Origin: Escherichia coli
GTDB lineage: Bacteria; Pseudomonadota; Gammaproteobacteria; Enterobacterales; Enterobacteriaceae
Assembly (NCBI RefSeq): GCF_003334255.1
Contig: NZ_QOWU01000070.1
Reading direction: 5' to 3' (one strand)
Length of the DNA stretch: 19,728 nucleotides
Shown: positions 1-19,728 of the stretch, in pieces
Position numbering within the stretch: position 1 is the stretch's first letter
How the letters are laid out: the number at the start of each line of letters is the position of its first letter
Program-made: the position numbers and the translations under genes
Notes under the pieces: model-generated
Database searches by the model: none
Told to the model about the DNA's origin: nothing
Seen by the model: the letters and a program-made list of their open reading frames with translations, nothing else

Positions 1-59
1 TATTTTCCGAATGCATAATGACCTCCTCTGGAATATCCCACCAATGCTATAGTGAGTAT

Positions 60-295
60 ATAAAGGTCATACCATCTTTATGTTCTTTGGCAGCGATCAC
101 GGCGGCGAGCGTGGAGCACTGTTGTACGGGCTGATCGGCACCTGCCGTCTGAACGGCATCGATCCGGAAGCGTATCTGCGCCATATCCTGAGCGTACTGC
201 CGGAATGGCCTTCCAACCGAGTTGATGAACTCCTGCCATGGAACGTAGTACTCACCAATAAATAAGCGTCAATACGGTGCTCCGTTGACGCTTAC
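60..295 (+). mobile_element. IS66-family insertion sequence, 3'-terminal remnant
   Basis: ORF 80-265 matches the conserved C-terminus of IS66-family TnpC (FGSDHGGERGALLY, LIGTCRLNGIDPEAYLRHIL, ELLPWN). It is followed at 266-295 by an imperfect palindrome ending GACGCTTAC, the reverse complement of the GTAAGCG start typical of IS66 terminal inverted repeats. An in-frame stop at 53-55 shows only the last ~60 codons are present, so the element is truncated. Confidence 0.7.
80..265 (+). pseudogene. IS66-family transposase TnpC, C-terminal fragment
   Basis: 61-aa ORF with IS66 TnpC C-terminal motifs; no upstream coding continuity. Confidence 0.7.
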
Positions 296-544
296 GTAGT
301 TTTATGGCAATTTGAAGGATGTAATGGCGCACATCCCGCAACAAAGCTGACTAAAATAGCCAGCATAACGATTTTATTTACCCCCATCTCTTGTTCCTCA
401 ATCCATATAGTTCTCAGTAATAACTGTTTTTCTGGTACAGCACTGACCGTCCAGTTAAACTTATCTCAGTACCATAGCTCTGTCAGAGCAAAACAAATCT
501 TAACGAATACAAGTTAATAGATTATTAATATCCCCCCCTCATCC

Positions 545-3256
545 CTACATTCCAGGTGATGGTGGCGTCCACTCATTATCCTGAACTGGAGTATAAGATG
601 TGTCATTCCCCCCGGATATGCTTTTCTGTTGCCTGATATATTCGTGGTAGTACTGTTCACTACGCTGACGATGTAAATCCACATCCGGGCGGCTGATTAC
701 AAAGTGTCCATTTCCGGTTATTCCAGCTGCATTATGCCAGGCCACCATTTCCGCAAATACATCATTAAACTGTTGATATGAGCCTTCCGGTTCAAAACCC
801 ATTCCAGGCTCACGATCAAACAATACAGGAGCAATCAGATTCAGCTTATCCACCAGTTCATTTCTGTCCTGATGATGGTAGAACACCACACGGTCCCCAT
901 AATCCACACAGACTAACTCGCCATTCCTCCGATCACGAAAACGCACACTGCCATCTTTCTGCAGACGGGCTTCGAGAACGCCAGTGTCTTCATAAAGTGG
1001 AGTTCCTCCCGGTTCACAGATAATCACGCAGCGGTCGGCATTCGTTGTTCGTCGCTTGTCTTTGCGACGATCACGATAATCCCAGCCACGTAACTGTGAT
1101 ACTGCAGCTCTGTCTCCCTGTACCGCCTGTTGCTCCACCCACTGCCGGTAGGACAAAGGATACCACTTACCCTCCGCAATCAGTGACAACCGCTCTTCCT
1201 TCACACTCTCCTTCAGCCTGATCAGCGCCTGCATACGCTGCACTTCCGCAATATGGTAATGCAGCTTACGCAATTGTGGATCCCGGAACTGCACGCGGAT
1301 ATACGCCTTGCGCCGACGGCAGGCAGCATGAATTTCCCGTAACCGTTCTCCGTAACGTAAGTCGGGTTTACGCCAGTGCTCCTTCCATGCAAGATAACGC
1401 GCGCGCAAATCTTCCCGCGCAGCTGCACGGGCTTCACGGCGTTCACGACGCAGTACAGGATCGCGCCGGAAGCCGGGCTCCACTTCATCGCTGGCAGCAA
1501 GTTCCGGATTGTAGCGACATTCAGGCTTCACCCGTTCAAATATATCTGCACCTGCGATCTCAAATGGCCCTGCCTGCGGCTCAGCCCTGGATAATGTCAA
1601 ATCCGGGTGGATACTGCTGGCCTTCACTGGTGTCAGCTCATGATTAAACGCATCCACAATCACAAGACCATGATGCTGTTTCTGCAACATAAGCCCTTTA
1701 CGCGCAAACATCTCATGGCACGCCTGCCAGCTGAAATTCCCGCCCGCGATCATATCTTCAATCAACGACTCACACTGAACAGTCGTGTACCCCCACAGAC
1801 TTTCCTTATCAGAAAACAGTTCGCGCTTTATTGCTCCCTGTGGACCTGTCCCCATCCGCATACGATACCATTCGTAATCACTGACAGCCCGGGTACCGGT
1901 ACTGTGCCCCCGGAATCGTTCTCCGGGGACGACCTGGGTAAAAATATCCTTCGGTACAGGCTGCCATCCGCCTTCCTGATCCTGCATGTAATCCAGCGTC
2001 ATTAACGGCCACACACTGTCTGCACGTACTGGTGTCTGTTGTTTATCAAATCCATCATGCAGTACCAGATGCCCGTGCTGGATCCCCATCCATAATCCAG
2101 CCTTTGCCAGAGTTCTGTGCACATCCAGGCAACTTTCCAGCTCACCATTTCTCGCCATTTCCGGTAAGCGTTCGGCAAAATGACGGCAGGCGTACTGTTT
2201 CAGACTCTCCGTTTCTGCCACTTTTTCCGGCCGGATATCAACGTTTATCGCTTCCGGATCATAACGACCGGGTGTCCCCACCTGACTGAAAATATCTGTC
2301 GGTACAGGCTGATATTCTCCCAGTTTCCGCCCCAGTCTTTCAGCCGTCCATGACGGGCCGAACGAACTGAGCACAACACCTTCCCGCGATCTGTCCCAGC
2401 CATCCTTCACCACCAGTTCTCCCTCCTGCATCGTGATATACAGACCATCACGGGCCAGCCGTTTATGCAAAGACAACCAGTCCTGGGCGGGTTCTTCACG
2501 CAGCCCGGCAATCGACATCTGCGCAATATATTCCCTGAAGGTCTGCTTTTTCCCGCGTCGCCAGGCATTACGGCGCTCACGTACCAGCGCTGTTTTACGC
2601 ACAATACGGTTGCCCGGTGCATGCACAAAACACCCGTTATCCGGTGCAAATCCGTGCTTAAGTTCAAGTTCACGGCATGCACGACTGAGTTTTTCCTTGC
2701 TCCACGGAAGGCAATTGATATAGCCGGTTTCAGGATGAACACGATTCACTGCAACATGTACATGCAGGTTATCGGTGTCTGTATGAACGGCAGCTACATA
2801 CTGATGTTTTGAAAGTTCAAGGGATTTCAGTGTGTGACGTACGCAGTCAAAAAGCTGCTCAGGACGCGGGCTTTCATGCGCAGGCCAGGAAAGAATGTAG
2901 TGAAAAACAGGGTCTGTATCATCTTTGGAAAAATGAGCAAGGTCTGCTGCTTTCTGCATTTCTTCAGCCGCAGATTCAAGAGACAAACAGTTATGAAAGC
3001 AGGTCACACCATAGAAATTCACCCACTGACTGCCGTCTTCCATTACATCAATCAGGGATACAAATTTTTCGTTACGCAGGCGTGTGGCATAGTCAACAAG
3101 CCGTCTGAAGCGGTTACGGTGCGGGACCTCACCTTTCATTTCCGGGTCTGGTTTGAGTTCATCATCCTGCACATCATCCCGCACAGACGTGTACGCAATC
3201 AGGTCTTCAAAGGAAGACCTTCCGTCACGTCTTTTGGGCGGAATGATAGCATTCAT
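545..3256 (-). CDS. nikB: MOBP-family conjugative relaxase (NikB-like), 903 aa
   Basis: Relaxase histidine motif HTDTDNLHVHVAVNRVHPETG (HxDxxxxHxH type). Size and N-terminus (MNAIIPPKRRDGRSSFEDL) fit my memory of IncI1 R64 NikB (~900 aa). Lies directly downstream of a nikA-like gene and oriT. Confidence 0.88.
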   Translation of the reverse strand: MNAIIPPKRRDGRSSFEDLIAYTSVRDDVQDDELKPDPEMKGEVPHRNRFRRLVDYATRLRNEKFVSLIDVMEDGSQWVNFYGVTCFHNCLSLESAAEEMQKAADLAHFSKDDTDPVFHYILSWPAHESPRPEQLFDCVRHTLKSLELSKHQYVAAVHTDTDNLHVHVAVNRVHPETGYINCLPWSKEKLSRACRELELKHGFAPDNGCFVHAPGNRIVRKTALVRERRNAWRRGKKQTFREYIAQMSIAGLREEPAQDWLSLHKRLARDGLYITMQEGELVVKDGWDRSREGVVLSSFGPSWTAERLGRKLGEYQPVPTDIFSQVGTPGRYDPEAINVDIRPEKVAETESLKQYACRHFAERLPEMARNGELESCLDVHRTLAKAGLWMGIQHGHLVLHDGFDKQQTPVRADSVWPLMTLDYMQDQEGGWQPVPKDIFTQVVPGERFRGHSTGTRAVSDYEWYRMRMGTGPQGAIKRELFSDKESLWGYTTVQCESLIEDMIAGGNFSWQACHEMFARKGLMLQKQHHGLVIVDAFNHELTPVKASSIHPDLTLSRAEPQAGPFEIAGADIFERVKPECRYNPELAASDEVEPGFRRDPVLRRERREARAAAREDLRARYLAWKEHWRKPDLRYGERLREIHAACRRRKAYIRVQFRDPQLRKLHYHIAEVQRMQALIRLKESVKEERLSLIAEGKWYPLSYRQWVEQQAVQGDRAAVSQLRGWDYRDRRKDKRRTTNADRCVIICEPGGTPLYEDTGVLEARLQKDGSVRFRDRRNGELVCVDYGDRVVFYHHQDRNELVDKLNLIAPVLFDREPGMGFEPEGSYQQFNDVFAEMVAWHNAAGITGNGHFVISRPDVDLHRQRSEQYYHEYIRQQKSISGGNDTSYTPVQDNEWTPPSPGM

Positions 3257-3267
3257 CAGCGACTGTC

Positions 3268-3600
3268 TCAGCGTCCCATTAAGTCTCTTCGCAGAGTGTT
3301 TGCAAGTTCTGTAATGGCAACGAGGACCTCTGCATACTCTTTATCTCCCGTGCGTTTTCCTTCCACAAACAGATGCTTCTGCAGGTGACCAAGACGCATC
3401 AACTCTTTCAAAAAATCTTCATCAATGCGGGCATTTATCTGTTTTCCCAGCACAGTTTTTCTTATCAGAGTTGAAACTGTCAGTCCGTTTTTTTCTGCCT
3501 TTTCTTTAACAATCTCAGCCTCTTCTGGTGAAAAACGAACAGCAATGAGGACATTCTTTTGCCGTTTCTCACTGCCATTTCGGTTTTTCTTCTCACTCAT
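3268..3600 (-). CDS. nikA: Relaxosome accessory protein NikA (ribbon-helix-helix oriT-binding), 110 aa
   Basis: 110-aa product starting MSEKKNRNGSEKRQ with SD AAGGAG 6 nt upstream of the ATG at 3598-3600; the longer 139-aa ORF in the track would overlap the oriT repeat. Small basic protein immediately upstream of the relaxase, the R64 nikA-nikB arrangement. Confidence 0.85.
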   Translation of the reverse strand: MSEKKNRNGSEKRQKNVLIAVRFSPEEAEIVKEKAEKNGLTVSTLIRKTVLGKQINARIDEDFLKELMRLGHLQKHLFVEGKRTGDKEYAEVLVAITELANTLRRDLMGR

Positions 3601-3641
3601 GGTCTGCTCCTTACCAGGGTGTCGGGGCAAAGCCCTGACCA

Positions 3642-3700
3642 GGTGGTAATCGTATAGCCGTGCGTGCGCGGTTATACGATTACACATCCTGTCCCGTTTT
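3642..3700 (+). other. oriT: oriT: inverted repeat (arms 3646-3656 / 3673-3683) followed by nick-core-like ACATCCTG TCCCG
   Basis: 11-bp inverted repeat GTAATCGTATA / TATACGATTAC, then 8 bp later ATCCTG (3686-3691) resembling the MOBP nic core (RP4 ATCCTG|C); sits between nikA and the leading region. Nick position 3691|3692 is inferred by analogy only. Confidence 0.6.
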
Positions 3701-3832
3701 TCAGGCCATTATAGCCTGTTATTTTTGTGCATCATAGTCTTATGCAGACGGCAGAGGCAGGGCGCAGCCCTGCCAGGAGGCAGTTTTTGGTGATAAAATC
3801 AGGCTTCAACATGAAACGGAGAGAAAGTGCCA

Positions 3833-4168
3833 ATGGCTTCTAAAAAATTTTACTCAGATGATGACATCCAGCTGGCAAAAGCTGCTTTATCGGAATTGCC
3901 GGACCTCACCGCTCAACGGAAAACATTGCGTGATTTTCTTGATGCCATTCGTGATGACATCATTGTCCTGGTAAGGACAAAGGGTTATACACTGACAGAT
4001 GTTCGTGACACGCTCAAAAATGCAGGGTATGAAGTAGGAGAGAAAGCACTTCGTGACATTATTCGGGAAGCAGAATCGAAAAAACCATCCCGCCGTTCTT
4101 CCTCTAAAACAGCACCTAAAAAGACAGATTCAGGCAGGAAAGATGGCATCGATATGAACAACAATTGA
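3833..4168 (+). CDS. Hypothetical small basic protein (possible DNA-binding), 111 aa
   Basis: ORF with ATG at 3833 preceded by GGAGAGAAA; C-terminal lysine/arginine/serine-rich tail; stop directly followed by the perfect palindrome GATGTGAC ga GTCACATC (4167-4185). Function not recognised. Confidence 0.6.
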   Translation: MASKKFYSDDDIQLAKAALSELPDLTAQRKTLRDFLDAIRDDIIVLVRTKGYTLTDVRDTLKNAGYEVGEKALRDIIREAESKKPSRRSSSKTAPKKTDSGRKDGIDMNNN

Positions 4169-4212
4169 TGTGACGATGTCACATCGTGTTCTGAGATTAT
4201 GATGATTACAGA

Positions 4213-4249
4213 AAAAAAAGCCCCGGCATAAATACCAGGGCTTTTCTGT
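4213..4249 (-). terminator. Rho-independent terminator for the minus-strand leading-region transcript
   Basis: On the minus strand: stem AAAGCCCTGG / CCGGGGCTTT with one mismatch, followed by a run of 8 T; located just after the stop of the 4254-5102 gene. Confidence 0.7.
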
Positions 4250-4253
4250 TTGA

Positions 4254-5102
4254 TCAGACTCGTGGCGGCAATGCACCAGGATAATGACGTGCAATAATAT
4301 CATTCAGTTTTTCAACAAGGTCAGGACACTTAAAGACAATATGTACGGTCCCTTTCTGGTAGCCACGCACCGTAAAATATTCCCCTTCAAACAACTCACC
4401 GATATTGTCGCCGTTCCCGAGATATTCACCATACTGCGCCCCGATGCTGTTCCTGAAGTCAGGAACGTTGCGTCCCTCCAGCAGATAAAACGGACGTACC
4501 AGGTCATCCAGTGCCTCCCGTCCGCTGCAGTCCAGCGTCACACGCCCGTTACTCCAGCGGTACAGCAGGTTTTCAATAATGATTTTCTTGCCCAGACGGC
4601 AGGGATTATTGGTTCTGTAATCCCATGACAATTTCCGGTAGACATCAATCAGTCCCTGTTCAAATGTCTGCATCTTGCTGGCATTCAGATGGCGAAAAGT
4701 TGCCAGTACATTGTCCAGGGTGATTTCAGGACAGGTGTCGCTCATCAGCTGGCTGTTCCACTCATCACGCTGGCATGAACTCATGAAGGTGTACATCCCC
4801 GTATCCGCCATCAGGCGGTCCCAGATTTTACGGTCGGCAAGACGGGTGATATTCTTTTTTGCTTCTTCCGGTTTATCCATGCATCGAACGGAGTCAGTCA
4901 CGCAGTCTTCAAACCCGTAGAGAAAAATGTCACCAGAAGCATCGAGCAGAATCCTGCGTGCTGTCGCCAGGCATTCCATCGCCTGCATGAACAGTGCAAT
5001 ACCTTCGTTACGCTGCGCGATAATGCGGTCGATGGCCACAGACGGAATAATATCTGTCGTGCCGGCAGTATTCAGGTCAGCAGTGGGTAAAGTCTGATTC
5101 AT
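4254..5102 (-). CDS. Hypothetical protein, first gene of the leading region (possibly DUF4942-like), 282 aa
   Basis: Long ORF; ATG at 5100-5102 with SD GAGGAG 8 nt upstream (the track start is a GTG one codon earlier). No methyltransferase, HExxH or nuclease motif seen by eye. The family assignment is from memory and weak. Confidence 0.75.
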   Translation of the reverse strand: MNQTLPTADLNTAGTTDIIPSVAIDRIIAQRNEGIALFMQAMECLATARRILLDASGDIFLYGFEDCVTDSVRCMDKPEEAKKNITRLADRKIWDRLMADTGMYTFMSSCQRDEWNSQLMSDTCPEITLDNVLATFRHLNASKMQTFEQGLIDVYRKLSWDYRTNNPCRLGKKIIIENLLYRWSNGRVTLDCSGREALDDLVRPFYLLEGRNVPDFRNSIGAQYGEYLGNGDNIGELFEGEYFTVRGYQKGTVHIVFKCPDLVEKLNDIIARHYPGALPPRV

Positions 5103-5152
5103 CACATTGTCTCCTCATCGTCACGACTGCCGGGTCAGCCAGGTCATTTCCC

Positions 5153-5463
5153 GGAGGAGCGAAGCTCCTTCTGCCGTCCGGGTCTTCGGGGATTTCCCCG
5201 CAGTGGACCTTTCCGACGGGGGACGCTCACCACGTCACGGGGCAGTTGTCCGGGGGCAGACGCAAAAGTTTTTGACGCCTGCGGCAAAAAGTTTTGTGGC
5301 TGGTACATCTCTCCCCTGGACGACTGAAACGGGATGTGGTCGTGTATGTACCCCCGGAAAGTCCGTCTGCGGAGAACAGGCCGCAGTGCGGCGGCAGACA
5401 GGCAGAGACAGCTGCGCCATCAGGCGCAGTGGCATTACACACCGTCAGGTGTGCAGGGAGCGC
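5153..5463 (+). promoter_or_regulatory. Structured GC-rich element resembling a single-stranded-DNA promoter (Frpo/ssi type), copy 1
   Basis: No credible coding despite many overlapping ORFs; dense hairpins (GGAGC gaa GCTCC, CGGGGAttTCCCCG, CTGCGCC atca GGCGCAG, CACACC gtca GGTGTG); contains TTGACG inside a hairpin; paralogous to 8317-8626. Confidence 0.6.
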
Positions 5464-5578
5464 CGCATCCGGCGCGACTGAAGAAAAACGACGGCACAAC
5501 AATGGCATGTGGTGGTCACTGGCACACCACTCCCGCACAGGTGAAAACAGAGAAAACCGCACGACATCTGCAATTAAA

Positions 5579-5667
5579 AAAAGTGAAATTTCTTCACTTT
5601 TTCACACTTATTTTTCGCGCTGATTTGGTGATTATGGTGATAAAATAAAGTGAAGTTTTTTCACTTT
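5579..5667 (+). promoter_or_regulatory. Twin operator-like palindromes and promoter upstream of the HTH gene
   Basis: Two copies of AAAGTGAA-N5/6-TTCACTTT (5579-5600 and 5647-5667) flanking an AT-rich -10-like stretch, ending 15 bp before the ATG at 5682. Confidence 0.55.
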
Positions 5668-5681
5668 TTCAAAGGTGTTTT

Positions 5682-5933
5682 ATGACCGGCTGGGAACTGC
5701 GAATCTGGCGAAAAAGCATGCTCTGGTCACGCGAAAAAGCGGCCAGAGAATTTGGCGTGACGCAGAGAACATGGCACGCCTGGGAAAATGCGGAACAGGT
5801 GGATGTCACCGTCTGGAGGACCACCCAGGCACTTTCAGTCCGTGACCTGCTGCCTCACATGCAGGGGATGCGTAAGGCAGATATCATCAGGCGACTGGAA
5901 AATGAACTGGGGGAAACGGCAGAGGATGTGTGA
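5682..5933 (+). CDS. Small helix-turn-helix (XRE-like) DNA-binding protein, 83 aa
   Basis: ATG with AAAGGTG SD; N-terminal segment ELRIWRKSMLWSREKAAREFGVTQRTWHAWEN fits an XRE-type HTH; preceded by the twin palindromes. Confidence 0.65.
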   Translation: MTGWELRIWRKSMLWSREKAAREFGVTQRTWHAWENAEQVDVTVWRTTQALSVRDLLPHMQGMRKADIIRRLENELGETAEDV

Positions 5934-5963
5934 GCGTGATTCACAGCCTGGCTGAATGCCAGG

Positions 5964-6122
5964 CTACTGCTCATCAGGAAACAGCTTTTTCAGTTCTTCA
6001 CCGGAAAGTCCCGTGACCTCCTGAATCCGTTCCGGCGGCCAGCCCATATTCCAAAGCCGGCAGGCTATTTCCCGCGCCACTTCAAGTGCGCCTTTTTGAA
6101 TAAGACGTTCTGCAATCGTCAT
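5964..6122 (-). CDS. Free-standing RpnS-like small protein (paralog of the Rpn C-terminal domain), 52 aa
   Basis: MTIAERLIQKGALEVAREIACRLWNMGWPPERIQEVTGLSGEELKKLF parallels the C-terminal tail of the adjacent Rpn protein; own ATG at 6120-6122 with SD CAGGAG; separated from rpn by a terminator hairpin. Confidence 0.6.
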   Translation of the reverse strand: MTIAERLIQKGALEVAREIACRLWNMGWPPERIQEVTGLSGEELKKLFPDEQ

Positions 6123-6146
6123 GCTGTTTGCTCTGCTCCTGCTGAC

Positions 6147-6172
6147 AAAAAAGCCCGGGATTTTGCCGGGCT
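6147..6172 (-). terminator. Rho-independent terminator immediately after the rpn stop codon
   Basis: Minus strand: stem AGCCCGG / CCGGGCT (6152-6172) followed by TTTTT (6147-6151). Confidence 0.6.
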
Positions 6173-6184
6173 TTGTGGTTCTCA

Positions 6185-7147
6185 TCAGTAAGTGATTTTC
6201 TTCAGTTCGTCATCGGAAAGTCCGGTAGCCTGCTTAATCTGCTCCGGCGTCATCCCCATTTTCTGAAGCTGGCACGCAATAGCCAGGGCTTTTTCAAGCG
6301 CTCCTTCCATGCGTCCTTCCATGCGTCCTTCCATGCGTCCTTCCATCCTGCCTTCCTGGCGACCTTTTTGCTCAAGACGTTCTGCGATAGTCATCAGTTT
6401 ATCCTCATGCTGCGGCAGACGCTCAGCCAGCGCCCGCATAAATTCCGGTGATACAGAGTCCCCTGCGTTAACGATGTAATGAATCAGAACACGCACCTGC
6501 TCGTCTGAAATTTCCACCATGACCTGCGGGAGTTTGTCCAGCAGCTCCATCATGTCACGATGGCGGATATGCTTCATCAGCAGCGTCAGTGCGGCCATCC
6601 GGCGATGGTTCATGATTTCATTGTCATCAACGACAGTGATATCAACCAGCGGAAACGGCTTTGTGTATATTTTAGCCGCAAGTGCCGGATTCTCAAAACA
6701 GTCCAGCCAGTTCATGCTGTACGGGTACGGGCTGCGCTCACCGTGATAGAACAGCACCGGAATCACCAGTGGCAACGTTTTGTGCTGCTCCAGATGTCTC
6801 TGCATCGCCGCCACACTGTAGCGTAACATGCGAAAAGGCATGTACAGATTTTCTGTGCTCTGGTGCTCGATGAGCGTATAAACATAGCCGTCTTCACCCC
6901 CGGTGGTTTTCACGCTCCAGAGGATATCGCTGGCGTACTGATGCAGGTCCGGCTCTACAAAGGTGGCGGGTTCCAGCTTCAGCGTGGACAGGTCGCACAA
7001 CTGCCGGTACTCCGCCGGAAGATGCAGTTCCAGAAAATCTCTGGCGACGTCGGGATTCGCCAGGAACGACCGGAACGCGGCATCATGCGGCGTGGGCGTT
7101 GTGGTGGTTTTCTTCTTACTCACTTTCCCTCCATGAGTTATTATCAC
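6185..7147 (-). CDS. Rpn-family (YhgA-like, PD-(D/E)XK) recombination-promoting nuclease with internal RpnS-like start
   Basis: N-terminus TPHDAAFRSFLANPDVARDFLELHLPAEYRQLCDLSTLKLE and the core ASDILWSV ... YVYTLIEHQS closely parallel E. coli RpnA as I recall it. C-terminal repeat linker and tail are present; an internal ATG at 6392-6394 with SD GAGGA would give a 69-aa C-terminal product. True start may be the GTG at 7121-7123 (SD GGAGGG). Confidence 0.8.
   Translation of the reverse strand: MIITHGGKVSKKKTTTTPTPHDAAFRSFLANPDVARDFLELHLPAEYRQLCDLSTLKLEPATFVEPDLHQYASDILWSVKTTGGEDGYVYTLIEHQSTENLYMPFRMLRYSVAAMQRHLEQHKTLPLVIPVLFYHGERSPYPYSMNWLDCFENPALAAKIYTKPFPLVDITVVDDNEIMNHRRMAALTLLMKHIRHRDMMELLDKLPQVMVEISDEQVRVLIHYIVNAGDSVSPEFMRALAERLPQHEDKLMTIAERLEQKGRQEGRMEGRMEGRMEGRMEGALEKALAIACQLQKMGMTPEQIKQATGLSDDELKKITY
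6302..6349 (-). repeat. In-frame 12-bp tandem repeat (3 perfect + 1 variant unit) encoding (EGRM)n in the Rpn linker
   Basis: Plus-strand unit TCCTTCCATGCG repeated head-to-tail; translates on the minus strand to RMEG repeats (QEGRMEGRMEGRMEGRMEG). Confidence 0.9.
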
Positions 7148-7204
7148 CGGAATTATACGCCCGTGCGGTACGCACCTGCCACGGGCAGAAAGAAGGGAAC
7201 AGAT

Positions 7205-7534
7205 TTACAGTCGTGTATACAGCCCGGTATCCCGGGTAAAAAGCCACTGCAGCTGATCGCAATAAATCCCCTCGTGCTCCGATATCTGCGCTATCCGGGA
7301 ACCCTGTTTGCTGTAAAACGTCACCGTGTAATCATCGGCAAACGTTAATTTGATCCGGACAATATTAATATTATTTTTCGCAAAATATGACGGTAACTGA
7401 AAGCATAAACCGCATTCACCATTATCATCAAAATAAGCCAGATTTTTAGCGCCGGTCATAACAACAAATCGCTGGCTCCCCAGCTGTCCGAGAATTGTTT
7501 GAGCGACATGTTCAGCATAACTCATATTCTTCAT
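7205..7534 (-). CDS. Hypothetical protein, 109 aa
   Basis: ORF in an AT-rich block behind structured element copy 2; weak SD; no recognisable motif. Confidence 0.6.
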   Translation of the reverse strand: MKNMSYAEHVAQTILGQLGSQRFVVMTGAKNLAYFDDNGECGLCFQLPSYFAKNNINIVRIKLTFADDYTVTFYSKQGSRIAQISEHEGIYCDQLQWLFTRDTGLYTRL

Positions 7535-7600
7535 TCTAATATCCTGACGAGAGATATGCCGCAGGAGACACGACTACCTGCGACACTGATAATTGGGGAC

Positions 7601-7918
7601 TCAAGTTCTGTTACGCACAACTGCAAAGAGATATTTTTTCTGGCTTATAACTTTGCATTTTATTAAACGGGCTATTTCCCTGTAGTCTTTATTAAGAGGA
7701 ATATGAATCATGTCCCCGTTCAGTTCATTAAAAACGCACCCTTTTATATATAACGTCTCATTCATGATAAAACCATACATTGAAAAATGCTGATTTTCAT
7801 ACTCTTTACTGATTAAGTGAAAATATCCCTCCAGCAGTTCCTGCGGGGGATGTGGATCAATCATCCAGTTATCACCAATATATGAACATACTTCTGTTAT
7901 CGTTGTCTGAAATGTCAT
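7601..7918 (-). CDS. Hypothetical protein, 105 aa
   Basis: ORF with SD GGGGG 5 nt upstream of the ATG; strongly AT-rich relative to neighbours; no recognisable motif. Confidence 0.65.
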   Translation of the reverse strand: MTFQTTITEVCSYIGDNWMIDPHPPQELLEGYFHLISKEYENQHFSMYGFIMNETLYIKGCVFNELNGDMIHIPLNKDYREIARLIKCKVISQKKYLFAVVRNRT

Positions 7919-7975
7919 GTTACCCCCTGAAGTAAAAACTTATGATGTGAAATGGGGCGTTTCCGCCCCCTGGTA

Positions 7976-8110
7976 TCACATGGCGTAGCCTCTGAGGTGG
8001 TCCAGCCACCAACAGAACTCGTGCCATTCGTCGCCTTTCATTGGCGGAATGCGTGTGGGTTGTCCTTTGACAACCGCATCAGCAAGGGTTACGATTTGTC
8101 TGAGTGACAT
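7976..8110 (-). CDS. Hypothetical small protein, 44 aa (MSLRQIVTLADAVVKGQPTRIPPMKGDEWHEFCWWLDHLRGYAM)
   Basis: ATG at 8108-8110 preceded by AAGGAT; the longer 75-aa ORF in the track would read through the upstream GC hairpin motif. First gene downstream of structured element copy 2. Confidence 0.5.
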   Translation of the reverse strand: MSLRQIVTLADAVVKGQPTRIPPMKGDEWHEFCWWLDHLRGYAM

Positions 8111-8316
8111 AATCAATATCCTTACAAAGGTTGTTGATATCCGTGCAAAGGGGTGTTCCCGCCCCCCTGGCACACCCACTAACCTCCTTTTCCTTCCCGG
8201 CATTCCCTCACGCTGTGCGTGATTTACATCGTTCTCACCTCCTTCACTGGGTTGTTTCTGTTCGCTAAAAAATGGTCAGGTTGTTAAAGAGCGGCACGGT
8301 ATGTTCAGGCATCTTC

Positions 8317-8626
8317 ACAGGAGCGAAGCTCCTTCTGCCGTCCACTTCTTCGGGGTTTCTCCCGCTGTGGACCTTTCCGATGGGGGCCCGTTTACCGCCT
8401 CACGGGACAGCTGTCCGGGGGCGGACGCAAAATTTTTAGCCGGGTTCATGGCTAAAAATTTTGTGGCCGGTGCATCTCACCCTGGACAGATGGAACGGGA
8501 GGGGGTTACGTCTGCCCCCCGGAAAGTCCACAGCGGGAAACAGGCCGCAGGGGTGGCGGCAGGAGGGAGGACTGCTGCGCCATCAGGCGCAGTTTCCTCA
8601 CACACCGTCAGGTGTGCAGGGAGCGC
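8317..8626 (+). promoter_or_regulatory. Structured GC-rich element resembling a single-stranded-DNA promoter (Frpo/ssi type), copy 2
   Basis: Shares blocks with copy 1 (GGAGCGAAGCTCCTTCTGCCGTCC, GTGGACCTTTCCGA, GTCCGGGGGC-GACGCAAAA, CCCGGAAAGTCC, CTGCGCCATCAGGCGCAGT, ACACACCGTCAGGTGTGCAGGGAGCGC). Contains a perfect 14-bp hairpin CAAAATTTTTAGCC / GGCTAAAAATTTTG (8428-8463). Confidence 0.6.
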
Positions 8627-9015
8627 AGGTCACGGCGCGACAGGGGCGGCGCGACCGGAACGGTCGCTGCAAGCCGGGTTTTCACGCATCGGACCGTAGC
8701 GGCAGCCCGAAACCGCGCCAGCGGGTTCGGCGGAGACTGGCGGGTGCGCCAGCAGCTGCCCGTCGGAGTCGGGCCTGACGACCGGATGCCGCCAGGCAGC
8801 CGGGAGCCGAAGTGGGCGCAATAAAAGACAGCCAGAAACGGTGACAGTGTCACGGAATATCACTCCTGTTCCCTGCATACAGCCATACACTACCTTCTGA
8901 CCGGAAAGCCGGGCCGGCAGCGCCGCAGGCGCTGCACCCCGCGTTTCCGGCAGGCGTCAGCCTGCCTGGGGTTTTCGCGCGGGCTGACAGGCGGCCTCCA
9001 CCGCCTGCCCCTGTA

Positions 9016-9207
9016 TCACCTGTTTCTGCTGCCCTGAAGGATGTAGTGACCGCCCAGGAAAACCGCCTGCTGATTCGCCACAAAATCGCAGATTTCATCA
9101 ACAATCTGCGCGGTGGTGAGCGGTTTCTGCCCCATTTCACGACGCCGCGCATTAATCACGGCCCTGTAATTACGCAGAATTTCGCGGGTTTCTGTGCTGA
9201 TATTCAT
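9016..9207 (-). CDS. Hypothetical small protein, 63 aa, translationally coupled to the upstream gene
   Basis: ATG overlaps the stop of the 9204-9626 gene (ATGA). Confidence 0.6.
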   Translation of the reverse strand: MNISTETREILRNYRAVINARRREMGQKPLTTAQIVDEICDFVANQQAVFLGGHYILQGSRNR

Positions 9208-9626
9208 GACATCGTCTCCCCGTCCAGCGCCTGTAACACAACGTCCATTGCTTCGCGTTCCTCCCTGACGAATGCGTCACCGTCGCCCCCGTTCTCACTC
9301 CCGACGGCATACAGGCGCTTCATTTCACTGCCTGCCAGCGCCATCACTTTTTCCAGCATCACCGCCGGGACTGTCACATGACGGCTGGCGCGCTTTTCTT
9401 CCATCAGTTCACGAACAACGTCGTGAACAACGCTGACATCCGCACCATGCTCAAAGGCATCGTCCAGTCGCTGCATGACGGTTTCCAGCTCATCGTCTGA
9501 CAGGTTCCAGTCCTGGGCTATGTGACGCACATCCCCACGGGTCAGCACCACGGCAAAAACGCATTCACTGTCCGGCACGTCTGTATCCAGTACATCGCGG
9601 ATGATTTCTTTAACAGTACAGTACAT
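9204..9626 (-). CDS. Acidic hypothetical protein, 140 aa (possibly DUF1380-like, a family often next to ArdB/KlcA genes)
   Basis: ATG with SD AAGGAGACG; acidic composition; family name from memory only. Confidence 0.65.
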   Translation of the reverse strand: MYCTVKEIIRDVLDTDVPDSECVFAVVLTRGDVRHIAQDWNLSDDELETVMQRLDDAFEHGADVSVVHDVVRELMEEKRASRHVTVPAVMLEKVMALAGSEMKRLYAVGSENGGDGDAFVREEREAMDVVLQALDGETMS

Positions 9627-9672
9627 GTTCTCGTCTCCTTTACAGGGGCGGCATTGCCGCCCCGTCCGTTAA

Positions 9673-10098
9673 TCAGTCAAGTGCAGCGTAAATCGCGTTG
9701 CATTCGGGGTGAAATTCGATGTGGCTCCACAACTGCGCATCGCGCATCCTGTACAGGTGTGTCAACCCTGCATCCCCGCTGTCGTGGTACAGCCACAACT
9801 GGCGGTTAATCACAAGGGAAGTCAAAATGATGCCTGCGGCATCAGCACTCACGGTACGGTCAAACCAGTTTTCACCGTTGACCAGATGAAAACGGTCGCC
9901 ATCCGGCATCATGTAACCGCCACCGTCCGGCAGGCGGATGAAGTGCCAGAATCCGCCTTCATATTCCGGCATCATTTTTTTCGCCAGCGCGTATACAGAC
10001 GCTTCGGCATACAGAAAATCCAGGCCAAACAGGTAAGGCAGAAAAGACAGACGGTCGCACTCTTCAACGTTCAGAGTGACAGGTTTCGCATACTGCAT
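9673..10098 (-). CDS. ArdB/KlcA-family antirestriction-like protein, 141 aa
   Basis: Start MQYAKPVTL with SD GGAGG 6 nt upstream (the track ORF begins earlier at 10179). Motifs FLPYLFG, EGGFWHFIRLPDGGGYMMPDGD and SADAAGIILT match my recollection of the KlcA/ArdB/YfjX family. Confidence 0.7.
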   Translation of the reverse strand: MQYAKPVTLNVEECDRLSFLPYLFGLDFLYAEASVYALAKKMMPEYEGGFWHFIRLPDGGGYMMPDGDRFHLVNGENWFDRTVSADAAGIILTSLVINRQLWLYHDSGDAGLTHLYRMRDAQLWSHIEFHPECNAIYAALD

Positions 10099-10140
10099 GG
10101 GATTTCCTCCGTTGTTCACATATTCCGCGACACCGGGCGG

Positions 10141-10364
10141 TGCCGTGCCTCCATCTTTGCCGGGCCTGCAGGGTTGCAAGGGCGCAAGGGAAGCCGCAGC
10201 CTGACGCGCACGGCTGACGGGAGTTGGAGGGTGAGACCGCGAAATCTGAGCGGGTGAACGACCGGAAAATCACGGCAGACGGGAAGGAGGGACCGGGTGA
10301 CCGCAGCGGTTCACCTTACCTTGCAACCCGCCCGCAGAAGCCCGGCTACGATGGAGGCACGGCA
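10141..10364 (+). promoter_or_regulatory. Long imperfect hairpin (about 225 bp) upstream of the klcA-like operon; possible third ssDNA promoter/ssi element
   Basis: Outer arms TGCCGTGCCTCCATC (10141-10155) and GATGGAGGCACGGCA (10350-10364) are exact reverse complements; inner arms GCCGGGC...GGTTGCAAGG / CCTTGCAACC...GCCCGGC also pair; nested palindromes CGGGTGAACGACCGG and GGTGACCGCAGCGGTTCACC. Confidence 0.5.
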
Positions 10365-10511
10365 CAGCCCGCACACGACGCTGAGGCCACATAACTGAAA
10401 ACCCACAAGGCCATGCCCCGCATGGCCGGGTAAAGCGGAGCCTGCGGCGACATCCTTTTGCTCTTTCCGGGGACCGGCTGGAAAAGGCGGAGATTTTCCC
10501 CGCCAGCGTCA

Positions 10512-10835
10512 TCATTTCCGGATTTTCGCCAGTGCATCCGCCATGCTGCGGATTTCAGTCCGGGCTTCCAGGACCACCTCCCGCAGAATATCCCGGTCAA
10601 ACCAGCGACGGGACGGTTCATCAGGTATACGCAGCACATCGCAGGCCAGCCCACTGGACAGGATATGCTCCACACACTCACTGACCAGATACATTTCCAC
10701 CGACGAAAAACGAGCGCCACGGTTCAGAATGGCATCGAGCACCACGGGCAGATTTTCGTCATCTTCATCAAGCCAGCAGGGGTAATCGCTTTCCTTCACA
10801 ACCAGACGAAAGCGGCGCGTCTGGCGGGTCAGCAA
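10512..10835 (-). CDS. Hypothetical acidic protein, up to 107 aa (start uncertain)
   Basis: ORF with TTG start in the track and no clear SD; contains the acidic stretch [12 protein letters not shown]; real start could be internal. Confidence 0.45.
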
Positions 10836-11114
10836 CGTCTGACCGGTGGTGGTCAGCGCCGCCCGGATACGCGGGCATCTTCTGCCACTTGGTAACAGAT
10901 GCTTCGTACTGCATTGCGCACTGCATCAAGAACTGCCCTGATTTCGTCTTCGGTCAGCCATTCTCCGGCATACGGGAAAAACACCTGTGTTCCGTCTGCC
11001 GGAAGTACCGGCAGCGACTGCCACTGACTGCCGGACAGTACCAGTTCCGCCCCGGTTCCGGTCAGTTTCTGAATGGCGGAGGCCAGGAGCGGCGGCAGTA
11101 CGCCGCCGTGACGG

Positions 11115-11756
11115 TTGATAAGTAACGTCCGGAAAAACTTCAGCGTCATTCTTGAGCGTACGGTACGCGAACTCAACGGCGAGTCCTGCATATCCCTGGA
11201 AGAAGCACCACCGGCAAAACAACAGATTGTCTGTAGTCGCAGTTTTGGTGAACGAATCACAGACAAAGATGCCATGCACCAGGCTGTTGTTCAGTATGCA
11301 GAGCGGGCCGCAGAGAAACTACGTGGGGAGCGTCAGTATTGCCGGCAGGTGACGACATTTGTACGGACATCCCCCTTTGCAGTAAAAGAACCCTGTTACA
11401 GCAATGCCGCTGTGGAAAAGCTTTCATTGCCCACACAGGACAGCCGGGACATTATTGCCGCCGCATGCAGAGCCTTAAACCATGTCTGGCGTGAAGGGTA
11501 CCGCTATATGAAGGCAGGAGTCATGCTGGCTGATTTCACTCCATCGGGTATAGCGCAGCCGGGATTATTTGATGAAATCCAGCCCCGTAAAAACAGTGAA
11601 AAGTTAATGAAAACACTCGATGAACTGAACCAGTCGGGAAAAGGGAAAGTGTGGTTTGCGGGGCGAGGAACCGCCCCTGAATGGCAAATGAAACAGGAAA
11701 TGCTATCGCCTTCGTATACAACACAATGGACTGAGATCCCCATTGCTTCATTCTGA
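11115..11756 (+). pseudogene. impB: impB/umuC/mucB-family error-prone polymerase gene, 3' half only
   Basis: [13 protein letters not shown] ... [11 protein letters not shown] ... TTFVRTSPFA ... PTQDSRDIIAAA ... YMKAGVMLADF ... LFDE ... WQMKQEMLSPSYTT aligns to the C-terminal ~210 residues of MucB/UmuC as I recall them. An in-frame TGA at 11109-11111 and non-homologous sequence upstream show the N-terminal half, and any impA/impC, are missing. Confidence 0.85.
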
Positions 11757-11760
11757 TATA

Positions 11761-12153
11761 TCAGAATAATTTTTTCATTTTAAGACGCACATCATTCATT
11801 GCCTTCTGCACCGAATCCGTAGCAGAAGGAGGCATTTTTTCAGCAGATTGCGAAGCACCGAGTTCAGTCAACACAGCTCTGATATCGGCCTGAGAAGGCT
11901 TCCATCCAGTCGTCTGACTGAGTAAGGTTACAACCTGATCTGCTGAAAACTCCTCGCTCAAAATGGCAGTCAGCAATACAGGCAGGCGAGGATCAAGTTG
12001 GTGTAACGCCATTCCAGAAATAAATGCATTCCGGAACAGCTCACCACGCTCAGAACGCGGAACGGACTCTATCGCTTCCAAAGTTTGAAAGTCTGCAGCT
12101 TTTTCCGGATGCAGATAAAGTGTGTATTTTTTCCTTTTCCGTTCATCGTCCAC
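11761..12153 (-). CDS. stbB: Partition adaptor StbB/ParR-like protein, about 131 aa
   Basis: Immediately downstream of the actin-type ATPase gene; GTG at 12151-12153 with SD AAAGAGGAG 7 nt upstream, just after the stbA stop (the track ATG at 12189 would overlap stbA by 32 nt). Assignment rests mainly on position. Confidence 0.55.
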   Translation of the reverse strand: MDDERKRKKYTLYLHPEKAADFQTLEAIESVPRSERGELFRNAFISGMALHQLDPRLPVLLTAILSEEFSADQVVTLLSQTTGWKPSQADIRAVLTELGASQSAEKMPPSATDSVQKAMNDVRLKMKKLF

Positions 12154-12157
12154 AATA

Positions 12158-13129
12158 TTACTCCTCTTTGAAAGCCGCGATAGCTTCAACCAGTGCTGTC
12201 TGTGGCGACTCCATCATCACTACTTTTTGCCCAAGATGGTGCCATGCCGTTTTTATCGAATCATAGATCAACGGGGCCCCACCACCGACAACATAAACAC
12301 GATTCACATGATGGAAATCACCGAGCTCATTGACTACTTGCTCCCCCAGACTGGCAATAGCCCCCTCAATGGTATTAAGGACCAGATCAGTTTTTGTTTC
12401 GTCATTTATAACCTGCCGAACAAAGTCCGGGTCATTACGACGTTTAATCAATTCATCTGCAACGAGGAAACTGGTATCACTGGATGCCATGCGCAATGCA
12501 CTCATTGCAGCTTTCGTAACTGAAGACACACCAATGCCAGAATTACCATGAATGGCACTTACAGAGTCAAATTGACCAACGATAACACCAACATCAAGCG
12601 TAGTGCCGCCAATATCAACTACCAGCGATTTTTCGAACTGACCAACTTTATCCATGACCAGACGAGAAAACACAGCTGGCAATGATTCAGGCATCACATC
12701 AACGTGTTCAATGGTGAAAACATCGCCTTTATTAAGACGAATCGGCCTCATTAAATTCTCAATTTTACGCTGAATGTTGAGTTCATTTTTTTGACACTCT
12801 TTCGTGTAGAACTCACTGATAGGCAAAGTCACAGTCAATGATACAGGCTGAGGCGCTAATCCACTATTCAGTAAAGCGTGATGCACAGCTAACAGGTTAA
12901 CATCCGTATATTGATACTCAATATGAGTCGTAAGAATAGATTGGTTACTAACTTCATCATACGTGTATTTTTTACCATCCAGTTCATAGTTAAATGTCTG
13001 GCGAATCCCTAACCCGTCAACCTTCCATCCATGACGAAATGAGTTTTGCGACAACGACTTACAGATTTTCCCATTGTCATTCCATGCCAACTTGATTGTT
13101 GTTGAACCATCATCGCAGTATACGTTCAT
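12158..13129 (-). CDS. stbA: Actin-like plasmid segregation ATPase (ParM/StbA family), 323 aa
   Basis: N-terminus MNVYCDDGSTTIKLAW parallels R1 ParM (MLVFIDDGSTNIKLQW), with phosphate motifs DIGGTTLD and VVGGGA; SD AAGGGG upstream of the ATG. Confidence 0.85.
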   Translation of the reverse strand: MNVYCDDGSTTIKLAWNDNGKICKSLSQNSFRHGWKVDGLGIRQTFNYELDGKKYTYDEVSNQSILTTHIEYQYTDVNLLAVHHALLNSGLAPQPVSLTVTLPISEFYTKECQKNELNIQRKIENLMRPIRLNKGDVFTIEHVDVMPESLPAVFSRLVMDKVGQFEKSLVVDIGGTTLDVGVIVGQFDSVSAIHGNSGIGVSSVTKAAMSALRMASSDTSFLVADELIKRRNDPDFVRQVINDETKTDLVLNTIEGAIASLGEQVVNELGDFHHVNRVYVVGGGAPLIYDSIKTAWHHLGQKVVMMESPQTALVEAIAAFKEE

Positions 13130-13357
13130 CTATAGCCCCTTAAATACTCAATCTGAGTAAATCACTGTTTCTGGTTGCAAGGTAATACTCAATTTGAGCA
13201 CCATCATAGTTATGAAATCACAAAACACAAGTATTATTTATTACATCACATGACTCACTTCATATTTCATACTTCATAAATGTGAACGCATATTGACACC
13301 TCAGGTTACCGTGTCAAAATATCATCATACTTCACACATCACATTTATGAGGTTGCA
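13130..13357. promoter_or_regulatory. AT-rich divergent promoter / centromere-like repeat region between stbA and parA
   Basis: Direct repeats AATACTCAATCTGAGTA (13143-13159) and AATACTCAATTTGAGCA (13183-13199), plus repeated ACTTCATA / ACATCACAT motifs; lies between divergently transcribed partition operons. Confidence 0.55.
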
Positions 13358-14002
13358 ATGATTACTGTAGTTGGTGGGAACAAAGGTGGTTCAGGGAAAA
13401 CTACCATTGCATCAAACCTGGCTATTGCTCTCGCAAATAAAGGAAGGGAAGTCTGCCTGTTAAACGGAGATCTACAACGAACAGCCGCAAAACATCATGC
13501 GGAACGAGAAGCTGCAGGACTGTTACCAGCAATAACCCTTGTTGAGAAATTTGATAATCTGACACAAACACTACAGGCTCTGAATGAAAAGTTCGATGAT
13601 GTAATAGTGGATGTCGCAGGAAGAAACTCAAAGGAATTCATAACGAGTGGAGTTGTCGCACATCAAATAATTGCGCCACTACAGTGTTCTCAACCAGATC
13701 TGGATACTCTTACAGAACTAGAACAACAGATAGACGCAATGCGTAACCTTAACCCGGAACTTAAGGTTTATTGTTTACAAAGTATGGCAACAACCAATCC
13801 GGTTTTGAGGGGAAATGAGAGAAAAGAATTCCTTGAATATCTTGAAGAATTCCCAACAATTCAAGTCCTGGATTCAGTTATTTGTTTCAGAAAAGTCTAT
13901 CGCGATTGCATGAGCAACGGCACCGGTGTAGTAGAAACGAACAATACAGCAGCCAAAGCAGAAATTGAACATTTAATGAATGAGGTATTTGGCCCATGGT
14001 GA
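13358..14002 (+). CDS. ParA-family (small, ParF-like) partition ATPase, 214 aa
   Basis: Deviant Walker A VVGGNKGGSGKTT near the N-terminus; SD GAGG upstream of the ATG. Confidence 0.85.
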   Translation: MITVVGGNKGGSGKTTIASNLAIALANKGREVCLLNGDLQRTAAKHHAEREAAGLLPAITLVEKFDNLTQTLQALNEKFDDVIVDVAGRNSKEFITSGVVAHQIIAPLQCSQPDLDTLTELEQQIDAMRNLNPELKVYCLQSMATTNPVLRGNERKEFLEYLEEFPTIQVLDSVICFRKVYRDCMSNGTGVVETNNTAAKAEIEHLMNEVFGPW

Positions 14003-14271
14003 AAAAACCCAGCCAGCAAGCATTAAACAGAGCTGCAGTTACGGTAGAACAAGCAGAGGCTCTGGCTCAGCGCCTTGCGGATAAACCATACGGCGCGCCG
14101 GAAAAAACCGAACCAGAAAAACAATGTCGGACGACAATCTCTCTTGGTGAAAGCATGCTTGTCACAATAGAAGATCTGGCATTGAGGAATAAACGCAATG
14201 GTAAAGATCCAAAAAATGTAAGTGCCATCGTCAGAGTAGCCCTTGAGCAATACTTAAAAACACTAACGTAA
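13996..14271 (+). CDS. Small partner protein of ParA (possible ParG/RHH-type centromere-binding protein), 91 aa
   Basis: Start overlaps the parA stop (ATGGTGA), indicating translational coupling; small, charged. Function inferred from position. Confidence 0.5.
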   Translation: MVKKPSQQALNRAAVTVEQAEALAQRLADKPYGAPEKTEPEKQCRTTISLGESMLVTIEDLALRNKRNGKDPKNVSAIVRVALEQYLKTLT

Positions 14272-14340
14272 TAATCAAGAAGTTATTACTTATGAAATCA
14301 CACTTGTGAATTCATACTGTTTAAGCACCCTTGCATACAA

Positions 14341-14371
14341 GAGATCACATATTGCAGTGGTCTCTTTTATT
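14341..14371 (+). terminator. Rho-independent terminator after the parA operon
   Basis: Stem GAGATCAC / GTGGTCTC (one G-U pair), 8-nt loop, followed by TTTTATT. Confidence 0.6.
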
Positions 14372-14401
14372 ACAGAATAATTCATAATTATGATTTGTGA
14401 A

Positions 14402-15184
14402 TTATGCGTGTCTGTTTTTCAGCATTGTGACCGCATCGGACTCAGGCATCAAAAACTGCACCCGGTGCCGTGCAGCCACATCCAGTGCAAACACCTTCGT
14501 GTAGACCTCCGTTGAGCTGATGGACTTATGCCCCATCAGGCTCTGCAGGACCTTCAGCGGTATACCGGCATACAGCATGTGCATCGCATAGGAATGGCGG
14601 AACGTATGTGGCGTGACCGGGACAGAGAACGTCACACCATCAGCGGCAGCGGCGGCAACCGCCTCCCCAATCCAGGTCCTGACCGTTCTGTCAGTCACTT
14701 CCCAGATCCGCGCTTTCTCTGTCCTGCCTGTTCGTTTATTACGCCGTTCCATGGGGATTTTCAGTGTTGCCACCATCGTCTGCAGCTGGCTGACGTACCA
14801 GGAGTCGGAGAGCGGAACCAGCCGGTGAGTCTGCTGACCGGCGGGCATTCTTCCTGCCGTCCTGGCGGCTTTTTCTGTCCGCTGCTTCAGAGTGGCCAGT
14901 TGCACAAACGGATACGGGGGCGCAAGCGAAAAATCCCCCCGCGTCAGCGCCAGTGCTTCATTAATGCGCGCACCGGTGTTCCACAGTGTGGCCAGCAGCA
15001 TCTTGCGGCGCAGATCCGGGACGTAATGGAGCAGGGCGCTCACTTCAGGGGCCAGCAGGTATTTTGGCAGTTCATCATGAACCATCGACATCTGGCGGAG
15101 TGCCAGCGCTGCCGGATAATCGATGGCAACAGGAAGCTGAGCAGCATCCCGGGCATGGTGGATCGGTGCCGGCAGGTGCTGCAT
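14402..15184 (-). CDS. Tyrosine site-specific recombinase (XerD/ResD-like), 260 aa
   Basis: C-terminal catalytic signature HTFRHSYAMHMLYAGIPLKVLQSLMGHKSISSTEVYTKV and upstream TLWNTGARINEAL (R...H..R..Y). The ATG at 15182-15184 sits 1 nt after the upstream gene stop; the track ORF begins earlier at 15337. Confidence 0.88.
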   Translation of the reverse strand: MQHLPAPIHHARDAAQLPVAIDYPAALALRQMSMVHDELPKYLLAPEVSALLHYVPDLRRKMLLATLWNTGARINEALALTRGDFSLAPPYPFVQLATLKQRTEKAARTAGRMPAGQQTHRLVPLSDSWYVSQLQTMVATLKIPMERRNKRTGRTEKARIWEVTDRTVRTWIGEAVAAAAADGVTFSVPVTPHTFRHSYAMHMLYAGIPLKVLQSLMGHKSISSTEVYTKVFALDVAARHRVQFLMPESDAVTMLKNRHA

Positions 15185-15185
15185 A

Positions 15186-15599
15186 TCAGTGTTCACTCCA
15201 CGGGGAAACGTCGGGCAGGTTTTCCACAACACGGTACTTTCCCGGATAACGGAGCTGGTTACCGCCATGCGTCCGGACGGTGACAACAAAACCCCCTCCC
15301 TGGTTGTTTTCGGGGAGCAGGCGATCGCACTGCTCACTCAGCATGTGGATCACAAACGGCGCATCGCTGCCGTCTTCAAATACCAGTTCCAGCGCATCGC
15401 GGCCATTCAGCGTTCCCTTACTGATGATGACGTACTCAGCCCCCCGCATCTCCCTGAGTAAATGTTTTGCCGCATCCGGGACAAGCAGCCTGGCTGCGCC
15501 GGCATTCCAGCTGAGGTAGACATATCCGGCCTGCGCCTGTACAGACTGCCAGTAATCCGTTCTGGCGACAGCCTGACCTTCATTCTCAATAAAAAACAT
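15186..15599 (-). CDS. Hypothetical protein encoded directly upstream of, and co-transcribed with, the recombinase, 137 aa
   Basis: ATG at 15597-15599 with strong SD AAGGAG 7 nt upstream; stop adjacent to the recombinase start (TGATATG). Confidence 0.7.
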   Translation of the reverse strand: MFFIENEGQAVARTDYWQSVQAQAGYVYLSWNAGAARLLVPDAAKHLLREMRGAEYVIISKGTLNGRDALELVFEDGSDAPFVIHMLSEQCDRLLPENNQGGGFVVTVRTHGGNQLRYPGKYRVVENLPDVSPWSEH

Positions 15600-15682
15600 G
15601 GGTGACTCCTTTTTTCTTTTCCGGGCAGGGACGGTCATGCGATAACGTCATCCATCATCACTGCCCTTACCGTCACGCCGTC

Positions 15683-15929
15683 TGATAACATCATGCCGTT
15701 ATCATCATCACCATGATAACAAGCATCCATATAACCACGCCGTTAAATTACCGGAGAGCCGTTTCCGTCAGATCCGACTTTCCGGAATATCACAACTTTC
15801 CGGAAGTGTACCACGCTGAGAAAATAATCATATCGCTGTTTTCCGCCCCTGCGCGGCGCATCACAGGTCAGGGAGATGACACAACATATAGTGTCATCAG
15901 CAGCTGAATTCAGCACTACATATTGTGCT
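15683..15929. other. Cluster of inverted-repeat sites with 8-bp spacers; candidate recombination/resolution site for the adjacent tyrosine recombinase
   Basis: TGATAAC-ATCATGCC-GTTATCA (15683-15704); GATGACAC-AACATATA-GTGTCATC (15875-15898); AGCAC-TACATATT-GTGCT (15912-15929); plus the perfect palindrome GCTGAATTCAGC (15903-15914) and two TTTCCGGAA copies near 15779-15806. Confidence 0.4.
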
Positions 15930-16036
15930 GACAGGAGGTGGCGTTATGTGGGGGGAGAGGAAGATCCTGAACTGCCGGAAACCGGATCTGCGCGGCGGGG
16001 AACGGGCATGAAATATGATAATTAAGCAACATACAC

Positions 16037-16130
16037 AAAATCATATCAGATATGATTTTTATCATTTATGGTAAATCATATCTGATATTATAAGAATTCA
16101 ATAACCAATAAATCATATATAATATGATTT
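16037..16130. promoter_or_regulatory. Three operator-like palindromes AAATCATAT-N1-3-ATATGATTT upstream of the 16167 operon
   Basis: Perfect palindromes at 16037-16059 (11-bp arms) and 16110-16130 (9-bp arms); a degenerate copy at 16074-16090; all in an AT-rich stretch ending ~35 bp before the ATG at 16167. Confidence 0.55.
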
Positions 16131-16166
16131 TTACCTGTCAGAACATTATCAGATGGAGTGTGCAGG

Positions 16167-16424
16167 ATGGATGAAGAACGGGTGTTTTCACTCAGCTATG
16201 AACAACTGACCCGGTTTGCGGAACGACGCATCCGGGAATGCAATCTGGACAGCCAGGGCGCAATTTATCTCTGCGAGTCAGCCAAAGCCGGAGCCGTGCT
16301 GATCTTCTGGCATGAACTGGCCATAAATGGCTATGCCTCAATGAATGCCATAAAGAGACAGGAGCTCATTGACGCCGACTTTCAGCGCCTCAGAAAGCTC
16401 ATCTGGCCGGAGGATGACAGGTAA
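16167..16424 (+). CDS. Hypothetical protein, 85 aa, first gene of a two-gene operon
   Basis: ATG at 16167 with SD GGAGTG (the track begins at a GTG at 16158); stop overlaps the next start (TAATG). Confidence 0.6.
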   Translation: MDEERVFSLSYEQLTRFAERRIRECNLDSQGAIYLCESAKAGAVLIFWHELAINGYASMNAIKRQELIDADFQRLRKLIWPEDDR

Positions 16425-17014
16425 TGACCCAGAGCCGCCGACCGTCGCCACTGCAGCGGAGAGTGCTGATTGTGCTGGCTGCGCTTGATGAAAAACGGCC
16501 GGGCCCCGTGCTGACGCGGGACCTGGAACGGGTGCTGGAGCGAAGCGGGGAAGCCCCGGTCTACGGGCCAAACCTGCGCGCCTCCTGCCGTCGTCTGGAG
16601 GATGCCGGCTGGCTGCGTACCCTGCGCGCTCTAAACCTGCAGCTGGCAGTGGAGCTGACGGACGCCGGCCGGGCCGTGGCACAGCCTCTGCTGCTGGCAG
16701 AACAGGACCGCCTCCGGGAAGAACAGCGTGCGGCAGAAGTCGTCGTACTGCCGCTGGTCCCGGCAACAGGTCTGCCCGCAGACGGCACTTCTGCCACTGA
16801 TCTGGCGGTGGAGCTGAACGGCATGACGTATCAGGCCTGCCGTGGGGATTTTGTGGTGCGTCTCGACGGCAGCACCTGTCTGCAGTTATGGAATAAAGAA
16901 GGCAGAGTGGTACGCCGGGAGGGCGATCCACTGGAAGTGGCGCAGTGGCTGCAGGCCTGTCACGATGCAGGAATGGAGGTTCGTGTGCAGGTTAATGAAA
17001 GCACCAACCCGTAA
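16424..17014 (+). CDS. Hypothetical protein, 196 aa, conspicuously GC-rich relative to its neighbours, possible N-terminal HTH
   Basis: Codon third positions strongly G/C-biased in this frame (CTG, GCC, CGC), supporting plus-strand coding over the antisense ORF 16338-16931. N-terminal LQRRVLIVLAALDEKRPGPVLTRDLERVL resembles a DNA-binding helix pair. Confidence 0.6.
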   Translation: MTQSRRPSPLQRRVLIVLAALDEKRPGPVLTRDLERVLERSGEAPVYGPNLRASCRRLEDAGWLRTLRALNLQLAVELTDAGRAVAQPLLLAEQDRLREEQRAAEVVVLPLVPATGLPADGTSATDLAVELNGMTYQACRGDFVVRLDGSTCLQLWNKEGRVVRREGDPLEVAQWLQACHDAGMEVRVQVNESTNP

Positions 17015-17031
17015 AAACATGCCTGCACGGT

Positions 17032-17379
17032 TTACACATCATCCCATGGTGGCAGCCGGTTAACTTTCCTGCGCCACCAGTGGAGAGAGGCCATAAGCAG
17101 TCCGTACAAAAAACCATTCGTGATACTTATAATAATGGCCTCACCTGCTACCATTCCTGACGGCCCCCAGTAGATAAACCACATTGCACATCCCCAGGAA
17201 ATGCCCCATAAGCCCCCCGTCAGCACCGTGACCTGCCAGAACGGCATAAAGGGTAATGGCGGAAGCCGGATACCCAGCCGCCAGAGAATACGCAGAAGAG
17301 GAGGGGCATAATTGCTCCGCCACATCTTTTTGCTGTCCATCAGGGCAATGGCCCGTGCTTTTTTCTGCTCAAAGGTCAC
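17032..17379 (-). CDS. Small hydrophobic membrane protein, 115 aa
   Basis: GTG start with SD GGAGG 7 nt upstream; at least two hydrophobic, Trp/Gly-rich segments (VTVLTGGLWGISWGCAMWFIYWGPSGMVAGEAIIISITNGFLYGLLMASL). Confidence 0.6.
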   Translation of the reverse strand: MTFEQKKARAIALMDSKKMWRSNYAPPLLRILWRLGIRLPPLPFMPFWQVTVLTGGLWGISWGCAMWFIYWGPSGMVAGEAIIISITNGFLYGLLMASLHWWRRKVNRLPPWDDV

Positions 17380-17497
17380 AGGAGCACCTCCGTTCCATGA
17401 TGTAAACGTGACACAGCTTATTGTTATTGATTATTATTATCATGCTGTGATTATGTTGTCACGCACCGGTACACGATAACAATAAAGGAGAAACCAG

Positions 17498-17845
17498 ATG
17501 AAACTGGATATATCTGTAAAGTATTTACTGAAGAGCCTGATACCAAGCCTCATTATTCTTACAGTTTTTTATCTGGGATGGAAAGATAACCAGGAAAATG
17601 CAAGAATGTTTTATGCGTTCATCGGATGCATTATCAGTGCCATTACTTTTCCTTTTTCAATGAGGATAATACAGAAAATGGTAATAAGGTTTACAGGGAA
17701 AGAATTCTGGCAAAAAGACTTCTTTACAAATCCAGTTGGCGGAAGCTTAACTGCTATATTTGAATTATTCTGTTTCGTTATATCAGTTCCTGTGGTTGCC
17801 ATTTACTTAATTTTTATATTCTGCAAAGCCCTTTCAGGAAAATGA
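17498..17845 (+). CDS. Colicin immunity protein of the small E1/Ia/Ib type, 115 aa (likely colicin Ib-type)
   Basis: Strong SD AAAGGAG; small hydrophobic protein with three predicted membrane segments; convergent with and 18 bp from the end of a colicin pore-domain ORF, the classical pore-former colicin-immunity arrangement. Confidence 0.65.
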   Translation: MKLDISVKYLLKSLIPSLIILTVFYLGWKDNQENARMFYAFIGCIISAITFPFSMRIIQKMVIRFTGKEFWQKDFFTNPVGGSLTAIFELFCFVISVPVVAIYLIFIFCKALSGK

Positions 17846-17862
17846 AAGGGCATCATTATGTG

Positions 17863-18375
17863 TCAGATACCAATAAGTTTATTGACCTGCTCAATAAACT
17901 TATCATTAACAAGCGCACTCACAGCAGCCATAATAATTGCAAAACCCAGAATACCTACAGGGGTTCCCAGCATGACGGAAAACGTCCATGCTGTAACTGC
18001 TGAAGCAGCTCTTCCTGCTGCCAGTGATTCAAGTTTTACAAAAAATGGACGCCAGTTGTCCGTTTTTACAGCCTTTTGTAACTCCACAGCAACATCATAA
18101 CGATCAATAACTTTTCCGGTAAAACCAAATGCCTTACTGAACAGCTTAAAATTCTCCGCCATATGGACCTGATTAATAGCTTCCAGGGCTTTAGAAATGG
18201 CCATGCGATCTTGTATGCTATATTTCTTGTTCAGATTATTACGGAATTTATCAAAAGCGTTCAGTGCATCATCCACACTCTTAATTTGTTTCCCTTGAGA
18301 TACAGAAGCCAGCTCCTTAGAAAGTTCGGATGCTTGTTTACCCGAGTAGGCAGCCTGGCGGCTGCGGCTTGTCAT
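17863..18375 (-). pseudogene. Pore-forming colicin, C-terminal channel domain only (170 aa); N-terminal translocation and receptor domains absent
   Basis: TDNWRPFFVKLESLAAGRAASAVTAWTFSVMLGTPVGILGFAIIMAAVSALVNDKFIEQVNKLIGI matches the hydrophobic helical hairpin and C-terminal LIGI ending of channel-forming colicins as I recall them. An in-frame TAA three codons upstream of the first ATG shows the rest of the gene is missing. Confidence 0.7.
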
Positions 18376-18430
18376 GGCCTGGAATTACCGTTATAAAAAA
18401 AGATAATGTCATTGTCTTTCAGGTAGTTAT

Positions 18431-18796
18431 ATGGCCCGTTCAGCTAAACCCCGTAAACGCAAACCCGCACCACAAAGAAGCAAACTTCCCCGCTATGTTG
18501 TGAAACTTCATCCGGATGATTTTTTTGACGAAGAAGACGCTGAAGTTCTGCGCTTTGATAATTTTGACGATGCCGTTGAGTGCTGCGCTGACCTGGGTAT
18601 TCCGTTCTTTCTGGATGCAGGAAACAAAAAGCTGGTCTTCTGGTTTGTTCGTGTCGATGACGAAGGGTATCCGGAAATAGCCCGCTGTACGGAGCGGGAG
18701 TTTGCAACCATTCTTGCCGGTATCAGTGCCGGTGGTATGTACTGCCCGGAATGCGGCACAGTTCACTGGCCGGATGGCGTTACCCCACCCGTCTGA
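18431..18796 (+). CDS. Hypothetical protein, 121 aa, basic N-terminus and C-terminal CPECG motif
   Basis: ORF ending 6 bp before the inferred IS3-family terminal repeat; N-terminal KPRKRKPAPQRSK; possible zinc-ribbon-like CPECGTVHW. Confidence 0.55.
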   Translation: MARSAKPRKRKPAPQRSKLPRYVVKLHPDDFFDEEDAEVLRFDNFDDAVECCADLGIPFFLDAGNKKLVFWFVRVDDEGYPEIARCTEREFATILAGISAGGMYCPECGTVHWPDGVTPPV

Positions 18797-18802
18797 TGCT
18801 TC

Positions 18803-19728
<926 letters not shown>

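Follow-up and report, generated by a model that had tools for sequence, protein, structure and literature searches.

The first 545 bp of the window, the 19,728-nucleotide stretch of Escherichia coli DNA that was analyzed, very probably record two successive and ordinary transpositions in a plasmid lineage of the I-complex (IncK2/Z type) that was already devoid of its conjugation machinery. In the first step, the three-gene element ISEc23 inserted into a TolA-like lipoprotein gene located 3′ of nikB, duplicating the 8 bp GTAGTTTT and splitting the gene after codon 31. In the second step, ISEc45 entered the CT core of the ISEc23 tnpC gene, between AAAAACT and TTATG at codon 476. This second insertion cut the last 62 tnpC codons off from the rest and disabled ISEc23's own transposase. 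The features on which this reading is based are the following.

1–75, minus strand: left end of ISEc45 (IS110 family, IS1111-like layout), 100% identical to annotated ISEc45 copies.
Within 1–75, minus strand: 59-bp 5′ untranslated end of ISEc45, with the subterminal repeat TATGACCTTT and the RBS GAGGAGG.
ATG at 16, minus strand: first 16 nt of the ISEc45 transposase gene, which continues off the window.
76–77: CT core dinucleotide (AG in the transposase orientation), found on both sides of ISEc45; recombination crossover point.
76–296, plus strand: 3′ terminal 221 bp of ISEc23 (IS66 family), 99.8% identical to intact ISEc23, with a C-terminal match to NF033517.
77–262, plus strand: codons 476–537 of ISEc23 tnpC, followed by the stop codon at 263–265.
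263–294: perfect 10-bp hairpin TAAGCGTCAA / TTGACGCTTA within the right end of ISEc23, overlapping the tnpC stop codon.
Terminus at 296, plus strand: right inverted repeat of ISEc23, ending in ...GTTGACGCTTAC.
297–304: right copy of the 8-bp ISEc23 target-site duplication, GTAGTTTT.
295–387, minus strand: first 31 of the 131 codons of a TolA-C-terminal-domain lipoprotein gene (MGVNKIVMLAILVSFVAGCAPLHPSNCHKTT; lipoprotein signal with cysteine), interrupted by ISEc23.
545–3256, minus strand: nikB, full-length MOBP relaxase of 903 aa (NF041893, 409 bits, cut-off 250).
3268–3600, minus strand: nikA (mobA), relaxosome accessory protein of 110 aa (NF041264, 111.6 bits, cut-off 80).
3640–3700: presumed oriT core, read directly from the sequence; inverted repeat TAATCGTATAaCCG / CGGcTATACGATTA beside ACATCCTGTCCC on the plus strand.

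The open reading frame at 80–265 corresponds to the C-terminus of an IS66 transposase (NF033517 positions 348–385 of 387, E 1.9e-8). Its score falls short of the cut-off for the whole protein solely on account of its incomplete length; TnpC of intact ISEc23 reaches 452 bits against the same profile (cut-off 180). When the two tnpC halves were joined and used as a probe, 427 of 427 bases aligned to intact ISEc23 copies with 99.8% identity. The match that assigns the fragment to ISEc23 is far beyond chance. The left inverted repeat (IRL), which starts at 16318 in the relative sequence L004 (GTAAGCGTAAACTG...), agrees with the right one (IRR; ...CGCTTAC at 296) in 20 of the first 24 positions counted by eye, and both start with GTAAGCG. 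The terminal repeat ends at 296, 248 bp past the nikB stop, and the statement of the initial annotation that about 250 bp after nikB run into a terminal repeat was correct in distance; positions 295–387 within this interval are the start of the TolA-like gene.

The other parts of ISEc23 were seen in relatives, which are 99.5–100% identical to the window over the shared part. In all nine relatives of sufficient length, the rest of the element (IRL, tnpA, tnpB, and tnpC codons 1–475) was found directly past the 1444-bp ISEc45; tnpA and tnpB, upstream of tnpC, are present in these relatives only and lie outside the window. ISEc23 in the complete relatives is whole but split by ISEc45, rather than truncated. 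Because the window starts 75 bp inside ISEc45, it shows no more of ISEc23 than the right 221 bp, which mimic a truncated remnant. The IS66-family remnant proposed 3′ of nikB is confirmed as an ISEc23 end by profile and DNA identity, while its description as truncated is replaced by that of an element split by ISEc45.

Two comparisons set the terminus of ISEc45, one against intact ISEc23 and the other against a second copy of ISEc45 inside ISEc43. Bases 60–75 (TAAAGGTCATACCAT) form the tip of the element, and the second copy shares this terminus beside a different flank. Intact ISEc23 reads AAAAACTTTATG at the insertion site, and the interrupted copy reads AAAAACT-[ISEc45]-CTTTATG. ISEc45 generates no conventional target duplication and shares the 2-bp CT core with its target. 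The initial annotation had considered bases 1–59 unrelated to IS66; DNA of another origin is indeed present at the left edge, but the boundary is at 75/76 and not at 59/60, and the whole of 1–75 belongs to ISEc45. In the relatives, the full-length ISEc45 transposase matches NF033542 with 278 bits (cut-off 140) and is a DEDD transposase with PF01548 and PF02371; the window holds only the first 16 nt of its gene. An IS3-family element annotated beside ISEc45 in CP055726.1 was considered as the cause of the left boundary and rejected, as it lies inside the ISEc45 transposase gene about 40 bp past base 1.

We compared both flanks of ISEc23 with an uninterrupted backbone. The left copy of GTAGTTTT was found at 16310–16317 of L004, directly left of the IRL, and the 280-bp left junction was identical in the nine relatives long enough to cover it (9/9). 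By blast, L004 16061–16317 corresponds to L002 9753–10009, and L004 from 20295 onward corresponds to L002 from 10001 onward. The intact backbone L002 covers both ISEc23 flanks with a 9-base overlap (10001–10009), and in the relatives the TolA-like gene resumes for 257 bp on the far side of the element. Since ISEc23 is flanked by the 8-bp duplication, it entered the TolA-like gene by simple insertion. The interrupted gene is annotated as a pseudogene by PGAP in the G8 plasmid. In the conjugative relative NZ_CP027324.1 (IncK2/Z) the gene is intact, its product matching the TolA C-terminal profile with E 3e-14, under the cut-off of that model. It is the gene immediately 3′ of nikB in this plasmid, in the place where further tra or trb genes had been expected as the normal continuation.

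The presence of an IS end next to nikB had raised the possibility that a truncated IS66-family element marks an IS-mediated deletion of the transfer genes 3′ of nikB. The absence of trbABC left of nikB in all junction-sharing relatives, and the mere 221 bp of the IS contained in the window, are in line with this proposal. However, the intact duplication and the 257 bp of gene beyond the IS point to a simple insertion, without loss of neighbouring DNA, and the element is split and not truncated. Furthermore, the break in the backbone of the relatives is situated about 260 bp past the left end of ISEc23, at an IS3-family fragment. The sister plasmid NZ_CP145705.1, which carries an intact TolA-like gene without ISEc23, also shows the identical traC'-'traY fusion and is devoid of trbABC. 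We consider a deletion scar very improbable. Because the sister plasmid has the same deletions, the transfer genes were probably lost before, and independently of, the insertion of ISEc23, which appears as a late bystander. The suspected deletion of the downstream transfer region was right in that trbABC and the pil/tra genes are lost in the relatives, but the IS is not the scar of that loss.

Relatives sharing the junction were retrieved from PLSDB with a required coverage of window 1–700 of 80% or more. Four complete plasmids have this region in common (NZ_CP116070.1, CP055726.1, NZ_CP060058.1 and NZ_CP060062.1). MOB-suite classifies all four as 'mobilizable', assigning them a MOBP relaxase but no mating-pair-formation system, and all are near-identical plasmids typed IncK2/Z, the replicon itself being outside the window. 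Plasmids annotated with an 'IncI1-type relaxase NikB' showed only about 90% DNA identity, and the earlier assignment to an IncI1-type plasmid gives way to the IncK2/Z type of the I-complex. Neither in PLSDB nor among the complete E. coli genomes was a record collinear over the full 19.7 kb. Two contigs, UGCK01000003.1 and CABDVM010000005.1, are collinear with positions 1–13256 of the window. The G8 and G6/7 plasmids match the window at 100% but contain IS421 and ISEc12 as additional insertions and differ by 3.4 kb toward the right end.

The G8 plasmid, which is annotated end to end, gives the extent of the losses. In this plasmid about 10.4 kb of IS debris with ireA occupies the place of trbA (except for 72 bp), trbB, trbC, and an adjoining ORF, and a traC'-'traY pseudogene fusion is accompanied by the disappearance of the entire pil/shufflon/traE-X block. 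The comparison with intact backbones called for by the initial annotation thus revealed both a non-transfer gene 3′ of nikB in NZ_CP027324.1 and a real lack of trbABC and pil/tra in G8. At least 24 contigs encode an identical NikB; among the matches listed, IS elements and ireA were found beyond the remnant at 10 of 10 loci, and no trb gene was detected there. Intact trb/tra genes just past the IS, which would have spoken against a deletion, were not found at these loci. In the proposed history, trbABC would have been exchanged for an IS-flanked ireA island and pil/tra removed by the traC'-'traY deletion, both losses being separate from the insertion of ISEc23 and older than it. Both trbA and trbC are required for conjugation in the I-complex, and a trbA mutant of a plasmid of the IncB/O/K/Z cluster does not conjugate (PMC10286972).

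On the window itself, nikB, nikA, and the oriT-like region are intact, and nikB has the same length as in NZ_CP027324.1. The ATCCTG of the presumed oriT core would correspond to the nick-region motif of IncP/IncI oriT. Retention of oriT-nikA-nikB suggests that the plasmid would be mobilisable by a compatible I-complex helper; judging from the relatives, it would be incapable of self-transfer. This agrees with the earlier proposal of a mobilisable rather than self-transmissible plasmid, transposed to the source from the four complete relatives. The window stops inside ISEc45, so that the DNA beyond base 1 lies outside it, and conjugative IncK2/Z relatives such as NZ_CP027324.1 exist; the source plasmid might then still carry trb/tra elsewhere, or the window might derive from a cointegrate. 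Since every junction-sharing relative is devoid of a mating-pair-formation system, and the same IS/ireA context recurs at the 10 loci listed, a self-transmissible source is hardly to be expected. Plasmids of this known mobilisable IncK2/Z family carry ireA together with colicin/microcin-type genes. They are found in E. coli of the human gut, and the probiotic Symbioflor 2 strains G8 and G6/7 are among their hosts.

The order of the two insertions was also considered. ISEc23::ISEc45 may have arrived as a ready-made composite, with a further ISEc23 copy acting in trans to mobilise it. Both ends of ISEc23 as well as tnpA and tnpB are intact, the nested arrangement is common on chromosomes and plasmids, and among the PLSDB records covering at least 80% of 1–700 no plasmid has ISEc23 at the TolA-like site without ISEc45. 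On the other hand, the G8 plasmid has a further ISEc45 inside ISEc43 that differs by 1 mismatch in 1444 bp, which shows that recent independent targeting is possible. We regard arrival as a composite as a serious possibility but the less probable one, and retain the successive insertion of ISEc23 and ISEc45. A composite would bring the two steps into another order and leave the identities of the sequences unchanged.

ISEc45 was found repeatedly at the same place. The second copy on the G8 plasmid occupies the homologous position of the ISEc43 tnpC. Of 5426 complete E. coli genomes, 1255 contain ISEc45-like DNA and 823 the junction between ISEc45 and an IS66-family tnpC. Roughly 1700 copies are present in E. 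coli genomes, and ISEc45 relatives form a class at 90–95% identity. ISEc45 recurs at one conserved site of IS66-family tnpC genes, which is mildly notable. Part of this recurrence could reflect the spread of an already nested ISEc23::ISEc45 composite instead of repeated targeting. We looked in the literature on ISEc45, on ISEc23 with IS110, and on seekRNA with IS66, where a preference for IS66-family tnpC targets is not described. A comparable case is known, as ISEc21 (IS110 family) targets a conserved stretch of IS3-family transposase genes (PMC11187229).

The NCBI profile for the transposase family of ISEc45 is named 'RNA-guided transposase'. This name, together with the occupation of one site in two IS66-family elements and across hundreds of E. 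coli genomes, suggests that ISEc45 could choose its site by RNA-guided, sequence-specific recombination. The 251-nt non-coding region 3′ of the transposase gene gave a folding z of −2.55. With E up to 1, no Rfam family matched ISEc45 or its flanks, and a k-mer search of the non-coding ends against the target yielded only two weak 7-mers, of which one lies 17 nt away from the insertion point. We find it somewhat probable that ISEc45 is an RNA-guided element of the IS110/IS1111 type programmed for the conserved tnpC motif …GKKN-F/Y…FFGSDHGG, acting as a parasite that disables its host IS in about 15% of complete E. coli genomes. If ISEc45 is so programmed, the first 75 bp of the window would be one edge of such an event. 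Its recurrent nesting in tnpC offers a natural set of targets for studying guide-RNA programming in IS110/IS1111 elements.

As a whole, the region 1–545 is routine mobile-element debris on a known mobilisable IncK2/Z family, and it matters little outside correct annotation. Its lesson is that, where a window cuts through an IS, the fragment seen there can belong to a complete element interrupted by a different IS, and need not be the scar of a deletion. Because the lineage lost self-transfer through other deletions, the ISEc23 junction would be a marker of the lineage and not the cause of that loss.

The closest known systems differ from the window in defined respects. ISEc23 is shared at about 99.8% DNA identity over its visible part, with terminal repeats of the GTAAGCG type, an 8-bp duplication, and tnpA-tnpB-tnpC in the relatives; unlike the intact element, its tnpC is split here at codon 476 by ISEc45, and the window contains only the last 221 bp. 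The I-complex conjugative plasmids (R64 IncI1, and IncK2/Z plasmids such as NZ_CP027324.1) have the oriT-nikA-nikB module and the leading region in common with the window, and the backbone of the conjugative IncK2/Z plasmid is 94.5% identical across nikB. In contrast to these plasmids, none of the junction relatives has trbABC, and traE-X and pil are missing as well from the fully annotated relative. They are of the IncK2/Z and not the IncI1 type, and nikB is followed directly by the TolA-like lipoprotein gene instead of a transfer gene. ISEc45 is identical in sequence to the known element, with its DEDD transposase, short 5′ end, 251-bp 3′ non-coding region, and subterminal inverted repeats, a layout which resembles that of the IS1111 group (Siddiquee et al. 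2024, PMC11187229). Like ISEc45, ISEc21 is an IS110-family element whose natural target is a conserved coding stretch in the transposase of another IS family; it is, however, a different element, its host family is IS3 and not IS66, and its non-coding region lies on the opposite side of the transposase gene.

The following features were found at the nikB end of the window.

1-75, read on the minus strand as ATGGTATGACCTTTATATACTCACTATAGCATTGGTGGGATATTCCAGAGGAGGTCATT-ATGCATTCGGAAAATA: left end of ISEc45 (IS110 family), with the transposase start codon at base 16
80-265, left of nikB: ORF encoding MFFGSDHGGERGALLYGLIGTCRLNGIDPEAYL..., matching the IS66 transposase profile over its final 38 positions
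263-294: perfect 10-bp hairpin inside the IS66-family terminal repeat
295-387: first 31 codons of the TolA-like gene, with a lipoprotein-type signal and its terminal cysteine
545-3256, minus strand: nikB, 903 aa, TraI/MobA(P) relaxase model at 409 bits (cut-off 250)
3268-3600, minus strand: nikA, NF041264 at 111.6 bits (cut-off 80)

The profile match of the ORF at 80-265, the hairpin and the terminal repeat, which ends in ...GTTGACGCTTAC at base 296, confirmed that an IS66-family element ends about 250 bp beyond nikB, as the initial annotation had stated. Four complete plasmids matched window 1-700 with 99.9-100% identity, and in the same four an IS66-family fragment is annotated beside an "IS110-like element ISEc45 family transposase". 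A probe was built by joining the IS66 fragment of the window to the tnpC part that lies beyond ISEc45 in the G8 plasmid (locus L004); intact "ISEc23 family" copies matched it over 427/427 bases at 99.8%. Base-by-base comparison with an intact ISEc23, which reads ...GGAAAGAAAAACTTTATGTTCTTTGGC... across the split point, showed that the interrupted copy reads ...AAAAACT-[ISEc45]-CTTTATGTTC..., with a CT dinucleotide on either side of ISEc45, and that ISEc23 resumes at window base 76. This puts the boundary at 75/76 and not 59/60; arithmetic on the coordinates places the split of tnpC at codon 476 of 537. The initial observation is thus real and takes three corrections. The boundary moves to 75/76, the element described as truncated is instead interrupted, its remainder lying beyond ISEc45 in the relatives, and the neighbouring sequence, rightly called foreign to IS66 but confined to 1-59, is ISEc45.

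As judged from its flanks, ISEc23 is a simple insertion and not a deletion scar. In L004, GTAGTTTT directly precedes the left end of ISEc23 (GTAAGCGTAAACTG...), and the same GTAGTTTT follows its right end at window 297-304; the pair is an 8-bp duplication, as IS66-family elements are expected to make on insertion. Alignment with the corresponding locus (L002) of the conjugative IncK2/Z plasmid NZ_CP027324.1 placed the left flank of ISEc23 (257 bp) at L002 9753-10009 and the right flank from L002 10001 onward. In the intact backbone the two flanks therefore adjoin each other, with a 9-base overlap around the 8-bp duplication. The target, directly downstream of nikB, is a gene of 396 bp (131 codons) whose product is a lipoprotein with a TolA C-terminal domain. 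The left junction (280 bp) is identical in 9/9 related loci whose length covers it.

The contig collection has 349 blocks with the exact 903-aa NikB. At all ten places displayed (10/10) the order was the same: nikB, a 61-aa fragment of the IS66 C-terminus, ISEc45, the remaining part of ISEc23, IS debris and then, in the seven displayed loci of sufficient length, ireA. Two of these contigs, UGCK01000003.1 and CABDVM010000005.1, run collinear with window 1-13256 without the IS421 and ISEc12 insertions of G8. Empty sites for the IS421 and ISEc12 copies of the Symbioflor 2 probiotic plasmids G8 and G6/7 lie at window positions of about 8151-8163 and 11628-11632, and the window is a version of the G8/G6/7 plasmid with fewer IS elements. 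The window has IS DNA at both of its ends (ISEc45 on the left, 1-75; an IS3/IS629-type transposase gene on the right, 18811-19728), as expected of a short-read contig broken at repeats, and because of this break only the ISEc45 stub and the ISEc23 "remnant" are visible. The last 77 bases match elsewhere in the G8 plasmid, 3.4 kb from the match of the preceding sequence. In CP055726.1 (L013 13297-14606), an IS3-family element of 1310 bp with a GTT duplication and ends TGAACCGCCCCGG... interrupts ISEc45 near codon 19 of its transposase gene; the nesting there is threefold, with an IS3-type element in ISEc45, ISEc45 in ISEc23 and ISEc23 in the TolA-like gene.

The intact relative NZ_CP027324.1 has the gene order trbA-trbB-trbC-ORF-(TolA-like)-nikB, and the proposed comparison with an intact backbone bore out the loss of trbA, trbB and trbC in G8. 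Backbone homology is absent from G8 between L002 4248 and 9752: trbA is missing except for 72 bp, trbB, trbC and the adjoining ORF entirely, the TolA-like gene has lost its final 55 bp, and in their place stand IS fragments with ireA, about 10.4 kb in all. Elsewhere on G8, a traC′ fragment directly abuts a ′traY fragment with only excA kept (L007 24061-26347, corresponding to NZ_CP060058.1 96060-98346), and no pil genes or traE-traX are annotated anywhere on the 99.8-kb G8 plasmid. One deletion appears to have taken the whole pil/shufflon/traE-X block. MOB-suite typed 4/4 complete relatives as mobilizable, IncK2/Z and MOBP, so that the earlier IncI1 label named the wrong Inc group; the loss of self-transfer in this lineage is well founded. 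Two MOBP relaxases are present in the typing of G8-type plasmids.

The sister plasmid NZ_CP145705.1 (98.6% identical over window 296-19728) has an intact TolA-like gene without ISEc23 there. It carries the same traC′-′traY fusion and ireA island and lacks trbABC, and the deletions are therefore older than, and independent of, the ISEc23 insertion. The phenotype initially read from the IS66 end, mobilisable and not self-transmissible, remains the likely one; its cause was misplaced, ISEc23 being a simple later insertion. In NZ_CP145705.1 (L008 3674-5381), a second nikB copy, truncated at its 5′ end, comes after the intact TolA-like gene, as does a peptidase-ABC/HlyD exporter pair.

Upstream of nikA, window 3640-3700 contains an inverted repeat (TAATCGTATAaCCG/CGGcTATACGATTA) adjoining ACATCCTGTCCC, with the ACATCCTG motif next to the repeat; this is probably the oriT nick region. 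By the IncP/IncI nick-region consensus, the repeat and ACATCCTG would be the presumed oriT core.

ISEc45 is 1444 bp long. A second copy on the G8 plasmid (L006 about 6218-7662) differs from the first (L004 18632-20075) by one mismatch in 1444 bp and sits in tnpC of ISEc43, another IS66-family element, at the homologous CT-core position. ISEc45-like DNA was found in 1255/5426 complete E. coli genomes, and 823 of the 1255 carry a junction of the ISEc45 left end with an IS66-family tnpC, counted where at least 80% of a probe spanning it was covered. This suggests that ISEc45 prefers, as programmed, a conserved IS66-family coding motif. Alternatively, the spread of a pre-formed ISEc23::ISEc45 composite could explain part of the recurrence; the plasmids matching window 1-700 included no lineage member whose ISEc23 at this site is uninterrupted.

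A programmed preference of ISEc45 can also be considered from its structure. In the relatives, the full transposase (377 aa) matches NF033542, "IS110 family RNA-guided transposase", at 278 bits (cut-off 140). The non-coding region of 251 nt on the 3′ side of the transposase gene (L004 18632-18882) is a candidate seek/bridge RNA. Its fold is only moderately more stable than that of shuffled sequence (z = -2.55), it has no Rfam match, and its guide-like matches to the target were only 7-mers. This region, the short 5′ end and the subterminal inverted repeats form the layout described for IS1111-type elements (PMC11187229). ISEc21, another IS110-family element, has as its natural target a conserved stretch within the coding sequence of IS3-family transposases (PMC11187229). 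From the recurrent tnpC site, the IS1111-type layout and this precedent, we infer that ISEc45 is guided to a tnpC sequence conserved in IS66-family elements. Everything described here belongs to known element families and to a known kind of plasmid decay.

Follow-up and report, generated by a model that had tools for sequence, protein, structure and literature searches.

Does the DNA upstream of a nikA-like gene hold an origin of transfer (oriT), at which a conjugative plasmid is nicked to let one strand move into another cell, and if so, which strand leaves the donor and which genes arrive first in the recipient? We addressed this question in a stretch of 19,728 nucleotides of Escherichia coli DNA, referred to as the window throughout. 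Positions 3617-3696 are very probably the oriT of a plasmid of the I-complex (the IncK/IncB/O/Z/IncI1 family) and of the R64/RP4 MOBP type, and no observation speaks against this reading. Elements of this kind are already known, here an R64-type MOBP oriT in its pCT/IncK allele, present in hundreds of sequenced plasmids. Its position, the nicked strand and the direction of transfer orient the whole window, as everything from 3692 upward would be leading-region DNA and the first to enter as single-stranded DNA (ssDNA). Any reading of the downstream genes as establishment or anti-defence genes expressed early also presupposes this orientation. The core consists of the following parts, with a slash marking the predicted cut.

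3617-3696, plus strand: natural minimal oriT block, common to the window and to small hitch-hiking plasmids
3621-3639, plus strand: 8-bp inverted repeat, the distal hairpin of oriT (GTCGGGGC-AAA-GCCCTGAC)
3646-3662, plus strand: distal arm of the 17-bp repeat, counterpart of the R64 'repeat B' (GTAATCGTATAGCCGTG)
3667-3683, plus strand: proximal arm of the 17-bp repeat, counterpart of the R64 'repeat A' (CGCGGTTATACGATTAC)
3684-3696, plus strand: nick region (ACATCCTG/TCCCG), with the predicted nic at G3691/T3692

A first-pass annotation had placed the oriT core at 3642-3700. The 17-bp repeat and the nick region do fall inside this interval, but the second repeat of the same element (3621-3639) was omitted. 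The annotation also described an inverted repeat, an 8-bp gap, ATCCTG and then a T. These elements and their order are correct, and only the gap is misplaced. The 8 nt run from the end of the proximal arm at 3683 to the predicted nick after 3691, and ATCCTG (3686-3691) begins 2 nt from the repeat with AC (3684-3685) alone in between. Read on the plus strand, ACATCCTG occupies 3684-3691, T3692 comes next and CCCGTTTTTC follows. The 17-bp repeat is imperfect, its arms being complementary at 15 of 17 positions in a comparison of the 17-mers. A repeat search delimits the same structure as 18-nt arms (3646-3663 and 3666-3683) that are 89% complementary and 2 nt apart. Folded as ssDNA, the 101-nt region is predicted to form two adjacent hairpins (z = -5.2), one of which is the 8-bp repeat. 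The published consensus of MOBP nick regions is 5'-YATCCTGY-3' (PMC3772185), and CATCCTGT at 3685-3692 conforms to it. By analogy, the nick is predicted between G3691 and T3692 of the plus strand.

Short motifs and palindromes can arise by chance. ATCCTGY by itself is not significant in the window, as it matches 9 times where 5.1 matches are expected, and 19 of 200 shuffles were as good. Only six inverted repeats were reported across the window when the arms had to measure 15 nt or more and contain an exact 10-nt seed, with at most 40 nt between the copies. The 17-bp repeat is one of them, and three of the six are overlapping palindromes. The locus might thus be a chance palindrome beside a chance ATCCTG or, given the T-run at 3697-3701 after the hairpin, a transcription terminator. 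Comparative data refute both readings, to which we assign next to no probability, as the layout recurs with covariation in the 13 relatives described below. Moreover, the 13-mer ACATCCTGTCCCG occurs only once in the window, the scan did not call the hairpin as a terminator, and the T-run begins 13 nt past the stem. Two relatives of the 13-mer with two mismatches exist in the window, both without an adjoining repeat. A near-match to the nick 13-mer at 10654-10666 on the minus strand was dismissed as chance, lying within coding DNA with no inverted repeat beside it. At gathering thresholds, Rfam gave no match anywhere in the window.

The genes adjoining the repeats encode the expected relaxosome proteins.

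545-3256, minus strand: nikB, MOBP relaxase, 903 aa
3268-3600, minus strand: nikA, ribbon-helix-helix relaxosome accessory protein, 110 aa

Both genes are full-length open reading frames. The start codon of the minus-strand gene nikA reads CAT on the plus strand at 3598-3600, and the 17-bp repeat lies 46-92 bp upstream of the gene. The proposed adjacency to nikA is borne out, as a NikA homologue sits directly beside the element. NikA is 66% identical to NikA of R64, with a divergent N-terminal and a conserved C-terminal half, and 96% identical to NikA of pCT, with residues 9-71 identical. The N-terminus matches PDB 2BA3, the ribbon-helix-helix domain of R64 NikA (residues 1-51; E = 8e-8), and the protein scores 111.6 bits against NCBIfam MobA (cut-off 80). 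NikB is 72% identical to its R64 and 91% identical to its pCT counterpart, and scores 409 bits against NCBIfam TraI_MobP_relax (cut-off 250). The alignment with R64 NikB highlights Tyr22 and the motif HTDTDNLHVHV at residues 158-168. By analogy with RP4 TraI, these are presumed to be the catalytic tyrosine and the HUH metal-binding motif, respectively. A PDB search with the NikB N-terminus returned only weak matches to HUH transposases. Transposon-directed insertion sequencing (TraDIS) has shown that conjugation of an IncB/O/Z plasmid requires nikAB (PMC10286972). The proximal arm at 3667-3683 is presumed to be the NikA binding site by analogy with R64; passages in PMC3817090 and PMC4743918 cite the R64 literature on NikA binding at this arm. 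The earlier assignment to a MOBP oriT layout, that of the RP4/R64/Ti-border class, stands, given the fit to YATCCTGY, the repeat ending 8 nt from the nick, and the adjoining genes for a MOBP relaxase and a ribbon-helix-helix protein.

Conservation among relatives also bears on the identity of the element. The 13 relatives were picked by hand from BLAST hits and include plasmids of the IncI1, IncI-gamma/K1 and IncK2 types, others from Enterobacter and Serratia, an IncN plasmid into which a copy has been inserted, and five small plasmids (1.5-7.5 kb). All 13 have an inverted repeat, matching at 12-16 of 17 positions, that ends exactly 8 nt before the ATCCTG/T nick. The 17-bp helix is paired in 88.7% of the alignment cells, and its arms covary, with 8 of 15 pairs changed on both sides. 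Not one of 500 shuffles attained the covariation observed, and in controls with the partner slid by 1-3 columns pairing fell to 32-48%. The 8-bp repeat shows no covariation, as its arms are sequence-invariant in the 13 relatives including a fixed G.T mismatch. The nick-region columns CA.ATCCTGTCC.G are invariant as well. Where the flanks are only about 60% identical, identity is 83-100% in the 8-bp repeat and 70-100% in the nick region. In the distant relatives with such flanks, the 8-bp repeat remains at 83-93% and the nick block at 70-90%, and the 17-bp repeat (60-75%) diverges about as much as nikA (58-67%).

The two arms of the 17-bp repeat are not equivalent. Complementarity of the distal arm has been kept through several allele changes, which fits a role as a hairpin and equally symmetric protein binding on duplex DNA. 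In the proximal arm, CGGT is invariant in all relatives and faces a non-complementary base in nearly all of them. The asymmetry between the arms is itself conserved. Alleles of the repeat are also associated with alleles of NikA. R64 and an E. fergusonii plasmid have both the NikA beta-strand TVVRTLRFSP and the proximal arm in common, and other beta-strands pair with other arms (NVLIAVRFSP in the window, IVKFTARFTE in pTMSA1088 and pO26-CRL125). Judging from these alignments, the DNA-binding half of NikA diverges in step with the 17-bp repeat. We suggest that the repeat and the NikA DNA-binding domain form a co-evolving specificity module, and that conserved machinery reads an invariant part made up of the nick region and the 8-bp repeat. 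The 17-bp and 8-bp repeats at the R64 oriT have been described, with the 17-bp set varying with NikA (PMC3817090). A Salmonella plasmid typed IncI1/B/O (L010:4020-4100) has a longer repeat that reaches a variant nick core, GTATCTTG/TCCCG. This variant, ATCTTG/T, resembles ACATCTTGT found in pCTX-M3, an IncM plasmid (PMC7440800).

Small plasmids carry the block on its own. When 3600-3830 served as a BLAST query, many plasmids of 1.5-8 kb aligned solely over about positions 18-101 of the query (approximately 3617-3700). Two of these, one of the ColE1 type (7.5 kb) and one typed Col(MG828) (1.5 kb), have neither a relaxase nor nikA, and contain the exact proximal arm and nick region of the window. 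Their similarity to the window ends right after TCCCG. The oriT-only copies with the exact proximal-arm allele of the window are the following.

L007:3489-3569: oriT-only copy on a small plasmid
L008:1001-1084: oriT-only copy on a small plasmid

Relaxase-less small plasmids with the same block are typed as mobilizable. Such oriT-only copies of about 80 bp behave like a cis-acting site borrowed for mobilisation in trans, and L007 and L008 look like hitch-hikers matched to a pCT-type NikA.

These copies also bear on whether the inverted repeat might mainly be a NikA operator for the autoregulation of nikAB, with an incidental ATCCTG and transfer starting elsewhere. The location 46-92 bp upstream of the nikA start would suit an operator, and so would a promoter element on the far side of the repeat.

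3708-3713, minus strand: candidate -10 box of a nikAB promoter, a perfect TATAAT read by eye

Transcripts of nikAB starting from this box might read across oriT and hence across the repeat. The TATAAT block is identical in R64 in the alignment. No good -35 box was seen for it, and a sigma-70 consensus scan called no minus-strand nikAB promoter near 3708-3713. Ribbon-helix-helix accessory proteins commonly autoregulate, an example being RA3 MobC, going by the title of PMC4175270. However, small plasmids retain the block of about 80 bp in the absence of nikA and nikB, the genes that would be regulated. The nick block does not vary where NikA and the repeat differ, which an operator would not need, and the 8-nt spacing to the nick is fixed in the 13 relatives and in RP4. 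An operator in place of an oriT is very unlikely. A regulatory role may well coexist with the oriT function and would not replace it.

If 3617-3696 is the oriT, the nick motif also sets the direction of transfer. Relaxases generally cut the strand bearing the nick motif, which is then exported 5' to 3'. The sequence supports the plus strand as the one transferred, with DNA from 3692 upward entering first and nikAB last. The view in the first-pass annotation that the layout defines strand and direction is backed by the nick motif on the plus strand, the minus-strand orientation of leading genes and two Frpo-like hairpins favouring the plus strand. The leading region usually enters first and the relaxase gene last (PMC11541004). 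On the leading side, the features closest to oriT and the two hairpins are the following.

3833-4168, plus strand: conserved divergent ORF, 111 aa, the first leading-side gene
5155-5430, plus strand: Frpo-like ssDNA-promoter hairpin, oriT-proximal copy, upstream of a minus-strand DUF4942 gene
8320-8575, plus strand: Frpo-like ssDNA-promoter hairpin, second copy

Of the genes identified on the leading side, most are encoded by the minus strand (DUF4942, an Rpn nuclease, DUF1380 and an ArdB/KlcA-type antirestriction gene), and the plus strand is therefore the template of most of them. R64 is arranged likewise, with ssb, psiB and ardA pointing toward oriT. The 111-aa ORF is also found beside oriT in R64, pCT, pO26-CRL125 and others, and has no significant match in Pfam or NCBIfam. 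In some public records it bears the label 'molybdopterin-guanine dinucleotide biosynthesis protein MobC', apparently a name transferred in error. Its position recalls that of traK at the RP4 oriT.

The Frpo-like hairpins add a strand-specific signal. The hairpin at 5155-5430 (z = -7.8) has a predicted energy of -84.5 kcal/mol on the plus and -67.8 on the minus strand, and the one at 8320-8575 has -93.5 kcal/mol on the plus (z = -11.5) and -80.4 on the minus strand. Both favour the plus strand by 13-17 kcal/mol, a fold bias expected if selection acts on the strand present as ssDNA in the recipient. The copy at 5155-5430 is 80% identical to the copy at 8300-8600 and homologous to the R64 copies, and the copy at 8320-8575 has 96% identity to the one that directly precedes ssb in R64. 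The element is about 270 nt long, with three copies in the R64 leading region and two in the window. Frpo repeats in IncI leading regions have been described (PMC3817090).

The leading region of the window also shows losses and decay. The R64 block of ssb, DUF905, a parB-like gene, psiB, psiA and ardA is absent (window about 7900-9020 versus R64 at L004:36331-43448), and the place of the resulting gap is that of the Frpo-like copy at 8300-8600. The coincidence suggests that the ssb-ardA block was lost by recombination between Frpo repeats, as in pO111-CRL115, where the loss did not lower conjugation (PMC3817090). A homologue of a 256-aa hypothetical protein of R64 is split over two frames (10515-11164 and the 11127-11747 region), probably by a frameshift. 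Of an impB-type Y-family polymerase gene, only the C-terminal half is present in the 10515-11747 region. According to the annotation of an identical record, 17498-18375 contains an immunity gene of the colicin E1 family and a short pore-forming ORF that resembles a colicin and is presumably the remnant of one.

The context of the window raises the question whether the oriT still acts or is an intact-looking but unused relic on a plasmid without transfer genes. An E. coli plasmid typed IncK2/Z matches the whole window at 100% identity in four pieces. The nearest records, NZ_CP060058 and NZ_CP116070, are typed as mobilizable and have no MPF genes. In these records, IS elements abut nikB; the DNA past nikB is bordered by a transposase gene of ISEc45 (IS110 family; window 1-544, L005:1-1016). 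The 544 nt past the nikB stop (1-544) are unrelated to the trbC side of pCT or R64, and the leading region has lost ssb, psiB, psiA and ardA. All this would suit a relic. Nevertheless, nikA and nikB are full-length, and the conjugative plasmid pCT has an identical core. The loss of the ssb-ardA block left conjugation of pO111-CRL115 unimpaired (PMC3817090). An oriT with its relaxase needs only a co-resident transfer system of the I type, and plasmids of this oriT family are common in E. coli, with 2171 matching records. We consider an inactive relic unlikely. The plasmids in the nearest records encode two MOBP relaxases and no mating-pair genes, and this copy of oriT may work only with a helper plasmid. 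The plasmid, apparently without its own mating apparatus, keeps a complete pCT-type relaxosome module (oriT, nikA and nikB), and a co-resident I-complex helper could move it.

Based on homology with R64 and RP4, transfer would proceed as follows. NikA would bind the nick-proximal arm (3667-3683), and bound NikA would position NikB on the invariant nick region 8 nt off. NikB would cut the plus strand at G3691/T3692 and stay covalently attached to the 5' end at T3692, presumably via Tyr22. The plus strand would then be unwound and exported 5' to 3', with NikB carried into the recipient on the 5' end. DNA from 3692 upward, with the leading region and the Frpo-like ssDNA promoters, would enter first, and nikA and nikB last. 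Both inverted repeats would arrive at the very end of the strand, on the 3' side, where they could fold into hairpins that mark the site at which NikB rejoins the ends. The analysis itself establishes the anatomy, the homologies, the pattern of covariation and conservation, the asymmetry between the strands and a core identical to that of a proven conjugative plasmid. We infer by analogy the protein binding, the exact nick position, the use of hairpins in termination and the activity in this plasmid. According to a passage in PMC5863519 citing Furuya and Komano 2000, initiation in R64 takes only the inner arm, and termination requires the entire repeat.

The nick region also coincides with a step in sequence identity to R64. 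In 100-nt bins over window 645-6140, identity is 55-78% across nikB, nikA and the 17-bp repeat, and jumps to 96-100% from the nick region onward, the step falling within about 3646-3703. The nikAB side is thus about 70% and the leading side 96-100% identical to R64. The step at the nick makes oriT a mosaic junction between a variable module for relaxosome specificity and a shared leading region. It is the one observation here with some potential for novelty. A tentative reading, which we regard as possible and rather less probable than not, is that the 17-bp repeat and the NikA DNA-binding domain form an exchangeable cassette ending at the nick. Modules would be swapped through relaxase-mediated recombination at nic, and small oriT-only plasmids would track NikA alleles. 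The observations behind this reading are the identity step to R64, the repeat alleles with matching NikA beta-strands and the hitch-hikers with the exact allele. Ordinary homologous recombination combined with selection against splitting the pair of NikA and repeat could explain the pattern instead. If the exchangeable cassette is real, it would define separate mobilisation groups inside one plasmid family.

The closest known system is the oriT of pCT (IncK1, NC_014477) and of about 200 related IncK/B/O/Z plasmids. The 17-bp repeat, spacer, nick region and downstream DNA to 3716 are identical to the window. Over 3617-3716 the only difference is at 3629 in the loop of the 8-bp hairpin, and pCT also differs at 3616. 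pCT was shown to be conjugative by filter mating (PMC3377399), so the window shares its functional core with a plasmid of proven self-transmissibility. The word oriT is absent from the main text of the pCT sequence paper (PMC3377399), and we found no nick mapping for the pCT-type allele in the literature. The nearest records differ from pCT in replicon type (IncK2/Z, whereas pCT is IncK1) and beyond nikB, where they have IS elements and no trbC. Of the 670 records in a plasmid collection that match the 84-bp core, 210 do so at 95% identity or more. The IncZ plasmid pO26-CRL125, with an oriT described in the literature, was considered as the closest described relative and rejected, as it has a different 17-bp allele and the same NikA as pTMSA1088; pCT is closer.

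R64 and ColIb-P9 (IncI1) have the same order of nikB-nikA, 8-bp repeat, 17-bp repeat, 8 nt, nick and leading region. The first-pass annotation had suggested an alignment with the R64 oriT, and this yielded an identical nick block in the same architecture directly upstream of nikA. The R64 nick block CACATCCTGTCCCGTTTTTC agrees with the window at 20 of 20 bases, and the 8-bp repeat region is 93% identical with 2 positions differing. As in R64, the 8-bp and 17-bp repeats lie upstream of nikA and Frpo-type elements lie opposite nikAB. The 17-bp repeat of R64 (GCAATTGTAATAGCGTC and GACGGTATTACAATTGC) is another allele, with 73% identity, one base fewer in each arm and changes in both arms that compensate for each other. 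The proximal arm is CGCGGTTATACGATTAC in the window, identical to pCT, and GACGGTATTACAATTGC in R64. R64 NikA may or may not recognize the arm of the window because the DNA-binding half of NikA is divergent.

The likeness to RP4 is more distant. The comparison used an RP4 oriT segment that matched at 100% in IncP-1 plasmids, with the RP4 nick position taken from the literature. RP4/RK2 (IncP-1) shares the ATCCTG core and an imperfect repeat (16/19 in RP4, 16/18 here) ending 8 nt 5' of the nick. It also has genes for a MOBP relaxase and a ribbon-helix-helix accessory protein beside oriT. The nick is followed by C in RP4 and by T here. Outside the nick core the sequences are not similar, the two relaxases are only distant relatives, and no second 8-bp repeat was seen in the RP4 segment examined. 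The label RP4-like is hence right for the layout and the hexamer, with no wider similarity in sequence. Among mobilizable plasmids, the R64-like oriT on pEC156 was shown by experiment to be mobilised in trans (PMC4743918), and mobilisation of the NTP16/pCERC7 family by I-complex helpers through an R64-like oriT has been discussed (PMC9282650). pEC156 and the NTP16/pCERC7 family resemble the window in blocks, about 80-95 bp long, that contain both repeats together with the nick region. They have no nikB, often no nikA, and depend wholly on a helper, whereas the oriT of the window has its own nikAB.

Follow-up and report, generated by a model that had tools for sequence, protein, structure and literature searches.

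The first leading-region gene of I-complex plasmids, yggA, encodes a predicted helix-turn-helix relative of Orf35 and ends in a conserved palindrome

The 19,728-nucleotide stretch of Escherichia coli DNA that was analyzed (the window) comprises the origin of transfer (oriT) and leading region of an I-complex plasmid. Positions 3600-4300 are 100% identical to the IncK2/Z plasmid NZ_CP060058.1, with which the window is colinear except for two IS elements that it lacks. The original prediction called a small gene at 3833 on the + strand. This is a real ORF with the start and stop as claimed, and RefSeq calls the same CDS (WP_001579791.1) in the 100% identical plasmid. The gene is yggA, the first leading-region gene of I-complex (IncI1/B/O/K/Z) plasmids, a name used in the curated records LT985289 and LC567072. 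The features considered below are as follows.

545-3256, − strand: nikB, MOBP relaxase of 903 aa (ORF and annotation; called a relaxase in the identical plasmid and IncI1-type NikB in relatives)
3268-3600, − strand: nikA, ribbon-helix-helix (RHH) relaxosome accessory protein (profile and annotation)
3611-3692, + strand: oriT core, with inverted repeats at 3611-3649 and 3646-3683 and then the nick motif ACATCCTG/T (slash, nick)
3709-3714, − strand: perfect TATAAT, seen in the sequence; candidate −10 of the nikAB (oriT operon) promoter
3732-3750, unstranded: CATCATA-gtct-TATGCAG, an imperfect inverted repeat covering the −35 of the putative nikA promoter; candidate operator
3756-3774, unstranded: perfect inverted repeat GGCAGGGC-gca-GCCCTGCC overlapping the yggA −35; candidate operator
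3770-3799, + strand: putative yggA promoter, CTGCCA, 18 nt, TAAAAT with an upstream TG (predicted by a consensus scan)
3833-4168, + strand: yggA CDS, 111 aa, ATG at 3833 and TGA at 4166-4168
4166-4186, unstranded: 21-nt palindromic element overlapping the stop codon, perfect over 4167-4185 (8+3+8), core GTGAC-N3-GTCAC at 4170-4182
4209-4252, both strands: bidirectional intrinsic terminator (A-run, GC-rich hairpin, T-run) common to yggA (+) and the DUF4942 gene (−)
4254-5102, − strand: ygfB (DUF4942; annotation), the first leading-region gene in the usual − orientation, convergent with yggA
8841-8853, unstranded: second copy of the palindrome core, GTGACAGTGTCAC, in the leading region upstream of ssb

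The placement of the gene between oriT and the leading-region terminator was borne out by the positions of the 3646-3683 repeat, the nick (3691/3692), and the terminator (4209-4252). Preceded by a ribosome-binding site (GGAGAG, 3818-3823), yggA is a single gene that ends at the bidirectional terminator, and alignment showed this terminator to be kept in R64 and L025. An Rfam scan of the whole window returned no family. The nikA product matched NCBIfam MobA NF041264 (E 1.9e-32), with weaker matches to RP4 TraJ. We aligned the oriT region with that of R64drd and six other I-complex oriTs. The + strand carries a MOBP-type nick motif, ATCCTG/T, located 3' of the 17-bp repeat at a distance of 8 nt, which we take to be the arrangement described for R64 and RP4; that of the R64 nick site was reportedly described by Furuya and Komano in 1991. 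From the MOBP consensus and the published R64 arrangement, we infer that nicking occurs between 3691 and 3692 on the + strand.

The gene had been predicted to lie on the transferred strand itself and thus to be silent from single-stranded DNA (ssDNA). The strand assignments agree. Established leading genes are on the − strand (antirestriction and DUF1380 genes in the window; ardA, psiB, and ssb in R64), and canonical leading genes are transcribed from the entering strand via Frpo-type promoters (PMC3817090). Because the nick motif is on the + strand and Frpo-driven leading genes are on the − strand, the + strand is the transferred strand. The sense of yggA is that of the transferred strand, and the gene can therefore be transcribed only once the complementary strand has been made. 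Besides yggA, only a small hypothetical ORF and the XRE gene ygeA are on the + strand in this stretch. The yggA gene comes first past nic and diverges from the genes for the RHH accessory protein and the MOBP relaxase. The same layout, relaxase (−), RHH (−), oriT, yggA-like (+), leading genes (−), was found at about 10-11 loci besides the window (seven I-complex loci, L006-L012; C. telavivensis L002; Salmonella IncFIB L003; Serratia L004; and L023), metagenomic contigs among those showing it. The order is the same in IncL (L005), where the RHH and relaxase genes have no functional annotation. In L019 and L020, divergence from nikA is kept and the downstream genes are co-oriented with the yggA-like gene. 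Among the contexts examined, the yggA-family gene thus usually occupies one slot beyond nic, pointing away from oriT.

Conservation in related plasmids, on which the original prediction had been made to depend, is extensive: 2171 plasmid records in PLSDB match the DNA of the yggA region at 80% identity or more, and 3547 plasmid records match at the protein level by tblastn. The R64 and window proteins are 97% identical, and yggA belongs to the 42-gene core of IncK2 plasmids (PMC12987596). An exhaustive phmmer search, the homology search proposed with the prediction, retrieved only 77 clusters at 50% identity, all of proteins of ~100 aa. Judged by this search, the YggA family is small and plasmid-specific, with ~77 clusters at 50% identity. 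Residues 1-95 form its conserved core, with L19, P23, L46, K50, G51, Y52, and L61 conserved across the family, followed by a variable basic tail. Searches of Pfam, NCBIfam, and PHROGs with YggA, and of Pfam with every alignment member, gave nothing significant, the best being weak matches to transposase HTH regions, and phmmer with the single YggA protein found nothing among PDB sequences. We found no experiment on YggA itself in the literature; in a transposon screen of the IncI1 plasmid pESBL, yggA insertions were neutral for transfer (PMC4288162). The yggA gene is known, named, and conserved, and it is not a new system.

Most RefSeq records name the yggA product [quoted passage not shown]. 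In plasmids of Serratia, Yersinia, Erwinia, and Pseudomonas, its relatives go under "mobilization protein MobC", which RefSeq expands to the molybdopterin name. YggA matched no family profile of MobC (Pfam PF05713) or of molybdenum-cofactor proteins, and its predicted fold is an all-helical HTH, not that of a ribbon-helix-helix MobC. The RSF1010- or ColE1-type MobC (PF05713) has the name alone in common with the YggA relatives, and in this plasmid nikA fills the RHH accessory role. The molybdopterin label is an annotation error carried by thousands of RefSeq records.

The protein has a mass of 12.5 kDa and had been described as basic. This holds for the whole protein (pI 9.36) and not for residues 1-82, which are acidic (pI 5.1); the basic overall pI is due entirely to the 29-residue tail (residues 83-111, pI 10.6). 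An AlphaFold2 model built from a 50-sequence alignment shows a five-helix domain with pLDDT ~90 over residues 1-82 and a disordered tail from 83 to 111. The predicted HTH helices span residues 54-63 and 70-82, with the recognition helix at ~70-82. In profile searches, the family profile matched the C-terminal HTH of sigma-54 (E 3.7e-4) and StbA (E 0.096). The StbA DNA-binding domain was the second-best PDB fold match to the model, and the fold comparison also listed Tn3 resolvase, DnaA domain IV, sigma factor domain 4, ArdK/KorA, and KorB. Because of the model and these fold and profile matches, it is a well-supported prediction that YggA binds DNA via a C-terminal HTH.

The closest studied relative of YggA, as judged by sequence comparison, is Orf35, a protein encoded on pCTX-M3 (IncM). 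YggA and an IncL Orf35 homologue are 38% identical over 73 aa (BLASTP, E 8e-13), and Dmowski et al. reported 32% identity between Orf35 and R64 YggA. The two proteins are similar in size and share a basic C-terminal tail, and orf35, like yggA, is the first leading-region gene, divergent from nikA-nikB across oriT. Orf35 is a genetically defined repressor of nikA-nikB-traH (PMC6112013). Loss of orf35 raised nikA, nikB, and traH transcripts 40-, 23-, and 80-fold, respectively, and mobilization of an oriT plasmid more than 100-fold (100-200-fold), and its replacement left self-transfer unchanged; its authors stated that no DNA-binding motif is known in Orf35 (PMC6112013, PMC8125031, PMC7440800). 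The HTH predicted here for the YggA family fills in this missing motif at the level of a structural model. The neutrality of yggA in the pESBL screen fits the Orf35 phenotype, yet it lends no positive support. In pCTX-M3, nikAB heads the long tra operon, so that Orf35 also controls type IV secretion system (T4SS) genes; in I-complex plasmids, unlike pCTX-M3, nikAB is a separate two-gene operon. The regulatory reach of YggA may therefore differ from that of Orf35. These comparisons bear out the proposal that the gene product could be an oriT-proximal regulator or accessory factor, through the predicted HTH, the homology to Orf35, and the likeness to StbA in fold, profile, and position.

The likeness to StbA of R388 raises a second reading, in which YggA would be a StbA/TraK-type protein, a plasmid-positioning factor or relaxosome accessory, that coats or bends oriT-proximal DNA, balancing nucleoid-associated maintenance against recruitment of oriT to the transfer apparatus, with any effects on transcription being secondary. 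Position favors it: R388 has trwC-trwB-trwA on the − strand, oriT, stbA on the + strand, and establishment genes on the opposite strand, the same layout as in the window, and yggA, like stbA and traK, opens the leading region next to oriT, divergent from the relaxase operon. Guynet et al. regard TraK of RP4 as a StbA homologue that binds between nic and traK, and loss of StbA increased conjugation 50-fold (PMC3098194), which may be set beside the more than 100-fold rise in mobilization upon loss of Orf35 (PMC6112013). The fold match described above is accompanied by a collinear profile match. In hhalign, the YggA family profile aligned to StbA with Prob 83% and E 9e-6, and to a 30-member StbA alignment with Prob 77% and E 2e-5 over 76 collinear columns that correspond to the crystallized StbA(1-75); the YggA-StbA score was 35.4, versus a maximum of 20.7 in 100 column-shuffled controls. 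In two distant family members (L019 and L022), the gene precedes a ParA-like ATPase gene with weak matches to RP4 TraL profiles, an order that mirrors stbAB and traKL, although direct BLASTP of the L019 neighbor against R388 StbB was not significant and only the weak TraL/ParA profile matches were seen.

Other features separate YggA from StbA. StbA (PDB 7pc1) has ~140 aa and a second, C-terminal domain, and proteins of the StbA/TraK type span ~135-175 aa; YggA has 111 aa and in place of that domain the 29-residue tail that is predicted to be disordered. In R388, stbA is followed by stbB and stbC, whereas no StbB/TraL ParA-like ATPase gene adjoins yggA in the window, and the I-complex and IncL/M members lack this partner and the StbA C-terminal domain. 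StbA binds two arrays of five 9-bp direct repeats; the nic-yggA region of the window has inverted repeats instead, and a search for direct repeats in 3685-3835 returned only two 7-nt copies and no stbDR-like array. Separately, GTGCATCAT at 3727-3735 matches the R388 stbDR consensus TTGCATCAT at 8/9 positions and occurs once. The plasmids also carry separate partition genes of the ParM/ParR type, yggA was neutral in the pESBL screen, and loss of orf35 did shift transcripts 23-80-fold. Taken together, we regard the positioning role as unlikely. Because YggA lacks the C-terminal domain, the partner ATPase, and the direct-repeat arrays, we filed the gene under a YggA/Orf35 family and not under StbA; YggA possibly works like StbA and TraK and may be distantly homologous to them. 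The published StbA family covers MOBF11, MOBP11, MOBP6, and MOBP13/14, with IncI1 and IncL/M absent (bioRxiv 10.1101/2022.04.29.490116), and we found no paper linking YggA or Orf35 with StbA.

A repressor of nikAB, the role that we favor for YggA, would be expected to act in the 140 bp that separate nic from yggA. We aligned this promoter region across nine lineages. Every aligned lineage keeps the block CATTATAGCC, L002 (a relative at 63% identity) among them, and the TATAAT at 3709-3714 is likely the nikA −10. The extended −10 of yggA (TGGTGATAAAAT) is conserved, with the −10 block GGTGATA(A/G)AAT kept in divergent lineages. Both inverted repeats between the two −10 elements vary in a paired manner. 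The 3732-3750 repeat becomes a perfect CATCATA/TATGATG in L006 and CTTCATA/TATGAAG in L007, the arms having changed together, and the 3756-3774 repeat shows compensatory changes to GGCAGGAC/GTCCTGCC in L008 and to GGCAGTGC/GCACTGCC in L002. These repeats are obvious candidate operators for YggA, NikA, or both. YggA may bind this region at the two repeats, which lie over the back-to-back −35 positions of nikA and yggA, and would thereby repress nikAB, the relaxosome operon, and probably the yggA promoter as well, as Orf35 does genetically in IncM. StbA of R388 and TraK of RP4, both found in this slot, offer a parallel. YggA would be made only after complementary-strand synthesis, and not from incoming ssDNA.

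A perfect palindrome had also been claimed at the 3' end of the gene. The palindrome, GATGTGAC-gat-GTCACATC, exists with the arms as described (4167-4174 and 4178-4185), but its spacer is the 3-nt gat and not ga. Nor does it directly follow the stop codon, since the left arm overlaps TGA by 2 nt (GA). Its half-sites are unrelated to those of the two upstream repeats. Taken alone, the palindrome could be a chance repeat. Perfect inverted repeats with arms of at least 8 nt and spacers of 0-6 nt number 21 in the window versus 2.3 expected (~9x), and in the 88-nt 3' region one such repeat arose in 42 of 5000 shuffles (0.8%). This abundance of repeats throughout the window would suit a palindrome without function, one of many in a repeat-rich leading region and kept by plasmid kinship, as would the 95-97% identity of most I-complex sequences in the region and the absence of the motif at the stop-codon position in relatives at 63% protein identity or less. 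The IncL/M relatives also lack the palindrome that yggA of I-complex plasmids carries.

Conservation and recurrence make the palindrome more than a chance repeat. In R64, the element is TGATGTGACA-A-TGTCACATCA, a perfect 10+1+10 palindrome (21-mer) from which the window differs at two positions. In L006 and L007, where yggA is divergent (~70% protein identity), the stop codon is directly followed by CGTGACATTGTCACAC; the C-terminal tail is different and the downstream DNA unalignable, and still the palindrome core is kept. Because this sequence is retained despite diverged flanks, we take the conserved core to be the 13-bp GTGACA-N-TGTCAC, of which the window carries a one-base variant. The second copy, at 8841-8853, is kept in R64drd (record 55721, ~600 bp upstream of ssb) and in CP056802, and across six loci its 13 bp are invariant while the flanks vary. 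Three complete plasmids, R64drd (121 kb), CP056802 (80 kb), and NZ_CP060058 (100 kb), each contain exactly two copies of GTGAC-N3-GTCAC, versus 0.07-0.1 expected. An exact GTGACAATGTCAC turned up a third time, within a stretch of 560 non-coding nt in the distant relative L117, whose YggA is 53% identical; ~2e-4 occurrences were expected in that contig, and the stretch has no detectable homology to the window or R64. Against this recurrence in 80-120-kb plasmids and in non-homologous DNA, and with the core outlasting its surroundings in L006 and L007, a palindrome without function appears improbable.

Recurrence of the 13-mer in unrelated contexts argues for sequence-specific recognition. It had been suggested that the palindrome could be a protein-binding site, and this idea gained ground from the retention of the core despite flank divergence and from its recurrence at a second site and in non-homologous DNA; the palindrome is probably a binding site for a protein. 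YggA is a candidate binder by proximity and co-occurrence: no HTH protein is encoded nearer, and no other DNA-binding protein is visibly common to the I-complex plasmids and L117. The motif is missing from the 2.4-kb contig of P0048, a relative whose recognition helix is nearly identical, and we saw no correlation between the YggA recognition helix and the presence of the palindrome.

Several familiar elements were considered and rejected. The CRP consensus requires an N6 spacer, so the TGTGA-N5-TCACA seen here has the wrong spacing for a CRP site, and neither an FNR nor a LexA box fits. As a −35 element (GTGACA resembling TTGACA), the palindrome has no acceptable −10 at the right distance on either strand; the sole exception, a weak match on the + strand, would direct transcription into the terminator. 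A scan flagged the palindrome as a − strand terminator, but the observed substitutions give C.A mismatches on that strand. The second copy (8841-8853) is not the tip of a long Frpo-type hairpin, as no extended inverted repeat is centered there.

The palindrome might instead act as a + strand hairpin. In yggA mRNA, this would be a 3' stabilizer, processing, or pause element, its 9-10-bp stem enclosing the stop codon and lying 23 nt before the intrinsic terminator; on the T-strand, it could serve, for example, as a landmark for priming complementary-strand synthesis across yggA. When 4140-4262 was folded as RNA (z = −4.15), the structure comprised the hairpin, the terminator, and an outer stem of GAACA/UGUUC. 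Variation at the yggA copy was scored in 93 copies (metagenome scan and plasmid loci), which fell into nine variants. Four substitutions recur or mark a lineage: 21 (A/G), 20 (C>T), 10 (A>G), and 17 (C>T), numbered by position in the element. Each converts a Watson-Crick pair to G.U on the + strand and would give C.A on the − strand, and among the 93 loci only two singletons break pairing, one of them in a contig of ~1x coverage. These G.U-compatible substitutions fit a hairpin at least as well as a protein site. Four events are, however, a small sample (p ~0.06 when only transitions are counted), and a G>A change that recurs at four loci disrupts the outer stem. L006 and L007 keep the 13-bp sequence exactly, yet could form only a 5-bp stem, and a purely structural element would not need to recur as the same 13-mer at a second conserved site and in non-homologous DNA. 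We rank a protein site slightly ahead of a hairpin, the two not being exclusive, and hold the hairpin as a tentative explanation.

Overall, we lean toward the reading that YggA is an oriT-proximal DNA-binding repressor of nikAB and that the palindrome is the site of a dimeric protein. The GTGACA-N-TGTCAC element would be recognized in a sequence-specific manner and, in yggA mRNA or the T-strand, could fold into a hairpin as well. An extension of this model, to which we assign the lowest probability of all the readings considered, would make YggA a switch gated by double-stranded DNA and a MOBP12 branch of the StbA/TraK proteins. In such a scheme, ssb, psiB, and ardA would fire from ssDNA in the Frpo burst while yggA stays silent. 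YggA, produced after the complementary strand is made, would then bind both GTGACA-N-TGTCAC sites (the one closing yggA and the one upstream of ssb) and the nikA/yggA promoter repeats, shutting down the zygotic burst and the relaxosome genes.

This analysis adds the HTH prediction, the proposed link of YggA/Orf35 to the StbA/TraK class, the candidate operators, the 13-bp motif with two conserved copies per plasmid, and the correction of a misannotation. The 13-bp palindrome, with its repeated occurrence, gives the leading region a concrete cis element that can be tested. I-complex and IncL/M plasmids are major carriers of extended-spectrum β-lactamase (ESBL) and carbapenemase genes, and the limits on relaxosome expression in them are poorly understood. 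If YggA works like Orf35, its removal should raise the mobilization of small oriT plasmids by orders of magnitude, a rise that matters for how resistance spreads and for how donor strains are designed. A link between YggA/Orf35 and StbA/TraK would extend to MOBP12/MPF_I plasmids a common design in which maintenance and transfer are balanced by an HTH protein, the product of the first leading gene.

The core palindrome GTGACA-N-TGTCAC, whose first copy overlaps the yggA stop codon, recurs as a second perfect copy, GTGACAGTGTCAC, at window 8841-8853, 4.7 kb further into the leading region. This second copy is retained in an IncK2/Z plasmid and in R64, where it lies ~600 bp upstream of ssb, and the palindrome occurs only twice per 80- to 120-kb plasmid, at the yggA end and at the 8841-8853 site. 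On the contig of a distant yggA-carrying plasmid (L117), an exact GTGACAATGTCAC was found at positions 1668-1680, as it also was in the compared locus L024. The L117 site lies inside a 560-nt non-coding stretch, with a HigBA-like toxin-antitoxin pair on one side and DUF4942 on the other, and the DNA around it is not detectably homologous to either the window or R64.

Compared with R64, the window lacks the entire ssb-psiB-psiA-ardA block. The junction, at window ~8780-8812, matches each of the two copies of an Frpo-type repeat found in R64, and it is similar to the hybrid repeat known in pO111-CRL115 (PMC3817090). The R64drd copies are as follows:
55674-55794, repeated Frpo-type sequence matching the window junction
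62107-62139, repeated Frpo-type sequence matching the window junction

Perfect inverted repeats (arms of at least 8 bp, spacers of 0-6) numbered 21 across the whole window and 2.3 in dinucleotide shuffles, an excess of ~9-fold, and potential hairpins are generally abundant throughout the leading region. Between the nick site and yggA, two inverted repeats (3732-3750 and 3756-3774) overlap the -35 positions of the putative promoters of nikA and yggA; both arms of each are altered in diverged lineages, and the two look like candidate operators. Probable operators accompany the following gene:
5682-5933, + strand, ygeA, XRE-family gene

Two copies of AAAGTGAA-N5-TTCACTTTTTCA (5580-5604 and 5647-5671) bracket the ygeA promoter and are probably the ygeA operators. 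The ygeA and yggA promoters have in common the 12-mer TGGTGATAAAAT at -10. Separately, an intergenic cluster of AAATCATAT-type inverted repeats is present twice, 72 bp apart, at 16038-16125. A small ORF and a gene for a site-specific integrase lie downstream of it, and it possibly serves as a site for recombination or partition.

Thousands of RefSeq/UniProt records of the yggA family name the product 'molybdopterin-guanine dinucleotide biosynthesis protein MobC', apparently because mobC, the name of a plasmid gene, was wrongly expanded; profile and fold evidence give this product name no support. In the IncL plasmid OW848836.1 (L005), the gene at 1909-2472, upstream of the Orf35 homolog, is annotated as a 187-aa hypothetical protein and extends across the oriT region. 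Its start was probably miscalled, since the reported length of pCTX-M3 NikA is 105 aa.

The closest complete plasmid, NZ_CP060058.1 (100% identity over window 3600-4300), carries nikAB, oriT, excA, and a NusG-like traB. It has no T4SS or pil genes, and plasmid typing classed it as 'mobilizable'; a derivative that is defective in transfer has thus kept yggA and oriT.

Follow-up and report, generated by a model that had tools for sequence, protein, structure and literature searches.

In the IncI1 plasmid ColIb-P9, ardA, psiB and ssb have been shown experimentally to be the first genes to enter the recipient and be expressed. In R64 these genes lie beyond ydiA, across oriT from nikAB, and the order is oriT, 111-aa ORF, DUF4942, HTH, Rpn, two hypotheticals, ArdA, PsiA, PsiB, ParB, SSB, 63-aa ORF, DUF1380 and antirestriction. 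R64/RP4-type oriTs share the same orientation of the nick motif relative to the inverted repeat (Furuya & Komano 1991). Six hairpins acting as single-strand promoters are described in pESBL (ssi1-3 of class 1; class 2, defined in the same study, 5' of klcA and ardA), where 5' RACE located the start sites and early induction reaches ~500-fold; early induction by the homologous elements in pESBL and F lasts longer in a uvrD recipient (PMC12672017). Among IncZ plasmids, pO111-CRL115 is missing the ardA/psiAB/ssb fragment relative to pO26-CRL125 and one hybrid repeat that contains Frpo is left there (Venturini et al. 2013, PMC3817090).

The window analysed here, a stretch of 19,728 nt from Escherichia coli contig NZ_QOWU01000070.1, is 100% identical to NZ_CP060058.1, which is typed IncK2/Z with a MOBP relaxase; the fully matching records (100%) carry three IS insertions not in the window. 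With high confidence, we interpret its 3.6–11.1 kb part as the leading region of an E. coli plasmid of the IncK2/Z (I-complex) type. In this reading, the region is the orthologue of that in IncI1 R64/ColIb-P9/pESBL, shares its gene order, and has lost an ardA–ssb block via recombination of class-1 repeats and a methylase-to-impB segment by a second, illegitimate deletion. The layout is nikB-nikA-oriT followed by a leading region collinear with R64/ColIb-P9 (with R64 over 635–7132 and 8313–11129). The window shares with R64/ColIb-P9/pESBL the oriT-nikAB module, the order and orientation of the 111-aa ORF, ydiA, HTH and rpn, then the 63-aa ORF, DUF1380, ardB/klcA and 257-aa gene, and class-1 and class-2 hairpins at the same positions. 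The transfer module comprises:

545–3256, minus strand: nikB, intact MOBP relaxase gene, 903 aa (409 bits with the NCBIfam TraI/MobA(P) relaxase model, cutoff 250; collinear with R64 nikB)
3268–3600, minus strand: nikA, ribbon-helix-helix relaxosome accessory protein, 110 aa (NCBIfam MobA 111.6 bits, cutoff 80; weaker TraJ match; annotated mobA/NikA in relatives)
3646–3692, plus strand: oriT core, an 18-nt inverted repeat 3646–3663/3666–3683 (I13, 89% complementary), then the 8 nt ACATCCTG and T3692

NikA/NikB would nick the plus strand at ACATCCTG|T (3691|3692), and this strand would then enter the recipient 5'-first with coordinates rising. The block ACATCCTG|TCCCG shows no variation between R64 and two IncK2/Z relatives, and ACATCCTGTCCCG none between R64, an IncK2/Z relative and pECOED. 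The genes and remnants beyond oriT are as follows:

3833–4168, plus strand: conserved 111-aa ORF adjoining oriT (annotated in R64, H7, pECOED and pA16; no family in Pfam and NCBIfam searches)
4212–4251, unstranded: probable bidirectional intrinsic terminator between the 111-aa ORF and ydiA, A8-GCCCCGG…CCAGGGC-T4CTGTTT, read from the sequence and tentative because absent from the consensus scan list
4254–5102, minus strand: ydiA, DUF4942, 282 aa, predicted first gene templated by the transferred strand (Pfam DUF4942 E = 1.3e-49; 96% identical to the R64 orthologue; no match in a PDB fold search with its AF2 model, pLDDT 87)
5682–5933, plus strand: 83-aa HTH regulator, opposite orientation (annotated as WP_000148285.1, a protein that R64 and all relatives share)
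5964–6185, minus strand: 73-aa ORF resembling the Rpn C-terminus, a partial duplication (NCBIfam RpnA C-terminal E = 1.6e-4; direct repeat D2, 5986–6094 versus 6198–6306)
6185–7123, minus strand: rpn, recombination-promoting nuclease family, 312 aa (TIGR01784 180 bits, cutoff 52; 79% identical to the R64 orthologue)
7133–8312, minus strand: low-GC 1.2 kb small-ORF cassette, standing in place of the R64 88- and 144-aa genes
7205–7534, minus strand: cassette ORF, 109 aa, 'YahA'-like (phrog_9437 match, unknown function; small plasmid/phage family)
7601–7918, minus strand: cassette ORF, 105 aa
7976–8110, minus strand: cassette ORF, 44 aa
9016–9207, minus strand: 63-aa conserved leading-region ORF (annotated in R64 and all relatives)
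9204–9626, minus strand: DUF1380 protein, 140 aa (94% identical to the R64 orthologue)
9673–10098, minus strand: ardB/klcA-family antirestriction gene, 141 aa (Pfam Antirestrict PF03230 E = 3.6e-26; PDB 2kmg KlcA E = 3e-18; 94% identical to R64 ArdB)
10512–11128, minus strand: pseudogene left from the 257-aa leading-region gene, frameshifted and 5'-truncated (tblastn aligns it as two segments in separate frames that cover residues 40-256 only; PGAP 'frameshifted; incomplete')
11128/11129, unstranded: deletion junction, ~4.6 kb lost (in the R64 alignment, 8559 is followed directly by 13143)
11129–11756, plus strand: C-terminal remnant of impB, a Y-family polymerase (99% identical to R64 impB DNA; PGAP partial pseudogenes)

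The sequence-only reading had counted eleven of twelve genes on the minus strand, with the HTH gene the sole exception. A minus-strand majority stands, but the numbers do not: about nine of 11 credible genes lie on the minus strand and two on the plus strand (the 111-aa ORF and the 83-aa HTH gene). At least one minus-strand gene call, at 8630–8878, is doubtful as it sits within a promoter hairpin, and 10512–10835, previously taken for a gene, is a fragment of the pseudogene. Nor is 4254–5102 the first gene to enter, as had been proposed; the 111-aa ORF is nearer to oriT and hence physically first, but it has the transferred strand's own sense and so would not be expressible from single-stranded DNA. 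A bias of about nine in 11 is too small to weigh alone, since operons are co-oriented anyway, and is meaningful only in combination with three hairpin promoters. These putative single-strand promoters (two of Frpo/ssi class 1, one of class 2) lie upstream of minus-strand operons:

5150–5481, plus strand: class-1 (Frpo/ssi-type) hairpin upstream of ydiA (~80-82% identical to three R64 copies; DNA fold −100.2 kcal/mol, z = −8.0, versus −83.0 on the minus strand)
8313–8812, plus strand: chimeric class-1 (Frpo/ssi) hairpin (DNA fold −116.7 kcal/mol, z = −12, versus −99.5 on the minus strand; 96% identity with the copy that precedes ssb in R64)
10105–10457, plus strand: class-2 hairpin, klcA/ardA type (identity 88.6% with the copy preceding R64 ardA and 95.8% with its pA16 counterpart; inverted repeat I2 91% complementary; fold z = −4.8)

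Both class-1 hairpins thus fold ~17 kcal/mol better on the plus strand. No convincing -35/-10 hexamers were seen inside the hairpins by eye, and a consensus scan returned nothing above chance. On the entering single strand, these three long imperfect hairpins would re-form double-stranded promoters, from which host RNA polymerase would transcribe leftwards. The class-2 hairpin may drive ardB/klcA, DUF1380 and the 63-aa ORF, the chimeric hairpin the small-ORF cassette and probably rpn, and the remaining class-1 hairpin ydiA. Of the six early operons of R64/ColIb-P9/pESBL, the window keeps three.

On the polarity of transfer, three lines of evidence, each independent of the others, point to one transferred strand and to the genes it would template, supporting the earlier placement of the nick on the plus strand near 3691|3692 with increasing coordinates entering first. 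The nick motif and inverted repeat have the plus-strand orientation seen in R64/RP4-type oriTs, the gene order is collinear with the IncI1 leading region that has been studied experimentally, and both class-1 hairpins gain stability on the plus strand relative to the minus strand. A nick on the minus strand would send the nikAB side first and leave the minus-strand genes untemplated by the incoming strand; the plus-strand site is placed here by analogy, but we give a minus-strand nick almost no credence, given that the plus strand is the one with the ATCCTG|Y motif, 8 nt beyond the inverted repeat on its 3' side, that the R64 counterparts of the early-entering ColIb-P9 genes are on the leading side of oriT, and that the hairpins favour the same strand. 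The gene orientation could alternatively reflect ordinary operon co-orientation, with the genes expressed from conventional double-strand promoters once the complementary strand has been made, and with the hairpins serving only as repeats or as sites of priming. The small gene count would allow this, transcription from single-stranded DNA is deduced for this plasmid by homology, and Frpo/ssi elements are also primer-RNA sites for complementary-strand synthesis (PMC12672017). However, the homologous pESBL and F elements have mapped start sites and early induction (PMC12672017), the hairpin structure is strand-asymmetric in favour of the plus strand, and the consensus scan gave no above-chance sigma-70 promoters upstream of the minus-strand operons, making this explanation improbable.

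The earlier failure to find ArdA, PsiB or SSB homologues is borne out, as tblastn with R64 ArdA, PsiB, PsiA, SSB, ParB and DUF905 against the window found none (best E = 0.16). Compared with R64/ColIb-P9/pESBL, the window is without ardA, a 198-aa ORF, psiA, psiB, parB, DUF905 and ssb, and without the methylase (M.EcoGIX-type), DUF1281 and impCA segment, and a different small-ORF cassette, 1.2 kb long, separates rpn from the class-1 repeat. The closest relative still with the full block is the IncK2/Z plasmid pA16EC0070-1 (CP088867.1), which has the 109/105-aa cassette at 96% DNA identity within the same flanks but, unlike the window, keeps ardA, psiA, parB, DUF905 and ssb, flanked on either side by a class-1 repeat. 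The repeat at 8313–8812 is a clean chimera of these two direct copies (crossover 8317–8386), matching at informative sites the ardA-downstream copy to ~8349 and the ssb-upstream copy from 8386, hence the ~6.3 kb ardA…ssb block appears to have been deleted by Frpo×Frpo recombination. Homologous recombination of the flanking direct class-1 repeats would have removed ardA-psiA-psiB-parB-DUF905-ssb and left one hybrid repeat. The second deletion, at 11128/11129, took DUF1380-methylase-DUF1281-impC-impA and the impB 5' end; its junction has only 2-3 bp of microhomology and is shared with four E. coli records.

Similar losses occur in related plasmids. By published description, pO111-CRL115 likewise has one hybrid repeat built from both flanking repeats, whereas the fragment between R1 and R3 there is 9.7 kb and was read as a possibly mobile insertion (PMC3817090). 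H7-type IncK2/Z plasmids (e.g. NZ_CP104518.1) and pECOED (NC_011754.1), both typed conjugative, also lack ardA…ssb. The H7 repeat is again a chimera, but its crossover falls ~150-200 nt deeper in the repeat (near window 8527), which indicates an independent event; unlike the window, H7 keeps the methylase-DUF1281-impCAB segment, and pECOED has lost ardB/klcA too.

The sequence-only reading had regarded the cargo as atypical, and the minus-strand genes of unknown function could on that view be novel anti-defence cargo replacing ArdA, PsiB and SSB in a truly atypical leading region. Those three are absent, YdiA and the 109- and 105-aa proteins have no known function (a Pfam search gave no family for the latter two), and the 1.2 kb cassette is rare, with no match in R64 or H7 and substantial matches in only ~9 PLSDB plasmids. 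Against this, the recognisable genes all have R64 orthologues in the same order, and their families are among the commonest in leading regions, with prevalence ranks of 7 for DUF1380, 9 for ArdB/KlcA, 18 for Rpn and 24 for DUF4942 in Supplementary Table 1 of Samuel et al. 2024, where the median position of DUF4942 relative to oriT is 1. A Pfam search, in line with the profile searches that the earlier reading advised, recovered the canonical ArdB/KlcA antirestriction gene at 9673–10098, missed when only ArdA was sought, and the advised R64/ColIb-P9 comparison showed a collinear gene order with the ardA–ssb block gone. Furthermore, the chimeric repeat points to simple secondary deletion of ardA/psiAB/ssb, and in pA16EC0070-1 the cassette occurs alongside ardA, psiA, parB and ssb, hence it is no substitute for the block. 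Replacement by novel cargo is very improbable and appears largely refuted by these last two comparisons.

A decaying relic, its mating-pore genes lost in the fully matching records and its leading genes unused and eroded by deletions and IS elements, is possible but on balance unlikely; it is compatible with an IncK2/Z leading region reduced by two deletions, fitting alongside that explanation and not as an alternative to it. NZ_CP060058.1 is without tra/pil/trb genes and the only fully matching records lack mating-pore genes, in contrast to pA16EC0070-1, which is typed conjugative and carries MPF_I mating-pore genes; a helper plasmid would therefore be needed to reach a recipient, and the region may be an inactive relic in these records. 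[quoted passage not shown] However, the ardA…ssb loss is also found in H7-type plasmids and pECOED, which are typed conjugative, and a helper may still be able to mobilise the plasmid, since nikA, nikB, oriT, ydiA, rpn, DUF1380 and ardB/klcA remain intact. The configuration is real, well explained and already known, having been described in related plasmids.

The leading region, the DNA beyond oriT that enters the recipient first, is a standard I-complex leading region minus the ardA-psiAB-parB-ssb block, and has then decayed further. Over its whole length the window is matched by E. coli plasmids that type as IncK2/Z and carry a MOBP relaxase, and parts of it are common to thousands of IncI and IncF plasmids at 90-99% identity. 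Two records, NZ_CP060058.1 and NZ_CP060062.1, are 100% identical to the window apart from three insertion sequence (IS) insertions absent from it. The tra, pil and trb genes are gone from NZ_CP060058.1, save for remnants such as excA, and this plasmid is therefore mobilisable at best. No trbC was present downstream of nikB (window 1-545), that end abutting the IS110-family element ISEc45 in NZ_CP060058.1, and the cargo of the latter includes ireA, a phosphoethanolamine transferase and a fatty-acid/polyketide-like cluster. Elsewhere in the window, a colicin E1-family immunity gene adjoins a 170-aa colicin-like pore-forming ORF (17498-18375), apparently a truncated colicin remnant. An Rfam search of the whole window matched no family.

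The relaxase gene and its ribbon-helix-helix accessory gene adjoin, as expected for a MOBP relaxosome of the I-complex (IncI1-type), and are followed by an oriT:

545-3256, minus strand: nikB; TraI/MobA(P) relaxase model, 409 bits against a cutoff of 250
3268-3600, minus strand: nikA; MobA/TraJ-type ribbon-helix-helix; MobA model, 111.6 bits against a cutoff of 80
3646-3663/3666-3683, plus strand: oriT inverted repeat of 18 nt, 89% complementary, between nikA and the next ORF

After the inverted repeat comes ACATCCTG/TCCCG (slash, nick), with the nick expected 8 nt past the repeat in an ATCCTG/Y nick region. ACATCCTGTCCCG and the next ~130 nt are invariant in the IncI1 plasmid R64, an IncK2/Z relative and pECOED, and the repeat arms differ among plasmids. 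The order inverted repeat, 8 nt, nick was reportedly established for R64/RP4-type origins by Furuya and Komano in 1991, and we take the layout in the window to be of this type. A plus-strand nick at 3691/3692, proposed in an earlier sequence-only reading, is credible because the layout is the R64/RP4-type arrangement, and the invariant block also points to this site. In IncI1 plasmids, experiments have shown that ardA, psiB and ssb are the first to enter and be expressed. In R64 these genes lie on the same side of oriT as the leading region of the window, past ydiA, and two hairpins of the window (class 1, or Frpo/ssi) both fold 17 kcal/mol better on the plus strand than on its complement. As the gene side in R64 and the strand preference of the hairpins agree, the plus strand would enter with rising coordinates, and the 5'-first polarity claimed for it is supported by oriT, gene side and hairpin stability alike.

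PGAP calls and our own ORF list gave the following leading-region features:

3833-4168, plus strand: conserved 111-aa ORF
4254-5102, minus strand: ydiA (DUF4942); Pfam DUF4942 E = 1.3e-49, 96% against R64
5346-5648, plus strand: doubtful ORF in the first hairpin
5682-5933, plus strand: HTH gene
5964-6185, minus strand: 73-aa ORF resembling an Rpn C-terminus
6185-7123, minus strand: rpn; 79% against the R64 protein
7205-7534, minus strand: 109-aa ORF, 'YahA'-like
7601-7918, minus strand: 105-aa ORF
7976-8110, minus strand: 44-aa ORF
8630-8878, minus strand: doubtful ORF within a hairpin
9016-9207, minus strand: 63-aa ORF
9204-9626, minus strand: DUF1380; 94% against the R64 protein
9673-10098, minus strand: predicted ArdB/KlcA-family antirestriction gene; 94% against R64 ArdB
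10512-11128, minus strand: pseudogene, frameshifted and 5'-truncated

The minus strand holds about nine of the eleven credible genes. The strand bias described in the sequence-only reading therefore stands, but the HTH gene is not its sole exception. The 111-aa ORF, which is divergent from nikA across oriT and kept in R64 and all relatives, is physically nearer to oriT than ydiA, previously taken as the first gene to enter. Its sense strand is the transferred strand, hence it would be expressible only after complementary-strand synthesis. Pfam and NCBIfam returned nothing significant for this ORF, and the name 'molybdopterin-guanine dinucleotide biosynthesis protein MobC' that it bears in some records looks like a mislabel. 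The interval 10512-10835, also called a gene, is part of the frameshifted, 5'-truncated pseudogene according to tblastn with R64 proteins and PGAP, and that label is unsupported. Likewise, the RefSeq 'hypothetical proteins' at 8630-8878 (minus strand) and 5346-5648 (plus strand) lie inside GC-rich class-1 hairpins and are probably not genes; the same frames recur in both class-1 copies because the DNA itself is repeated.

Within rpn, five tandem 12-nt repeats (6290-6366, minus strand) code for a run of (GRME)n close to the C-terminus of Rpn, and 5986-6094 partly duplicates 6198-6306 (73% identity), yielding the separate 73-aa ORF. No significant NCBIfam or Pfam match was found for the 109- and 105-aa ORFs, and none of ten minus-strand products matched the PADLOC defence models. 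The family context of the 'YahA'-like 109-aa ORF consists of arrays of co-oriented small plasmid genes and gave no clue to function.

Near oriT, R64 carries the 111-aa ORF, DUF4942, HTH, Rpn and two small ORFs, and the window has the same order up to Rpn. R64 continues with ArdA, a 198-aa ORF, PsiA, PsiB, ParB, DUF905 and SSB, a segment absent from the window, then with the 63-aa ORF, DUF1380, antirestriction and 257-aa ORF in the order of the window and, further on, methylase, DUF1281, impCAB and stbB/parM. Searching the window by tblastn with R64 queries did not find ArdA (best E = 1.7), PsiB (E = 2.0), PsiA (E = 0.16), SSB (E = 0.52), ParB or DUF905 (best E of the whole set, 0.16), which upholds the absence of ArdA, PsiB and SSB reported from the sequence alone. 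The cargo had been considered atypical. The comparison with R64 that had been proposed shows instead that the remaining genes have close R64 orthologues (79-96%) in the same order, and they belong to leading-region families that are among the commonest. In Supplementary Table 1 of Samuel et al. 2024, DUF1380 ranks 7, KlcA 9, RpnB 18 (position 4) and DUF4942/YdiA 24 (2,171 members), all four oriented for transcription from the transferred strand (T-strand). In addition, a gene at 9673-10098 was overlooked in the sequence-only reading. Its product is predicted to be an ArdB/KlcA-family antirestriction protein, matching PF03230 Antirestrict (E = 3.6e-26) and the solved structures 2kmg (KlcA, E = 3e-18) and 2wj9 (E = 6e-9). 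Judging by the title of their 2018 work, Goryanin et al. reportedly assayed R64 ArdB for antirestriction.

Three copies of the class-1 hairpin are present in R64 (upstream of ydiA, downstream of ardA and upstream of ssb), to which the window elements at 5150-5481 and 8313-8812 are 80-82% and 90-96% identical, respectively (BLAST). These lie directly upstream of the co-oriented ydiA (5150-5481) and of the small-ORF cassette (8313-8812). A third hairpin (class 2, 10105-10457), located 5' of ardB/klcA, is a different element from the class-1 repeat and shows 88.6% (R64) and 95.8% (pA16EC0070-1, an IncK2/Z relative) identity to the copies immediately upstream of ardA. Plus-strand stem-loop z-scores were -8.0 (5150-5481), -12.0 (8313-8812) and -4.8 (10105-10457). 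In the IncI1 plasmid pESBL, Wen et al. 2025 (PMC12672017) described six early operons with a hairpin before each, class 1 being ssi1-3/Frpo, class 2 lying 5' of klcA and ardA, and class 3 5' of M.EcoGIX. Start sites in pESBL were mapped by 5' RACE, induction reached ~500-fold, and transcription from ssDNA was found in early transconjugants for class-1 homologues of pESBL and F (PMC12672017). By homology, the three window hairpins match the single-strand promoters of pESBL classes 1 and 2, and three of the six early units of pESBL are kept. Inspection of the class-1 stems by eye gave weak -35/-10 candidates only, e.g. TGGACA-17 nt-TTACGT, and a consensus promoter/terminator scan, which is not informative for hairpin promoters, found 6 promoters against 5.4 expected (chance level).

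Neither R64 nor the common IncK2/Z type has a counterpart of the 1.2 kb that separates rpn from the second class-1 repeat (7133-8312), and only ~9 PLSDB plasmids match this stretch substantially. In pA16EC0070-1 (CP088867.1, IncK2/Z, typed conjugative) the same cassette is followed by a class-1 repeat, ArdA, the 198-aa ORF, PsiA, an unannotated gap at the place of R64 psiB, ParB, DUF905, SSB and a second class-1 repeat, past which lie the 63-aa ORF, DUF1380 and antirestriction. We aligned the window repeat with both pA16EC0070-1 copies and scored only sites where the copies differ. At these sites, 8313-8812 agrees with the copy on the ardA side until ~8349 and with the one on the ssb side beyond 8386, the two types being mixed over a short zone (8317-8386). 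Against the R64 copies alone nearly all of the repeat appeared 'ssb-type' with an odd left edge, the chimera being clear only against pA16EC0070-1. Such a chimeric repeat is what homologous recombination between direct repeats leaves behind when it deletes the DNA between them, here ~6.3 kb: the ardA to ssb stretch was most probably lost through Frpo×Frpo recombination of the flanking class-1 repeats. The repeat of H7 (NZ_CP104518.1), a plasmid of the commoner IncK2/Z type, is likewise chimeric. Its crossover lies elsewhere, around window 8527, and is therefore a separate event, the H7-type junction being common to 38 PLSDB records.

Comparable losses have been described. The IncZ plasmid pO111-CRL115 lacks a 9.7 kb leading fragment, still has a repeat that agrees fully with parts of the pO26-CRL125 repeats R1 and R3, and conjugates with unchanged efficiency (Venturini et al. 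2013, PMC3817090), and IncK2 plasmids have a variable impC-nikA region with loss of Ssb (Seiffert et al. 2017). T-strand polarity, Frpo/ssi promoters and IncZ/IncK2 block loss with a hybrid repeat are already published (PMC3817090, PMC5350095, PMC11541004, PMC12672017). As every element has literature precedent, the finding is already known and matters little as a discovery.

A further deletion, at 11128/11129, removed ~4.6 kb (DUF1380, methylase, DUF1281, impC, impA), and the 257-aa gene now abuts a C-terminal remnant of impB. The junction, which is seen in four E. coli records, has no more than 2-3 bp of microhomology. A different deletion is present in pECOED (NC_011754.1, 13917-14681, typed conjugative), where the 63-aa ORF runs straight to umuD without ardB/klcA, ardA, psiB or ssb, a more minimal natural leading region than that of the window. 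Part of the leading region of the window corresponds to a hot spot for IS insertion. The closest relatives have IS421 around window 8163/8164, parting the putative 8313-8812 promoter from its downstream ORFs in NZ_CP060058.1, and ISEc12 close to where the impB remnant ends (~11.6-11.75 kb); ISCro1 occurs in relatives around 7636, inside the 105-aa ORF. The elements of NZ_CP060058.1 absent from the window are IS421, ISEc12 and an IS3-family element.

YdiA carries DUF4942 and is encoded first past oriT in T-strand-templated orientation, as in Supplementary Table 1 of Samuel et al. 2024 (median position 1, strand 1). Some databases call it a DNA methyltransferase; it has no methyltransferase Pfam/NCBIfam match and aligns only to positions 26-286 of 548 in the phrog_6263 'DNA methyltransferase' profile, leaving this label unsupported. 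A sequence search against the PDB gave no match. From its position behind a class-1 promoter, YdiA is presumably an early-expressed establishment factor. Both ydiA and the 109/105/44-aa ORFs lie directly downstream of a class-1 element, the single-strand promoter class with the highest reported transcription. A bolder proposal, which we consider rather unlikely, is that YdiA and these three ORFs are early establishment/anti-defence factors and, separately, that Frpo repeats are general joints for repeated leading-region cassette loss, possibly gain, the latter suggested because two independent crossovers were seen. If true, window-type plasmids would offer leading regions that are 'minimal' by nature, and the contribution of these early genes could be measured there without ArdA, PsiB or SSB. 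The window offers a base-level example of the classical ardA-psiB-ssb module being dispensable, lost in at least two independent promoter-promoter recombinations, and such natural deletion variants may be used as backgrounds on which to test the uncharacterised early genes.

Follow-up and report, generated by a model that had tools for sequence, protein, structure and literature searches.

The two GC-rich, strongly structured elements that we describe here from an Escherichia coli plasmid are very probably class 1 single-stranded DNA (ssDNA) promoters of the ssi/Frpo family (ssp1). Copy 1 corresponds to ssi1, and copy 2 to a recombinant in which an ssi3 core is joined to an ssi2 left edge. Both are located on a stretch of 19,728 nucleotides that we analyzed as a whole (contig NZ_QOWU01000070.1 of RefSeq assembly GCF_003334255.1; hereafter, the window), and both belong to a well-studied family as very common elements that already have names. 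The initial annotation, which was made from the DNA letters alone, had proposed the Frpo/ssi reading, and this proposal is borne out by the 99.1% identity of copy 1 to ssi1, by the 96.7% identity of copy 2 to ssi3 and by the hairpin predicted for the transferred strand.

The window belongs to an IncI-complex plasmid (IncK2/Z-like) of E. coli and covers its oriT and leading region. In a megablast search, at least 5000 enterobacterial plasmids were matched by positions 4200-9200, and the best full-length matches among these were E. coli plasmids typed as IncK2/Z, MOBP and MPF_I, such as pECOED. The gene order (nikB, nikA, oriT, a small plus-strand gene, a DUF4942 gene on the minus strand, copy 1, an HTH gene on the plus strand, a minus-strand block containing an Rpn nuclease, and copy 2) is the layout of the R64/ColIb-P9 leading region, with approximately 82% identity to R64, and it also matches the order in IncK2/Z plasmids. 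Within oriT, an imperfect inverted repeat is followed by a nick region, and the oriT of R64 carries the identical nick region ACATCCTGTCCCGTT. Based on what is known of the MOBP relaxases of R64 and RP4, we take the nick to lie on the plus strand between positions 3691 and 3692, after ATCCTG. The strand nicked by the R64 and RP4 relaxases goes into the recipient with its 5' end first; Furuya and Komano (1991), as cited in PMC3817090, are given as the source for both the nick position and this 5'-to-3' polarity of transfer. Given that the R64-type nick region is found on the plus strand, the plus strand would be the one transferred, with the leading region to the right of oriT, in which case the minus-strand genes would have the transferred strand as their template. 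Copy 1 starts about 1.5 kb and copy 2 about 4.6 kb 3' of the nick region, and a homologue of the class 2 ssDNA promoters is also present in the window, at approximately 10127-10457.

The limits of the two elements (Table 1) were set by homology with the published elements in BLAST comparisons, for which we took the reference ssi/Frpo sequences from Supplementary Table 2 of Samuel et al. 2024 (PMC11541004). Alignment with the Frpo and ColIb-P9 ssi sequences, the relatives to which the initial annotation had pointed, placed copy 1 with ssi1 and copy 2 with ssi3 at the identities given above; F ssiD (Frpo) and Frpo2 align with both copies over the central core hairpin only, that is, over some 80-116 nt at 74-80% identity. 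The two copies share their orientation and show 87% mean column identity in a pairwise alignment, while BLAST of ColIb-P9 ssi1 and ssi3 on both copies puts the ssi1 and ssi3 types at about 80% identity to each other, in line with the earlier description of paralogous elements. Repeat finding and the core covariance model agree on exactly two copies in the window, and the covariance-model search of the window returned no third one. The positions first assigned to the elements (5153-5463 and 8317-8626) were right as to location, but the right ends fell about 17 nt short, so that the last small hairpin was cut off. The absence of credible coding, also part of the original description, was confirmed: the indels between the copies are 1, 1, 1, 1, 2, 1, 1, 1, 1 and 2 nt long, which means that no reading frame is kept between them, and RefSeq annotates no CDS over the elements in either pECOED or R64. 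At least 1516 PLSDB records contain a sequence that is 99% or more identical to the core of copy 1. On its upstream side, the copy 2 promoter is continued by a GC-rich extension; the fold of 8644-9020, in the region of this extension, has z = -3.0, and motifs of the extension are also seen in the published candidates Frpo'6 and Frpo*5-7, at their right ends (PMC11541004). F ssiE had no match in the window by BLAST (E <= 0.01). A scan of the contigs of a genome collection for distant relatives with the pattern TGTCCGGGGN{30,60}CCCTGGAC, which proved too unspecific, gave only chance matches in GC-rich genomes, none of them resembling the known Frpo/ssi elements in BLAST.

Table 1. Coordinates of the features discussed in the text, numbered from the first letter of the window
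Feature	Position	Strand	Remarks
nikB	545-3256	-	
oriT core	3646-3692	+	imperfect inverted repeat GTAATCGTATAGCC...GGTTATACGATTAC, then nick region ACATCCTG/T (3684-3692; slash, presumed nick)
DUF4942 gene	4254-5102	-	Pfam DUF4942, E = 1.3e-49; PHROG 'DNA methyltransferase', E = 5.5e-19
Copy 1, ssi1 homologue, probable class 1 ssDNA promoter	5152-5480	+	326/329 (99.1%) identical to ColIb-P9 ssi1
5' mini-hairpin, copy 1	5156-5168	+	GGAGCGAAGCTCC, GCGAAGC core; in transcribed leader
Central hairpin, copy 1	5204-5365	+	predicted fold
3x3 internal loop, copy 1	5240-5242 / 5327-5329	+	
Conserved stem, copy 1	5248-5256 with 5313-5321	+	GTCCGGGGG with CCCCTGGAC; invariant G·T wobble
Apical A/T-rich stem, copy 1	5257-5277 with 5282-5302	+	loop CCTG, 5278-5281
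Bulge (10 nt), 3' arm of copy 1	5303-5312	+	GTACATCTCT; directly above conserved stem
Three small 3' (upstream-side) hairpins, copy 1	5412-5429, 5438-5453, 5460-5475	+	
Register 1, copy 1	5281-5286 and 5304-5309		candidate; GCGGCA, 17 nt, TACATC (bulge)
Register 2, copy 1	5294-5299 and 5317-5322		candidate; TTGTGG, 17 nt, TGGACG (conserved stem)
Gene block downstream of copy 2	5964-8203	-	from ORF list and annotation of pECOED and pA16EC0070-1
73-aa Rpn C-terminal-like ORF	5964-6185	-	
Rpn-family nuclease	6185-7147	-	
109-aa ORF	7205-7534	-	
105-aa ORF	7601-7918	-	
Small ORF	7976-8203	-	or shorter, with ATG at 8110
Copy 2, ssi2/ssi3 hybrid, probable class 1 ssDNA promoter	8315-8643	+	96.7% identical to ssi3 (331 nt), 86.9% to ssi2 (ColIb-P9; BLAST)
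Crossover zone, ssi2 x ssi3	8315-8387	+	informative sites mixed
Central hairpin, copy 2	8360-8538	+	predicted fold
Conserved stem, copy 2	8413-8421 with 8480-8487	+	
Apical stem, copy 2	8422-8441 with 8450-8469	+	loop GGGTTCAT, 8442-8449
Bulge, copy 2	8470-8479	+	GTGCATCTCA
Register 1, copy 2	8449-8454 and 8471-8476		candidate; TGGCTA, 16 nt, TGCATC (bulge)
Register 2, copy 2	8461-8466 and 8483-8488		candidate; TTGTGG, 16 nt, TGGACA (conserved stem)
GC-rich extension, about 170 nt	8644-8812	+	upstream of copy 2 promoter; common to ssi2 and ssi3, absent from ssi1

As the initial annotation had observed, each element is located directly upstream of minus-strand genes, namely the DUF4942 gene in the case of copy 1 and the Rpn-nuclease block in the case of copy 2. 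The edge of copy 1 is 50 nt away from the DUF4942 start codon (ATG at 5102), which is preceded by the Shine-Dalgarno sequence GAGGAG (5111-5116), and the neighborhood of this gene has the same order in R64 and pECOED. By analogy, DUF4942 would be the sole gene driven by copy 1. In the block downstream of copy 2, the small ORFs received nothing from NCBIfam. Our scan for linear sigma-70 consensus promoters found none across either element and its flanks, nor between the elements and the genes, and the lack of a consensus double-strand promoter in this last interval fits the ssDNA-promoter model. In later summaries, Frpo is reportedly described as a single-strand promoter and a source of primers in vitro. 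For the F plasmid, early expression in vivo was found to depend on Frpo1 and Frpo2 (PMC9849209). Six operons of the IncI1 plasmid pESBL are induced in transconjugants, by up to ~500-fold; ssi1-3 stand at the head of operons in this set, with start sites mapped by 5' RACE, class 1 being the name given by the authors of that work (PMC12672017).

One could ask whether the elements are merely initiation signals for the complementary strand, at which RNA polymerase would lay down a short primer on the hairpin, with the genes being expressed from other promoters. The family was discovered as single-strand initiation signals, the role for which "ssi" originally stood, and Frpo transcripts reportedly prime DNA synthesis in vitro. 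In vivo, class 1 transcripts prime the conversion to double-stranded DNA according to a 2026 preprint (bioRxiv 10.64898/2026.01.09.698686). However, priming is not really an exclusive alternative, since the same transcript would be able to do both. Moreover, the pESBL ssi1-3 start sites head strongly induced operons, the elements are not separated from their genes by a consensus double-strand promoter, and the F signal ssiE is unmatched in the window. We consider it very unlikely that these elements act in priming only, and retain the promoter reading.

Folded as DNA, the plus strand of copy 1 reaches -100.1 kcal/mol (z = -9.0) against -82.4 for its complement, and that of copy 2 reaches -111.4 kcal/mol (z = -13.2) against -95.7, with 0 of 100 shuffles folding as well as either copy; the hybrid copy 2 has the most stable fold of the family members. 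Plus-strand folding thus yielded the long hairpin expected of such promoters: in each element, the predicted fold consists of one long imperfect hairpin of about 230 nt, one 5' mini-hairpin and three small 3' hairpins. The strong structure noted at first is therefore real, but the picture of stretches packed with short hairpins is only an approximate one, each element being a single long hairpin accompanied by small ones. The strand preference is mirrored by the covariance model, which scores copy 1 at 104.9 bits on the plus strand and 30.4 on the minus strand, and copy 2 at 109.7 and 42.3 bits, respectively.

We then turned to the family alignment of 13 IncI-type elements (12 distinct), which are close relatives and mosaics, so that inherited changes enter into the counts. 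The consensus structure comprises 101 pairs with 99.0% of cells paired, compensatory changes at 10 pairs and two invariant G·T wobbles. The covariation score is 0.108, compared to 0.062 in shuffled alignments (0 of 500 as high) and at most 0.043 with slid partners. In the mini-hairpin, pair 8-17 shows covariation, being A-T in some family members and G-C in others, while the small 3' hairpins are almost invariant and hence contribute little covariation evidence. Mosaicism is visible, for instance, in the ssi2 of pA16, which has an ssi1-type apex. Since the aligned sequences are close relatives, we take the kept pairing as moderate evidence for a selected structure. In 13/13 members, the transferred strand folds better than its complement, by 12-19 kcal/mol; together with the invariant G·T wobbles and the strand scores of the covariance model, this energy gap argues that the plus strand is the one that folds. 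When IncF versions from F, Klebsiella and Salmonella are included in an alignment of the core, the octamer G-T-n-y-A-T-y-T, which lies unpaired in the bulge, is invariant across the IncI and IncF cores. This conservation without pairing points to protein recognition and suggests that the octamer may be read by a protein.

These patterns also bear on the suspicion that the elements could be inert repeats, i.e., recombination scars or selfish DNA in which the hairpins are a by-product of GC-rich, palindromic sequence. The elements are indeed mosaic and recombine together, and copy 2 is itself such a joint. Yet compensatory changes hold 99% of the cells paired, the strand-specific gain of 12-19 kcal/mol is seen in all members, the G·T wobbles are invariant, the unpaired octamer is common to F, and the elements keep a fixed position and orientation relative to oriT and to the genes downstream in IncI and IncF plasmids alike, all of which makes inert DNA an exceedingly improbable explanation. 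Next to no credence is due to the idea that the elements work at the RNA level, as a plus-sense non-coding RNA or as a leader or terminator of the leftward transcripts rather than as a DNA hairpin: although the transcribed leader of the downstream genes takes in the left third of each element and a plus-sense RNA would retain the same G·U pairs, no Rfam family reached its gathering threshold in the whole window, the scan showed no rightward promoter, the leftward transcripts are complementary to the plus strand and thus of the weaker-folding sense, and published experiments put the activity in single-stranded DNA.

Where within the hairpin the polymerase might bind is less evident from the bases themselves. 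The initial annotation had drawn attention to a TTGACG hexamer, embedded in a hairpin of copy 1, as a -35-like element. The hexamer (5272-5277) does lie in a hairpin, where it forms part of the apical stem on the 5' arm, but its role as a -35 element does not hold: it ends at the base beside the loop, which means that no -10 can follow within the stem, and it is not conserved, reading TAGCCG in copy 2 and TTGCCG in ColIb ssi2 and ssi3. In addition, its last T covaries with its partner (pair 126-141: T-A, A-T or T·T), indicating that this base is kept for pairing and not as a promoter base. Using a relaxed scan, we obtained candidate -35/-10 pairs in the 3' arms, with at most 7/12 consensus matches and in two registers (Table 1). 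We lean toward register 1, in which the first hexamer is at the apex, with the bulge TACATC as a candidate single-stranded -10-like element, because a spacing of 16-17 nt is kept in all experimentally supported members and because the conserved bulge would be offered as a ready-melted non-template strand. The conserved TGGACA (5/6 matches to TTGACA) was also considered as a -35 element and was rejected, given that its distance to any -10-like hexamer is not the same in F ssiD and in Frpo2, two elements with experimental support, but varies by 3 nt.

We propose the following sequence of events for the ssDNA-promoter reading. The relaxase would nick the plus strand at about 3691/3692, and this strand would enter the recipient with its 5' end first. 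Before the complementary strand is made, each element is predicted to fold into its long imperfect hairpin, a step supported by the covariation and the strand asymmetry. Host sigma-70 RNA polymerase would then take the hairpin as a promoter and transcribe leftward with the plus strand as template, with a predicted start in or just below the GTCCGGGGG/CCCCTGGAC stem (template positions ~5238-5252 in copy 1 and ~8403-8417 in copy 2). Judging from experiments on the homologues, the outcome would be a short burst of expression, of the DUF4942 protein from copy 1 and of the Rpn-nuclease block from copy 2, and by the same analogy these transcripts could also prime the synthesis of the complementary strand. 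Once duplex DNA has formed, the hairpin would be gone and the promoter switched off.

While the two copies are paralogues, as originally stated, copy 2 is not a plain one. Its promoter core is ssi3-type, whereas its left edge and the downstream genes are ssi2-type. We assigned the parents in a three-way alignment by scoring informative sites against the ssi2 and ssi3 loci of the intact relative pA16EC0070-1. To the left of 8314, 249 informative sites match the ssi2 locus and 5 the ssi3 locus; following the mixed crossover zone, the counts are 0 and 45 for 8388-8643, and 12 and 323 to the right of 8813. Basal pair 21-255 is T·G in the hybrid only, its T deriving from ssi2 and its G from ssi3. 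The hybrid combines an intact core with a basal stem mixed from two parents. The 1.15-kb segment downstream of copy 2 (7140-8290) is found in only 9 PLSDB records, one of which, pA16EC0070-1 (CP088867.1, IncK2/Z), has a full leading region in the order ssi1, Rpn block, ssi2, ardA, psiA, a gap (the psiB site in R64), parB-like, DUF905, ssb, ssi3, DUF1380 and klcA-like. None of ssb, psiB, psiA and ardA is present downstream of copy 2; with the ssb operon absent behind it, copy 2 is ssi3 by its core sequence and not by its context. Both the mixed informative sites and pair 21-255 point to recombination between ssi2 and ssi3. That these direct repeats recombined homologously, with the loss of about 6.3 kb (ardA, psiA, psiB, parB-like and ssb), is well supported by the sequence comparison, and through this event the ssi2 operon would have come to be headed by the ssi3 core. 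Frpo repeats have been described as recombination substrates by Couturier et al. (PMC9849209), so that the recombinant copy 2 is a new detail and a useful annotation, of a kind of event already published. The same joint is present in pECOED and several other E. coli plasmids.

Several of the E. coli plasmids that carry this joint are independent of one another and come from human and pig sources. One might go further and suppose that the ssi repeats are also built-in recombination joints, by which IncI-complex plasmids shed or swap whole establishment operons, and that the hybrid represents a selected state, with the strong ssi3 core rewired onto the Rpn block and ardA, psiA, psiB, the parB-like gene and ssb given up, instead of an accidental scar. 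In the experimental evolution reported by Benz & Hall (PMC10104558), the ssi3 operon was repeatedly inactivated or lost, and transfer increased in a host-specific manner. This repeated inactivation and the occurrence of the joint in independent plasmids are compatible with repeats that serve as recombination joints. We regard this extended reading as rather unlikely overall, and selection of the hybrid, or adaptation of the repeats as joints, as speculation.

The promoter reading would explain how anti-defense and establishment genes can be expressed within minutes of entry, before the second strand exists, which is of relevance to the spread of antibiotic resistance. For the annotation of this plasmid, its value is that the transferred strand and the leading region can be fixed and that three putative early operons can be assigned, two with a class 1 and one with a class 2 promoter. 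In this plasmid lineage, recombination between two of the promoters also appears to have eliminated the classical ardA/psiB/ssb module. The understanding of the ssi/Frpo family as such is unchanged by these findings.

Compared with known systems, copy 1 is closest to ssi1 of ColIb-P9/R64, which reportedly goes back to Bates et al. 1999. The two have the same length (329 nt), the same fold and the same place between the DUF4942 and HTH genes near oriT; copy 1 differs by only three substitutions and is located in an IncK2/Z-like backbone, with flanking genes approximately 82% identical to those of R64. ColIb-P9 ssi1 is listed as "ColIb P-9 Frpo1" by Samuel et al. 2024 (PMC11541004). From about position 8388 rightward, copy 2 resembles ColIb-P9/R64 ssi3 in its apical stem, bulge, conserved stem, 3' hairpins and upstream flank. 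In contrast, its first ~70 nt are mixed and its downstream DNA is ssi2-type, so that it heads the ssi2 operon and lacks the ssb-parB-psiB-psiA-ardA block; ssi3 itself is said to be the promoter of the ssb-psiB-psiA operon (a finding attributed to Nasim et al. 2004). The apical stem of copy 2 forms a perfect pair, TAGCC/GGCTA, whereas ColIb ssi3 has a T·T mismatch, and the ssi3 of pA16EC0070-1 shares the copy 2 variant.

More distant counterparts are F Frpo (ssiD, Frpo1), reportedly described by Masai & Arai in 1997, and Frpo2 (Couturier et al. 2023). With both copies they share the conserved stem with its G·T wobble, the 3'-arm bulge GTnyATyT and the A/T-rich apical stem, as well as the role and the orientation relative to oriT; however, they show no relation to copies 1 and 2 in the basal stem or the flanking hairpins, and the F relaxase is of the MOBF type, as opposed to MOBP here. 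A long transferred-strand hairpin upstream of early genes is the general principle also of the class 2 (ssp2, "Frpo3") and class 3 ssDNA promoters known from pESBL and F (Wen et al. 2025), whose sequences are not similar to those of copies 1 and 2. A parallel to copy 2 is pO111-CRL115 (Venturini et al. 2013, PMC3817090), an IncI-family plasmid that is also missing a leading-region block and has one two-parent hybrid Frpo repeat. In that plasmid, the hybrid is R1 x R3 and 9.7 kb are missing, versus ssi2 x ssi3 and about 6.3 kb for copy 2. Whereas the authors of that study favored the insertion of a mobile module (PMC3817090), the intact close relative pA16EC0070-1 indicates a deletion in the case of copy 2.

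Besides the two class 1 ssDNA promoters of the window (copy 1, the ssi1 homologue, and copy 2, the ssi2/ssi3 recombinant), we observed a third hairpin of ssDNA-promoter type, whose class differs from that of the other two. This class 2 element, which folds at −92.8 kcal/mol (z = −4.3), shares 88.6% identity with the stretch of R64 that lies upstream of ardA, and 79% with the candidate Frpo'4 of Samuel et al. (PMC11541004).

Features of the window outside the two class 1 promoters
Feature	Coordinates	Strand	Remarks
oriT core	3646-3692		inverted repeat GTAATCGTATAGCC / GGTTATACGATTAC
42-nt direct repeats	5573-5614, 5640-5681		palindrome AAAGTGAAnTTTnTTCACTTT in each
HTH regulator gene	5682-5933	+	directly downstream of 42-nt repeats
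Start-stop mini-ORF with Shine-Dalgarno	8224-8244	−	strong Shine-Dalgarno AAGGAGGTGA (8244-8235), then ATG-TAA (8229-8224)
GC-rich extension	8644-8812		beside copy 2; ~170 nt
klcA-like antirestriction gene	9673-10098	−	downstream of class 2 hairpin
Class 2 (ssp2 / 'Frpo3') hairpin	10127-10457	+	upstream of klcA-like gene
Second deletion joint relative to R64	11128/11129
AT-rich 49-nt direct repeats	16013-16061, 16085-16133		spacing 72 nt, 73% identity

The surroundings of copy 2 show two further features. The leader below it carries a start-stop mini-ORF, and the same Shine-Dalgarno and ATG-TAA arrangement was found below ssi2 of the relative pA16EC0070-1 (CP088867.1). On its other side lies a GC-rich extension that ssi2 and ssi3 have in common almost exactly and that ssi1 lacks. 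Hairpins such as GCGACCG-GAA-CGGTCGC form part of this extension, and its motifs also occur at the ends of several published Frpo candidates. In the GenBank record of pA16EC0070-1, “hypothetical proteins” are annotated over ssi1 (9933-10235) and over the extension adjoining ssi3 (19821-20135), while the RefSeq records of the relatives carry none over either element. Both annotations are probably spurious ORF predictions within GC-rich, structured DNA.

Two sets of direct repeats were also observed. The 42-nt repeats, each with its palindrome, probably represent operators of the HTH regulator gene that follows them, and the AT-rich 49-nt pair may be iteron-like or operator-like.

Relative to R64, the window contains a second deletion joint, where the homology breaks off at R64 position 53442 and resumes at 48858. 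This leaves out the DNA methylase, DUF1281, dinI and umuD genes and a portion of umuC; the same joint is present in several other E. coli plasmids. At the oriT core, the nick region is identical to that of R64, whereas the inverted repeat differs in sequence, a difference probably tied to the specificity of NikA in the IncK/B/O/Z group.

Follow-up and report, generated by a model that had tools for sequence, protein, structure and literature searches.

A small Aca2-like HTH regulator encoded in I-complex plasmid leading regions is predicted to repress its own promoter through two palindromic operators

Plasmid leading regions are now seen as anti-defence islands that are expressed from the incoming single strand. 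Class 1 ssi/Frpo promoters have been described in IncI1 plasmids (PMC12672017), and ED-TA RNA-seq of pESBL identified six operons with single-stranded DNA (ssDNA) promoters, the induction of which decays over 30–60 min, with leading-gene expression lasting longer in uvrD recipients (PMC12672017). The decay was attributed by those authors to loss of the ssDNA promoter structure on double-strand conversion (PMC12672017). The end of the ssDNA programme, and the hand-over to the double-stranded (dsDNA) plasmid, has so far been explained only passively. A conserved repressor that can be made only after second-strand synthesis would be a candidate for an active step in this hand-over.

Several described regulators bear comparison with the locus examined here. 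Aca2, from Pectobacterium phage ZF40 and relatives, represses its own expression via inverted repeats that overlap promoter elements and are often two in number (PMC8633003, PMC8434428), and its residues Arg30 and Tyr34 read the half-site GTTC (PMC8633003). Cro/CI-type XRE autorepressors, which include restriction-modification C-proteins and HipB, are five-helix HTH proteins with tandem operators at a self-controlled promoter. YggA/Orf35 is encoded by the first leading-region gene of R64 and pCTX-M3, and Orf35 of pCTX-M3 represses the nikA-tra operon (PMC6112013). We found no study in the literature of the 83-aa HTH protein described below, or of a leading-region repressor in I-complex plasmids.

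The analysed stretch of Escherichia coli DNA, 19,728 nt in full and hereafter called the window, comprises the oriT and leading region of an I-complex (IncK2/Z) plasmid. IS insertions aside, it shares 100% identity with E. coli plasmid NZ_CP060058.1 (IncK2/Z, 99.8 kb). That plasmid is typed as mobilizable only, carries many IS elements and has no annotated tra or pil genes, and its portion corresponding to the window also has no annotation for psiB or ssb, so that the backbone to which this leading region belongs is a degraded one of the I-complex. The coordinates of the features discussed are collected in Table 1.

Table 1. Features of the oriT and leading region, with positions counted from the first letter of the window.
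Feature	Position	Strand	Remarks
nikB	545-3256	-	
nikA	3268-3600	-	
oriT core	3646-3692	+	Inverted repeat GTAATCGTATAGCCG / CGGTTATACGATTAC, then nick-region motif ATCCTG|T; from sequence
YggA-like gene	3833-4168	+	oriT on one side, first leading-region module on the other
DUF4942, methyltransferase-like gene	4254-5102	-	
Intergenic region	5103-5681		579 bp
Putative ssi/Frpo-like single-strand promoter element	5155-5478	-	Repeat, ssDNA fold, conservation; class predicted
Distal operator O1	5580-5600		AAAGTGAA-ATTTC-TTCACTTT; exact palindrome, 67 bp upstream of O2
Predicted extended -10	5638-5646	+	TGaTAAAAT; from sequence, invariant in four I-complex variants
Proximal operator O2	5647-5667		AAAGTGAA-GTTTT-TTCACTTT; exact palindrome, abuts the -10 and covers the predicted start
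Shine-Dalgarno	5671-5675	+	AAAGG; 6 nt before the ATG, conserved in the I-complex alignment
HTH gene (XRE/Aca2-like regulator)	5682-5933	+	83 aa, monocistronic; ORF, translation, Pfam, AF2 model, homologues
Palindrome, 8-bp stem	5945-5965		AGCCTGGC-tgaat-GCCAGGCT; between the convergent stops at 5933 and 5964
73-aa ORF	5964-6185	-	
Rpn nuclease gene	6185-7123	-	
Small genes	Rpn-DUF1380 interval	-	
DUF1380	9204-9626	-	
ArdA	9673-10179	-	
ParM	12158-13129	-	

Inspection of the sequence placed the nick motif ATCCTG at 3686–3691 on the plus strand, and we take ATCCTG|T (3686–3692) to be the nick site on the pattern of IncI1/IncP (MOBP) oriT nick regions. Because this motif lies on the plus strand, we interpret the plus strand as the transferred strand (T-strand) and the DNA to the right of oriT as the leading region, which would enter first. 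The genes for ArdA and DUF4942, and for PsiA/PsiB in relatives, use the plus strand as template, which fits this assignment. Frpo/ssi-driven early genes have the transferred strand as their template, and the plus-strand HTH gene does not; it would be silent until the complementary strand is made, because its coding strand is the transferred strand. A preliminary description of this DNA had stated that the gene cannot be expressed from the incoming single strand, and this is supported by the strand assignment. The same description took it that no other gene of the leading region lies on the plus strand, which proved wrong: the YggA-like gene is also on the plus strand, and its position is kept in relatives.

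The HTH gene has an ATG start, and its product, beginning MTGWELRIWRKS, is of the WP_000148285.1 type, called “YgeA” in R64-style annotation. The “YgeA” of F-plasmid papers is a different gene, and the name coincides by chance. The HTH gene is present in about 2,000 sequenced I-complex plasmids, among them the model plasmid pESBL, which encodes the identical protein WP_000148285.1 in an unchanged arrangement. Pfam matches to HTH_31 (E 1.2e-4, residues 3–40) and HTH_3 (E 0.022) confirmed the earlier reading of an 83-aa XRE-like protein. The AF2 model (pLDDT 89.9), with helices at residues 3–12, 17–24, 28–35, 42–60, and 65–76, is a compact all-helical DNA-binding domain, and its structural neighbours in Foldseek were all HTH_XRE proteins. 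NCBIfam gave no match for the regulator, PADLOC a marginal match only, and PHROGs a match to phrog_6962 alone (E 1.8e-13), a family annotated as function unknown. The protein family is small, with 79 cluster representatives at E ≤ 1e-3 among 1.84 billion. Homologues share 30–85% identity with the HTH protein, and the family consensus N-terminus reads MTGxELRLWRKG..W....AA.ELGVSLRTYK.YE. The HTH regulator is an uncharacterised member of a well-known kind of regulator.

Aca2 (PDB 7ezy, 7vjo, 7b5j) was the best solved-structure match of the family profile, with 7ezy_A at the top of the PDB search (E 2.3e-6, residues 1–52 aligned), the Aca2 structures 7vjo and 8w35 also matched (E ~0.004), and HipB next. 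Foldseek against the PDB also ranked Aca2 first, at E-values that were not significant, with C.Esp1396I and HipB among the structural matches; identity between Aca2 and the HTH protein was 28–32% in these Foldseek alignments. Both proteins have an N-terminal MTxxEL..R and a recognition helix of the form R-S/T-W/Y-x-x-W/Y-E, which reads R-S-W-Q-Y-W-E in Aca2, R-T-W-H-A-W-E in the HTH protein, and R-T-Y-K-x-Y-E in most relatives. As with Aca2, inverted repeats are found at the HTH gene's own promoter, with O2 abutting the -10 and O1 67 bp upstream, and both regulators belong to the early counter-defence region of a mobile element. The alignments between the two proteins stop near residue 52, however, with target-normalised TM-scores of 0.35–0.44. 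Whereas Aca2 has ~116–125 aa and a C-terminal α/β dimerisation domain, the 83-aa HTH protein ends in two helices and that domain is absent; whereas Aca2 is co-transcribed downstream of an acr gene, the HTH gene is monocistronic and points against its neighbours. With neither a C-terminal dimerisation domain nor a co-transcribed gene, the HTH protein thus lacks two defining features of Aca2. The half-sites also differ, being GTTC for Aca2 and GTGAA in the HTH gene operators. Aca2 binds, in addition, an RNA hairpin in its own 5′ UTR; here, the full operator hairpin is probably untranscribed, because the predicted transcription start lies inside O2. The likeness of the HTH protein to Aca2 therefore lies in the DNA-binding domain and in the predicted autoregulation.

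With Cro/CI-type autorepressors, the HTH gene shares the five-helix HTH and the tandem operators, and dimeric binding to 2-fold symmetric sites is predicted here as well. Unlike those systems, it has no co-controlled toxin, endonuclease, or lytic operon, and we identified no divergent regulated promoter at the HTH locus. The family is also set apart by its own N-terminus, MTGxELRLWR, and its own operator consensus. HipB/HigA-type antitoxins accompany a toxin gene, and no such co-directional neighbour was found here or in the family loci.

YggA/Orf35 occurs in the same plasmids and is likewise encoded on the opposite strand to the other leading genes, beside oriT, but its sequence is unrelated to that of the HTH protein and has no recognised DNA-binding motif. 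Its gene is also divergent from nikA, an obvious target, in which the HTH gene differs. A search of the window found no AAAGTGAA palindrome near the YggA-like gene. The two promoters in the window do have an exact 11-mer in common, GGTGATAAAAT, which includes the extended -10 and lies at 3789–3799 and 5636–5646, upstream of the YggA-like and HTH genes, respectively; by a simple count its sharing by chance is unlikely (~0.01 in 19.7 kb).

Upstream of the HTH gene, AAAGTGAA-N5-TTCACTTT occurs in two mismatch-free copies, 67 bp apart from start to start. The preliminary description had placed two palindrome copies ahead of the gene, which holds, with spacers of 5 or 6 nt, which does not, both spacers being 5 nt. 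O1 and O2 were the sole matches in the 19.7-kb window at ≤3 mismatches, against 0.12 expected. The 8-mer half-site was found four times (0.84 expected), each time as an arm of O1 or O2, with no further copies in the window, and the looser pattern GTGAA-N3-11-TTCAC also returned the O1 and O2 sites only. With two matches against 0.12 expected and the half-site confined to the four arms, the pair is more than a chance occurrence.

O2 begins directly after the extended -10, TGaTAAAAT, and the predicted transcription start, near 5653, falls within it; there is no good -35. A strict two-hexamer sigma-70 scan found no promoter for the HTH gene, so the predicted promoter rests on the conserved extended -10. 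Beyond the 3′ end of the gene, the palindrome between the convergent stops is not followed by a T-run on either strand, and any role as a terminator looks weak.

Conservation of these signals was examined at two scales. For close comparison, the window was aligned with an IncI1-type variant (L004) whose HTH protein is 84% identical. Identity between the two was 86% over the ssi-like element, 42% over the spacer at 5479–5575 (which includes a 33-nt indel), 82% over O1, 31% over the 32-nt interval from O1 to the -10, and 90% over the extended -10, O2, Shine-Dalgarno, and ATG. O1 and O2, the extended -10, and the ribosome-binding site are therefore islands of conservation in a spacer that has diverged between IncK and IncI1, and the 67-bp spacing of O1 and O2 is kept in L004 despite the diverged sequence between them.

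For the wider comparison, the family profile returned 28 loci in one-genome-per-species contigs, and more loci were drawn from plasmids, metagenomes, and phages. Operators were compared across ~30 homologues (30–85% identity) from Enterobacterales plasmids and one phage, with the count restricted to the 29 loci in which the HTH gene is not embedded in a co-directional operon. A GTGNN-N5-NNCAC palindrome was found close upstream of the start codon at 27 of these 29 free-standing loci, centred between -22 and -34 from the ATG at 25 and at -54/-56 at two more. Loci bearing it come from Erwinia, Yersinia, Rahnella, Buttiauxella, Citrobacter, Hafnia, Providencia, Pantoea, and a Klebsiella phage. 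A TAnnnT hexamer lies directly against the proximal palindrome at ~21 family loci, a second palindrome is present 55–67 bp upstream at 14, and the Buttiauxella loci have three copies. Spacing between operators is mostly 55–57 bp across the loci, the 67 bp of the I-complex being about one helical turn more. The family operator consensus is AAGTG(C/A)A-N5-T(G/T)CACTT, with half-sites that vary by clade: GTGAA or GTGTA in the I-complex, GTGCA in most, and GTGAC in Hafnia, Providencia, and Symbiopectobacterium. There was no clear match between recognition helix and half-site, as the relatives with His32 (L037 and L038) retain GTGCA, and Arg33 occurring with GTGAC was the only hint of covariation.

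Homologues of pOXA-48-type plasmids (~32% identity) lie inside a co-directional operon without a palindrome and are therefore uninformative on operators. In the pOXA-48-type IncL locus (L003, 6543–8556), the operon order is hypothetical, HTH, “restriction endonuclease”, hypothetical, hypothetical, and this IncL/M homologue may represent a different use of the same HTH domain.

At four loci (L010, L013, L029, and L030), sites 0.84–1.1 kb upstream of the HTH gene were considered as extra targets and rejected, as they are the displaced distal operator. A higBA-like cassette with TTCGTAC palindromes of its own sits between O1 and O2 at these loci (5157–6001 in L013), and such insertions, from Rahnella, Yersinia, and Enterobacter plasmids, account for the shift of O1. 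In L013 and L030, the cassette is a separate insertion that carries an antitoxin of its own.

In Klebsiella phage SopranoGao (L040, 2340–2719), the homologue is 44% identical over 59 aa and is encoded by a lone counter-oriented gene between the large and small terminase genes, with a 4-nt overlap with the downstream gene. Two mixed GTGAA/GTGCA palindromes flank a TATAAT at the same positions as in the plasmid loci.

A further locus, L015 (10900–11200), from one distant plasmid, has an orphan hairpin flank, a -10, and a perfect operator, AAGTGCAGTTTTTGCACTT (core 11035–11051), with no HTH ORF. This orphan operator lies between two leading-region genes, with a terminator-like hairpin ~130 nt downstream, and could mark an HTH-controlled small transcript or be the remnant of a deletion.

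The conserved palindromes at the free-standing homologues and the phylogenetic footprint point indirectly to symmetric-operator binding by the HTH protein, and they support the prediction that the palindromes behave as the HTH gene's own operators. The predicted autorepression by the HTH regulator is well supported. Our main reading, to which we give a probability of roughly 75%, is that the gene encodes a small XRE-type autorepressor that acts on two palindromes at its own promoter and needs dsDNA for its expression. A dimer of the protein would bind each of the two 21-bp palindromes, and at O2 the bound dimer would exclude RNA polymerase, because this site directly follows the extended -10 and covers the predicted start. 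O1 would serve as a second site, probably acting cooperatively or tuning the response. Against a simple form of cooperation, the O1–O2 spacing amounts to 5.3 or 6.4 helical turns, placing the sites on different sides of the helix, and so this is not an obvious geometry for cooperative looping. In a new host, the HTH gene would stay silent for as long as the plasmid remains single-stranded; after synthesis of the complementary strand, its promoter would fire without repression, and the protein would then shut the promoter down. A new host would accordingly see a pulse of expression after second-strand synthesis, followed by a low, autoregulated level. The binding, the dimer, the -10, the start site, and the burst-then-repression kinetics are all predictions of this model. 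The HTH gene could in this way report the moment at which the plasmid becomes double-stranded, though, should it have no target but itself, it would amount to a neat yet unremarkable autoregulatory cassette.

The setting of the gene is shared widely. At least 16 plasmids, in which the protein is as little as 35% identical, have the HTH gene 2–4.5 kb from nikA/mobA, on the strand of the YggA-like gene and opposite to the flanking leading-region genes, which encode DUF932, DUF5983, DUF4942, ArdA-like proteins, DUF957, and PsiA/PsiB. Many other Enterobacterales plasmids carry relatives at this position, likewise in reverse orientation. Directly upstream of the HTH promoter, and divergent from it, is the putative ssi/Frpo-like element, which would serve the leftward DUF4942 module. 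This element is repeated at 8319–8641, upstream of the Rpn module, the copies being 80–88% identical. Folded as ssDNA, the plus strand at 5106–5580 gave a long hairpin with a dG of -117 kcal/mol (z -6.6). Both copies are probably class 1 ssi/Frpo promoters of the kind reported for IncI1 plasmids (PMC12672017).

From the sequences searched, the only recognisable target of the HTH protein appears to be its own promoter, and a wider role is not indicated: no other operator copies were found in the window, in NZ_CP060058.1 (99.8 kb), or in pESBL-EA11 (88.5 kb). A weak pESBL site, AAAGGGAA-N5-TTCTCTTT at 66465, was considered as an extra operator and dismissed because it is not conserved in the window. 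As a repressor of itself alone has no evident benefit, a target is probably missing from the picture, and we weighed several places where it might lie.

One unlikely candidate is a local role in cis at the module boundary, in which the promoter and the operator-bound protein would affect the neighbouring modules only, whether by blocking or colliding with leftward Rpn read-through into the DUF4942 module and oriT, or by altering supercoiling at the adjacent hairpin by way of divergent transcription. Throughout the leading-region loci examined, the gene and the preceding operon meet tail-to-tail (with a 30-bp gap here and a 4-nt overlap in pK218-KPC, as in SopranoGao), no convincing terminator separates the convergent genes, and the 5′ side faces a GC-rich structured hairpin element. 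The orphan -10 and operator of L015 also adjoin a second copy of the same hairpin flank, in this case without the gene. This arrangement is, however, the sole basis for a local role, and any counter-oriented gene necessarily sits between operons. The end of the ssi repeat is also ~100 bp away from O1, and the start of DUF4942 ~475 bp away, and strong interference is disfavoured because autorepression would leave the promoter weak at steady state.

We regard action in trans, outside the plasmid, as no more probable than the local role. Here, the HTH protein would be made soon after establishment and would act on similar palindromes carried by the host chromosome, by a prophage, or by a co-resident plasmid, perhaps at a defence or competitor gene, and the operators at its own promoter would provide feedback only. 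The absence of another target on the plasmid invites an external one, the family occurs on many different plasmid backbones and on a few phages, in each case together with its own promoter-operator cassette, and leading regions are enriched for anti-defence functions (PMC11541004). Yet the half-site varies among clades that share the same hosts, and the PADLOC match was no better than marginal.

The preliminary description had proposed a late-expressed autoregulated repressor that closes down early leading-region expression. Its autoregulatory part is supported; its shut-down part is not, as no other operator copy was found in the sequences searched. A late-made global repressor that turns off the ssDNA-promoter-driven leading operons once the plasmid is double-stranded would suit an orientation that ties expression to dsDNA, and a gene that is always beside a structured element resembling an ssDNA promoter; Aca2, the nearest solved relative, does as much for anti-CRISPR operons. 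But operator-like sites are missing from the rest of the window, NZ_CP060058.1, and pESBL, the second ssi copy has no operator beside it, and loss of promoter structure already explains the decay in the published account, so that no repressor is needed for it (PMC12672017). Local role, external target, and global shut-off all have about equally low probabilities, and global shut-off, which has the most evidence against it, we place slightly below the other two.

A more elaborate and quite improbable idea is that the HTH cassette is a dsDNA-triggered control device for the adjacent single-strand promoter. Unrepressed divergent transcription might, on this doubtful scheme, keep the hairpin extruded, or hold the region open, immediately after the complementary strand is synthesised, and newly made repressor might, as a similarly long shot, then lock the module in its silent duplex form. 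The L015 orphan -10 and operator, the sole pointer to a second controlled site, would be another such site by the same improbable argument. If true, this would mean an active, protein-controlled step in the hand-over from ssDNA to dsDNA in conjugative plasmids.

Least probable is a two-gene system, pairing an Aca-type repressor with an anti-defence gene or a HipB/HigA-like antitoxin with a toxin such as Rpn: Aca2 and HipB are among the PDB profile matches, a potentially toxic Rpn nuclease gene is nearby, and one record annotates an ORF just upstream (given as 5347–5649 or 5334–5648, plus strand), but that ORF, tried as the partner in an acr-aca-like pair, was rejected because it overlaps both operators as well as the ssi element and shows no conservation in the IncI1 variant, there is no co-directional downstream partner, the convergent neighbours vary (Rpn-C-like, DUF957, PsiA, ArdA-like), and the C-terminal dimerisation domain of Aca2 is missing, so that the gene arrangement largely refutes it.

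Two further observations concern the neighbouring leading-region genes. The 73-aa ORF that converges on the HTH gene lies immediately downstream of the full-length Rpn gene, with 1 nt shared, and resembles an Rpn C-terminal tail (NCBIfam RpnA positions 240–288, E 1.6e-4). It is 46% identical to the C-terminus of the adjacent Rpn and looks like a free-standing Rpn C-terminal domain, recalling the small intragenic Rpn antitoxin proteins. Finally, at the ardA start and upstream of it there is a 32-nt inverted repeat (10134–10165 / 10340–10371), 91% complementary and with 174 nt between its arms, which may be the class 2 ssDNA promoter reported for ardA of pESBL.

Follow-up and report, generated by a model that had tools for sequence, protein, structure and literature searches.

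Rpn proteins have recently been recognised as toxin-antitoxin systems of antiphage defence in which the antitoxin gene lies inside the toxin gene. Zhong et al. (PNAS 2023; PMC10400941) showed that the nuclease RpnP2 acts against phages, is toxic and is blocked by RpnS, its intragenic product: RpnP2L*, made without RpnS, is toxic, and RpnP2LS confers protection from T-even phages and lacks toxicity. DNA endonuclease activity/toxicity was published for RpnA and for RpnP2L* (PMC10400941). RpnAS does not block RpnBL, nor does RpnBS block RpnAL (Fig. 3D,E legend, PMC10400941), and in a published experiment with RpnC one extra repeat in RpnCS abolished its antitoxin action. The same authors describe internal promoters in rpn genes, and separately encoded downstream genes, termed RpnSs (for example ypaA after rpnE), on both chromosomes and plasmids (PMC10400941).

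We analysed a locus of this type in a 19,728-nt stretch of Escherichia coli DNA (contig NZ_QOWU01000070.1; hereafter the window), where an rpn nuclease gene with an internal start is followed by a free-standing copy of its C-terminal tail, which we call Ss. Downstream RpnSs genes were already reported in PMC10400941, so the kind of gene that Ss represents is known; the finding is real and mostly ordinary.

The nuclease gene, rpnL, lies on the minus strand (6185..7123), with its stop codon, TGA, at 6187-6185. A first-pass annotation of this DNA had read it as a 320-aa Rpn-type PD-(D/E)XK nuclease. The family assignment was borne out, as Pfam Transposase_31 (PF04754) matches residues 11-207 with E=2.4e-78 and the Rpn-family model TIGR01784 gives 180 bits (cut-off 52.1). 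The length stands for the longest open reading frame, from an in-frame GTG at 7147, but the GTG at 7123-7121, which follows a GGAGGG Shine-Dalgarno (SD) motif (7127..7132) and is the start chosen both by PGAP and in the published RpnP2 constructs, gives 312 aa. Compared with the RpnP2 gBlock AO591, the window gene is 99% identical in nucleotides over the first 99 coding positions, starting at the identical GTG, and the first 132 residues of RpnL match RpnP2 save for T6N and four engineered active-site changes. The positions altered in the published active-site mutant (gBlock AO730), D14, D66, E86 and Q88, are intact in the window. Judged by sequence, rpnL is an allele of the experimentally characterised RpnP2 of the ECOR13 plasmid, and the two loci share the gene, the GTG start, the internal-start RpnS architecture and the downstream Ss. 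They differ in their 5´ flanks, with homology broken at the rpn SD motif. Of the 2,040 plasmid matches to the region, most span query positions 1-1433 (window 5700-7132), and homology with most related plasmids breaks at 7132/7133, again at that motif. PADLOC (2023 release, apparently without an Rpn model) gave no match for RpnL, RpnS or Ss.

Within rpnL, and in frame with its C-terminus, an ATG at 6394-6392 opens the 69-aa antitoxin reading frame rpnS (6185..6394, minus strand), preceded at a distance of 7 nt by a GAGGA SD motif (6402..6406), just as the first-pass annotation had proposed. NCBIfam Rpn models match this tail. The predicted product, MTIAERLEQKG-(RQEG)(RMEG)4-ALEKA..., begins with MTIAERL, as crystallised RpnA-S does, and its start sits at the head of the C-terminal three-helix domain. 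Its five 4-aa repeats, in helix 1 of RpnL and RpnS, are encoded by a hypervariable tract of 12-nt units (6302..6361, minus strand) that numbers 0-8 units among 93 related loci. A consensus scan also finds a sigma-70-like match inside rpnL (TTGAGA-16-TAAAAT, 10/12; 6669..6696, minus strand), a candidate internal promoter for RpnS.

Downstream of rpnL on the same strand lies Ss (RpnSs; 5964..6122, ATG 6122-6120 to TAG 5966-5964), a free-standing RpnS paralogue of 52 amino acids. An independent gene of this size, resembling the Rpn C-terminus in 7 of its first 8 residues, had been noted before; BLASTP confirms the relationship (31/47 residues identical, 66%; E=9e-14), and Ss is a genuine, conserved paralogue, homologous to RpnS along its entire length. 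The first seven residues are identical, and the single 20-residue gap in the alignment is exactly the Rpn repeat tract. Helices 2-3 keep 60-70% identity with the Rpn tail, which leaves room for cross-binding. Residues 1-45 align to the RpnA-S crystal sequence (PDB 7TH0, E=1e-3), which is also the best Foldseek match (TM 0.62-0.69), with an E-value that is not significant for this very small domain. A precomputed PF27070 HTH_Rpn_C annotation from a newer Pfam release covers Ss, and our local Pfam-A scan of it returned zero matches. Similarity to other E. coli Rpn tails is limited: 22/44 residues are identical for RpnA, 19/44 for RpnB, 18/44 for RpnE and 16/43 for RpnC, or 37-50% for these K-12 tails, at or below the RpnA-versus-RpnB level, and the counts are 19/44 for YpaA and 21/40 for allele B. 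Ss is nearest to the adjacent Rpn tail, ahead of the K-12 tails, and RpnCSs and RpnESs are likewise nearest to the tails of their own neighbours (Zhong et al., PMC10400941).

PGAP reads Ss as a 73-aa protein whose ATG overlaps the rpn stop. This upstream ATG or its frame is gone in five related loci (L003, L005, L006, L013 and L018) and the MTIAERL start is kept throughout; as indels break the extension in several plasmids, the conserved start is the 52-aa one. By tblastn, Ss is present in 2,031 plasmid records of several Inc groups. It is intact in about 100 of 103 related loci, with frameshifted copies in L011 and L021, and pN/pS is 0.27 at pS 0.11 (26 haplotypes). Searched with the 52-aa sequence, which is too short to inform on distant full-length relatives, a set of 1.8 billion representative proteins yielded 37 matches and no Rpn of about 300 aa.

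The published RpnP2LS construct contained only 101 bp of downstream sequence and cut the small gene after about 13 codons; since the sequence of primer AO619 encodes LIQKGFD, ECOR13 also carries a downstream Ss, which has at least one F-type repeat, compared with none in the window Ss, beside five tail repeats in the window Rpn. The supplementary text of Zhong et al. gives no explicit name to the small gene downstream of RpnP2. Because the construct ended inside Ss and was nonetheless non-toxic and protective, Ss is dispensable for neutralisation, and the extra antitoxin suggested by the first-pass annotation is a role that the nuclease does not need filled.

The 62 nt between rpnL and Ss hold two conserved elements. 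The hairpin that had been reported at the rpn stop is present, starting 13 nt past it, and has the form of an intrinsic terminator (AAAGCCCGG / CCGGGCTTT, with a T6 tract; 6147..6174, minus strand). GCCCGG at 6171-6166 pairs with CCGGGC at 6158-6153 and an AAA/TTT extension makes a stem of 6-9 bp, directly followed by T6 at 6152-6147. The 91-nt hairpin region has a folding energy of -24.2 kcal/mol (z=-2.5). Across 19 spacer haplotypes the stem is invariant except at its base, where one A-T pair is replaced by G-C, a compensatory change. A consensus terminator scan did not flag this hairpin, probably because maximal stem extension consumes part of the T-run. It is followed by a nearly invariant spacer, CAGCAGGAGCAGAGCAAACAGC (6123..6144, minus strand), the putative ribosome-binding region of Ss, with AGGAG 13 nt and GAG 8 nt from the ATG; the segment from the rpn stop to the hairpin varies. 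In rpnE-ypaA (RpnESs) and rpnC-rpnCSs, too, a copy of the tail module that starts with MTIAERL lies directly downstream on the same strand, nearest to its own upstream tail and with another repeat number. Unlike the window gene, ypaA lies 12 nt after rpnE with a strong SD and no hairpin. Ss further differs from both pairs in being more diverged from its neighbour, in its own repeat unit (FxxG versus RxEG) and in its location in a plasmid leading region.

The first-pass annotation had described Ss as lacking the repeat linker, which is correct for the window allele, with zero repeats, but not for the gene at large. In our comparative set of 103 related loci, 93 of which have an intact pair of Rpn tail and Ss, the Ss tract (F[DEK][EQK][GS])n ranges from n=0 to 6 and the Rpn tail tract (RxEG)n from n=0 to 8; the tblastn matches to Ss accordingly differ in length by multiples of 12 nt, between 156 and 216 nt. 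The two tracts vary independently, with no co-variation across the 93 loci, and an identical Ss protein is found beside Rpn tails carrying 1 to 8 repeats. The same Ss also occurs behind divergent Rpn alleles with IQQG-type tails. A match in helix-1 repeats between Ss and the adjacent RpnL was looked for in the window and was absent, the counts being 0 and 5 and the unit types FxxG and RxEG. An apparent avoidance of equal repeat counts (0/21 pairs, then 1/42 combinations, P=0.006) faded to 2-3 equal counts among about 48 distinct combinations, for which permutation gives P of about 0.015-0.05 under biased sampling and with statistics that ignore phylogeny, and we do not claim it.

Tails are also exchanged and stacked. 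In R621a and at least 17 other plasmids, the same N-domain (240/243 residues identical) is fused straight to an Ss-type tail, and the junction falls within the 21 nt common to tail modules. RpnL with this F-type tail also occurs on Shigella plasmids. Two related loci (L037 and L042) carry two stacked free tails, each with its own unit of stop, hairpin and spacer, and in L037 a hairpin of the rpn/Ss type recurs behind every tail cassette. Alternative C-terminal modules stacked downstream and swapped in by homologous recombination at a conserved junction are familiar from CdiA-CT/CdiI and from Rhs orphan arrays, and by analogy the tails of the window, R621a, L037 and L042 resemble such exchangeable modules. 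Unlike in those systems, the module exchanged here is the toxin's own oligomerisation/antitoxin domain, not a toxin tip with a separate immunity gene, and the Rpn tail cassettes are of about 50-75 codons with a slippage-prone repeat.

The assignment of the locus to a plasmid leading region held up. The nikB and nikA genes lie at 545-3600 (minus strand) and the oriT inverted repeat with CATCCTG|T at 3685-3692 (plus strand), which places rpn and Ss 2.3-3.4 kb from the oriT nick, on the minus strand with the T-strand as template. Frpo-like ssDNA hairpin elements flank the rpn/Ss unit, and a hairpin element at 8319-8641 might drive zygotic induction. Samuel et al. (Nature 2024; PMC11541004) found plasmid leading regions to be enriched in orphan antitoxins, and Ss resembles these as a small antitoxin-type gene, T-strand-transcribed and near ssDNA-promoter-like hairpins. 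Samuel et al. make no mention of Rpn or YhgA. Because a full toxin adjoins it, Ss does not strictly qualify as an orphan, unlike the cases in that study.

We suggest that the locus combines an RpnP2-type toxin/intragenic-antitoxin antiphage module with a spare, orthogonal tail cassette, Ss, which is not the cognate antitoxin, and we put the probability of this reading at roughly 0.55. In this model, the 312-aa RpnL would act as a PD-(D/E)XK DNA endonuclease. RpnS, made from the internal ATG and carrying exactly the helix-1 repeat tract of RpnL, would be its cognate antitoxin and keep it inactive by tail-tail pairing, as was shown experimentally for the near-identical allele. Ss would be another complete tail module, of the RpnSs kind already published. 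Modules of this sort may arise and move by homologous recombination between their conserved first ~21 nt (ATGAC.AT.GCAGAACGTCTT), and the same recombination would be able to fuse Ss onto the nuclease or to stack further tails. Free-standing Ss would be made at a low level, through read-through of the terminator-like hairpin, and would fold as an RpnS-like three-helix unit with its own homodimer. It may serve as a reserve specificity cassette, with antitoxin action solely towards RpnL variants that have an F-type tail. Since the helix-1 tracts of Ss and of the adjacent RpnL are unlike in both type and number, we infer that Ss is orthogonal to that RpnL, an extrapolation from the single published RpnC experiment. 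Some observations weigh against the model. Ss has a terminator-like hairpin upstream and a strong SD motif that stands 13 nt from the ATG. Purifying selection and retention of the ATG, for their part, may date from periods when the tail was fused to a nuclease, and not reflect a function of the free protein.

Could Ss instead be a second cognate antitoxin, which binds the adjacent RpnL and adds inhibitor under separate control, for instance while the plasmid establishes itself in a new host? The resemblance to the Rpn tail, with its identical first seven residues, the conserved spacer with its SD-like tract and the natural pairing of an Ss-type tail with the same N-domain in R621a would all suit such a role, and early toxin expression in the leading region might call for extra buffering. 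We nevertheless consider it unlikely, given that RpnP2LS is non-toxic without an intact Ss, that a one-unit mismatch abolishes inhibition in RpnC and the window tracts differ by five units as well as in sequence, that the Rpn and Ss repeat counts show no co-variation, and that the same Ss stands behind three different tail types. It is harder still to regard Ss as a non-functional leftover, the displaced tail of a past recombination that is silent and kept by recency or hitch-hiking. The terminator-like hairpin upstream and poor SD spacing, the frameshifted copies, the success of the published assays without an intact Ss and the RefSeq labelling of ypaA, the K-12 counterpart, as a pseudogene would fit a silent remnant, but this is improbable in view of the pN/pS value, the intact gene in nearly all related loci and in about 2,000 plasmids of several Inc groups, a hairpin and ribosome-binding-region-like spacer more conserved than the adjacent spacer segment, and the detection of YpaA protein by SPA tagging (PMC10400941).

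The leading-region position, the T-strand-templated orientation, the flanking Frpo-like elements and the enrichment of orphan antitoxins in such regions raise another option, put forward in the first-pass annotation, in which Ss is an anti-defence decoy that is expressed early and neutralises Rpn nucleases already present in the recipient, on its chromosome or on sibling plasmids. RpnL proteins with a matching F-type tail do occur, on R621a and Shigella plasmids. Against chromosomal targets, the identity of Ss to the K-12 RpnA/B/C/E tails is comparable to that between RpnA and RpnB, which do not cross-inhibit, and no full-length Rpn from outside this plasmid family was found among the Ss homologues. 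Rpn action has been shown against phages and not against plasmids, a terminator-like hairpin precedes the gene, and I-complex plasmids with an F-tail Rpn would largely be kept out anyway by incompatibility or entry exclusion; altogether we find the decoy quite improbable. A bolder form, confined to conflict between plasmids, strikes us as a long shot, if a slightly shorter one than either the decoy or the leftover. Here Ss would be an orphan antitoxin that an incoming I-complex plasmid expresses early, from its leading region, and that neutralises the F-type-tail (R621a-like) RpnL of resident sibling plasmids. The FxxG repeat number would be a specificity code, the rapid and independent repeat variation of Ss and Rpn would reflect an arms race, and a single homologous deletion would let the plasmid's own nuclease switch its tail specificity.

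Relative to the published picture, which stays unchanged in its basic form, our analysis adds that Ss occurs in about 2,000 I-complex plasmids under purifying selection, that the lack of repeats in the window Ss is just one variant of an (FxxG)0-6 tract that changes independently of the Rpn (RxEG)0-8 tract, that tails are swapped naturally, as in the R621a fusion, and stacked, and that the published RpnP2 construct truncated Ss and was still non-toxic and protective. The practical value lies in a well-defined test system and not in a discovery. With about 2,000 plasmids, two independent repeat tracts, natural fusions and stacked tails, this plasmid family amounts to a large natural experiment, which could reveal the determinants of specificity between RpnL and RpnS and whether spare tails are kept as reserve cassettes or work as orphan antitoxins. 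It also means that a toxic nuclease module is among the first genes to enter the recipient in conjugation of IncI/K/B/O/Z plasmids, which rank among the main carriers of resistance genes, those for ESBL included.

An Rfam search of the whole window returned no family, and NCBIfam provided no names for the neighbouring small ORFs. Ss converges with an 83-aa HTH gene (5682..5933, plus strand; Pfam HTH_31, E=1.2e-4), which adjoins it in all annotated loci examined. Between the two genes, a second predicted hairpin, GCCTGGC-ATTCA-GCCAGGC (5946..5964), has no T-run and is kept behind the fused tail in R621a.

The nuclease gene of the window is an allele of RpnP2, an experimentally characterised system. 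Its open reading frame lies on the minus strand and ends at TGA 6187-6185. The 320-aa protein of the first-pass annotation is the longest form, starting at GTG 7147; GTG 7123-7121, which has a good Shine-Dalgarno sequence (GGAGGG, 7132-7127) and which PGAP annotates as the start in plasmid NZ_CP060058.1 (100% identical), gives 312 aa instead. The protein matches Pfam Transposase_31/YhgA-like (E=2.4e-78) and the NCBIfam Rpn family TIGR01784 (180 bits, cut-off 52). For comparison, the RpnP2 synthetic gene was taken from the oligonucleotide table in the supplement of Zhong et al. (PNAS 2023, PMC10400941). Window 7123-7025 is 99% identical to its coding start and 7123-6726 is 96.5% identical to a second fragment. 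Across residues 1-132, the only differences are T6N and the engineered D14A, D66A, E86A and Q88K, and all four active-site residues (D14, D66, E86, Q88) are intact in the window protein. The window thus carries an RpnP2 allele.

The rpn genes are toxin-antitoxin modules in which the full-length nuclease RpnL is toxic and is blocked by the separately translated C-terminal RpnS; helix 1 of the C-terminal domain contains 4-aa repeats whose number varies among strains and sets specificity, and RpnP2, from an E. coli ECOR13 plasmid, confers protection from T-even phages (PMC10400941). Both the nuclease of the window and its internal antitoxin are already known. Here, the internal start is an in-frame ATG (6394-6392, minus strand) with GAGGA 7 nt upstream, and the 69-aa product is MTIAERLEQKG-(RQEG)(RMEG)4-ALEKALAIACQLQKMGMTPEQIKQATGLSDDELKKITY.

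Downstream of rpn, the free-standing gene Ss runs on the minus strand from ATG 6122-6120 to 5964 and encodes 52 aa (MTIAERLIQKGALEVAREIACRLWNMGWPPERIQEVTGLSGEELKKLFPDEQ). The 62-nt spacer contains a GC-rich hairpin that begins 13 nt past the rpn stop (6174-6150, minus strand) and is followed by T6. The first-pass description of an internal start, a terminator-like hairpin and a 52-aa gene resembling the Rpn tail was correct in all essentials. In BLASTP, Ss aligns with the Rpn protein at E=9e-14 with 31/47 identities, as the proposed kinship required, and the one gap, of 20 residues, is exactly the repeat tract. A 73-aa form, whose ATG overlaps the rpn stop, is frequent in PGAP annotations. Since this ATG or the extension frame is destroyed in several plasmids, and the MTIAERL ATG is always present, the 52-aa form, as originally described, is the conserved one.

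The intactness of Ss, its substitution pattern and the conserved spacer argue that it is a functional coding gene whose upstream signal is conserved. By tblastn, Ss is found in 2,031 of 72,556 plasmid records, nearly all of them conjugative I-complex plasmids (IncI1, I-gamma, K, B/O, Z) of Escherichia, Salmonella or Shigella, and it is intact in about 100 of the 103 related loci compared. Across 26 DNA haplotypes, pS is 0.11 and pN is 0.03 (pN/pS 0.27; the Rpn tail gives 0.15 by the same measure). Among 19 spacer haplotypes, hardly any variation is found in the hairpin stem or in the tract CAGCAGGAGCAGAG, in contrast to the segment between stop and hairpin; at the base of the stem, one A-T pair is replaced by G-C, a compensatory change. 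These features fall short of proving expression: the strong AGGAG is 13 nt from the Ss ATG, the GAG at 8 nt is only weak, and the terminator-like hairpin stands ahead of the gene. Residues 1-45 align end to end with crystallised RpnA-S (PDB 7TH0), including an identical MTIAERL start. The AlphaFold model is helical (pLDDT 75), and its best Foldseek match is also 7TH0, although for a domain this small the E-value does not reach significance. In database homologues, the precomputed Pfam family is PF27070 HTH_Rpn_C.

Ss is a further member of the published RpnSs kind. RpnS is known as a separate gene on chromosomes and plasmids: ypaA downstream of rpnE ("RpnESs") yields a protein detected by tagging, and another copy lies downstream of rpnC (PMC10400941). 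Such copies cluster with their own upstream tails, vary in 4-aa repeats, and may be lost through deletion or fusion to the N-terminal domain (PMC10400941). Likewise, the tail of its own neighbour is the closest to Ss among those compared (31/47); less similar are a second plasmid allele (21/40), the K-12 tails, which are 37-50% identical (RpnA 22/44, RpnB 19/44, RpnE 18/44, RpnC 16/43) and YpaA (19/44). Between YpaA and the RpnE tail there is likewise a difference of one repeat. RefSeq labels K-12 ypaA (9817-10002 of locus L070) a pseudogene, yet its RpnS-like reading frame of 61 codons, 12 nt past rpnE, is intact and has a strong Shine-Dalgarno sequence, so that the label is inconsistent with both the ORF and the protein detected by Zhong et al.

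The two repeat tracts vary independently. Ss has its own F-type tract, (F[DEK][EQK][GS])n, where n is 0-6 depending on the plasmid and tblastn match lengths go up by 12 nt at a time; the missing repeat linker noted in the first pass is true of the window allele (n=0) and is a mere allele state. The Rpn tail has 0 to 8 units of RQEG/RMEG, or of IQQG/IQKG in other alleles. Among 93 intact Rpn tail/Ss pairs there was no co-variation in repeat number; one identical Ss protein adjoins Rpn tails of 1, 4, 5, 6, 7 or 8 repeats, and also follows Rpn alleles with quite different tails. Equal numbers occurred in 2-3 of about 48 distinct combinations (about 7 expected by random pairing), a signal that weakened as sampling grew, in a biased sample without phylogeny correction, and which we take as unexplained and not as a result. 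Duplication or slippage in Ss extends beyond the FxxG tract, since other segments are duplicated internally and in frame (ALEVAREM-ALEVAREIA; EIACRLR-EIACRLRD) in the variants P0022, P0024 and P0039. In the representative protein library, P0138 (528 aa), P0143 (736 aa), P0139 and P0140 have 3-5 separate stretches matching Ss and may be tandem HTH_Rpn_C-like arrays in one polypeptide.

What might Ss do? The earlier proposal of an extra antitoxin is argued against by published data. The RpnP2LS construct extends only 101 bp downstream of rpn (PMC10400941). The reverse primer used for it is complementary to CTTATACAGAAAGGTTTCGACG, which encodes LIQKGFD, the beginning of Ss; ECOR13 thus carries Ss too, and the construct cut it off after about 13 codons. 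RpnP2LS nevertheless protected and was not toxic, in contrast to the strong toxicity of RpnP2L*, which lacks the internal start (PMC10400941), so RpnS alone suffices. Moreover, RpnCS no longer acted on RpnCL once a single repeat had been added to it (PMC10400941), and Ss, which differs by five units and in repeat sequence, would therefore probably not match the RpnL beside it.

A decoy against Rpn proteins of the recipient, also suggested at first, has no close chromosomal target, the K-12 tails being only 37-50% identical; its plasmid-versus-plasmid version is kept alive, at low probability, by sibling plasmids that encode RpnL with F-type tails. That Ss is a dead remnant is argued against by the purifying selection, the intact gene and the conserved spacer. 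The best-supported reading is that the locus would be an RpnP2 toxin/intragenic-antitoxin defence module with a spare, orthogonal RpnSs-type tail cassette, which would be produced and exchanged through recombination at the conserved tail start.

Tail swapping can be seen in natural plasmids. With a chimeric query, in which the Ss tail was joined to the end of the Rpn N-domain, at least 18 plasmids gave full-length matches in a single piece that are annotated as Rpn. The IncI-gamma reference plasmid R621a (NC_015965.1, 838-1761) has an N-domain that is identical to that of the window at 240/243 positions and directly fused to a tail of the Ss type containing three FxxG repeats; separate Ss is absent, and the junction (ATGACTATCGCAGAACGTCTT|ATACAGAAAGG) lies within the ~21 nt common to all tail starts. 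The same fusion without separate Ss is seen in matches H88 and H90-H106, one record naming the gene ygdB (R64 nomenclature). Loci L037 (1009-1695) and L042 carry three tails in succession: the IQQG tail belonging to an allele-B Rpn, then a free-standing one of the RQEG type, then Ss. Every free tail stands behind its own stop-TGATGAGA-hairpin-spacer unit. In L075-L078, the N-domain is A-type and the tail IQKG-type. All of these states are accounted for by unequal homologous recombination between tail starts, in agreement with the "fusion" and "deletion" events of Zhong et al. (PMC10400941).

To some extent new, and descriptive, are the repeat alphabet of Ss and the independent variation of the two tracts, as well as the natural fusions and stacked cassettes, the terminator-containing spacer and the leading-region location. 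The locus would hold no surprise for a specialist; its worth lies in supplying a large natural data set and a clean test of what RpnSs does.

The leading-region setting is borne out. On the minus strand lie nikB (545-3256) and nikA (3268-3600), and on the plus strand an R64-type oriT core (3620-3692; GGGTGTCGGGGCAAAGCCCTGACCAGG, then the inverted repeat AATCGTATAGCC...GGTTATACGATT) with the nick-region consensus CATCCTG|T at 3685-3692. The consensus, read with what is known of MOBP origins (which strand is transferred and which side enters first), shows that the plus strand is the transferred one and that the region above 3692 enters the recipient first. On that side, at 2.3-3.4 kb from the nick, are rpn and Ss; their transcription runs towards oriT, making the T-strand the template. 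A pair of ~325-nt direct repeats (5155-5478 and 8319-8641; 80-88% identical), with no Rfam match, flanks a block of two small ORFs (7205-7918), rpn, Ss and an HTH gene. On the T-strand, the upstream repeat is predicted to fold into a long imperfect ssDNA hairpin (-125 kcal/mol, z=-9.7), resembling the Frpo/ssi single-strand promoters of leading regions. Orphan antitoxins are among leading-region genes (Samuel et al., Nature 2024, PMC11541004), a study with no mention of Rpn.

Most of the ~2,000 related plasmids cease to be homologous at 7132/7133, exactly at the rpn Shine-Dalgarno sequence, a mosaic breakpoint at the start of rpn; the upstream ORFs of 109 aa (7205-7534) and 105 aa (7601-7918) are confined to 7 plasmid records, their place being taken in other plasmids by genes of 88 aa and 129/144 aa. 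Six loci (L041, L048, L090, L091, L097, L098) have an rpn-Ss-HTH-DUF4942 block on 5-6 Mb records, which may be chromosomally integrated I-complex plasmid segments or co-assembled replicons. Beside Ss, the 83-aa HTH gene (5682-5933, plus strand) is immediately preceded by two 42-nt AT-rich direct repeats, 81% identical (5573-5614 and 5640-5681), each containing the palindrome AAAGTGAA(N4-5)TTCACTTT, which may form its operator or promoter region.

Follow-up and report, generated by a model that had tools for sequence, protein, structure and literature searches.

The 12-bp tandem repeat at positions 6302-6349 of the stretch of Escherichia coli DNA analysed here (19,728 nt in full, referred to below as the window) is very probably a hypervariable repeat of four amino acids (a dodecamer in the DNA) in an Rpn toxin-antitoxin system of the gene-within-gene type, carried by an I-complex (IncK2/Z-type) conjugative plasmid. 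The repeat, its variation among strains and its effect on specificity are already known, having been published in 2023 (Zhong et al. 2023, PNAS, PMC10400941), and the tract in the window is a member of that published phenomenon. The value of the present locus lies in its being a clean and quantified example, in which the full ladder of 0 to 5 units is found in one very common plasmid gene. The parts of the locus needed for the argument are the following.

6185-7147, minus strand: rpn gene (RpnL); longest open reading frame 320 aa, from GTG at 7147, stop codon 6187-6185
6402-6406, minus strand: Shine-Dalgarno-like GAGGA, the GAGG core of which ends 8 nt upstream of the internal ATG
6185-6394, minus strand: predicted intragenic RpnS, 69 aa, in the same frame as RpnL; ATG 6394-6392; putatively expressed
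6350-6361, minus strand: degenerate founder unit CGCCAGGAAGGC (CGC CAG GAA GGC, RQEG), directly preceding the four RMEG units
6302-6349, minus strand: hypervariable tract, RMEG x4, from the sequence, Tandem Repeats Finder and shuffles; 0-5 units in related plasmids

The tract consists of four codon-aligned 12-bp units, in frame, which on the coding (minus) strand read AGGATGGAAGGA (6349-6338) followed by three copies of CGCATGGAAGGA (6337-6302). Unit 1 has the codons AGG ATG GAA GGA and units 2-4 have CGC ATG GAA GGA, the sole difference being a synonymous Arg codon, and all four units encode R-M-E-G, to give (RMEG)x4. An exact 12-bp tandem repeat inside rpn, with three identical units and one variant in frame, had been reported in the preliminary description of this DNA; both the sequence and Tandem Repeats Finder show this to be correct, and the EGRM units named there are the same repeat in the other register. 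On the plus strand, Tandem Repeats Finder returned positions 6302-6346 as a perfect period-12 array, TCCTTCCATGCG (3.8 copies, 100% matches), whose score of 90 was the highest of any repeat in the window, and it found the 12-bp unit at no other place in the window. The longest period-k self-match in the window, at period 12 and starting at 6302, extends over 33 positions. Since the corresponding values for 30 dinucleotide-preserving shuffles were a mean of 9.5 and a maximum of 13, the tract is far beyond chance. The founder unit RQEG was present in every allele that we examined, including the allele with 0 RMEG units, and on the coding strand GCG CTT GAA AAA (ALEK) comes directly after the RMEG units.

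In the matching RefSeq record, NZ_CP060058.1, rpn is 312 aa long, corresponding to a start at the GTG at 7123. The product is an Rpn-family protein by TIGR01784 (180.1 bits vs a cutoff of 52.1), and residues 19-215 match Pfam Transposase_31 (PF04754, YhgA-like) at E 2.5e-78, which marks the N-terminal nuclease domain. The product did not reach the cutoff of the RpnA equivalog NF007361 (318 vs 583 bits), and was also under the equivalog cutoffs of the RpnA paralogs; it is thus a member of the family, and not RpnA itself. As judged by these sequence comparisons, the rpn gene of the window is a distinct paralog, widespread on I-complex plasmids. The D66 and E86-H87-Q88 columns were invariant among the Rpn homologs aligned and would, by inference, fit a PD-(D/E)XK-type motif. 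When the complete AF2 model was compared with PDB by Foldseek, the best matches were nucleases of this type (Cap4, Nt.BspD6I, XisH and NucS), but since all were weak (E > 0.04), the assignment of a nuclease fold rests on Pfam and NCBIfam. A phmmer search of PDB with the full rpn protein returned a designed 'CAP repeat' protein only, and no PADLOC 2.0 model matches the rpn locus.

An alignment (A1) of 66 full-length Rpn homologs from Enterobacterales bears on the putative internal start. In 65/66 of these the internal Met (residue 244 in the 312-aa numbering) is conserved, and the GAGGA at 6402-6406 is encoded by conserved H-E-D codons, residue 240 being E in 54/66 homologs and residue 241 being D in 57/66. 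From the internal Met to the C-terminus we counted 49+4k aa in 66/66 homologs, with k = 0-9, the value in the window being 69 aa; length variation of the domain is therefore quantised in four-residue steps. The sequences of the repeat units vary by lineage among the same homologs (IEKG, KLEG, IQQG, RMEG, IQLG and others). The base length of 49 aa is also the length of the crystallised RpnA-S chain, 7th0_A, named 'Recombination-promoting nuclease RpnA', and a search of PDB with the A1 profile found this chain at E 1.5e-5. A query consisting of just the 69-aa RpnS gave 7th0 at E 0.04, amid repeat-protein noise, so that the 66-homolog profile was needed to raise this match to E 1.5e-5.

The marks of an RpnL/RpnS pair found at this locus are an internal in-frame start codon that follows a ribosome-binding site and opens the C-terminal domain, for which the evidence is that of sequence only; homology of the C-terminal domain to the RpnA-S three-helix bundle, seen in the profile match to 7th0_A and in the AF2 helices described below; and four-residue repeats that start at residue 12 of RpnS, inside the predicted first helix, and vary in number among related plasmids. 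In a separate observation, a sigma-70-like promoter match, TTGAGA-16-TAAAAT (10/12), was noted inside rpn at 6669-6696 (minus strand), approximately 275 nt upstream of the RpnS start, where it could yield a separate RpnS transcript; the region has 2 such matches vs 1.7 expected by chance, so that the promoter candidate is a weak one.

Variation in the number of units was determined among sequenced plasmids. A 1,401-bp query covering the gene region had matches in 2,040 PLSDB plasmids, most of them conjugative, from Escherichia, Salmonella, Shigella and Klebsiella hosts. With a shorter query of 221 bp, which had the tract at its centre, 1,639 plasmid records (I-complex conjugative plasmids) were matched, and the distribution of copy numbers given here is that of a ranked 60-row sample spread over the 1,639 records, and not a census.

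Match span 173 bp, 0 RMEG units: 12 rows of the 60-row sample
Match span 185 bp, 1 RMEG unit: 13 rows
Match span 197 bp, 2 RMEG units: 13 rows
Match span 209 bp, 3 RMEG units: 9 rows
Match span 221 bp, 4 RMEG units: 6 rows
Match span 233 bp, 5 RMEG units: 1 row

The remaining 6 rows of the sample were partial matches. Within the 197-233-bp classes the deficit in identity equalled the gap columns exactly, which means that the remainder of the 221-bp query was 100% identical. Translation of one locus per class gave proteins of 296, 300, 304, 308, (312) and 316 aa, for 0, 1, 2, 3, (4) and 5 RMEG units respectively, the corresponding loci being L006, L005, L004, L003, the window and L002, and in every case, with one locus per class compared, the unit gained or lost among the alleles was CGCATGGAAGGA. 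When two of these loci, L002 with 5 units and L006 with none, were aligned over 2,173 bases, 8 substitutions were found, together with one 60-bp indel, which is the tract; the locus is otherwise without length change. Outside the tract, the rpn gene of the window is ~98% identical to the IncI1-type copies. From the near-identity of L002 and L006 despite a gap of five units, together with this ~98% identity, we conclude that copy number changes much faster than substitutions accumulate. The preliminary description had held the site to be prone to length variation, an expectation borne out by the clean 12-bp steps among related plasmids; the comparison of copy number across relatives that it had proposed shows a variable number, 0-5 units, and not an invariant one.

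The published work on Rpn systems gives these observations a ready interpretation. There, rpn genes are shown to be genes within genes: the full-length product, RpnL, is a toxic nuclease, and its antitoxin is RpnS, the C-terminal domain, whose translation begins at an internal start (PMC10400941). The crystal structure of RpnA-S is a dimer of three-helix bundles in contact via the long first helix, and it is this dimer-forming helix that the repeats extend; the four-residue 'dodecamer repeats' in the first RpnS helix vary among strains, and AlphaFold models predict that they make the helix longer (PMC10400941). An extra repeat in RpnC-S or in RpnC-L alone abolishes neutralisation, and the same addition in both restores it; the number of repeats decides which L form a given S form can neutralise (PMC10400941). 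The toxicity and neutralisation work covers RpnA, RpnB, RpnC and RpnP2 only, and protection, against T-even phages, is published for the plasmid-encoded RpnP2 only (PMC10400941). The authors left open the mechanism by which dodecamer repeats expand, and likewise the question of selection for the variation (PMC10400941); a proposal in the literature is that repeat variation is driven by a phage factor.

By analogy with these systems, the locus in the window might operate as follows. Full-length RpnL would be a nuclease with an N-terminal restriction-endonuclease-like domain, and the internal ATG at 6394, with its own ribosome-binding site, would direct translation of a 69-aa RpnS with the same sequence as the C-terminus of RpnL. 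The RMEG units would lie in the first long helix of the RpnS domain, each unit adding four residues of helix, and RpnS would bind RpnL via helix 1 and so silence the nuclease, again on the pattern of the published pairs. The long and the short protein have a common coding sequence, so that a gain or loss of units alters both together. Units can be gained or lost by slippage or unequal exchange between exact copies. At the present locus, replication slippage or unequal exchange of the exact 12-bp units would thus give rise to the population of 0-5-unit alleles, and the number of units would set the geometry of the helix-helix interface and hence, as with RpnC, which RpnS silences which RpnL. 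For the gene in the window, RpnL toxicity, specificity by repeat number and phage defence are predicted from the literature. An effect of tract length on contact between the C-terminal domain and the nuclease, as suggested in the preliminary description, comes near to the RpnC result, and since that result is published, the suggestion is not new.

The most serious competitor of this interpretation is that the variation is neutral mutational noise: slippage in 12-bp steps would be easy, a solvent-exposed helix would tolerate additional turns, and there would be no selected function. Several observations are of the kind that this explanation would lead one to expect. RpnL and RpnS share their DNA, so that changes in unit number are self-compensating and possibly neutral in cis; the units are perfect at the DNA level, synonymous sites included, which is the signature of recent slippage; the 0- to 3-unit classes are about equally common in the 60-row sample, as drift would give; and the near-identical loci L002 and L006 differ by five units while otherwise unchanged. 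Yet distant homologs hold old, degenerate four-residue units (IEKG, KLEG, IQQG) with different codons and residues, the strict 49+4k lengths point to constraint on phase at the protein level, and in RpnC one extra unit abolishes cross-neutralisation (PMC10400941). We regard neutral noise as unlikely on balance, while granting it a real minority chance.

The position of the tract in the protein bears on the second alternative, which builds on the linker of the preliminary description and in which the repeats form a flexible interdomain connection whose length tunes how the RpnS-like domain folds back on the nuclease within one polypeptide. The tract does have the composition of a linker, being rich in G, E and R and of low-complexity appearance. 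However, the repeats (RQEG/RMEG) begin at RpnS residue 12, the published range being 8-20, and a tract that starts 12 residues downstream of the internal Met is inside RpnS, and so in both the long and the short protein. The AF2 model, made with A1 (mean pLDDT 78.6), has a single continuous helix over residues 237-288 (52 residues) that holds both the internal Met and the tract (255-274), with no coil, the block pLDDT of this repeat-bearing helix being 76-90; further helices of the C-terminal domain are predicted at 293-300 and 304-311. Likewise, in the RpnA-S crystal structure the site of insertion falls within helix 1, at the dimer interface (PMC10400941). The true connector between the nuclease domain and the Met is a separate and non-repetitive segment, from after ~207 to 244 in the 312-aa numbering, the end of the Pfam nuclease domain at residue 215 of the 320-aa reading frame being equivalent to about 207 in that numbering. 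On the model, then, the tract belongs to helix 1 of the C-terminal domain and does not form a flexible interdomain linker; the placing of the repeats between the nuclease and the RpnS-like domain is not supported, and we hold the linker explanation to be very improbable.

That the repeat acts at the DNA or RNA level, as iteron-like binding sites or a phase-variation switch with its coding capacity incidental, is scarcely credible. In its favour are the exactness of the tandem repeat, its location on a plasmid and the artefactual open reading frames that cross it in other frames. Against it, the four-residue periodicity persists in homologs whose nucleotide sequences are unrelated, the unit occurs at no other site in the window, and, the period being a multiple of three and every allele in frame, the tract cannot switch the gene on and off. 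The phase-variation and iteron readings were rejected on these grounds, namely that the alleles are all in frame and that the homologs show the periodicity with different nucleotides. Assembly artefact was also considered, and rejected.

Compared with the Rpn systems of Zhong et al., RpnP2 included, nothing essential differs. The protein family, the internal Met with its ribosome-binding site and the position of the repeats are shared, as are the composition of the units (one hydrophobic residue with charged residues or Gly), the 12-bp steps among strains and a downstream RpnSs copy; in the work on RpnC the extra unit was KGIE, whereas that of the window is RMEG. With RpnA-S of E. coli K-12 (7th0), the RpnS of the window shares a homologous three-helix C-terminal domain, 49 aa being the zero-repeat base length. 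An imperfect repeat at the same place in RpnA had been mentioned in the preliminary description, and this was roughly right in that the 7th0 chain reads ERLRQEGEQSKAL at the corresponding place; K-12 RpnA-S nevertheless has essentially no expanded tract there, whereas the RpnS of the window has five units (RQEG plus four RMEG) in its 69 aa. A more distant likeness is to the 'TAEL' repeats of EcoR124I/EcoR124II HsdS (cited in PMC10400941), which are also four-residue, 12-bp, in-frame repeats of a helix, and in both cases copy number alters molecular spacing and hence specificity. The TAEL repeats of HsdS, a type I restriction specificity subunit, set the spacer length of the DNA recognition sequence, in contrast to the toxin-antitoxin protein-protein specificity proposed for the Rpn repeats, and Rpn and HsdS are not homologous. 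The allelic ladder described here could serve as a natural test set for questions of repeat expansion, contraction and selection. For annotators, it means that rpn genes of unequal length in IncI/IncK plasmids reflect true variation and are not errors of assembly.

Downstream of rpn on the same strand are two further features.

6145-6174, minus strand: intrinsic-terminator-like hairpin, AAAGCCCGG-CAAAATC-CCGGGCTTT, with a T-run, immediately after the rpn stop
5964-6122, minus strand: RpnSs-like small open reading frame, 52 aa, MTIAERLIQKGALEVAREIA... (MTIAERLIQKG...), ATG at 6122, stop at 5964

The hairpin separates the rpn stop codon from the RpnSs ATG, is GC-rich, and folds at -20 kcal/mol with z = -3.0; it was spotted by eye, the consensus terminator scan having failed to pick it up. 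The small open reading frame matches RpnA positions 240-288 weakly and is a second copy of the RpnS domain, comparable to the small RpnS homologs (RpnSs), with like repeat variation, that have been reported downstream of some rpn genes (PMC10400941). Annotators should note that what is labelled a 'hypothetical protein' downstream of rpn is a further RpnS-like copy. RefSeq gives it as a 73-aa hypothetical protein from 6185, with a TGATG overlap with rpn. As this longer reading frame crosses the hairpin, and the annotated start differs in loci L003 and L004, the 73-aa annotation is probably over-extended, and the true start is likely to be the ATG at 6122.

The RpnSs-like reading frame has a variable 12-bp tract of its own, made of F-x-x-G units placed right after 'IQKG'. 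We counted 0 such units in the window and in L003, 1 in L005, 2 in both L002 and L006, and 4 in L004; the match spans over this tract among plasmids were 176, 188, 200, 212 and 224 bp, and plasmids with 0, 1, 2, 3 or 4 units occur. In the six loci there was no obvious relation between the unit numbers of the RpnL/RpnS tract and those of the RpnSs tract. With 0 units in the RpnSs of the window and 5 in its RpnS, the published matching rule would predict, by analogy, that this RpnSs does not neutralise the RpnL of the window.

The window has the same backbone as E. coli G8 plasmid NZ_CP060058.1 (IncK2/Z, I-complex), to which it is 99.9% identical and whose annotation, when mapped onto the window, placed the neighbouring genes as follows.

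about 545-3256, minus strand: relaxase
about 3268-3600, minus strand: mobA/nikA
4254-5102: DUF4942 gene
5682-5933, plus strand: HTH regulator
about 9673-10098, minus strand: antirestriction (ArdA-type) gene

The gene order is relaxase, mobA/nikA, DUF4942 gene, HTH regulator, RpnSs, rpn and ArdA-type gene, which locates rpn ~2.6 kb from nikA/oriT, on the ardA side. We interpret the region between nikA/oriT and ardA as the leading region of plasmids of the I-complex (R64/ColIb-type). In the literature library searched, no paper was found that links Rpn with plasmid leading regions or with IncI1. One may imagine that the two hypervariable tracts together form a repeat-number 'code' for plasmid-versus-plasmid discrimination on entry, in which an incoming RpnL unmatched by the resident RpnS/RpnSs, or the reverse, would create conflict. 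We put this forward as a conjecture with little chance of being right; if true, discrimination between plasmids would differ from, or add to, the phage-factor proposal for repeat variation.

Two minor observations concern the borders of conserved sequence. Directly upstream of rpn, from 7137 onward, homology to loci L002-L006 collapses to 37-70 differences per 100 aligned columns; as rpn is ~98% identical and the upstream homology is lost, the promoter region and the upstream neighbour have been exchanged. The window also lacks two insertions of NZ_CP060058.1, IS421 and ISEc12, and at these IS junctions the aligned blocks overlap by 13 bases (8151-8163) and 5 bases (~11628-11632), as is expected for target-site duplications in NZ_CP060058.1.

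Follow-up and report, generated by a model that had tools for sequence, protein, structure and literature searches.

The three small genes orf44, orf105 and orf109 in the analyzed stretch of Escherichia coli DNA (19,728 nt of contig NZ_QOWU01000070.1, hereafter the window) belong to the first-transferred region of an IncI-type conjugative plasmid. They are probably the genes nearest to the promoter in a leading-region operon that begins at a single-stranded DNA (ssDNA) promoter, and their products would be small binder proteins, induced zygotically, that work inside the recipient. The three genes are not one unit, as orf44 stands apart from orf105 and orf109. A reading made from the sequence alone (the sequence-only reading) had proposed anti-defence functions for them; such a role is suggested by their position, and the genes are plausibly helpers of plasmid establishment. 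Whether a resistance plasmid survives the initial minutes in a new host is decided by its leading region, and one third of the common leading-region families have no known function.

Results

Position of the genes and the ssDNA promoter

The nick-region core of oriT (ACATCCTG/T), which we take to be the MOBP-type nick motif YATCCTG/Y, lies at 3684..3692 on the + strand, directly after a 14-nt inverted repeat and upstream of nikA/nikB. The homologous region of pECOED (NC_011754.1) is annotated with MobA and a relaxase. The transferred (+) strand has its 5' end at this core, and coordinates above 3692 are therefore the leading region. All three genes are found on this leading side of nic, about 3.5-4.4 kb from the nick; the T-strand is their template, and they are oriented for transcription off the transferred strand. 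The open reading frames of 44, 105 and 109 aa reported earlier are present at exactly the limits given, all on the minus strand: orf44 at 8110->7976, orf105 at 7918->7601 and orf109 at 7534->7205. As the sequence-only reading also stated, they are the first genes behind the second of two structured elements (copy 2), 0.2-1.1 kb downstream on its transcribed side.

Copy 2 (8315..8643, + strand, 329 nt) was assigned by homology and its hairpin to the class-1 ssDNA promoter elements of the Frpo/ssi type. It shares 96.7% identity with Frpo3/ssi3 of ColIb-P9 over 331 nt, and copy 1 (5152-5480) shares 99.1% with ColIb Frpo1. The + strand of copy 2 folds into a hairpin that is long (about 240 nt) and imperfect (dG -123 kcal/mol, z = -11.6 versus shuffles), with inverted-repeat arms at 8329-8375 and 8523-8569; none of 100 shuffled sequences folded equally well. 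By its homology and its hairpin, the structured element noticed earlier is thus real. Published Frpo sequences represent the template strand, with the CAT of the downstream gene at the 5' end, and the window agrees with this, its minus-strand genes having the lower coordinates. The elements ssi1-3 of the IncI1 plasmid pESBL drive zygotic induction of up to ~500-fold 15 min after transfer (PMC12672017). A promoter scan of the minus strand between 7000 and 8900 found no sigma-70-like promoter, which is weak evidence.

Between the hairpin and orf44 lies a conserved 5' leader (8111..8314, minus strand), recognized by comparison of the window with copy B of L006 and by RNA folding. Within it, a strong Shine-Dalgarno sequence precedes a mini-ORF made up of a start and a stop codon (ATG-TAA, 8229-8224), and a GC hairpin is also present; an Rfam search of the whole window, including the leader, gave no match. 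Another GC hairpin, with a GAAA loop (7950..7968, minus strand), follows immediately after the orf44 stop codon and resembles a terminator or attenuator. Its U-tract is weak in the window and a clean U5 in the L006 homolog, and the hairpin was not among the calls of the terminator scan. Read-through from orf44 to orf105 could be attenuated by this stable hairpin.

The orf44 microprotein

The gene orf44 (MSLRQIVTLADAVVKGQPTRIPPMKGDEWHEFCWWLDHLRGYAM) encodes a conserved, soluble microprotein of 43-45 aa. A tblastn search found it at full length in 1,119 plasmids, where it is mostly unannotated; its hosts are IncI-complex, IncX4, IncI2, IncU and Klebsiella MOBP plasmids. A search in phages gave no match. 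Twelve residues are invariant, and the comparison of pS (0.6-0.9) with pN (0.03-0.38) indicates that orf44 is a real gene under purifying selection. It is co-inherited with the Frpo promoter-leader unit, and it is located elsewhere in relatives. The region upstream of an IncX4 operon that carries an orf44 homolog is only moderately structured (z -3.2). Two other interpretations of this gene were rejected. A longer reading of 75 aa shows no conservation upstream of the MS(L/M)RQ start. A Hok/Gef-like membrane toxin does not agree with the hydropathy of the protein, which gave no transmembrane segment (maximum Kyte-Doolittle value of 0.47 in a 19-residue window, GRAVY -0.25).

The orf105-orf109 cassette

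GC content is 40.1% in the block at 7205-7950, 50.6% in the window and 63% in the two structured elements. The sequence-only reading described all three genes as an AT-rich block of separately acquired cargo. Low GC was confirmed for orf105 (34.9%, GC3 35.8%) and orf109 (43.3%, GC3 46.4%) and not for orf44, whose 53.3% is similar to that of its neighbors. Nor is AT-richness peculiar to the block, because positions 12750-13350 and 17400-18300 of the window, for example, are equally AT-rich. The notion of acquired cargo likewise suits orf105 and orf109, a rare and swapped pair; it does not suit orf44, which moves with the Frpo/leader unit.

The orf105-orf109 cassette was found in only 9 of 72,556 plasmids and in 10 of 5,426 complete E. 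coli genomes; the flanking rpn module occurs in ~2,040 plasmids. In 2,016 plasmids the slot between Frpo and rpn is filled by an alternative GC-rich (58-59%) pair of genes encoding proteins of 144 and 88 aa. Profile-profile comparisons found no similarity of orf105 or orf109 to these two proteins, nor between orf105 and orf109 themselves. On this sequence evidence, orf105 and orf109 are a rare low-GC cassette that has replaced the unrelated 144+88-aa pair. High GC and codon adaptation are the rule in the leading regions of MOB-P and MOB-F plasmids (bioRxiv 2025.04.03.647016). The cassette departs from this with its low GC, a feature that speaks against strong selection for very rapid translation.

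The dN/dS values of orf105 and orf109 range from 0.13 to 0.36, the lowest being that of orf109, and point to purifying selection on two real genes. For the same pair of plasmids, amino-acid identity is 54% in orf105 versus 85% in orf109. It is hardly credible that the three open reading frames are chance or decaying frames without function. The missing annotation of orf44 in most records and the interruption or truncation of orf105 in a few plasmids could be taken in this sense; against it stand the selection acting on all three genes, their conserved lengths and start and stop positions, and the compact folds predicted with high confidence for orf105 and orf109.

An exhaustive HMMER search with orf105 against 1.84 billion representatives returned eight true relatives. 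An additional match, to a repetitive protein of 1,602 aa, was regarded as spurious low-complexity similarity. The product of orf105 is an enterobacterial orphan for which structure prediction gives an alpha-beta5-alpha sandwich, a fold that may resemble that of type III secretion chaperones. Its neighbors are orf44, orf109, rpn and DUF4942, none of which links it genetically to a secretion system or to a secreted substrate.

Assignment of orf109 to the YahA family

None of the three products had been recognized in the sequence-only reading, which was wrong in the case of orf109. Its residues 10-109 align with positions 3-98 of the 98 positions of phrog_9437 (E 3.2e-25), indicating that the protein belongs to the YahA family / phrog_9437. 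An alpha2-beta5-alpha sandwich is predicted for it, with a pLDDT of 94.2. Searches returned 89 homologs of orf109, and the family is present in 880 plasmids and 47 phages. One member named YahA (P0011) shares 98% identity with the IncI2 gene and 58% with orf109. The motifs QLGGxRFxAMTGAK and YCDQL..F..TGL are conserved in the family, as invariant or near-invariant columns of a 52-sequence alignment.

In IncI2 and IncX1 plasmids, YahA genes lie in the leading regions and are transcribed towards the relaxase. In a Prevotella conjugative element, the gene adjoins ArdC, DnaJ-LPD29 and DNA ligase genes. Phages of several phyla, including jumbo and T4-like phages, carry the family in early or replication modules, and identity to orf109 is 40-50% across phyla. 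Samuel et al. (2024) placed a 'YahA' family among the 100 largest families enriched in leading regions, as number 97 (FDR 5e-139, T-strand orientation), labeled it 'Uncharacterized', and found no similarity to anti-CRISPR or anti-restriction proteins by sequence or structure. The orf109 protein is apparently a member of this family 97, the link being the shared UniProt name 'YahA'.

The rpn neighbors

The next gene after orf109, transcribed in the same direction, is rpn (6185..7147, minus strand), which encodes an Rpn-family recombination-promoting nuclease (TIGR01784, 7.5e-53) with (GRME)x4 tetrapeptide repeats. A free-standing RpnS-like open reading frame of 73 aa follows (5964..6185, minus strand). 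It resembles only the C-terminal part of Rpn (positions 240-288 of 292 in the RpnA profile, E 1.6e-4) and the direct repeats D1 and D7 occur both in this frame and at the 3' end of rpn. Small proteins restrain the toxic Rpn nucleases, and Rpn and RpnS form a toxin-antitoxin system (PMC10400941).

With such a module adjacent, orf105 and orf109 might be its accessory parts, that is, regulators or extra antitoxins. The trio orf104/105-orf106/109-rpn is syntenic in two diverged plasmid lineages, and rpn, with an RpnS-like frame after it, carries the tetrapeptide repeats that are typical of Rpn/RpnS systems. This explanation is nevertheless very unlikely and was rejected on co-occurrence with rpn across lineages: ~2,000 plasmids pair the same rpn module with the unrelated 144+88-aa genes, no rpn is found near the YahA homologs of IncI2 and IncX1 plasmids, Prevotella elements and phages, and the orf105 homolog P0106 adjoins DUF4942 instead of rpn.

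Searches for known functions

Pfam, NCBIfam and PADLOC hold no family for orf44, orf105 or orf109, and sequence-profile searches of the PDB with all three families gave nothing useful. No sequence match to known anti-restriction, anti-CRISPR or SOS-inhibitor proteins was found for any of the three, and fold similarity to them is weak and generic. Equally, no clear homology to established non-defence proteins emerged. In the case of PsiB, there was no match to PF06290, and hhalign of orf105 and orf109 against PsiB gave probabilities below 1%. The three proteins are soluble and near-neutral (pI 6.4-6.7, net charge -0.3 to -1.2). DNA mimicry of the ArdA/Ocr type was therefore rejected, in line with the missing Pfam, PHROG and PDB matches.

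Discussion

The gene order of the proposed operon is the ssi3/Frpo3-type ssDNA promoter, the conserved leader, orf44, orf105, orf109 and rpn/rpnS. When the + strand enters the recipient, the hairpin of copy 2 would form the promoter, and the three genes would be read in the direction of oriT ahead of complementary-strand synthesis, resulting in zygotic induction. In the opening minutes of establishment, their products may then work stoichiometrically by binding to proteins, or to nucleic-acid complexes, in the recipient cell. Stoichiometric binding is proposed because no catalytic domain was matched and the proteins are small and soluble, with predicted sandwich folds in orf105 and orf109 such as occur in chaperones, immunity proteins and small inhibitors. 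The slow evolution of the YahA family and its presence in plasmids and phages across phyla suggest that the partner of orf109 is probably a conserved component of the host or of DNA processing. By the same reasoning, orf105, which evolves fast and is confined to Enterobacteriaceae, probably addresses a lineage-specific partner.

What such binders would do in the recipient can be read in more than one way. One or more of them may be dedicated anti-defence factors that bind directly to a restriction-modification, CRISPR-Cas, SOS or other immune system of the recipient and inhibit it, a possible but doubtful role. Leading regions carry a strong excess of anti-defence genes, and about one third of their top families are uncharacterized (PMC11541004). 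The location directly downstream of an ssDNA promoter and the matching orientation, the variability of the slot, which recalls anti-defence islands, a KlcA/ArdB-like anti-restriction protein (phrog_10132) among the neighbors, and the fast evolution and narrow host range of orf105 all agree with this role. However, the proteins resemble no solved or catalogued anti-defence protein in sequence, no profile similarity to PsiB was found, they are not acidic DNA mimics, and Samuel et al. saw no resemblance of the YahA family to anti-CRISPR or anti-restriction proteins. The identity that orf109 retains across phyla and its occurrence in jumbo and T4-like phages are also unlike typical inhibitors, which are system-specific and evolve fast.

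Alternatively, and tentatively, the genes may encode non-immune establishment or housekeeping factors. These would process the incoming strand (ssDNA protection, priming, complementary-strand synthesis or ligation) or reprogram host physiology. YahA homologs end phage replication modules, adjoining genes for a primase-polymerase, helicase and methylase, and in the Prevotella element the gene sits between those for DnaJ-LPD29 and an NAD-dependent DNA ligase. The broad, slowly evolving conservation and the invariant MTGAK-type loop suggest a universal target. A precedent for a non-immune leading-region function is YfjB, which is reported to reprogram host physiology (PMC13370423). On the other hand, profile searches detected no nucleic-acid-binding or enzymatic domain, no gene partner is consistent across contexts, and ~99% of related plasmids manage without the cassette and hold another pair in the slot.

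The proposal of small, early-expressed binder proteins leaves three delimited candidates that differ in their evolutionary signature, namely a microprotein that is conserved and unannotated, an orphan that evolves fast, and a family spread over mobile genetic elements (MGEs). A bolder version, which is rather improbable as a whole, would see orf44 as an overlooked 43-45-aa family of leading regions, hardly ever annotated and present in >1,100 conjugative plasmids from five or more incompatibility groups, and YahA/orf109 as a pan-MGE protein that neutralizes a universally conserved host factor on entry. If this were true, each of the two families would constitute a class of effector, for establishment or anti-defence, that is new and absent from current catalogs. 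If the genes prove to have no phenotype, the locus is ordinary accessory content. The slot behind the ssDNA promoter is a natural site of cassette swaps, and comparing the alternative cassettes could reveal selection on early plasmid genes. A practical gain is better annotation, since orf44 is missed in most records, together with a small set of candidates for interaction screens and defence panels.

Among known systems, the ssi1-3 operons of ColIb-P9 and other IncI1 plasmids (e.g., ssi followed by ssb/psiB) share with this locus a near-identical promoter element (96.7-99.1%), the orientation towards oriT, the place in the first few kb transferred, and small, mostly uncharacterized genes. The locus differs from them in that no ssb, psiB or ardA stands behind copy 2, the rare low-GC pair takes the place of the usual 144+88-aa pair upstream of rpn, and a 44-aa gene is added to the leader. 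PsiB is a leading-region protein that is zygotically induced and binds RecA stoichiometrically. Like the small inhibitor and immunity proteins TriTu, CdiI and AcrIIA11, it shares small size and the general two-layer alpha/beta fold class with the candidates. ArdA and Ocr are comparable in their leading-region or early expression and small size; they are highly acidic, in contrast to the three near-neutral proteins, which have no sequence similarity to them. Class I chaperones of type III secretion (CesT/SicP/SycE-like) and the FP domain of PI31/Fbxo7 also count among the closest known systems. The YahA family, named from IncI2 plasmids, matches orf109 over its full length (58% identity to the IncI2 protein), in all conserved motifs and in leading-region location and orientation, and orf109 represents a distinct subgroup of it found in I-complex plasmids.

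Plasmid setting and the three genes

The window comes from an I-complex conjugative plasmid (IncK2/Z-like, MOBP, MPF_I) and covers its oriT-proximal part. The top public match to 7100-8700 was pECOED of E. coli ED1a (99.6%); the two plasmids diverge from about 9210 onward, past which genes for a 140-aa DUF1380-like protein and a KlcA-like anti-restriction protein follow in the window, and oppositely oriented umuDC in pECOED. The nikB gene (545-3256) lies on the minus strand, as does nikA, and upstream of both an inverted repeat followed by ACATCCTG|T was read at 3684-3692 on the plus strand, which we take to be a MOBP-type nick motif. Its position on the plus strand indicates that this is the transferred strand (T-strand), with its 5' end near 3692; thus, all higher coordinates belong to the leading region. 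Between 4254 and at least 10179, the minus strand encodes nearly all family-supported ORFs, which read towards oriT with the T-strand as template.

The three small ORFs proposed by the sequence-only reading are present precisely where it placed them, on the minus strand: orf44 (8110->7976), orf105 (7918->7601), and orf109 (7534->7205). All are real genes. Their description as one AT-rich block holds for orf105 and orf109 (7205-7950, 40.1% GC) but not for orf44, which is compositionally ordinary. GC is 53.3%, 34.9%, and 43.3% and GC3 57.8%, 35.8%, and 46.4% in orf44, orf105, and orf109, respectively; other leading genes have 50-56% GC and 55-64% GC3, and the two structured elements, copies 1 and 2, have 63% GC.

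Homologues of ssDNA promoters, and the leader

Direct repeats connect 5155-5478 with 8319-8641. With the published Frpo/ssi sequences as reference (Samuel et al. 2024, Supplementary file 4), copy 1 (5152-5480) was 99.1% identical to ColIb-P9 Frpo1 and copy 2 (8315-8643) 96.7% identical to ColIb-P9 Frpo3. The plus strand of copy 2 folds as ssDNA into a long imperfect hairpin (dG -123 kcal/mol, z -11.6). Published Frpo candidates are given as the T-strand, with the start-codon complement (CAT) of the downstream gene at the 5' end (Samuel et al. 2024), and the window has the same geometry. In pESBL (IncI1), ssi1-3 are 'class 1 ssDNA promoters' with mapped TSSs, and the leading-region operons they head are among those induced 15 min after transfer, with a maximum of ~500-fold (PMC12672017). 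The three genes are correctly oriented behind a homologue of this class, and by homology their early expression (zygotic induction) may be expected.

In the leader (8111-8314), an ATG-TAA start-stop mini-ORF (8224-8229, minus strand) comes after a strong Shine-Dalgarno sequence, AAGGAGGT. Both are kept in the homologous leader of the related contig L006 (about 8503-8528), and the mini-ORF may be a translational or ribosome-loading device of the ssDNA-promoter leader. The DUF4942 gene (4254-5105, minus strand) starts ~50 nt after copy 1, with neither leader nor orf44. A second kind of long hairpin occurs at 10127-10457 on the plus strand (arms 10134-10165 and 10340-10371, 91% complementary; ssDNA fold z -4.7), with a KlcA/ArdB-like gene (9673-10179) downstream. 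It shares 79% identity with candidate 'Frpo' 4' of Samuel et al. and probably corresponds to the 'class 2' ssDNA promoter known for klcA and ardA in pESBL.

orf44 and its promoter-leader unit

By tblastn, full-length orf44 homologues (43-45 aa) were found in 1,119 of 72,556 plasmids; 1,044 of the 1,119 are predicted to be conjugative, and the site carries no annotated feature in most. Start and length are conserved in homologues from IncX4, IncI2, IncU, Klebsiella MOBP, and Providencia plasmids, which also share a GY(A/E/S)M C-terminus and 12 invariant residues; pN is 0.03-0.38 while pS is 0.6-0.9, with synonymous sites near saturation. A 75-aa reading with an in-frame upstream extension was rejected, the extension showing no conservation. 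In IncX4, IncI2, and IncU plasmids, the homologue stands at or near the end of small-gene runs reading towards relaxosome genes, and is often directly followed by a hicAB or relBE module or by a gene for a J-domain protein. On L002, L003, L018, L019, and L021 (IncX4, IncI2, IncU, and related), it recurs near a J-domain (DnaJ-like) gene and a 180-aa hypothetical gene.

Four related I-complex contigs (L005-L008) were aligned to the window. Their Frpo copy upstream of orf104, the orf105 counterpart, matches copy 2 at 93%, only down to window 8235, and orf104 follows it with no orf44 between. A different Frpo copy, downstream of the Rpn-family nuclease gene rpn, matches window 8675->7950 at 81%, taking in the leader, orf44 (95% amino-acid identity), and the GC hairpin past its stop. 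Since orf44 is matched there with a separate Frpo copy and leader, it is part of a promoter-leader-microprotein unit. The block is thus of composite origin, and the alignments indicate that recombination set this unit before the orf105-orf109 cassette in the window's plasmid.

The GC hairpin directly 3' of the orf44 stop has a GNRA-type loop (window 7950-7968, minus strand; L006 8774-8800). It is followed by U5 in L006, making it terminator-like, but by only a broken U-tract in the window; a similar, weaker hairpin precedes orf104 (L006 5957-5980). The element may serve as an attenuator, or may mark a recombination junction.

The cassette and its slot

orf105 was found in 9 plasmids (PLSDB). 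Of 5,426 complete E. coli genomes, 10 contain the block, on plasmids every time. The adjoining module occurs in about 2,040 plasmids. It consists of rpn (6185-7147, minus strand), with (GRME)x4 tetrapeptide repeats near the C-terminus, and a separate 73-aa ORF (5964-6185, minus strand) whose similarity to Rpn is confined to the C-terminal domain (RpnA profile positions 240-288, E 1.6e-4) and which could encode a free-standing RpnS-like antitoxin beside any intragenic one. Co-occurrence speaks against an accessory role of the small genes for this neighbouring Rpn/RpnS module.

The slot that separates the Frpo copy from rpn is occupied in a typical IncI1/B/O plasmid by genes of 144 aa (in 2,016 plasmids) and 88 aa. 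Both are GC-rich (58-59%), and profile comparison of their proteins with orf105 and orf109 revealed no similarity. Low GC is a family trait of the cassette genes (orf105 relatives 30-40%, enterobacterial YahA genes, the family of orf109, 36-43%); in MOB-P/F plasmids, the leading region generally exceeds the rest of the plasmid in GC (bioRxiv 2025.04.03.647016). The rarity of the cassette, the unrelated GC-rich pair in its slot, and the low family GC together support the view of orf105 and orf109 as separately acquired cargo, introduced by rare non-homologous cassette replacement; the same claim fails for orf44, which travels with its promoter and leader.

L008 (2198-7736) carries both cassettes in tandem, as Frpo-144aa-88aa-(68-aa Rpn C-terminal remnant) and then Frpo-orf104-orf106-rpn, orf106 being the orf109 counterpart. 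This suggests cassette turnover via recombination between Frpo repeats and rpn sequences. In NZ_CP116070.1 and NZ_CP145705.1, the block is split over two places and orf105 cut to 95 aa, indicating an insertion that interrupted orf105. A group II intron reverse transcriptase lies directly upstream of a Frpo copy in L007 (3043-4710), and P0106, the orf105 homologue of L009, is immediately upstream of a DUF4942 gene, like that behind copy 1.

Families, folds, and possible roles

The few relatives of orf105 align over the full length at 40-54% identity (18 invariant positions, dN/dS 0.17-0.36). orf109 has 89 homologues, in which the motifs QLGGxRFxAMTGAK and YCDQLxxxFxxxTGLxTxL are strongly kept (dN/dS 0.13). 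The sequence-only reading recognised none of the three genes, and searches of Pfam, NCBIfam, and PADLOC indeed gave no match; orf109, however, matched phrog_9437 ('unknown function', E 3e-25) and is 58% identical to an IncI2 protein named YahA in UniRef. PDB sequence searches with the three proteins found no relative. All are soluble, near-neutral (pI 6.4-6.7), and free of transmembrane segments. AlphaFold2 predicts an alpha2-beta5-alpha sandwich for orf109 (pLDDT 94.2), and the orf105 model is an alpha-beta5-alpha sandwich (pLDDT 92.5); the modelled folds are compact and non-enzymatic-looking. Foldseek against AFDB50 returned only uncharacterised enterobacterial relatives for orf105, and no relationship was detectable between orf105 and orf109 or between either and PsiB.

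The YahA family is present in 880 plasmids. Its gene heads a small-gene run reading towards the relaxase in IncI2 and IncX1. On a conjugative element of Prevotella, its neighbours on either side encode a DnaJ-LPD29 protein and an NAD-dependent ligase, with ArdC and a giant methylase-helicase close by. Together with the neighbours of orf44 homologues, this suggests that J-domain proteins may be a recurring leading-region theme. There are also 47 phage records of the family; the phages range in size from 44 kb (siphophages) to 287 kb (Pseudomonas jumbo phages) and include Sinorhizobium, Microcystis, and Tunturiibacter phages. In the contexts examined, it is usually among small early or replication-module genes, with an orphan C5-methylase as its neighbour in one case.

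Compared across the same two plasmid lineages, orf105 has 54% identity (dN 0.36) and orf109 85% (dN 0.08), and orf105 is limited to enterobacterial plasmids whereas YahA spans phyla and MGE types. This contrast in rate and range is consistent with orf105 having a partner specific to its lineage and YahA a highly conserved one. We infer that the genes would be zygotically induced in the recipient, where their products would bind stoichiometrically. A dedicated anti-defence role, suggested by their position, seems less likely than not; for YahA, with its slow, broad pattern, action on a universal host or DNA-processing component is more likely than the system-specific inhibition of a typical Acr. 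A non-immune role in establishment, for which YfjB (PMC13370423) offers a precedent, seems about as likely as a dedicated anti-defence role.

Among the families of Samuel et al. is one with 465 members, 'hypothetical/Uncharacterized', whose UniProt matches are called 'YahA' and whose link to orf109 is by name alone. In their ranking of families by leading-region enrichment it is #97 (FDR 5e-139, median position 12, T-strand orientation), and neither in sequence nor in structure does it resemble anti-CRISPR or anti-restriction proteins. Uncharacterised small genes behind leading-region ssDNA promoters are a recognised category (PMC11541004), and orf109 belongs to a named but unstudied family. 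To these, this study adds orf44 as a conserved, mostly unannotated microprotein family, the Frpo-to-rpn slot as a site of alternative non-homologous cassettes, and confident fold models.

Follow-up and report, generated by a model that had tools for sequence, protein, structure and literature searches.

Two similar GC-rich hairpins bracket a conserved 44-codon gene in the putative leading region of an Escherichia coli plasmid

The window, that is, the whole stretch of DNA analyzed here, comprises 19,728 nucleotides of an E. coli contig (NZ_QOWU01000070.1). Plasmid pECOED of E. coli ED1a (IncK2/Z, MOBP, MPF_I) is 99.5% identical to it, and the ~19.6-kb locus L001 shares 99.5% identity with it over the 1.6 kb that were aligned. 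The region that includes the hairpins described below is present in only 12 PLSDB records. The genes of the operon under study are located on the minus strand and are oriented to nikA (mobA), the relaxase gene, and to oriT. [quoted passage not shown] On the minus strand, the order is klcA-like and DUF1380 genes (92% identity to F), a Frpo-like promoter, a Shine-Dalgarno sequence followed by ATG-TAA (8244..8224), hairpin copy 2, the 44-aa ORF (8110..7976), hairpin copy 1, a 105-aa ORF, a third hairpin, a 109-aa ORF, a fourth hairpin, and a gene for an Rpn-family nuclease. The 105-aa ORF (7601..7918, minus strand) is the second cistron after the promoter and has no family match; it begins 35 nt past copy 1, and no recognizable promoter was seen at its start. 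The third cistron, the 109-aa ORF (7205..7534, minus strand), matches phrog_9437, a family of unknown function, with an E value of 3e-25.

The promoter is a Frpo/ssi-type (class 1) single-stranded-DNA element located at 8300..8690 of the plus strand and was identified by its fold as ssDNA and its homology to F. The plus strand from 8300 to 8600 folds as ssDNA with an energy of -100.7 kcal/mol (z -12.65), well beyond the -75 kcal/mol cut-off used to find the ssDNA promoters of pESBL (PMC12672017), and the element has the long (~300 nt) and very stable ssDNA stem-loop that is the feature of Frpo/ssi promoters. The segment 8407-8686 shows homology to each of the two F Frpo elements (F coordinates after PMC9849209), and more than 5000 plasmids match the Frpo-like part of the window. 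The leader between the promoter and copy 2 includes a strong Shine-Dalgarno sequence, AAGGAGGU, and the ATG-TAA start-stop mini-ORF (8224..8244, minus strand). Both are kept in two relatives used for comparison, L002 (95% identical to the window) and L003 (CP027324, 85% identical). A paralogous leader, that of locus L030, has instead a 20-codon upstream ORF which, as read from the sequence, stops right at the hairpin. The leaders of F carry GGGGGCTGAAAAC without a 3′ arm, so the hairpin is not a universal component of Frpo leaders.

The first cistron after the promoter is a small ORF of 44 amino acids, MSLRQIVTLADAVVKGQPTRIPPMKGDEWHEFCWWLDHLRGYAM (7976..8110, minus strand), with a hairpin on each side. 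A tblastn search identified homologs in 1120 PLSDB plasmids from Escherichia, Klebsiella, Salmonella, Pantoea, Erwinia, Yersinia, and Providencia, the plasmid types including IncX4, IncI2, IncX6/7, and MPF_I Klebsiella plasmids. Scanning genome contigs and viral contigs for additional loci gave only 9 and 1, respectively. Ten residues are invariant across 17 distinct homolog sequences, identity across plasmid groups is 41-66%, and the AlphaFold model of the protein is a two-helix hairpin with a pLDDT of 90. Searches of Pfam, NCBIfam, PHROGs, PADLOC, PDB sequences, and Foldseek returned no match. Among the matches listed, 56 of the 60 homologs coincide with no annotated feature. The 44-aa gene is real, conserved, and mostly unannotated. 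In IncX4, IncX7, and Klebsiella plasmids it is found within ~1 kb of oriT and oriented to it, following the same logic as in the window. The sources that name the protein call it 'hypothetical protein'. Longer versions of the ORF that would run over copy 2 (75 aa from 8203, or one with a GTG start) were considered and rejected: conservation of the protein begins at M1-S2, and in most homologs the ATG is immediately preceded by an in-frame stop codon. A sigma-70 promoter using a TTGACA-like box located 3′ of the hairpin was also discarded, as the -10 box, with a spacing of 17 nt, would coincide with the Shine-Dalgarno sequence and ATG, and transcription would then begin inside the ORF.

A previous reading of this DNA that relied on the letters alone (the sequence-only reading) had described a GC-hairpin motif repeated on the minus strand 30-40 nt upstream of the start codons of two consecutive genes, the 44-aa and the 105-aa genes. 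Both motifs could be located, and both fold. The 20-mer of copy 1, CCAGGGGGCGGAAACGCCCC, matches the minus strand exactly at 7973..7954, and the 21-mer of copy 2, CCAGGGGGGCGGGAACACCCC, is found at 8170..8150 of the same strand. The overall span of 7954-8170 was correct, and the individual positions of 7950-7969 and 8149-8169 were off by 1-4 nt. As had been claimed, both copies are close to a start codon: the ATG at 7918 follows the end of copy 1 by 35 nt, and the ATG at 8110 follows the copy 2 21-mer by 39 nt. The location of the copies with respect to the genes had to be revised: rather than each preceding one of two genes, they bracket a single one, the 44-aa gene, of which copy 1 would be the terminator-type hairpin.

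Copy 1 (7945..7981, minus strand) consists of the core GGGGCG-GAAA-CGCCCC (7969..7954) and a lower stem formed by AUGUGA (7981..7976) and UCACAU (7950..7945), where AUGUGA is the last Met codon plus the TGA stop of the 44-aa ORF. The predicted RNA fold has an energy of -22.1 kcal/mol (z -4.2), and copies 1 and 2 both persist when the whole 400-nt region is folded. With 6 GC pairs and a GAAA loop, starting 6 nt past the stop codon, copy 1 falls within the limits set for a terminator stem (at least 5 pairs and a loop of 3-8 nt). A terminator was also defined by a T-tract of at least 5 T in the 8 nt directly 3′ of the stem; the tail in the window, ATTTCACA, lacks a T-tract, and the terminator scan called no site there. 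The ortholog of copy 1 in L003 and in the IncF plasmid locus L005 is GGGGGCGGTAACGCCCCC followed by TTTTT. A stem plus T-tract fitting these definitions was found after the small ORF in 16 of the 24 homologous loci, where a GC hairpin other than that of copy 1, with a T-tract, is located within 25 nt of the stop codon. Several of the downstream hairpins in homologous loci have an A-tract ahead and look bidirectional.

The window and L003 are homologous up to the 3′ arm of the hairpin and no further; beyond this point the window has the 105-aa ORF and L003 has a 159-aa ORF. Because different genes follow this common end, copy 1 belongs to the 44-aa module, as its 3′ end, and is not a 5′ part of the 105-aa gene. 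At L005 only the last ~25 nt of the small gene and the hairpin remain. In the lineage of the window, the T-tract would have been replaced at the junction with the 105-aa module, leaving the tail ATTTCACA; since the T-tract is missing, copy 1 is here probably a leaky terminator. Read-through into the 105-aa gene, with copy 1 acting as a weak terminator or as a 3′-end barrier, may be deduced from the start of that gene 35 nt further on with no recognizable promoter. A 12-nt exact inverted match to the copy 1 tail was noticed at 9129-9140; its score of 12 equals the shuffle mean and is at chance level.

Copy 2 is a 31-nt hairpin, GUGCCAGGGGGGCGGGAACACCCCUUUGCAC (8143..8173, minus strand), in the 5′ leader of the 44-aa ORF, and ends 32 nt ahead of the ATG. 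Its predicted fold (GUGCC...GCAC; -20.2 kcal/mol, z -1.4) has one C.A mismatch and is not unusually stable when taken alone. Its 4-7 GC pairs with one mismatch are within the definition of a terminator stem; its tail, TTTGCACG, has no T-tract, and no terminator was called. The homologous loci compared, 24 in number, come from IncX4, IncI2, Klebsiella, Pantoea, and other plasmids and provide 18 distinct upstream sequences out of 1120 plasmids, many of them closely related; every one of these loci has a hairpin of 9-14 bp that ends 25-34 nt ahead of the ATG. None of these 24 upstream hairpins is followed by a T-tract. The most common form is GTGATCAGGTTG-N4-6-CAACCTGATCAC, and the variants include GTGTTC.../...GAACAC, GGTATC.../...GATACC, and GCCGGATTG/CAATCCGGC, with stems of GGGGGG, GGGGTG, or GGGGCG in the IncK lineage and loops of 4-7 nt across loci. 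Since the flanks GGTGTG (5′) and ATC(A/G)ACAA (3′) are common to the window and the homologous loci, the upstream hairpins can be regarded as positional homologs. The ORFs upstream vary between plasmids, most of them ending about 2-16 nt 5′ of the hairpin, and for this reason the hairpin can be said to travel with the small gene. A leader peptide across the IncX-type hairpin was considered and rejected, as locus L012 has a stop codon in the loop.

Conservation of the upstream hairpin is structural. In the alignment of these hairpins, 92.5% of the cells are paired (the real figure is higher, as three IncK rows are one column off register) and 9 of the 12 pairs change on both sides; none of 500 shuffles attained this degree of pairing and covariation, and slid controls paired at 25-48%, with the caveat that a palindromic protein site would also produce a covarying inverted repeat. 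The stem of copy 2 is kept in L002 (GGGGGGG..CCCCCC) and L003 (GGGGUG..CACCCC) despite 5 substitutions within it. When the window is compared with L002, 8 of the 34 differences are concentrated in the 27 nt around copy 2 (corrected P ~6e-4), and the stem is kept. The counterpart palindrome in IncX4 occurs once in its 34-kb plasmid. This single occurrence, together with the wholesale replacement of the stem and the variable length of the loop, argues for an element that is a folded nucleic acid rather than the site of a sequence-specific binder. Folding energies are equal on both strands of the upstream hairpins, and the non-Watson-Crick cases point in opposite directions: a U.G pair in locus L018 favors the sense strand, and copy 2 of the window has C.A in the RNA and G.T on the plus strand. 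These strand comparisons therefore favor neither the RNA level nor the ssDNA level. Searches of Rfam gave no relevant match, either for the window at the gathering threshold or for the window and nine loci at permissive E-values of up to 5, and the papers on leading regions that were consulted make no mention of these hairpins. The motif that the sequence-only reading had taken as conserved is kept in related plasmids as a structure and is not kept as a primary sequence, so the finding that it had named as a refutation, a motif not conserved in related plasmids, was made for the sequence only.

The two copies are members of a series of four hairpins in the operon. The third, GUGUCGCAGG...CCUGCGGCAU (7556..7586, minus strand), is located in the gap between the 105-aa and 109-aa ORFs and lacks a T-tract; the 75-nt intergenic segment that contains it folds with -20.7 kcal/mol (z -2.6). 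The fourth, GCCCGUG...CACGGGC (7158..7187, minus strand), is in the gap between the 109-aa ORF and the Rpn-family gene, also without a T-tract, and its 66-nt segment (-16.8 kcal/mol, z -0.6) is not significant, being no stronger than shuffled sequences.

The likeness of copies 1 and 2 is beyond the chance level in the window. They are identical at 23 of 27 aligned positions with one gap. When copy 1 was compared with both strands of the entire window, its top local match other than itself was copy 2, with a score of 17; in 100 dinucleotide shuffles, the best match of copy 1 scored 12.1 on average (sd 1.0, maximum 16). The local score of copy 1 against copy 2 is 18 in the window and falls to 14 in L002 and 10 in L003, with a whole-window chance level of about 12. 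Since the score decreases in this way in relatives that are 95% and 85% identical, the likeness in sequence is lineage-specific. In the motif search that the sequence-only reading had recommended, no further match to copy 1 was found in the window at 3 or fewer mismatches.

A possible origin for this likeness is provided by L030, a second Frpo operon on CP027324 that has a homologous leader, one hairpin, and a homolog of the 105-aa protein (52% identical), and no 44-aa gene. The single hairpin, GGTGGGCTGAAACGCCC, has the tail TTTTAT. On the 3′ side, the sequence flanking this hairpin matches that of copy 1 (5 of 1000 shuffles) and not that of copy 2 (351 of 1000), and the L030 leader aligns with the leader located 5′ of copy 2. 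L030 is thus an allele with one hybrid hairpin, showing the pattern expected if the 44-aa gene had been lost by recombination between direct repeats or, alternatively, had been inserted with duplication of the hairpin. The hairpin pair would accordingly be a local direct repeat that marks the gain or loss of the 44-aa gene.

Several known systems resemble these structures in part. As in intrinsic (Rho-independent) terminators, copy 1 is a GC-rich tetraloop stem 6 nt past a stop codon, with T5 in the orthologs and terminators at 16 of the 24 loci; unlike them, neither copy in the window has a T-tract (ATTTCACA, TTTGCACG), the scan calls none, and the next cistrons begin 35-39 nt downstream of the hairpins with no recognizable promoter. 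Stem-loops that stabilize mRNA include the ompA 5′ hairpin, the malE-malF REP, and the hairpins of the puf operon. The present hairpins share with them the location between cistrons without a U-tract, the conservation of structure rather than of sequence, and the fixed distance to the start codon. They differ in not being multi-copy REP elements; only two copies exist in 19.7 kb, with none more at 3 or fewer mismatches, which does not correspond to REP/BIME elements. The features of a leader-peptide or riboswitch attenuator were not observed either, as there is no T-tract, the leader ORF is only ATG-TAA, Rfam has no match, and no alternative pairing was seen. A shared palindromic operator does not fit stems that are replaced between lineages, loops of 4-7 nt, and one site per plasmid.

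Frpo/ssi promoters (PMC9849209; PMC12672017) share with the copies the region, the strand logic, and the hairpin-forming DNA, and copy 2 is ~130 nt downstream of one of them; however, those elements are ~300 nt long with energies below -75 kcal/mol and rebuild -35 and -10 boxes, and the copies are 16-31 nt long with no promoter boxes. Integron attC sites and gene cassettes are similar in having an imperfect hairpin 3′ of a small promoterless ORF, in tandem and behind one promoter, and the allele that lacks the ORF keeps one hairpin. In contrast to integrons, conserved R/L core sites and extrahelical bases are absent and the junctions are few; no cores were found around either copy and no integrase is annotated in L001 (~19.6 kb). 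The insertion sequences IS186 and IS421 target GGGG(N6/N7)CCCC (PMC5009759). Both copies are palindromes of a G-run, a spacer, and a C-run, although their spacer is 8 nt counted from the last four Gs, and their use as IS targets would be a side effect. In CP060058, IS421 is inserted within copy 2 with a 13-bp duplication and the plasmid persists.

Taking together the hairpins and positions observed, their structural conservation, the terminator status in relatives, and the single-hairpin allele, we consider it moderately probable that both motifs act in cis as RNA stem-loops marking the limits of the 44-aa cistron in a polycistronic leading-region mRNA, their likeness being a by-product of recombination. 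The functional statements made here, including those on RNA versus DNA level and on stability versus attenuation, are drawn from anatomy and comparison. Copy 1 would be the terminator hairpin of the 44-aa gene, its U-tract having been lost at the junction with the 105-aa module. Because of this loss, it should let most polymerases pass and could be a leaky terminator, a barrier to 3′-exonucleases, or both. Copy 2 would be the lineage-specific, G/C-rich form of a structure-conserved 5′-UTR hairpin that all homologs of the small gene have ~30 nt upstream. Its action is most likely on RNA, where it could shield the 5′ end of a processed small-gene message or the 3′ end of the message upstream, or else insulate the cistron; its recognition by sequence is unlikely. 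The likeness of the copies may be that of a short direct repeat, made or homogenized by recombination or template switching between two G-run/C-run hairpins. Ordinary punctuation of the mRNA on both sides of a conserved small gene is a sufficient explanation of the pair, and no new kind of regulator is revealed. What is new is a structure-conserved 5′-UTR hairpin plus small-ORF module present in many plasmids, and this novelty is modest. We think it unlikely that the hairpins in the gaps represent something less ordinary, either the punctuation of genes expressed from ssDNA (for instance, an undescribed cis-regulatory RNA or ssDNA element that controls how the widespread 44-aa protein is expressed early on) or joints of hairpin-directed module swapping that possibly involve Rpn.

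Other explanations were weighed against mRNA punctuation. The sequence-only reading had proposed attenuators, elements of RNA processing or stability, or binding sites for a shared regulator. Intercistronic RNA stem-loops fit the compensatory changes, and the shared regulator does not fit the scores of 18, 14, and 10. Two similar inverted repeats at similar distances from two start codons do resemble sites for one regulator of both downstream genes, be it a protein operator on duplex DNA or the target of an RNA-binding protein, and the symmetric covariation is compatible with a dimeric binder. However, plasmids with 95% and 85% identity do not keep the common sequence, the upstream stems of the orthologs differ altogether in sequence (GTGATCAGGTTG, GCCGGATTG, GGGGGG) and have loops of 4-7 nt, the IncX4 palindrome is unique in its plasmid, and a third occurrence of copy 1 is absent from the window at 3 or fewer mismatches; a regulator of this kind is very improbable. 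The shared operator in particular was ruled out by the replacement of stems between lineages together with the single site in IncX4. It is doubtful that the hairpins are translation- or factor-controlled attenuators that stop or pause RNA polymerase and are melted by upstream translation, in this way setting the cistron ratio. In relatives, copy 1 is a genuine terminator, the 20-codon upstream ORF of L030 stops immediately 5′ of the hairpin with TTTTAT following, and at most loci with a called upstream ORF, its stop lies ~2-16 nt ahead of the hairpin (distances obtained by subtraction). Yet the T-tract is found in 0 of the 24 upstream hairpins, the upstream ORF in the lineage of the window is only ATG-TAA and is separated from copy 2 by 60 nt, a conserved anti-terminator, or alternative, pairing was not observed, and an ORF spanning the hairpin is broken in L012, as read from the sequence.

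A role in the incoming T-strand ssDNA, such as the release of RNA from the template, punctuation of the SSB coat, or pausing or priming in the synthesis of the complementary strand, would agree with the location of the operon behind an ssDNA promoter, with the small-gene module adjoining oriT in IncX and Klebsiella plasmids, and with the presence of GC hairpins in all four intercistronic gaps. The template strand folds equally well, and copy 2 folds better on the plus strand (G.T for C.A). We regard this role as improbable: with DNA parameters, the 44-nt segment around copy 2 reaches only -7 to -8 kcal/mol (other loci, -9 to -14), the T-tracts 3′ of the downstream hairpins are strand-specific in the mRNA sense, and no IncX or IncI2 ssDNA promoter is known beside the module. 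According to a preprint (10.1101/2025.04.03.647016), palindromes are not enriched by position in leading regions, which also weighs against it. The junctions at hairpins in three comparisons (the copy 1 3′ arm in window/L003, the L030 hybrid, and the L005 remnant) and the Rpn-family genes that flank modules in the window (via L001), L002, L003, L027, and L030 are what would be found if the hairpins were cassette boundaries, that is, recombination sites that shuffle small modules in an attC-like manner or tied to the adjacent Rpn-family nucleases. Such boundaries are very improbable, as the junctions are only three, terminators are natural module ends under selection alone, a direct repeat of 20-25 nt can be deleted by ordinary slippage, no integrase or attC core (RYYYAAC / GTTRRRY) is visible in the sequence around the copies, and in the IncX and IncI2 modules the 5′ hairpin is unrelated to the 3′ one. 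There is very little probability that the hairpins are functionless, being remnants of terminators and G-run/C-run palindromes that arose by chance. The T-tract of copy 1 has been lost, copy 2 is mismatched with a z that is not significant, and the CP060058 plasmid persists with IS421 inside copy 2; against this, the hairpin is found at 24 of 24 loci at a fixed distance, 9 of 12 pairs are compensated in a setting where the small protein is only 41-66% identical, and the stem is kept within a substitution hot spot.

Leading regions are the first plasmid DNA to be active in a new host and have been studied for their anti-defense genes and ssDNA promoters. Read as mRNA punctuation, the locus described here is an operon driven by a Frpo element with intercistronic hairpins that are conserved by structure. 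The 5′ hairpin, the 44-codon gene, and the terminator would form a compact portable unit that at least 1120 enterobacterial plasmids carry, IncX4 and IncI2 backbones among them. The pair of copies may illustrate how a gene is gained or lost at a direct repeat of hairpins, and, should the hairpins tune early expression, mutational tests of them would be easy.

The operon that contains the two look-alike hairpins is headed by a Frpo/ssi-type single-stranded-DNA promoter element, which was located at 8300-8690 on the plus strand of the window by its single-stranded fold (-100.7 kcal/mol, z -12.65) and its homology to Frpo1 and Frpo2 of the F plasmid. More than 5000 plasmids match this element. 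The putative promoter would here drive uncharacterised small genes in place of ssb/psiB. Minus-strand positions 8224-8244, within the promoter leader, comprise a start-stop mini-ORF, ATG-TAA, and, ahead of it, a strong Shine-Dalgarno sequence (AAGGAGGT); both are kept in the relatives L002 (95% identical) and L003 (the 85% identical locus of CP027324). The paralogous leader at 1382-1447 of L030 (NZ_CP027324.1, 36564-39866) has a 20-codon uORF in place of ATG-TAA, with its stop directly at the hairpin.

For the conserved 44-aa small protein (7976-8110, minus strand), tblastn found homologs in 1120 PLSDB plasmids, IncX4 and IncI2 backbones among them; 56 of the 60 matches listed have no underlying annotated feature. 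The protein is predicted to fold as a two-helix hairpin (pLDDT 90), and family and structure searches with it returned no match. The 44-aa gene is missing from the second Frpo operon on L003's own plasmid (L030, 1150-1900), in which a 52%-identical 105-aa gene paralog is accompanied by a single hybrid hairpin. Rpn-family nuclease genes are found on the flanks of both Frpo operons of NZ_CP027324.1. At the IncF locus L005 (CP056558.1, 1495-1550) the 44-aa gene is reduced to its last ~25 nt, a remnant which, together with the terminator hairpin, is located between a 98-aa gene and a 159-aa gene. The 98-aa gene is possibly ygeA-like, judged by its position after hok.

GC-rich hairpins lacking a T-tract are also present on the minus strand of the window between the 105-aa and 109-aa ORFs (7556-7586) and between the 109-aa ORF and the Rpn-family gene (7158-7187), and the corresponding gaps of the related operons in L003, L005 and L030 hold GC hairpins as well. 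The C-terminal part of the Rpn-family nuclease ORF (6185-7147, minus strand) contains the tandem peptide repeat (GRME)x4, and therefore a short in-frame DNA tandem repeat. Region 8945-11129 matches the leading region of F at 92% identity; it holds a hypothetical gene, a klcA/ardB-like gene for antirestriction, a DUF1380 gene and one small ORF.

In the IncX4 plasmid L029 (NZ_CP122596.1), a near-perfect palindrome of 42 bp occurs twice (863-904 and 27582-27623). One is probably the oriT inverted repeat, because it lies directly upstream of ddp1/taxC; the other, 7 kb distant, is close to the replication gene.

In the plasmid locus L027 (NZ_CP060058.1), IS421 (IS4/IS186-like) is inserted within the hairpin that precedes the 44-aa gene (copy 2). 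The two stretches concerned, 148-163 and 1500-1515 of L027, correspond to ~8151-8163 of the window, and the target duplication is 13 bp long, GGCGGGAACACCC. The published IS186 target, GGGG(N6/N7)CCCC, resembles G-run/C-run hairpins of the type found in the window (PMC5009759).
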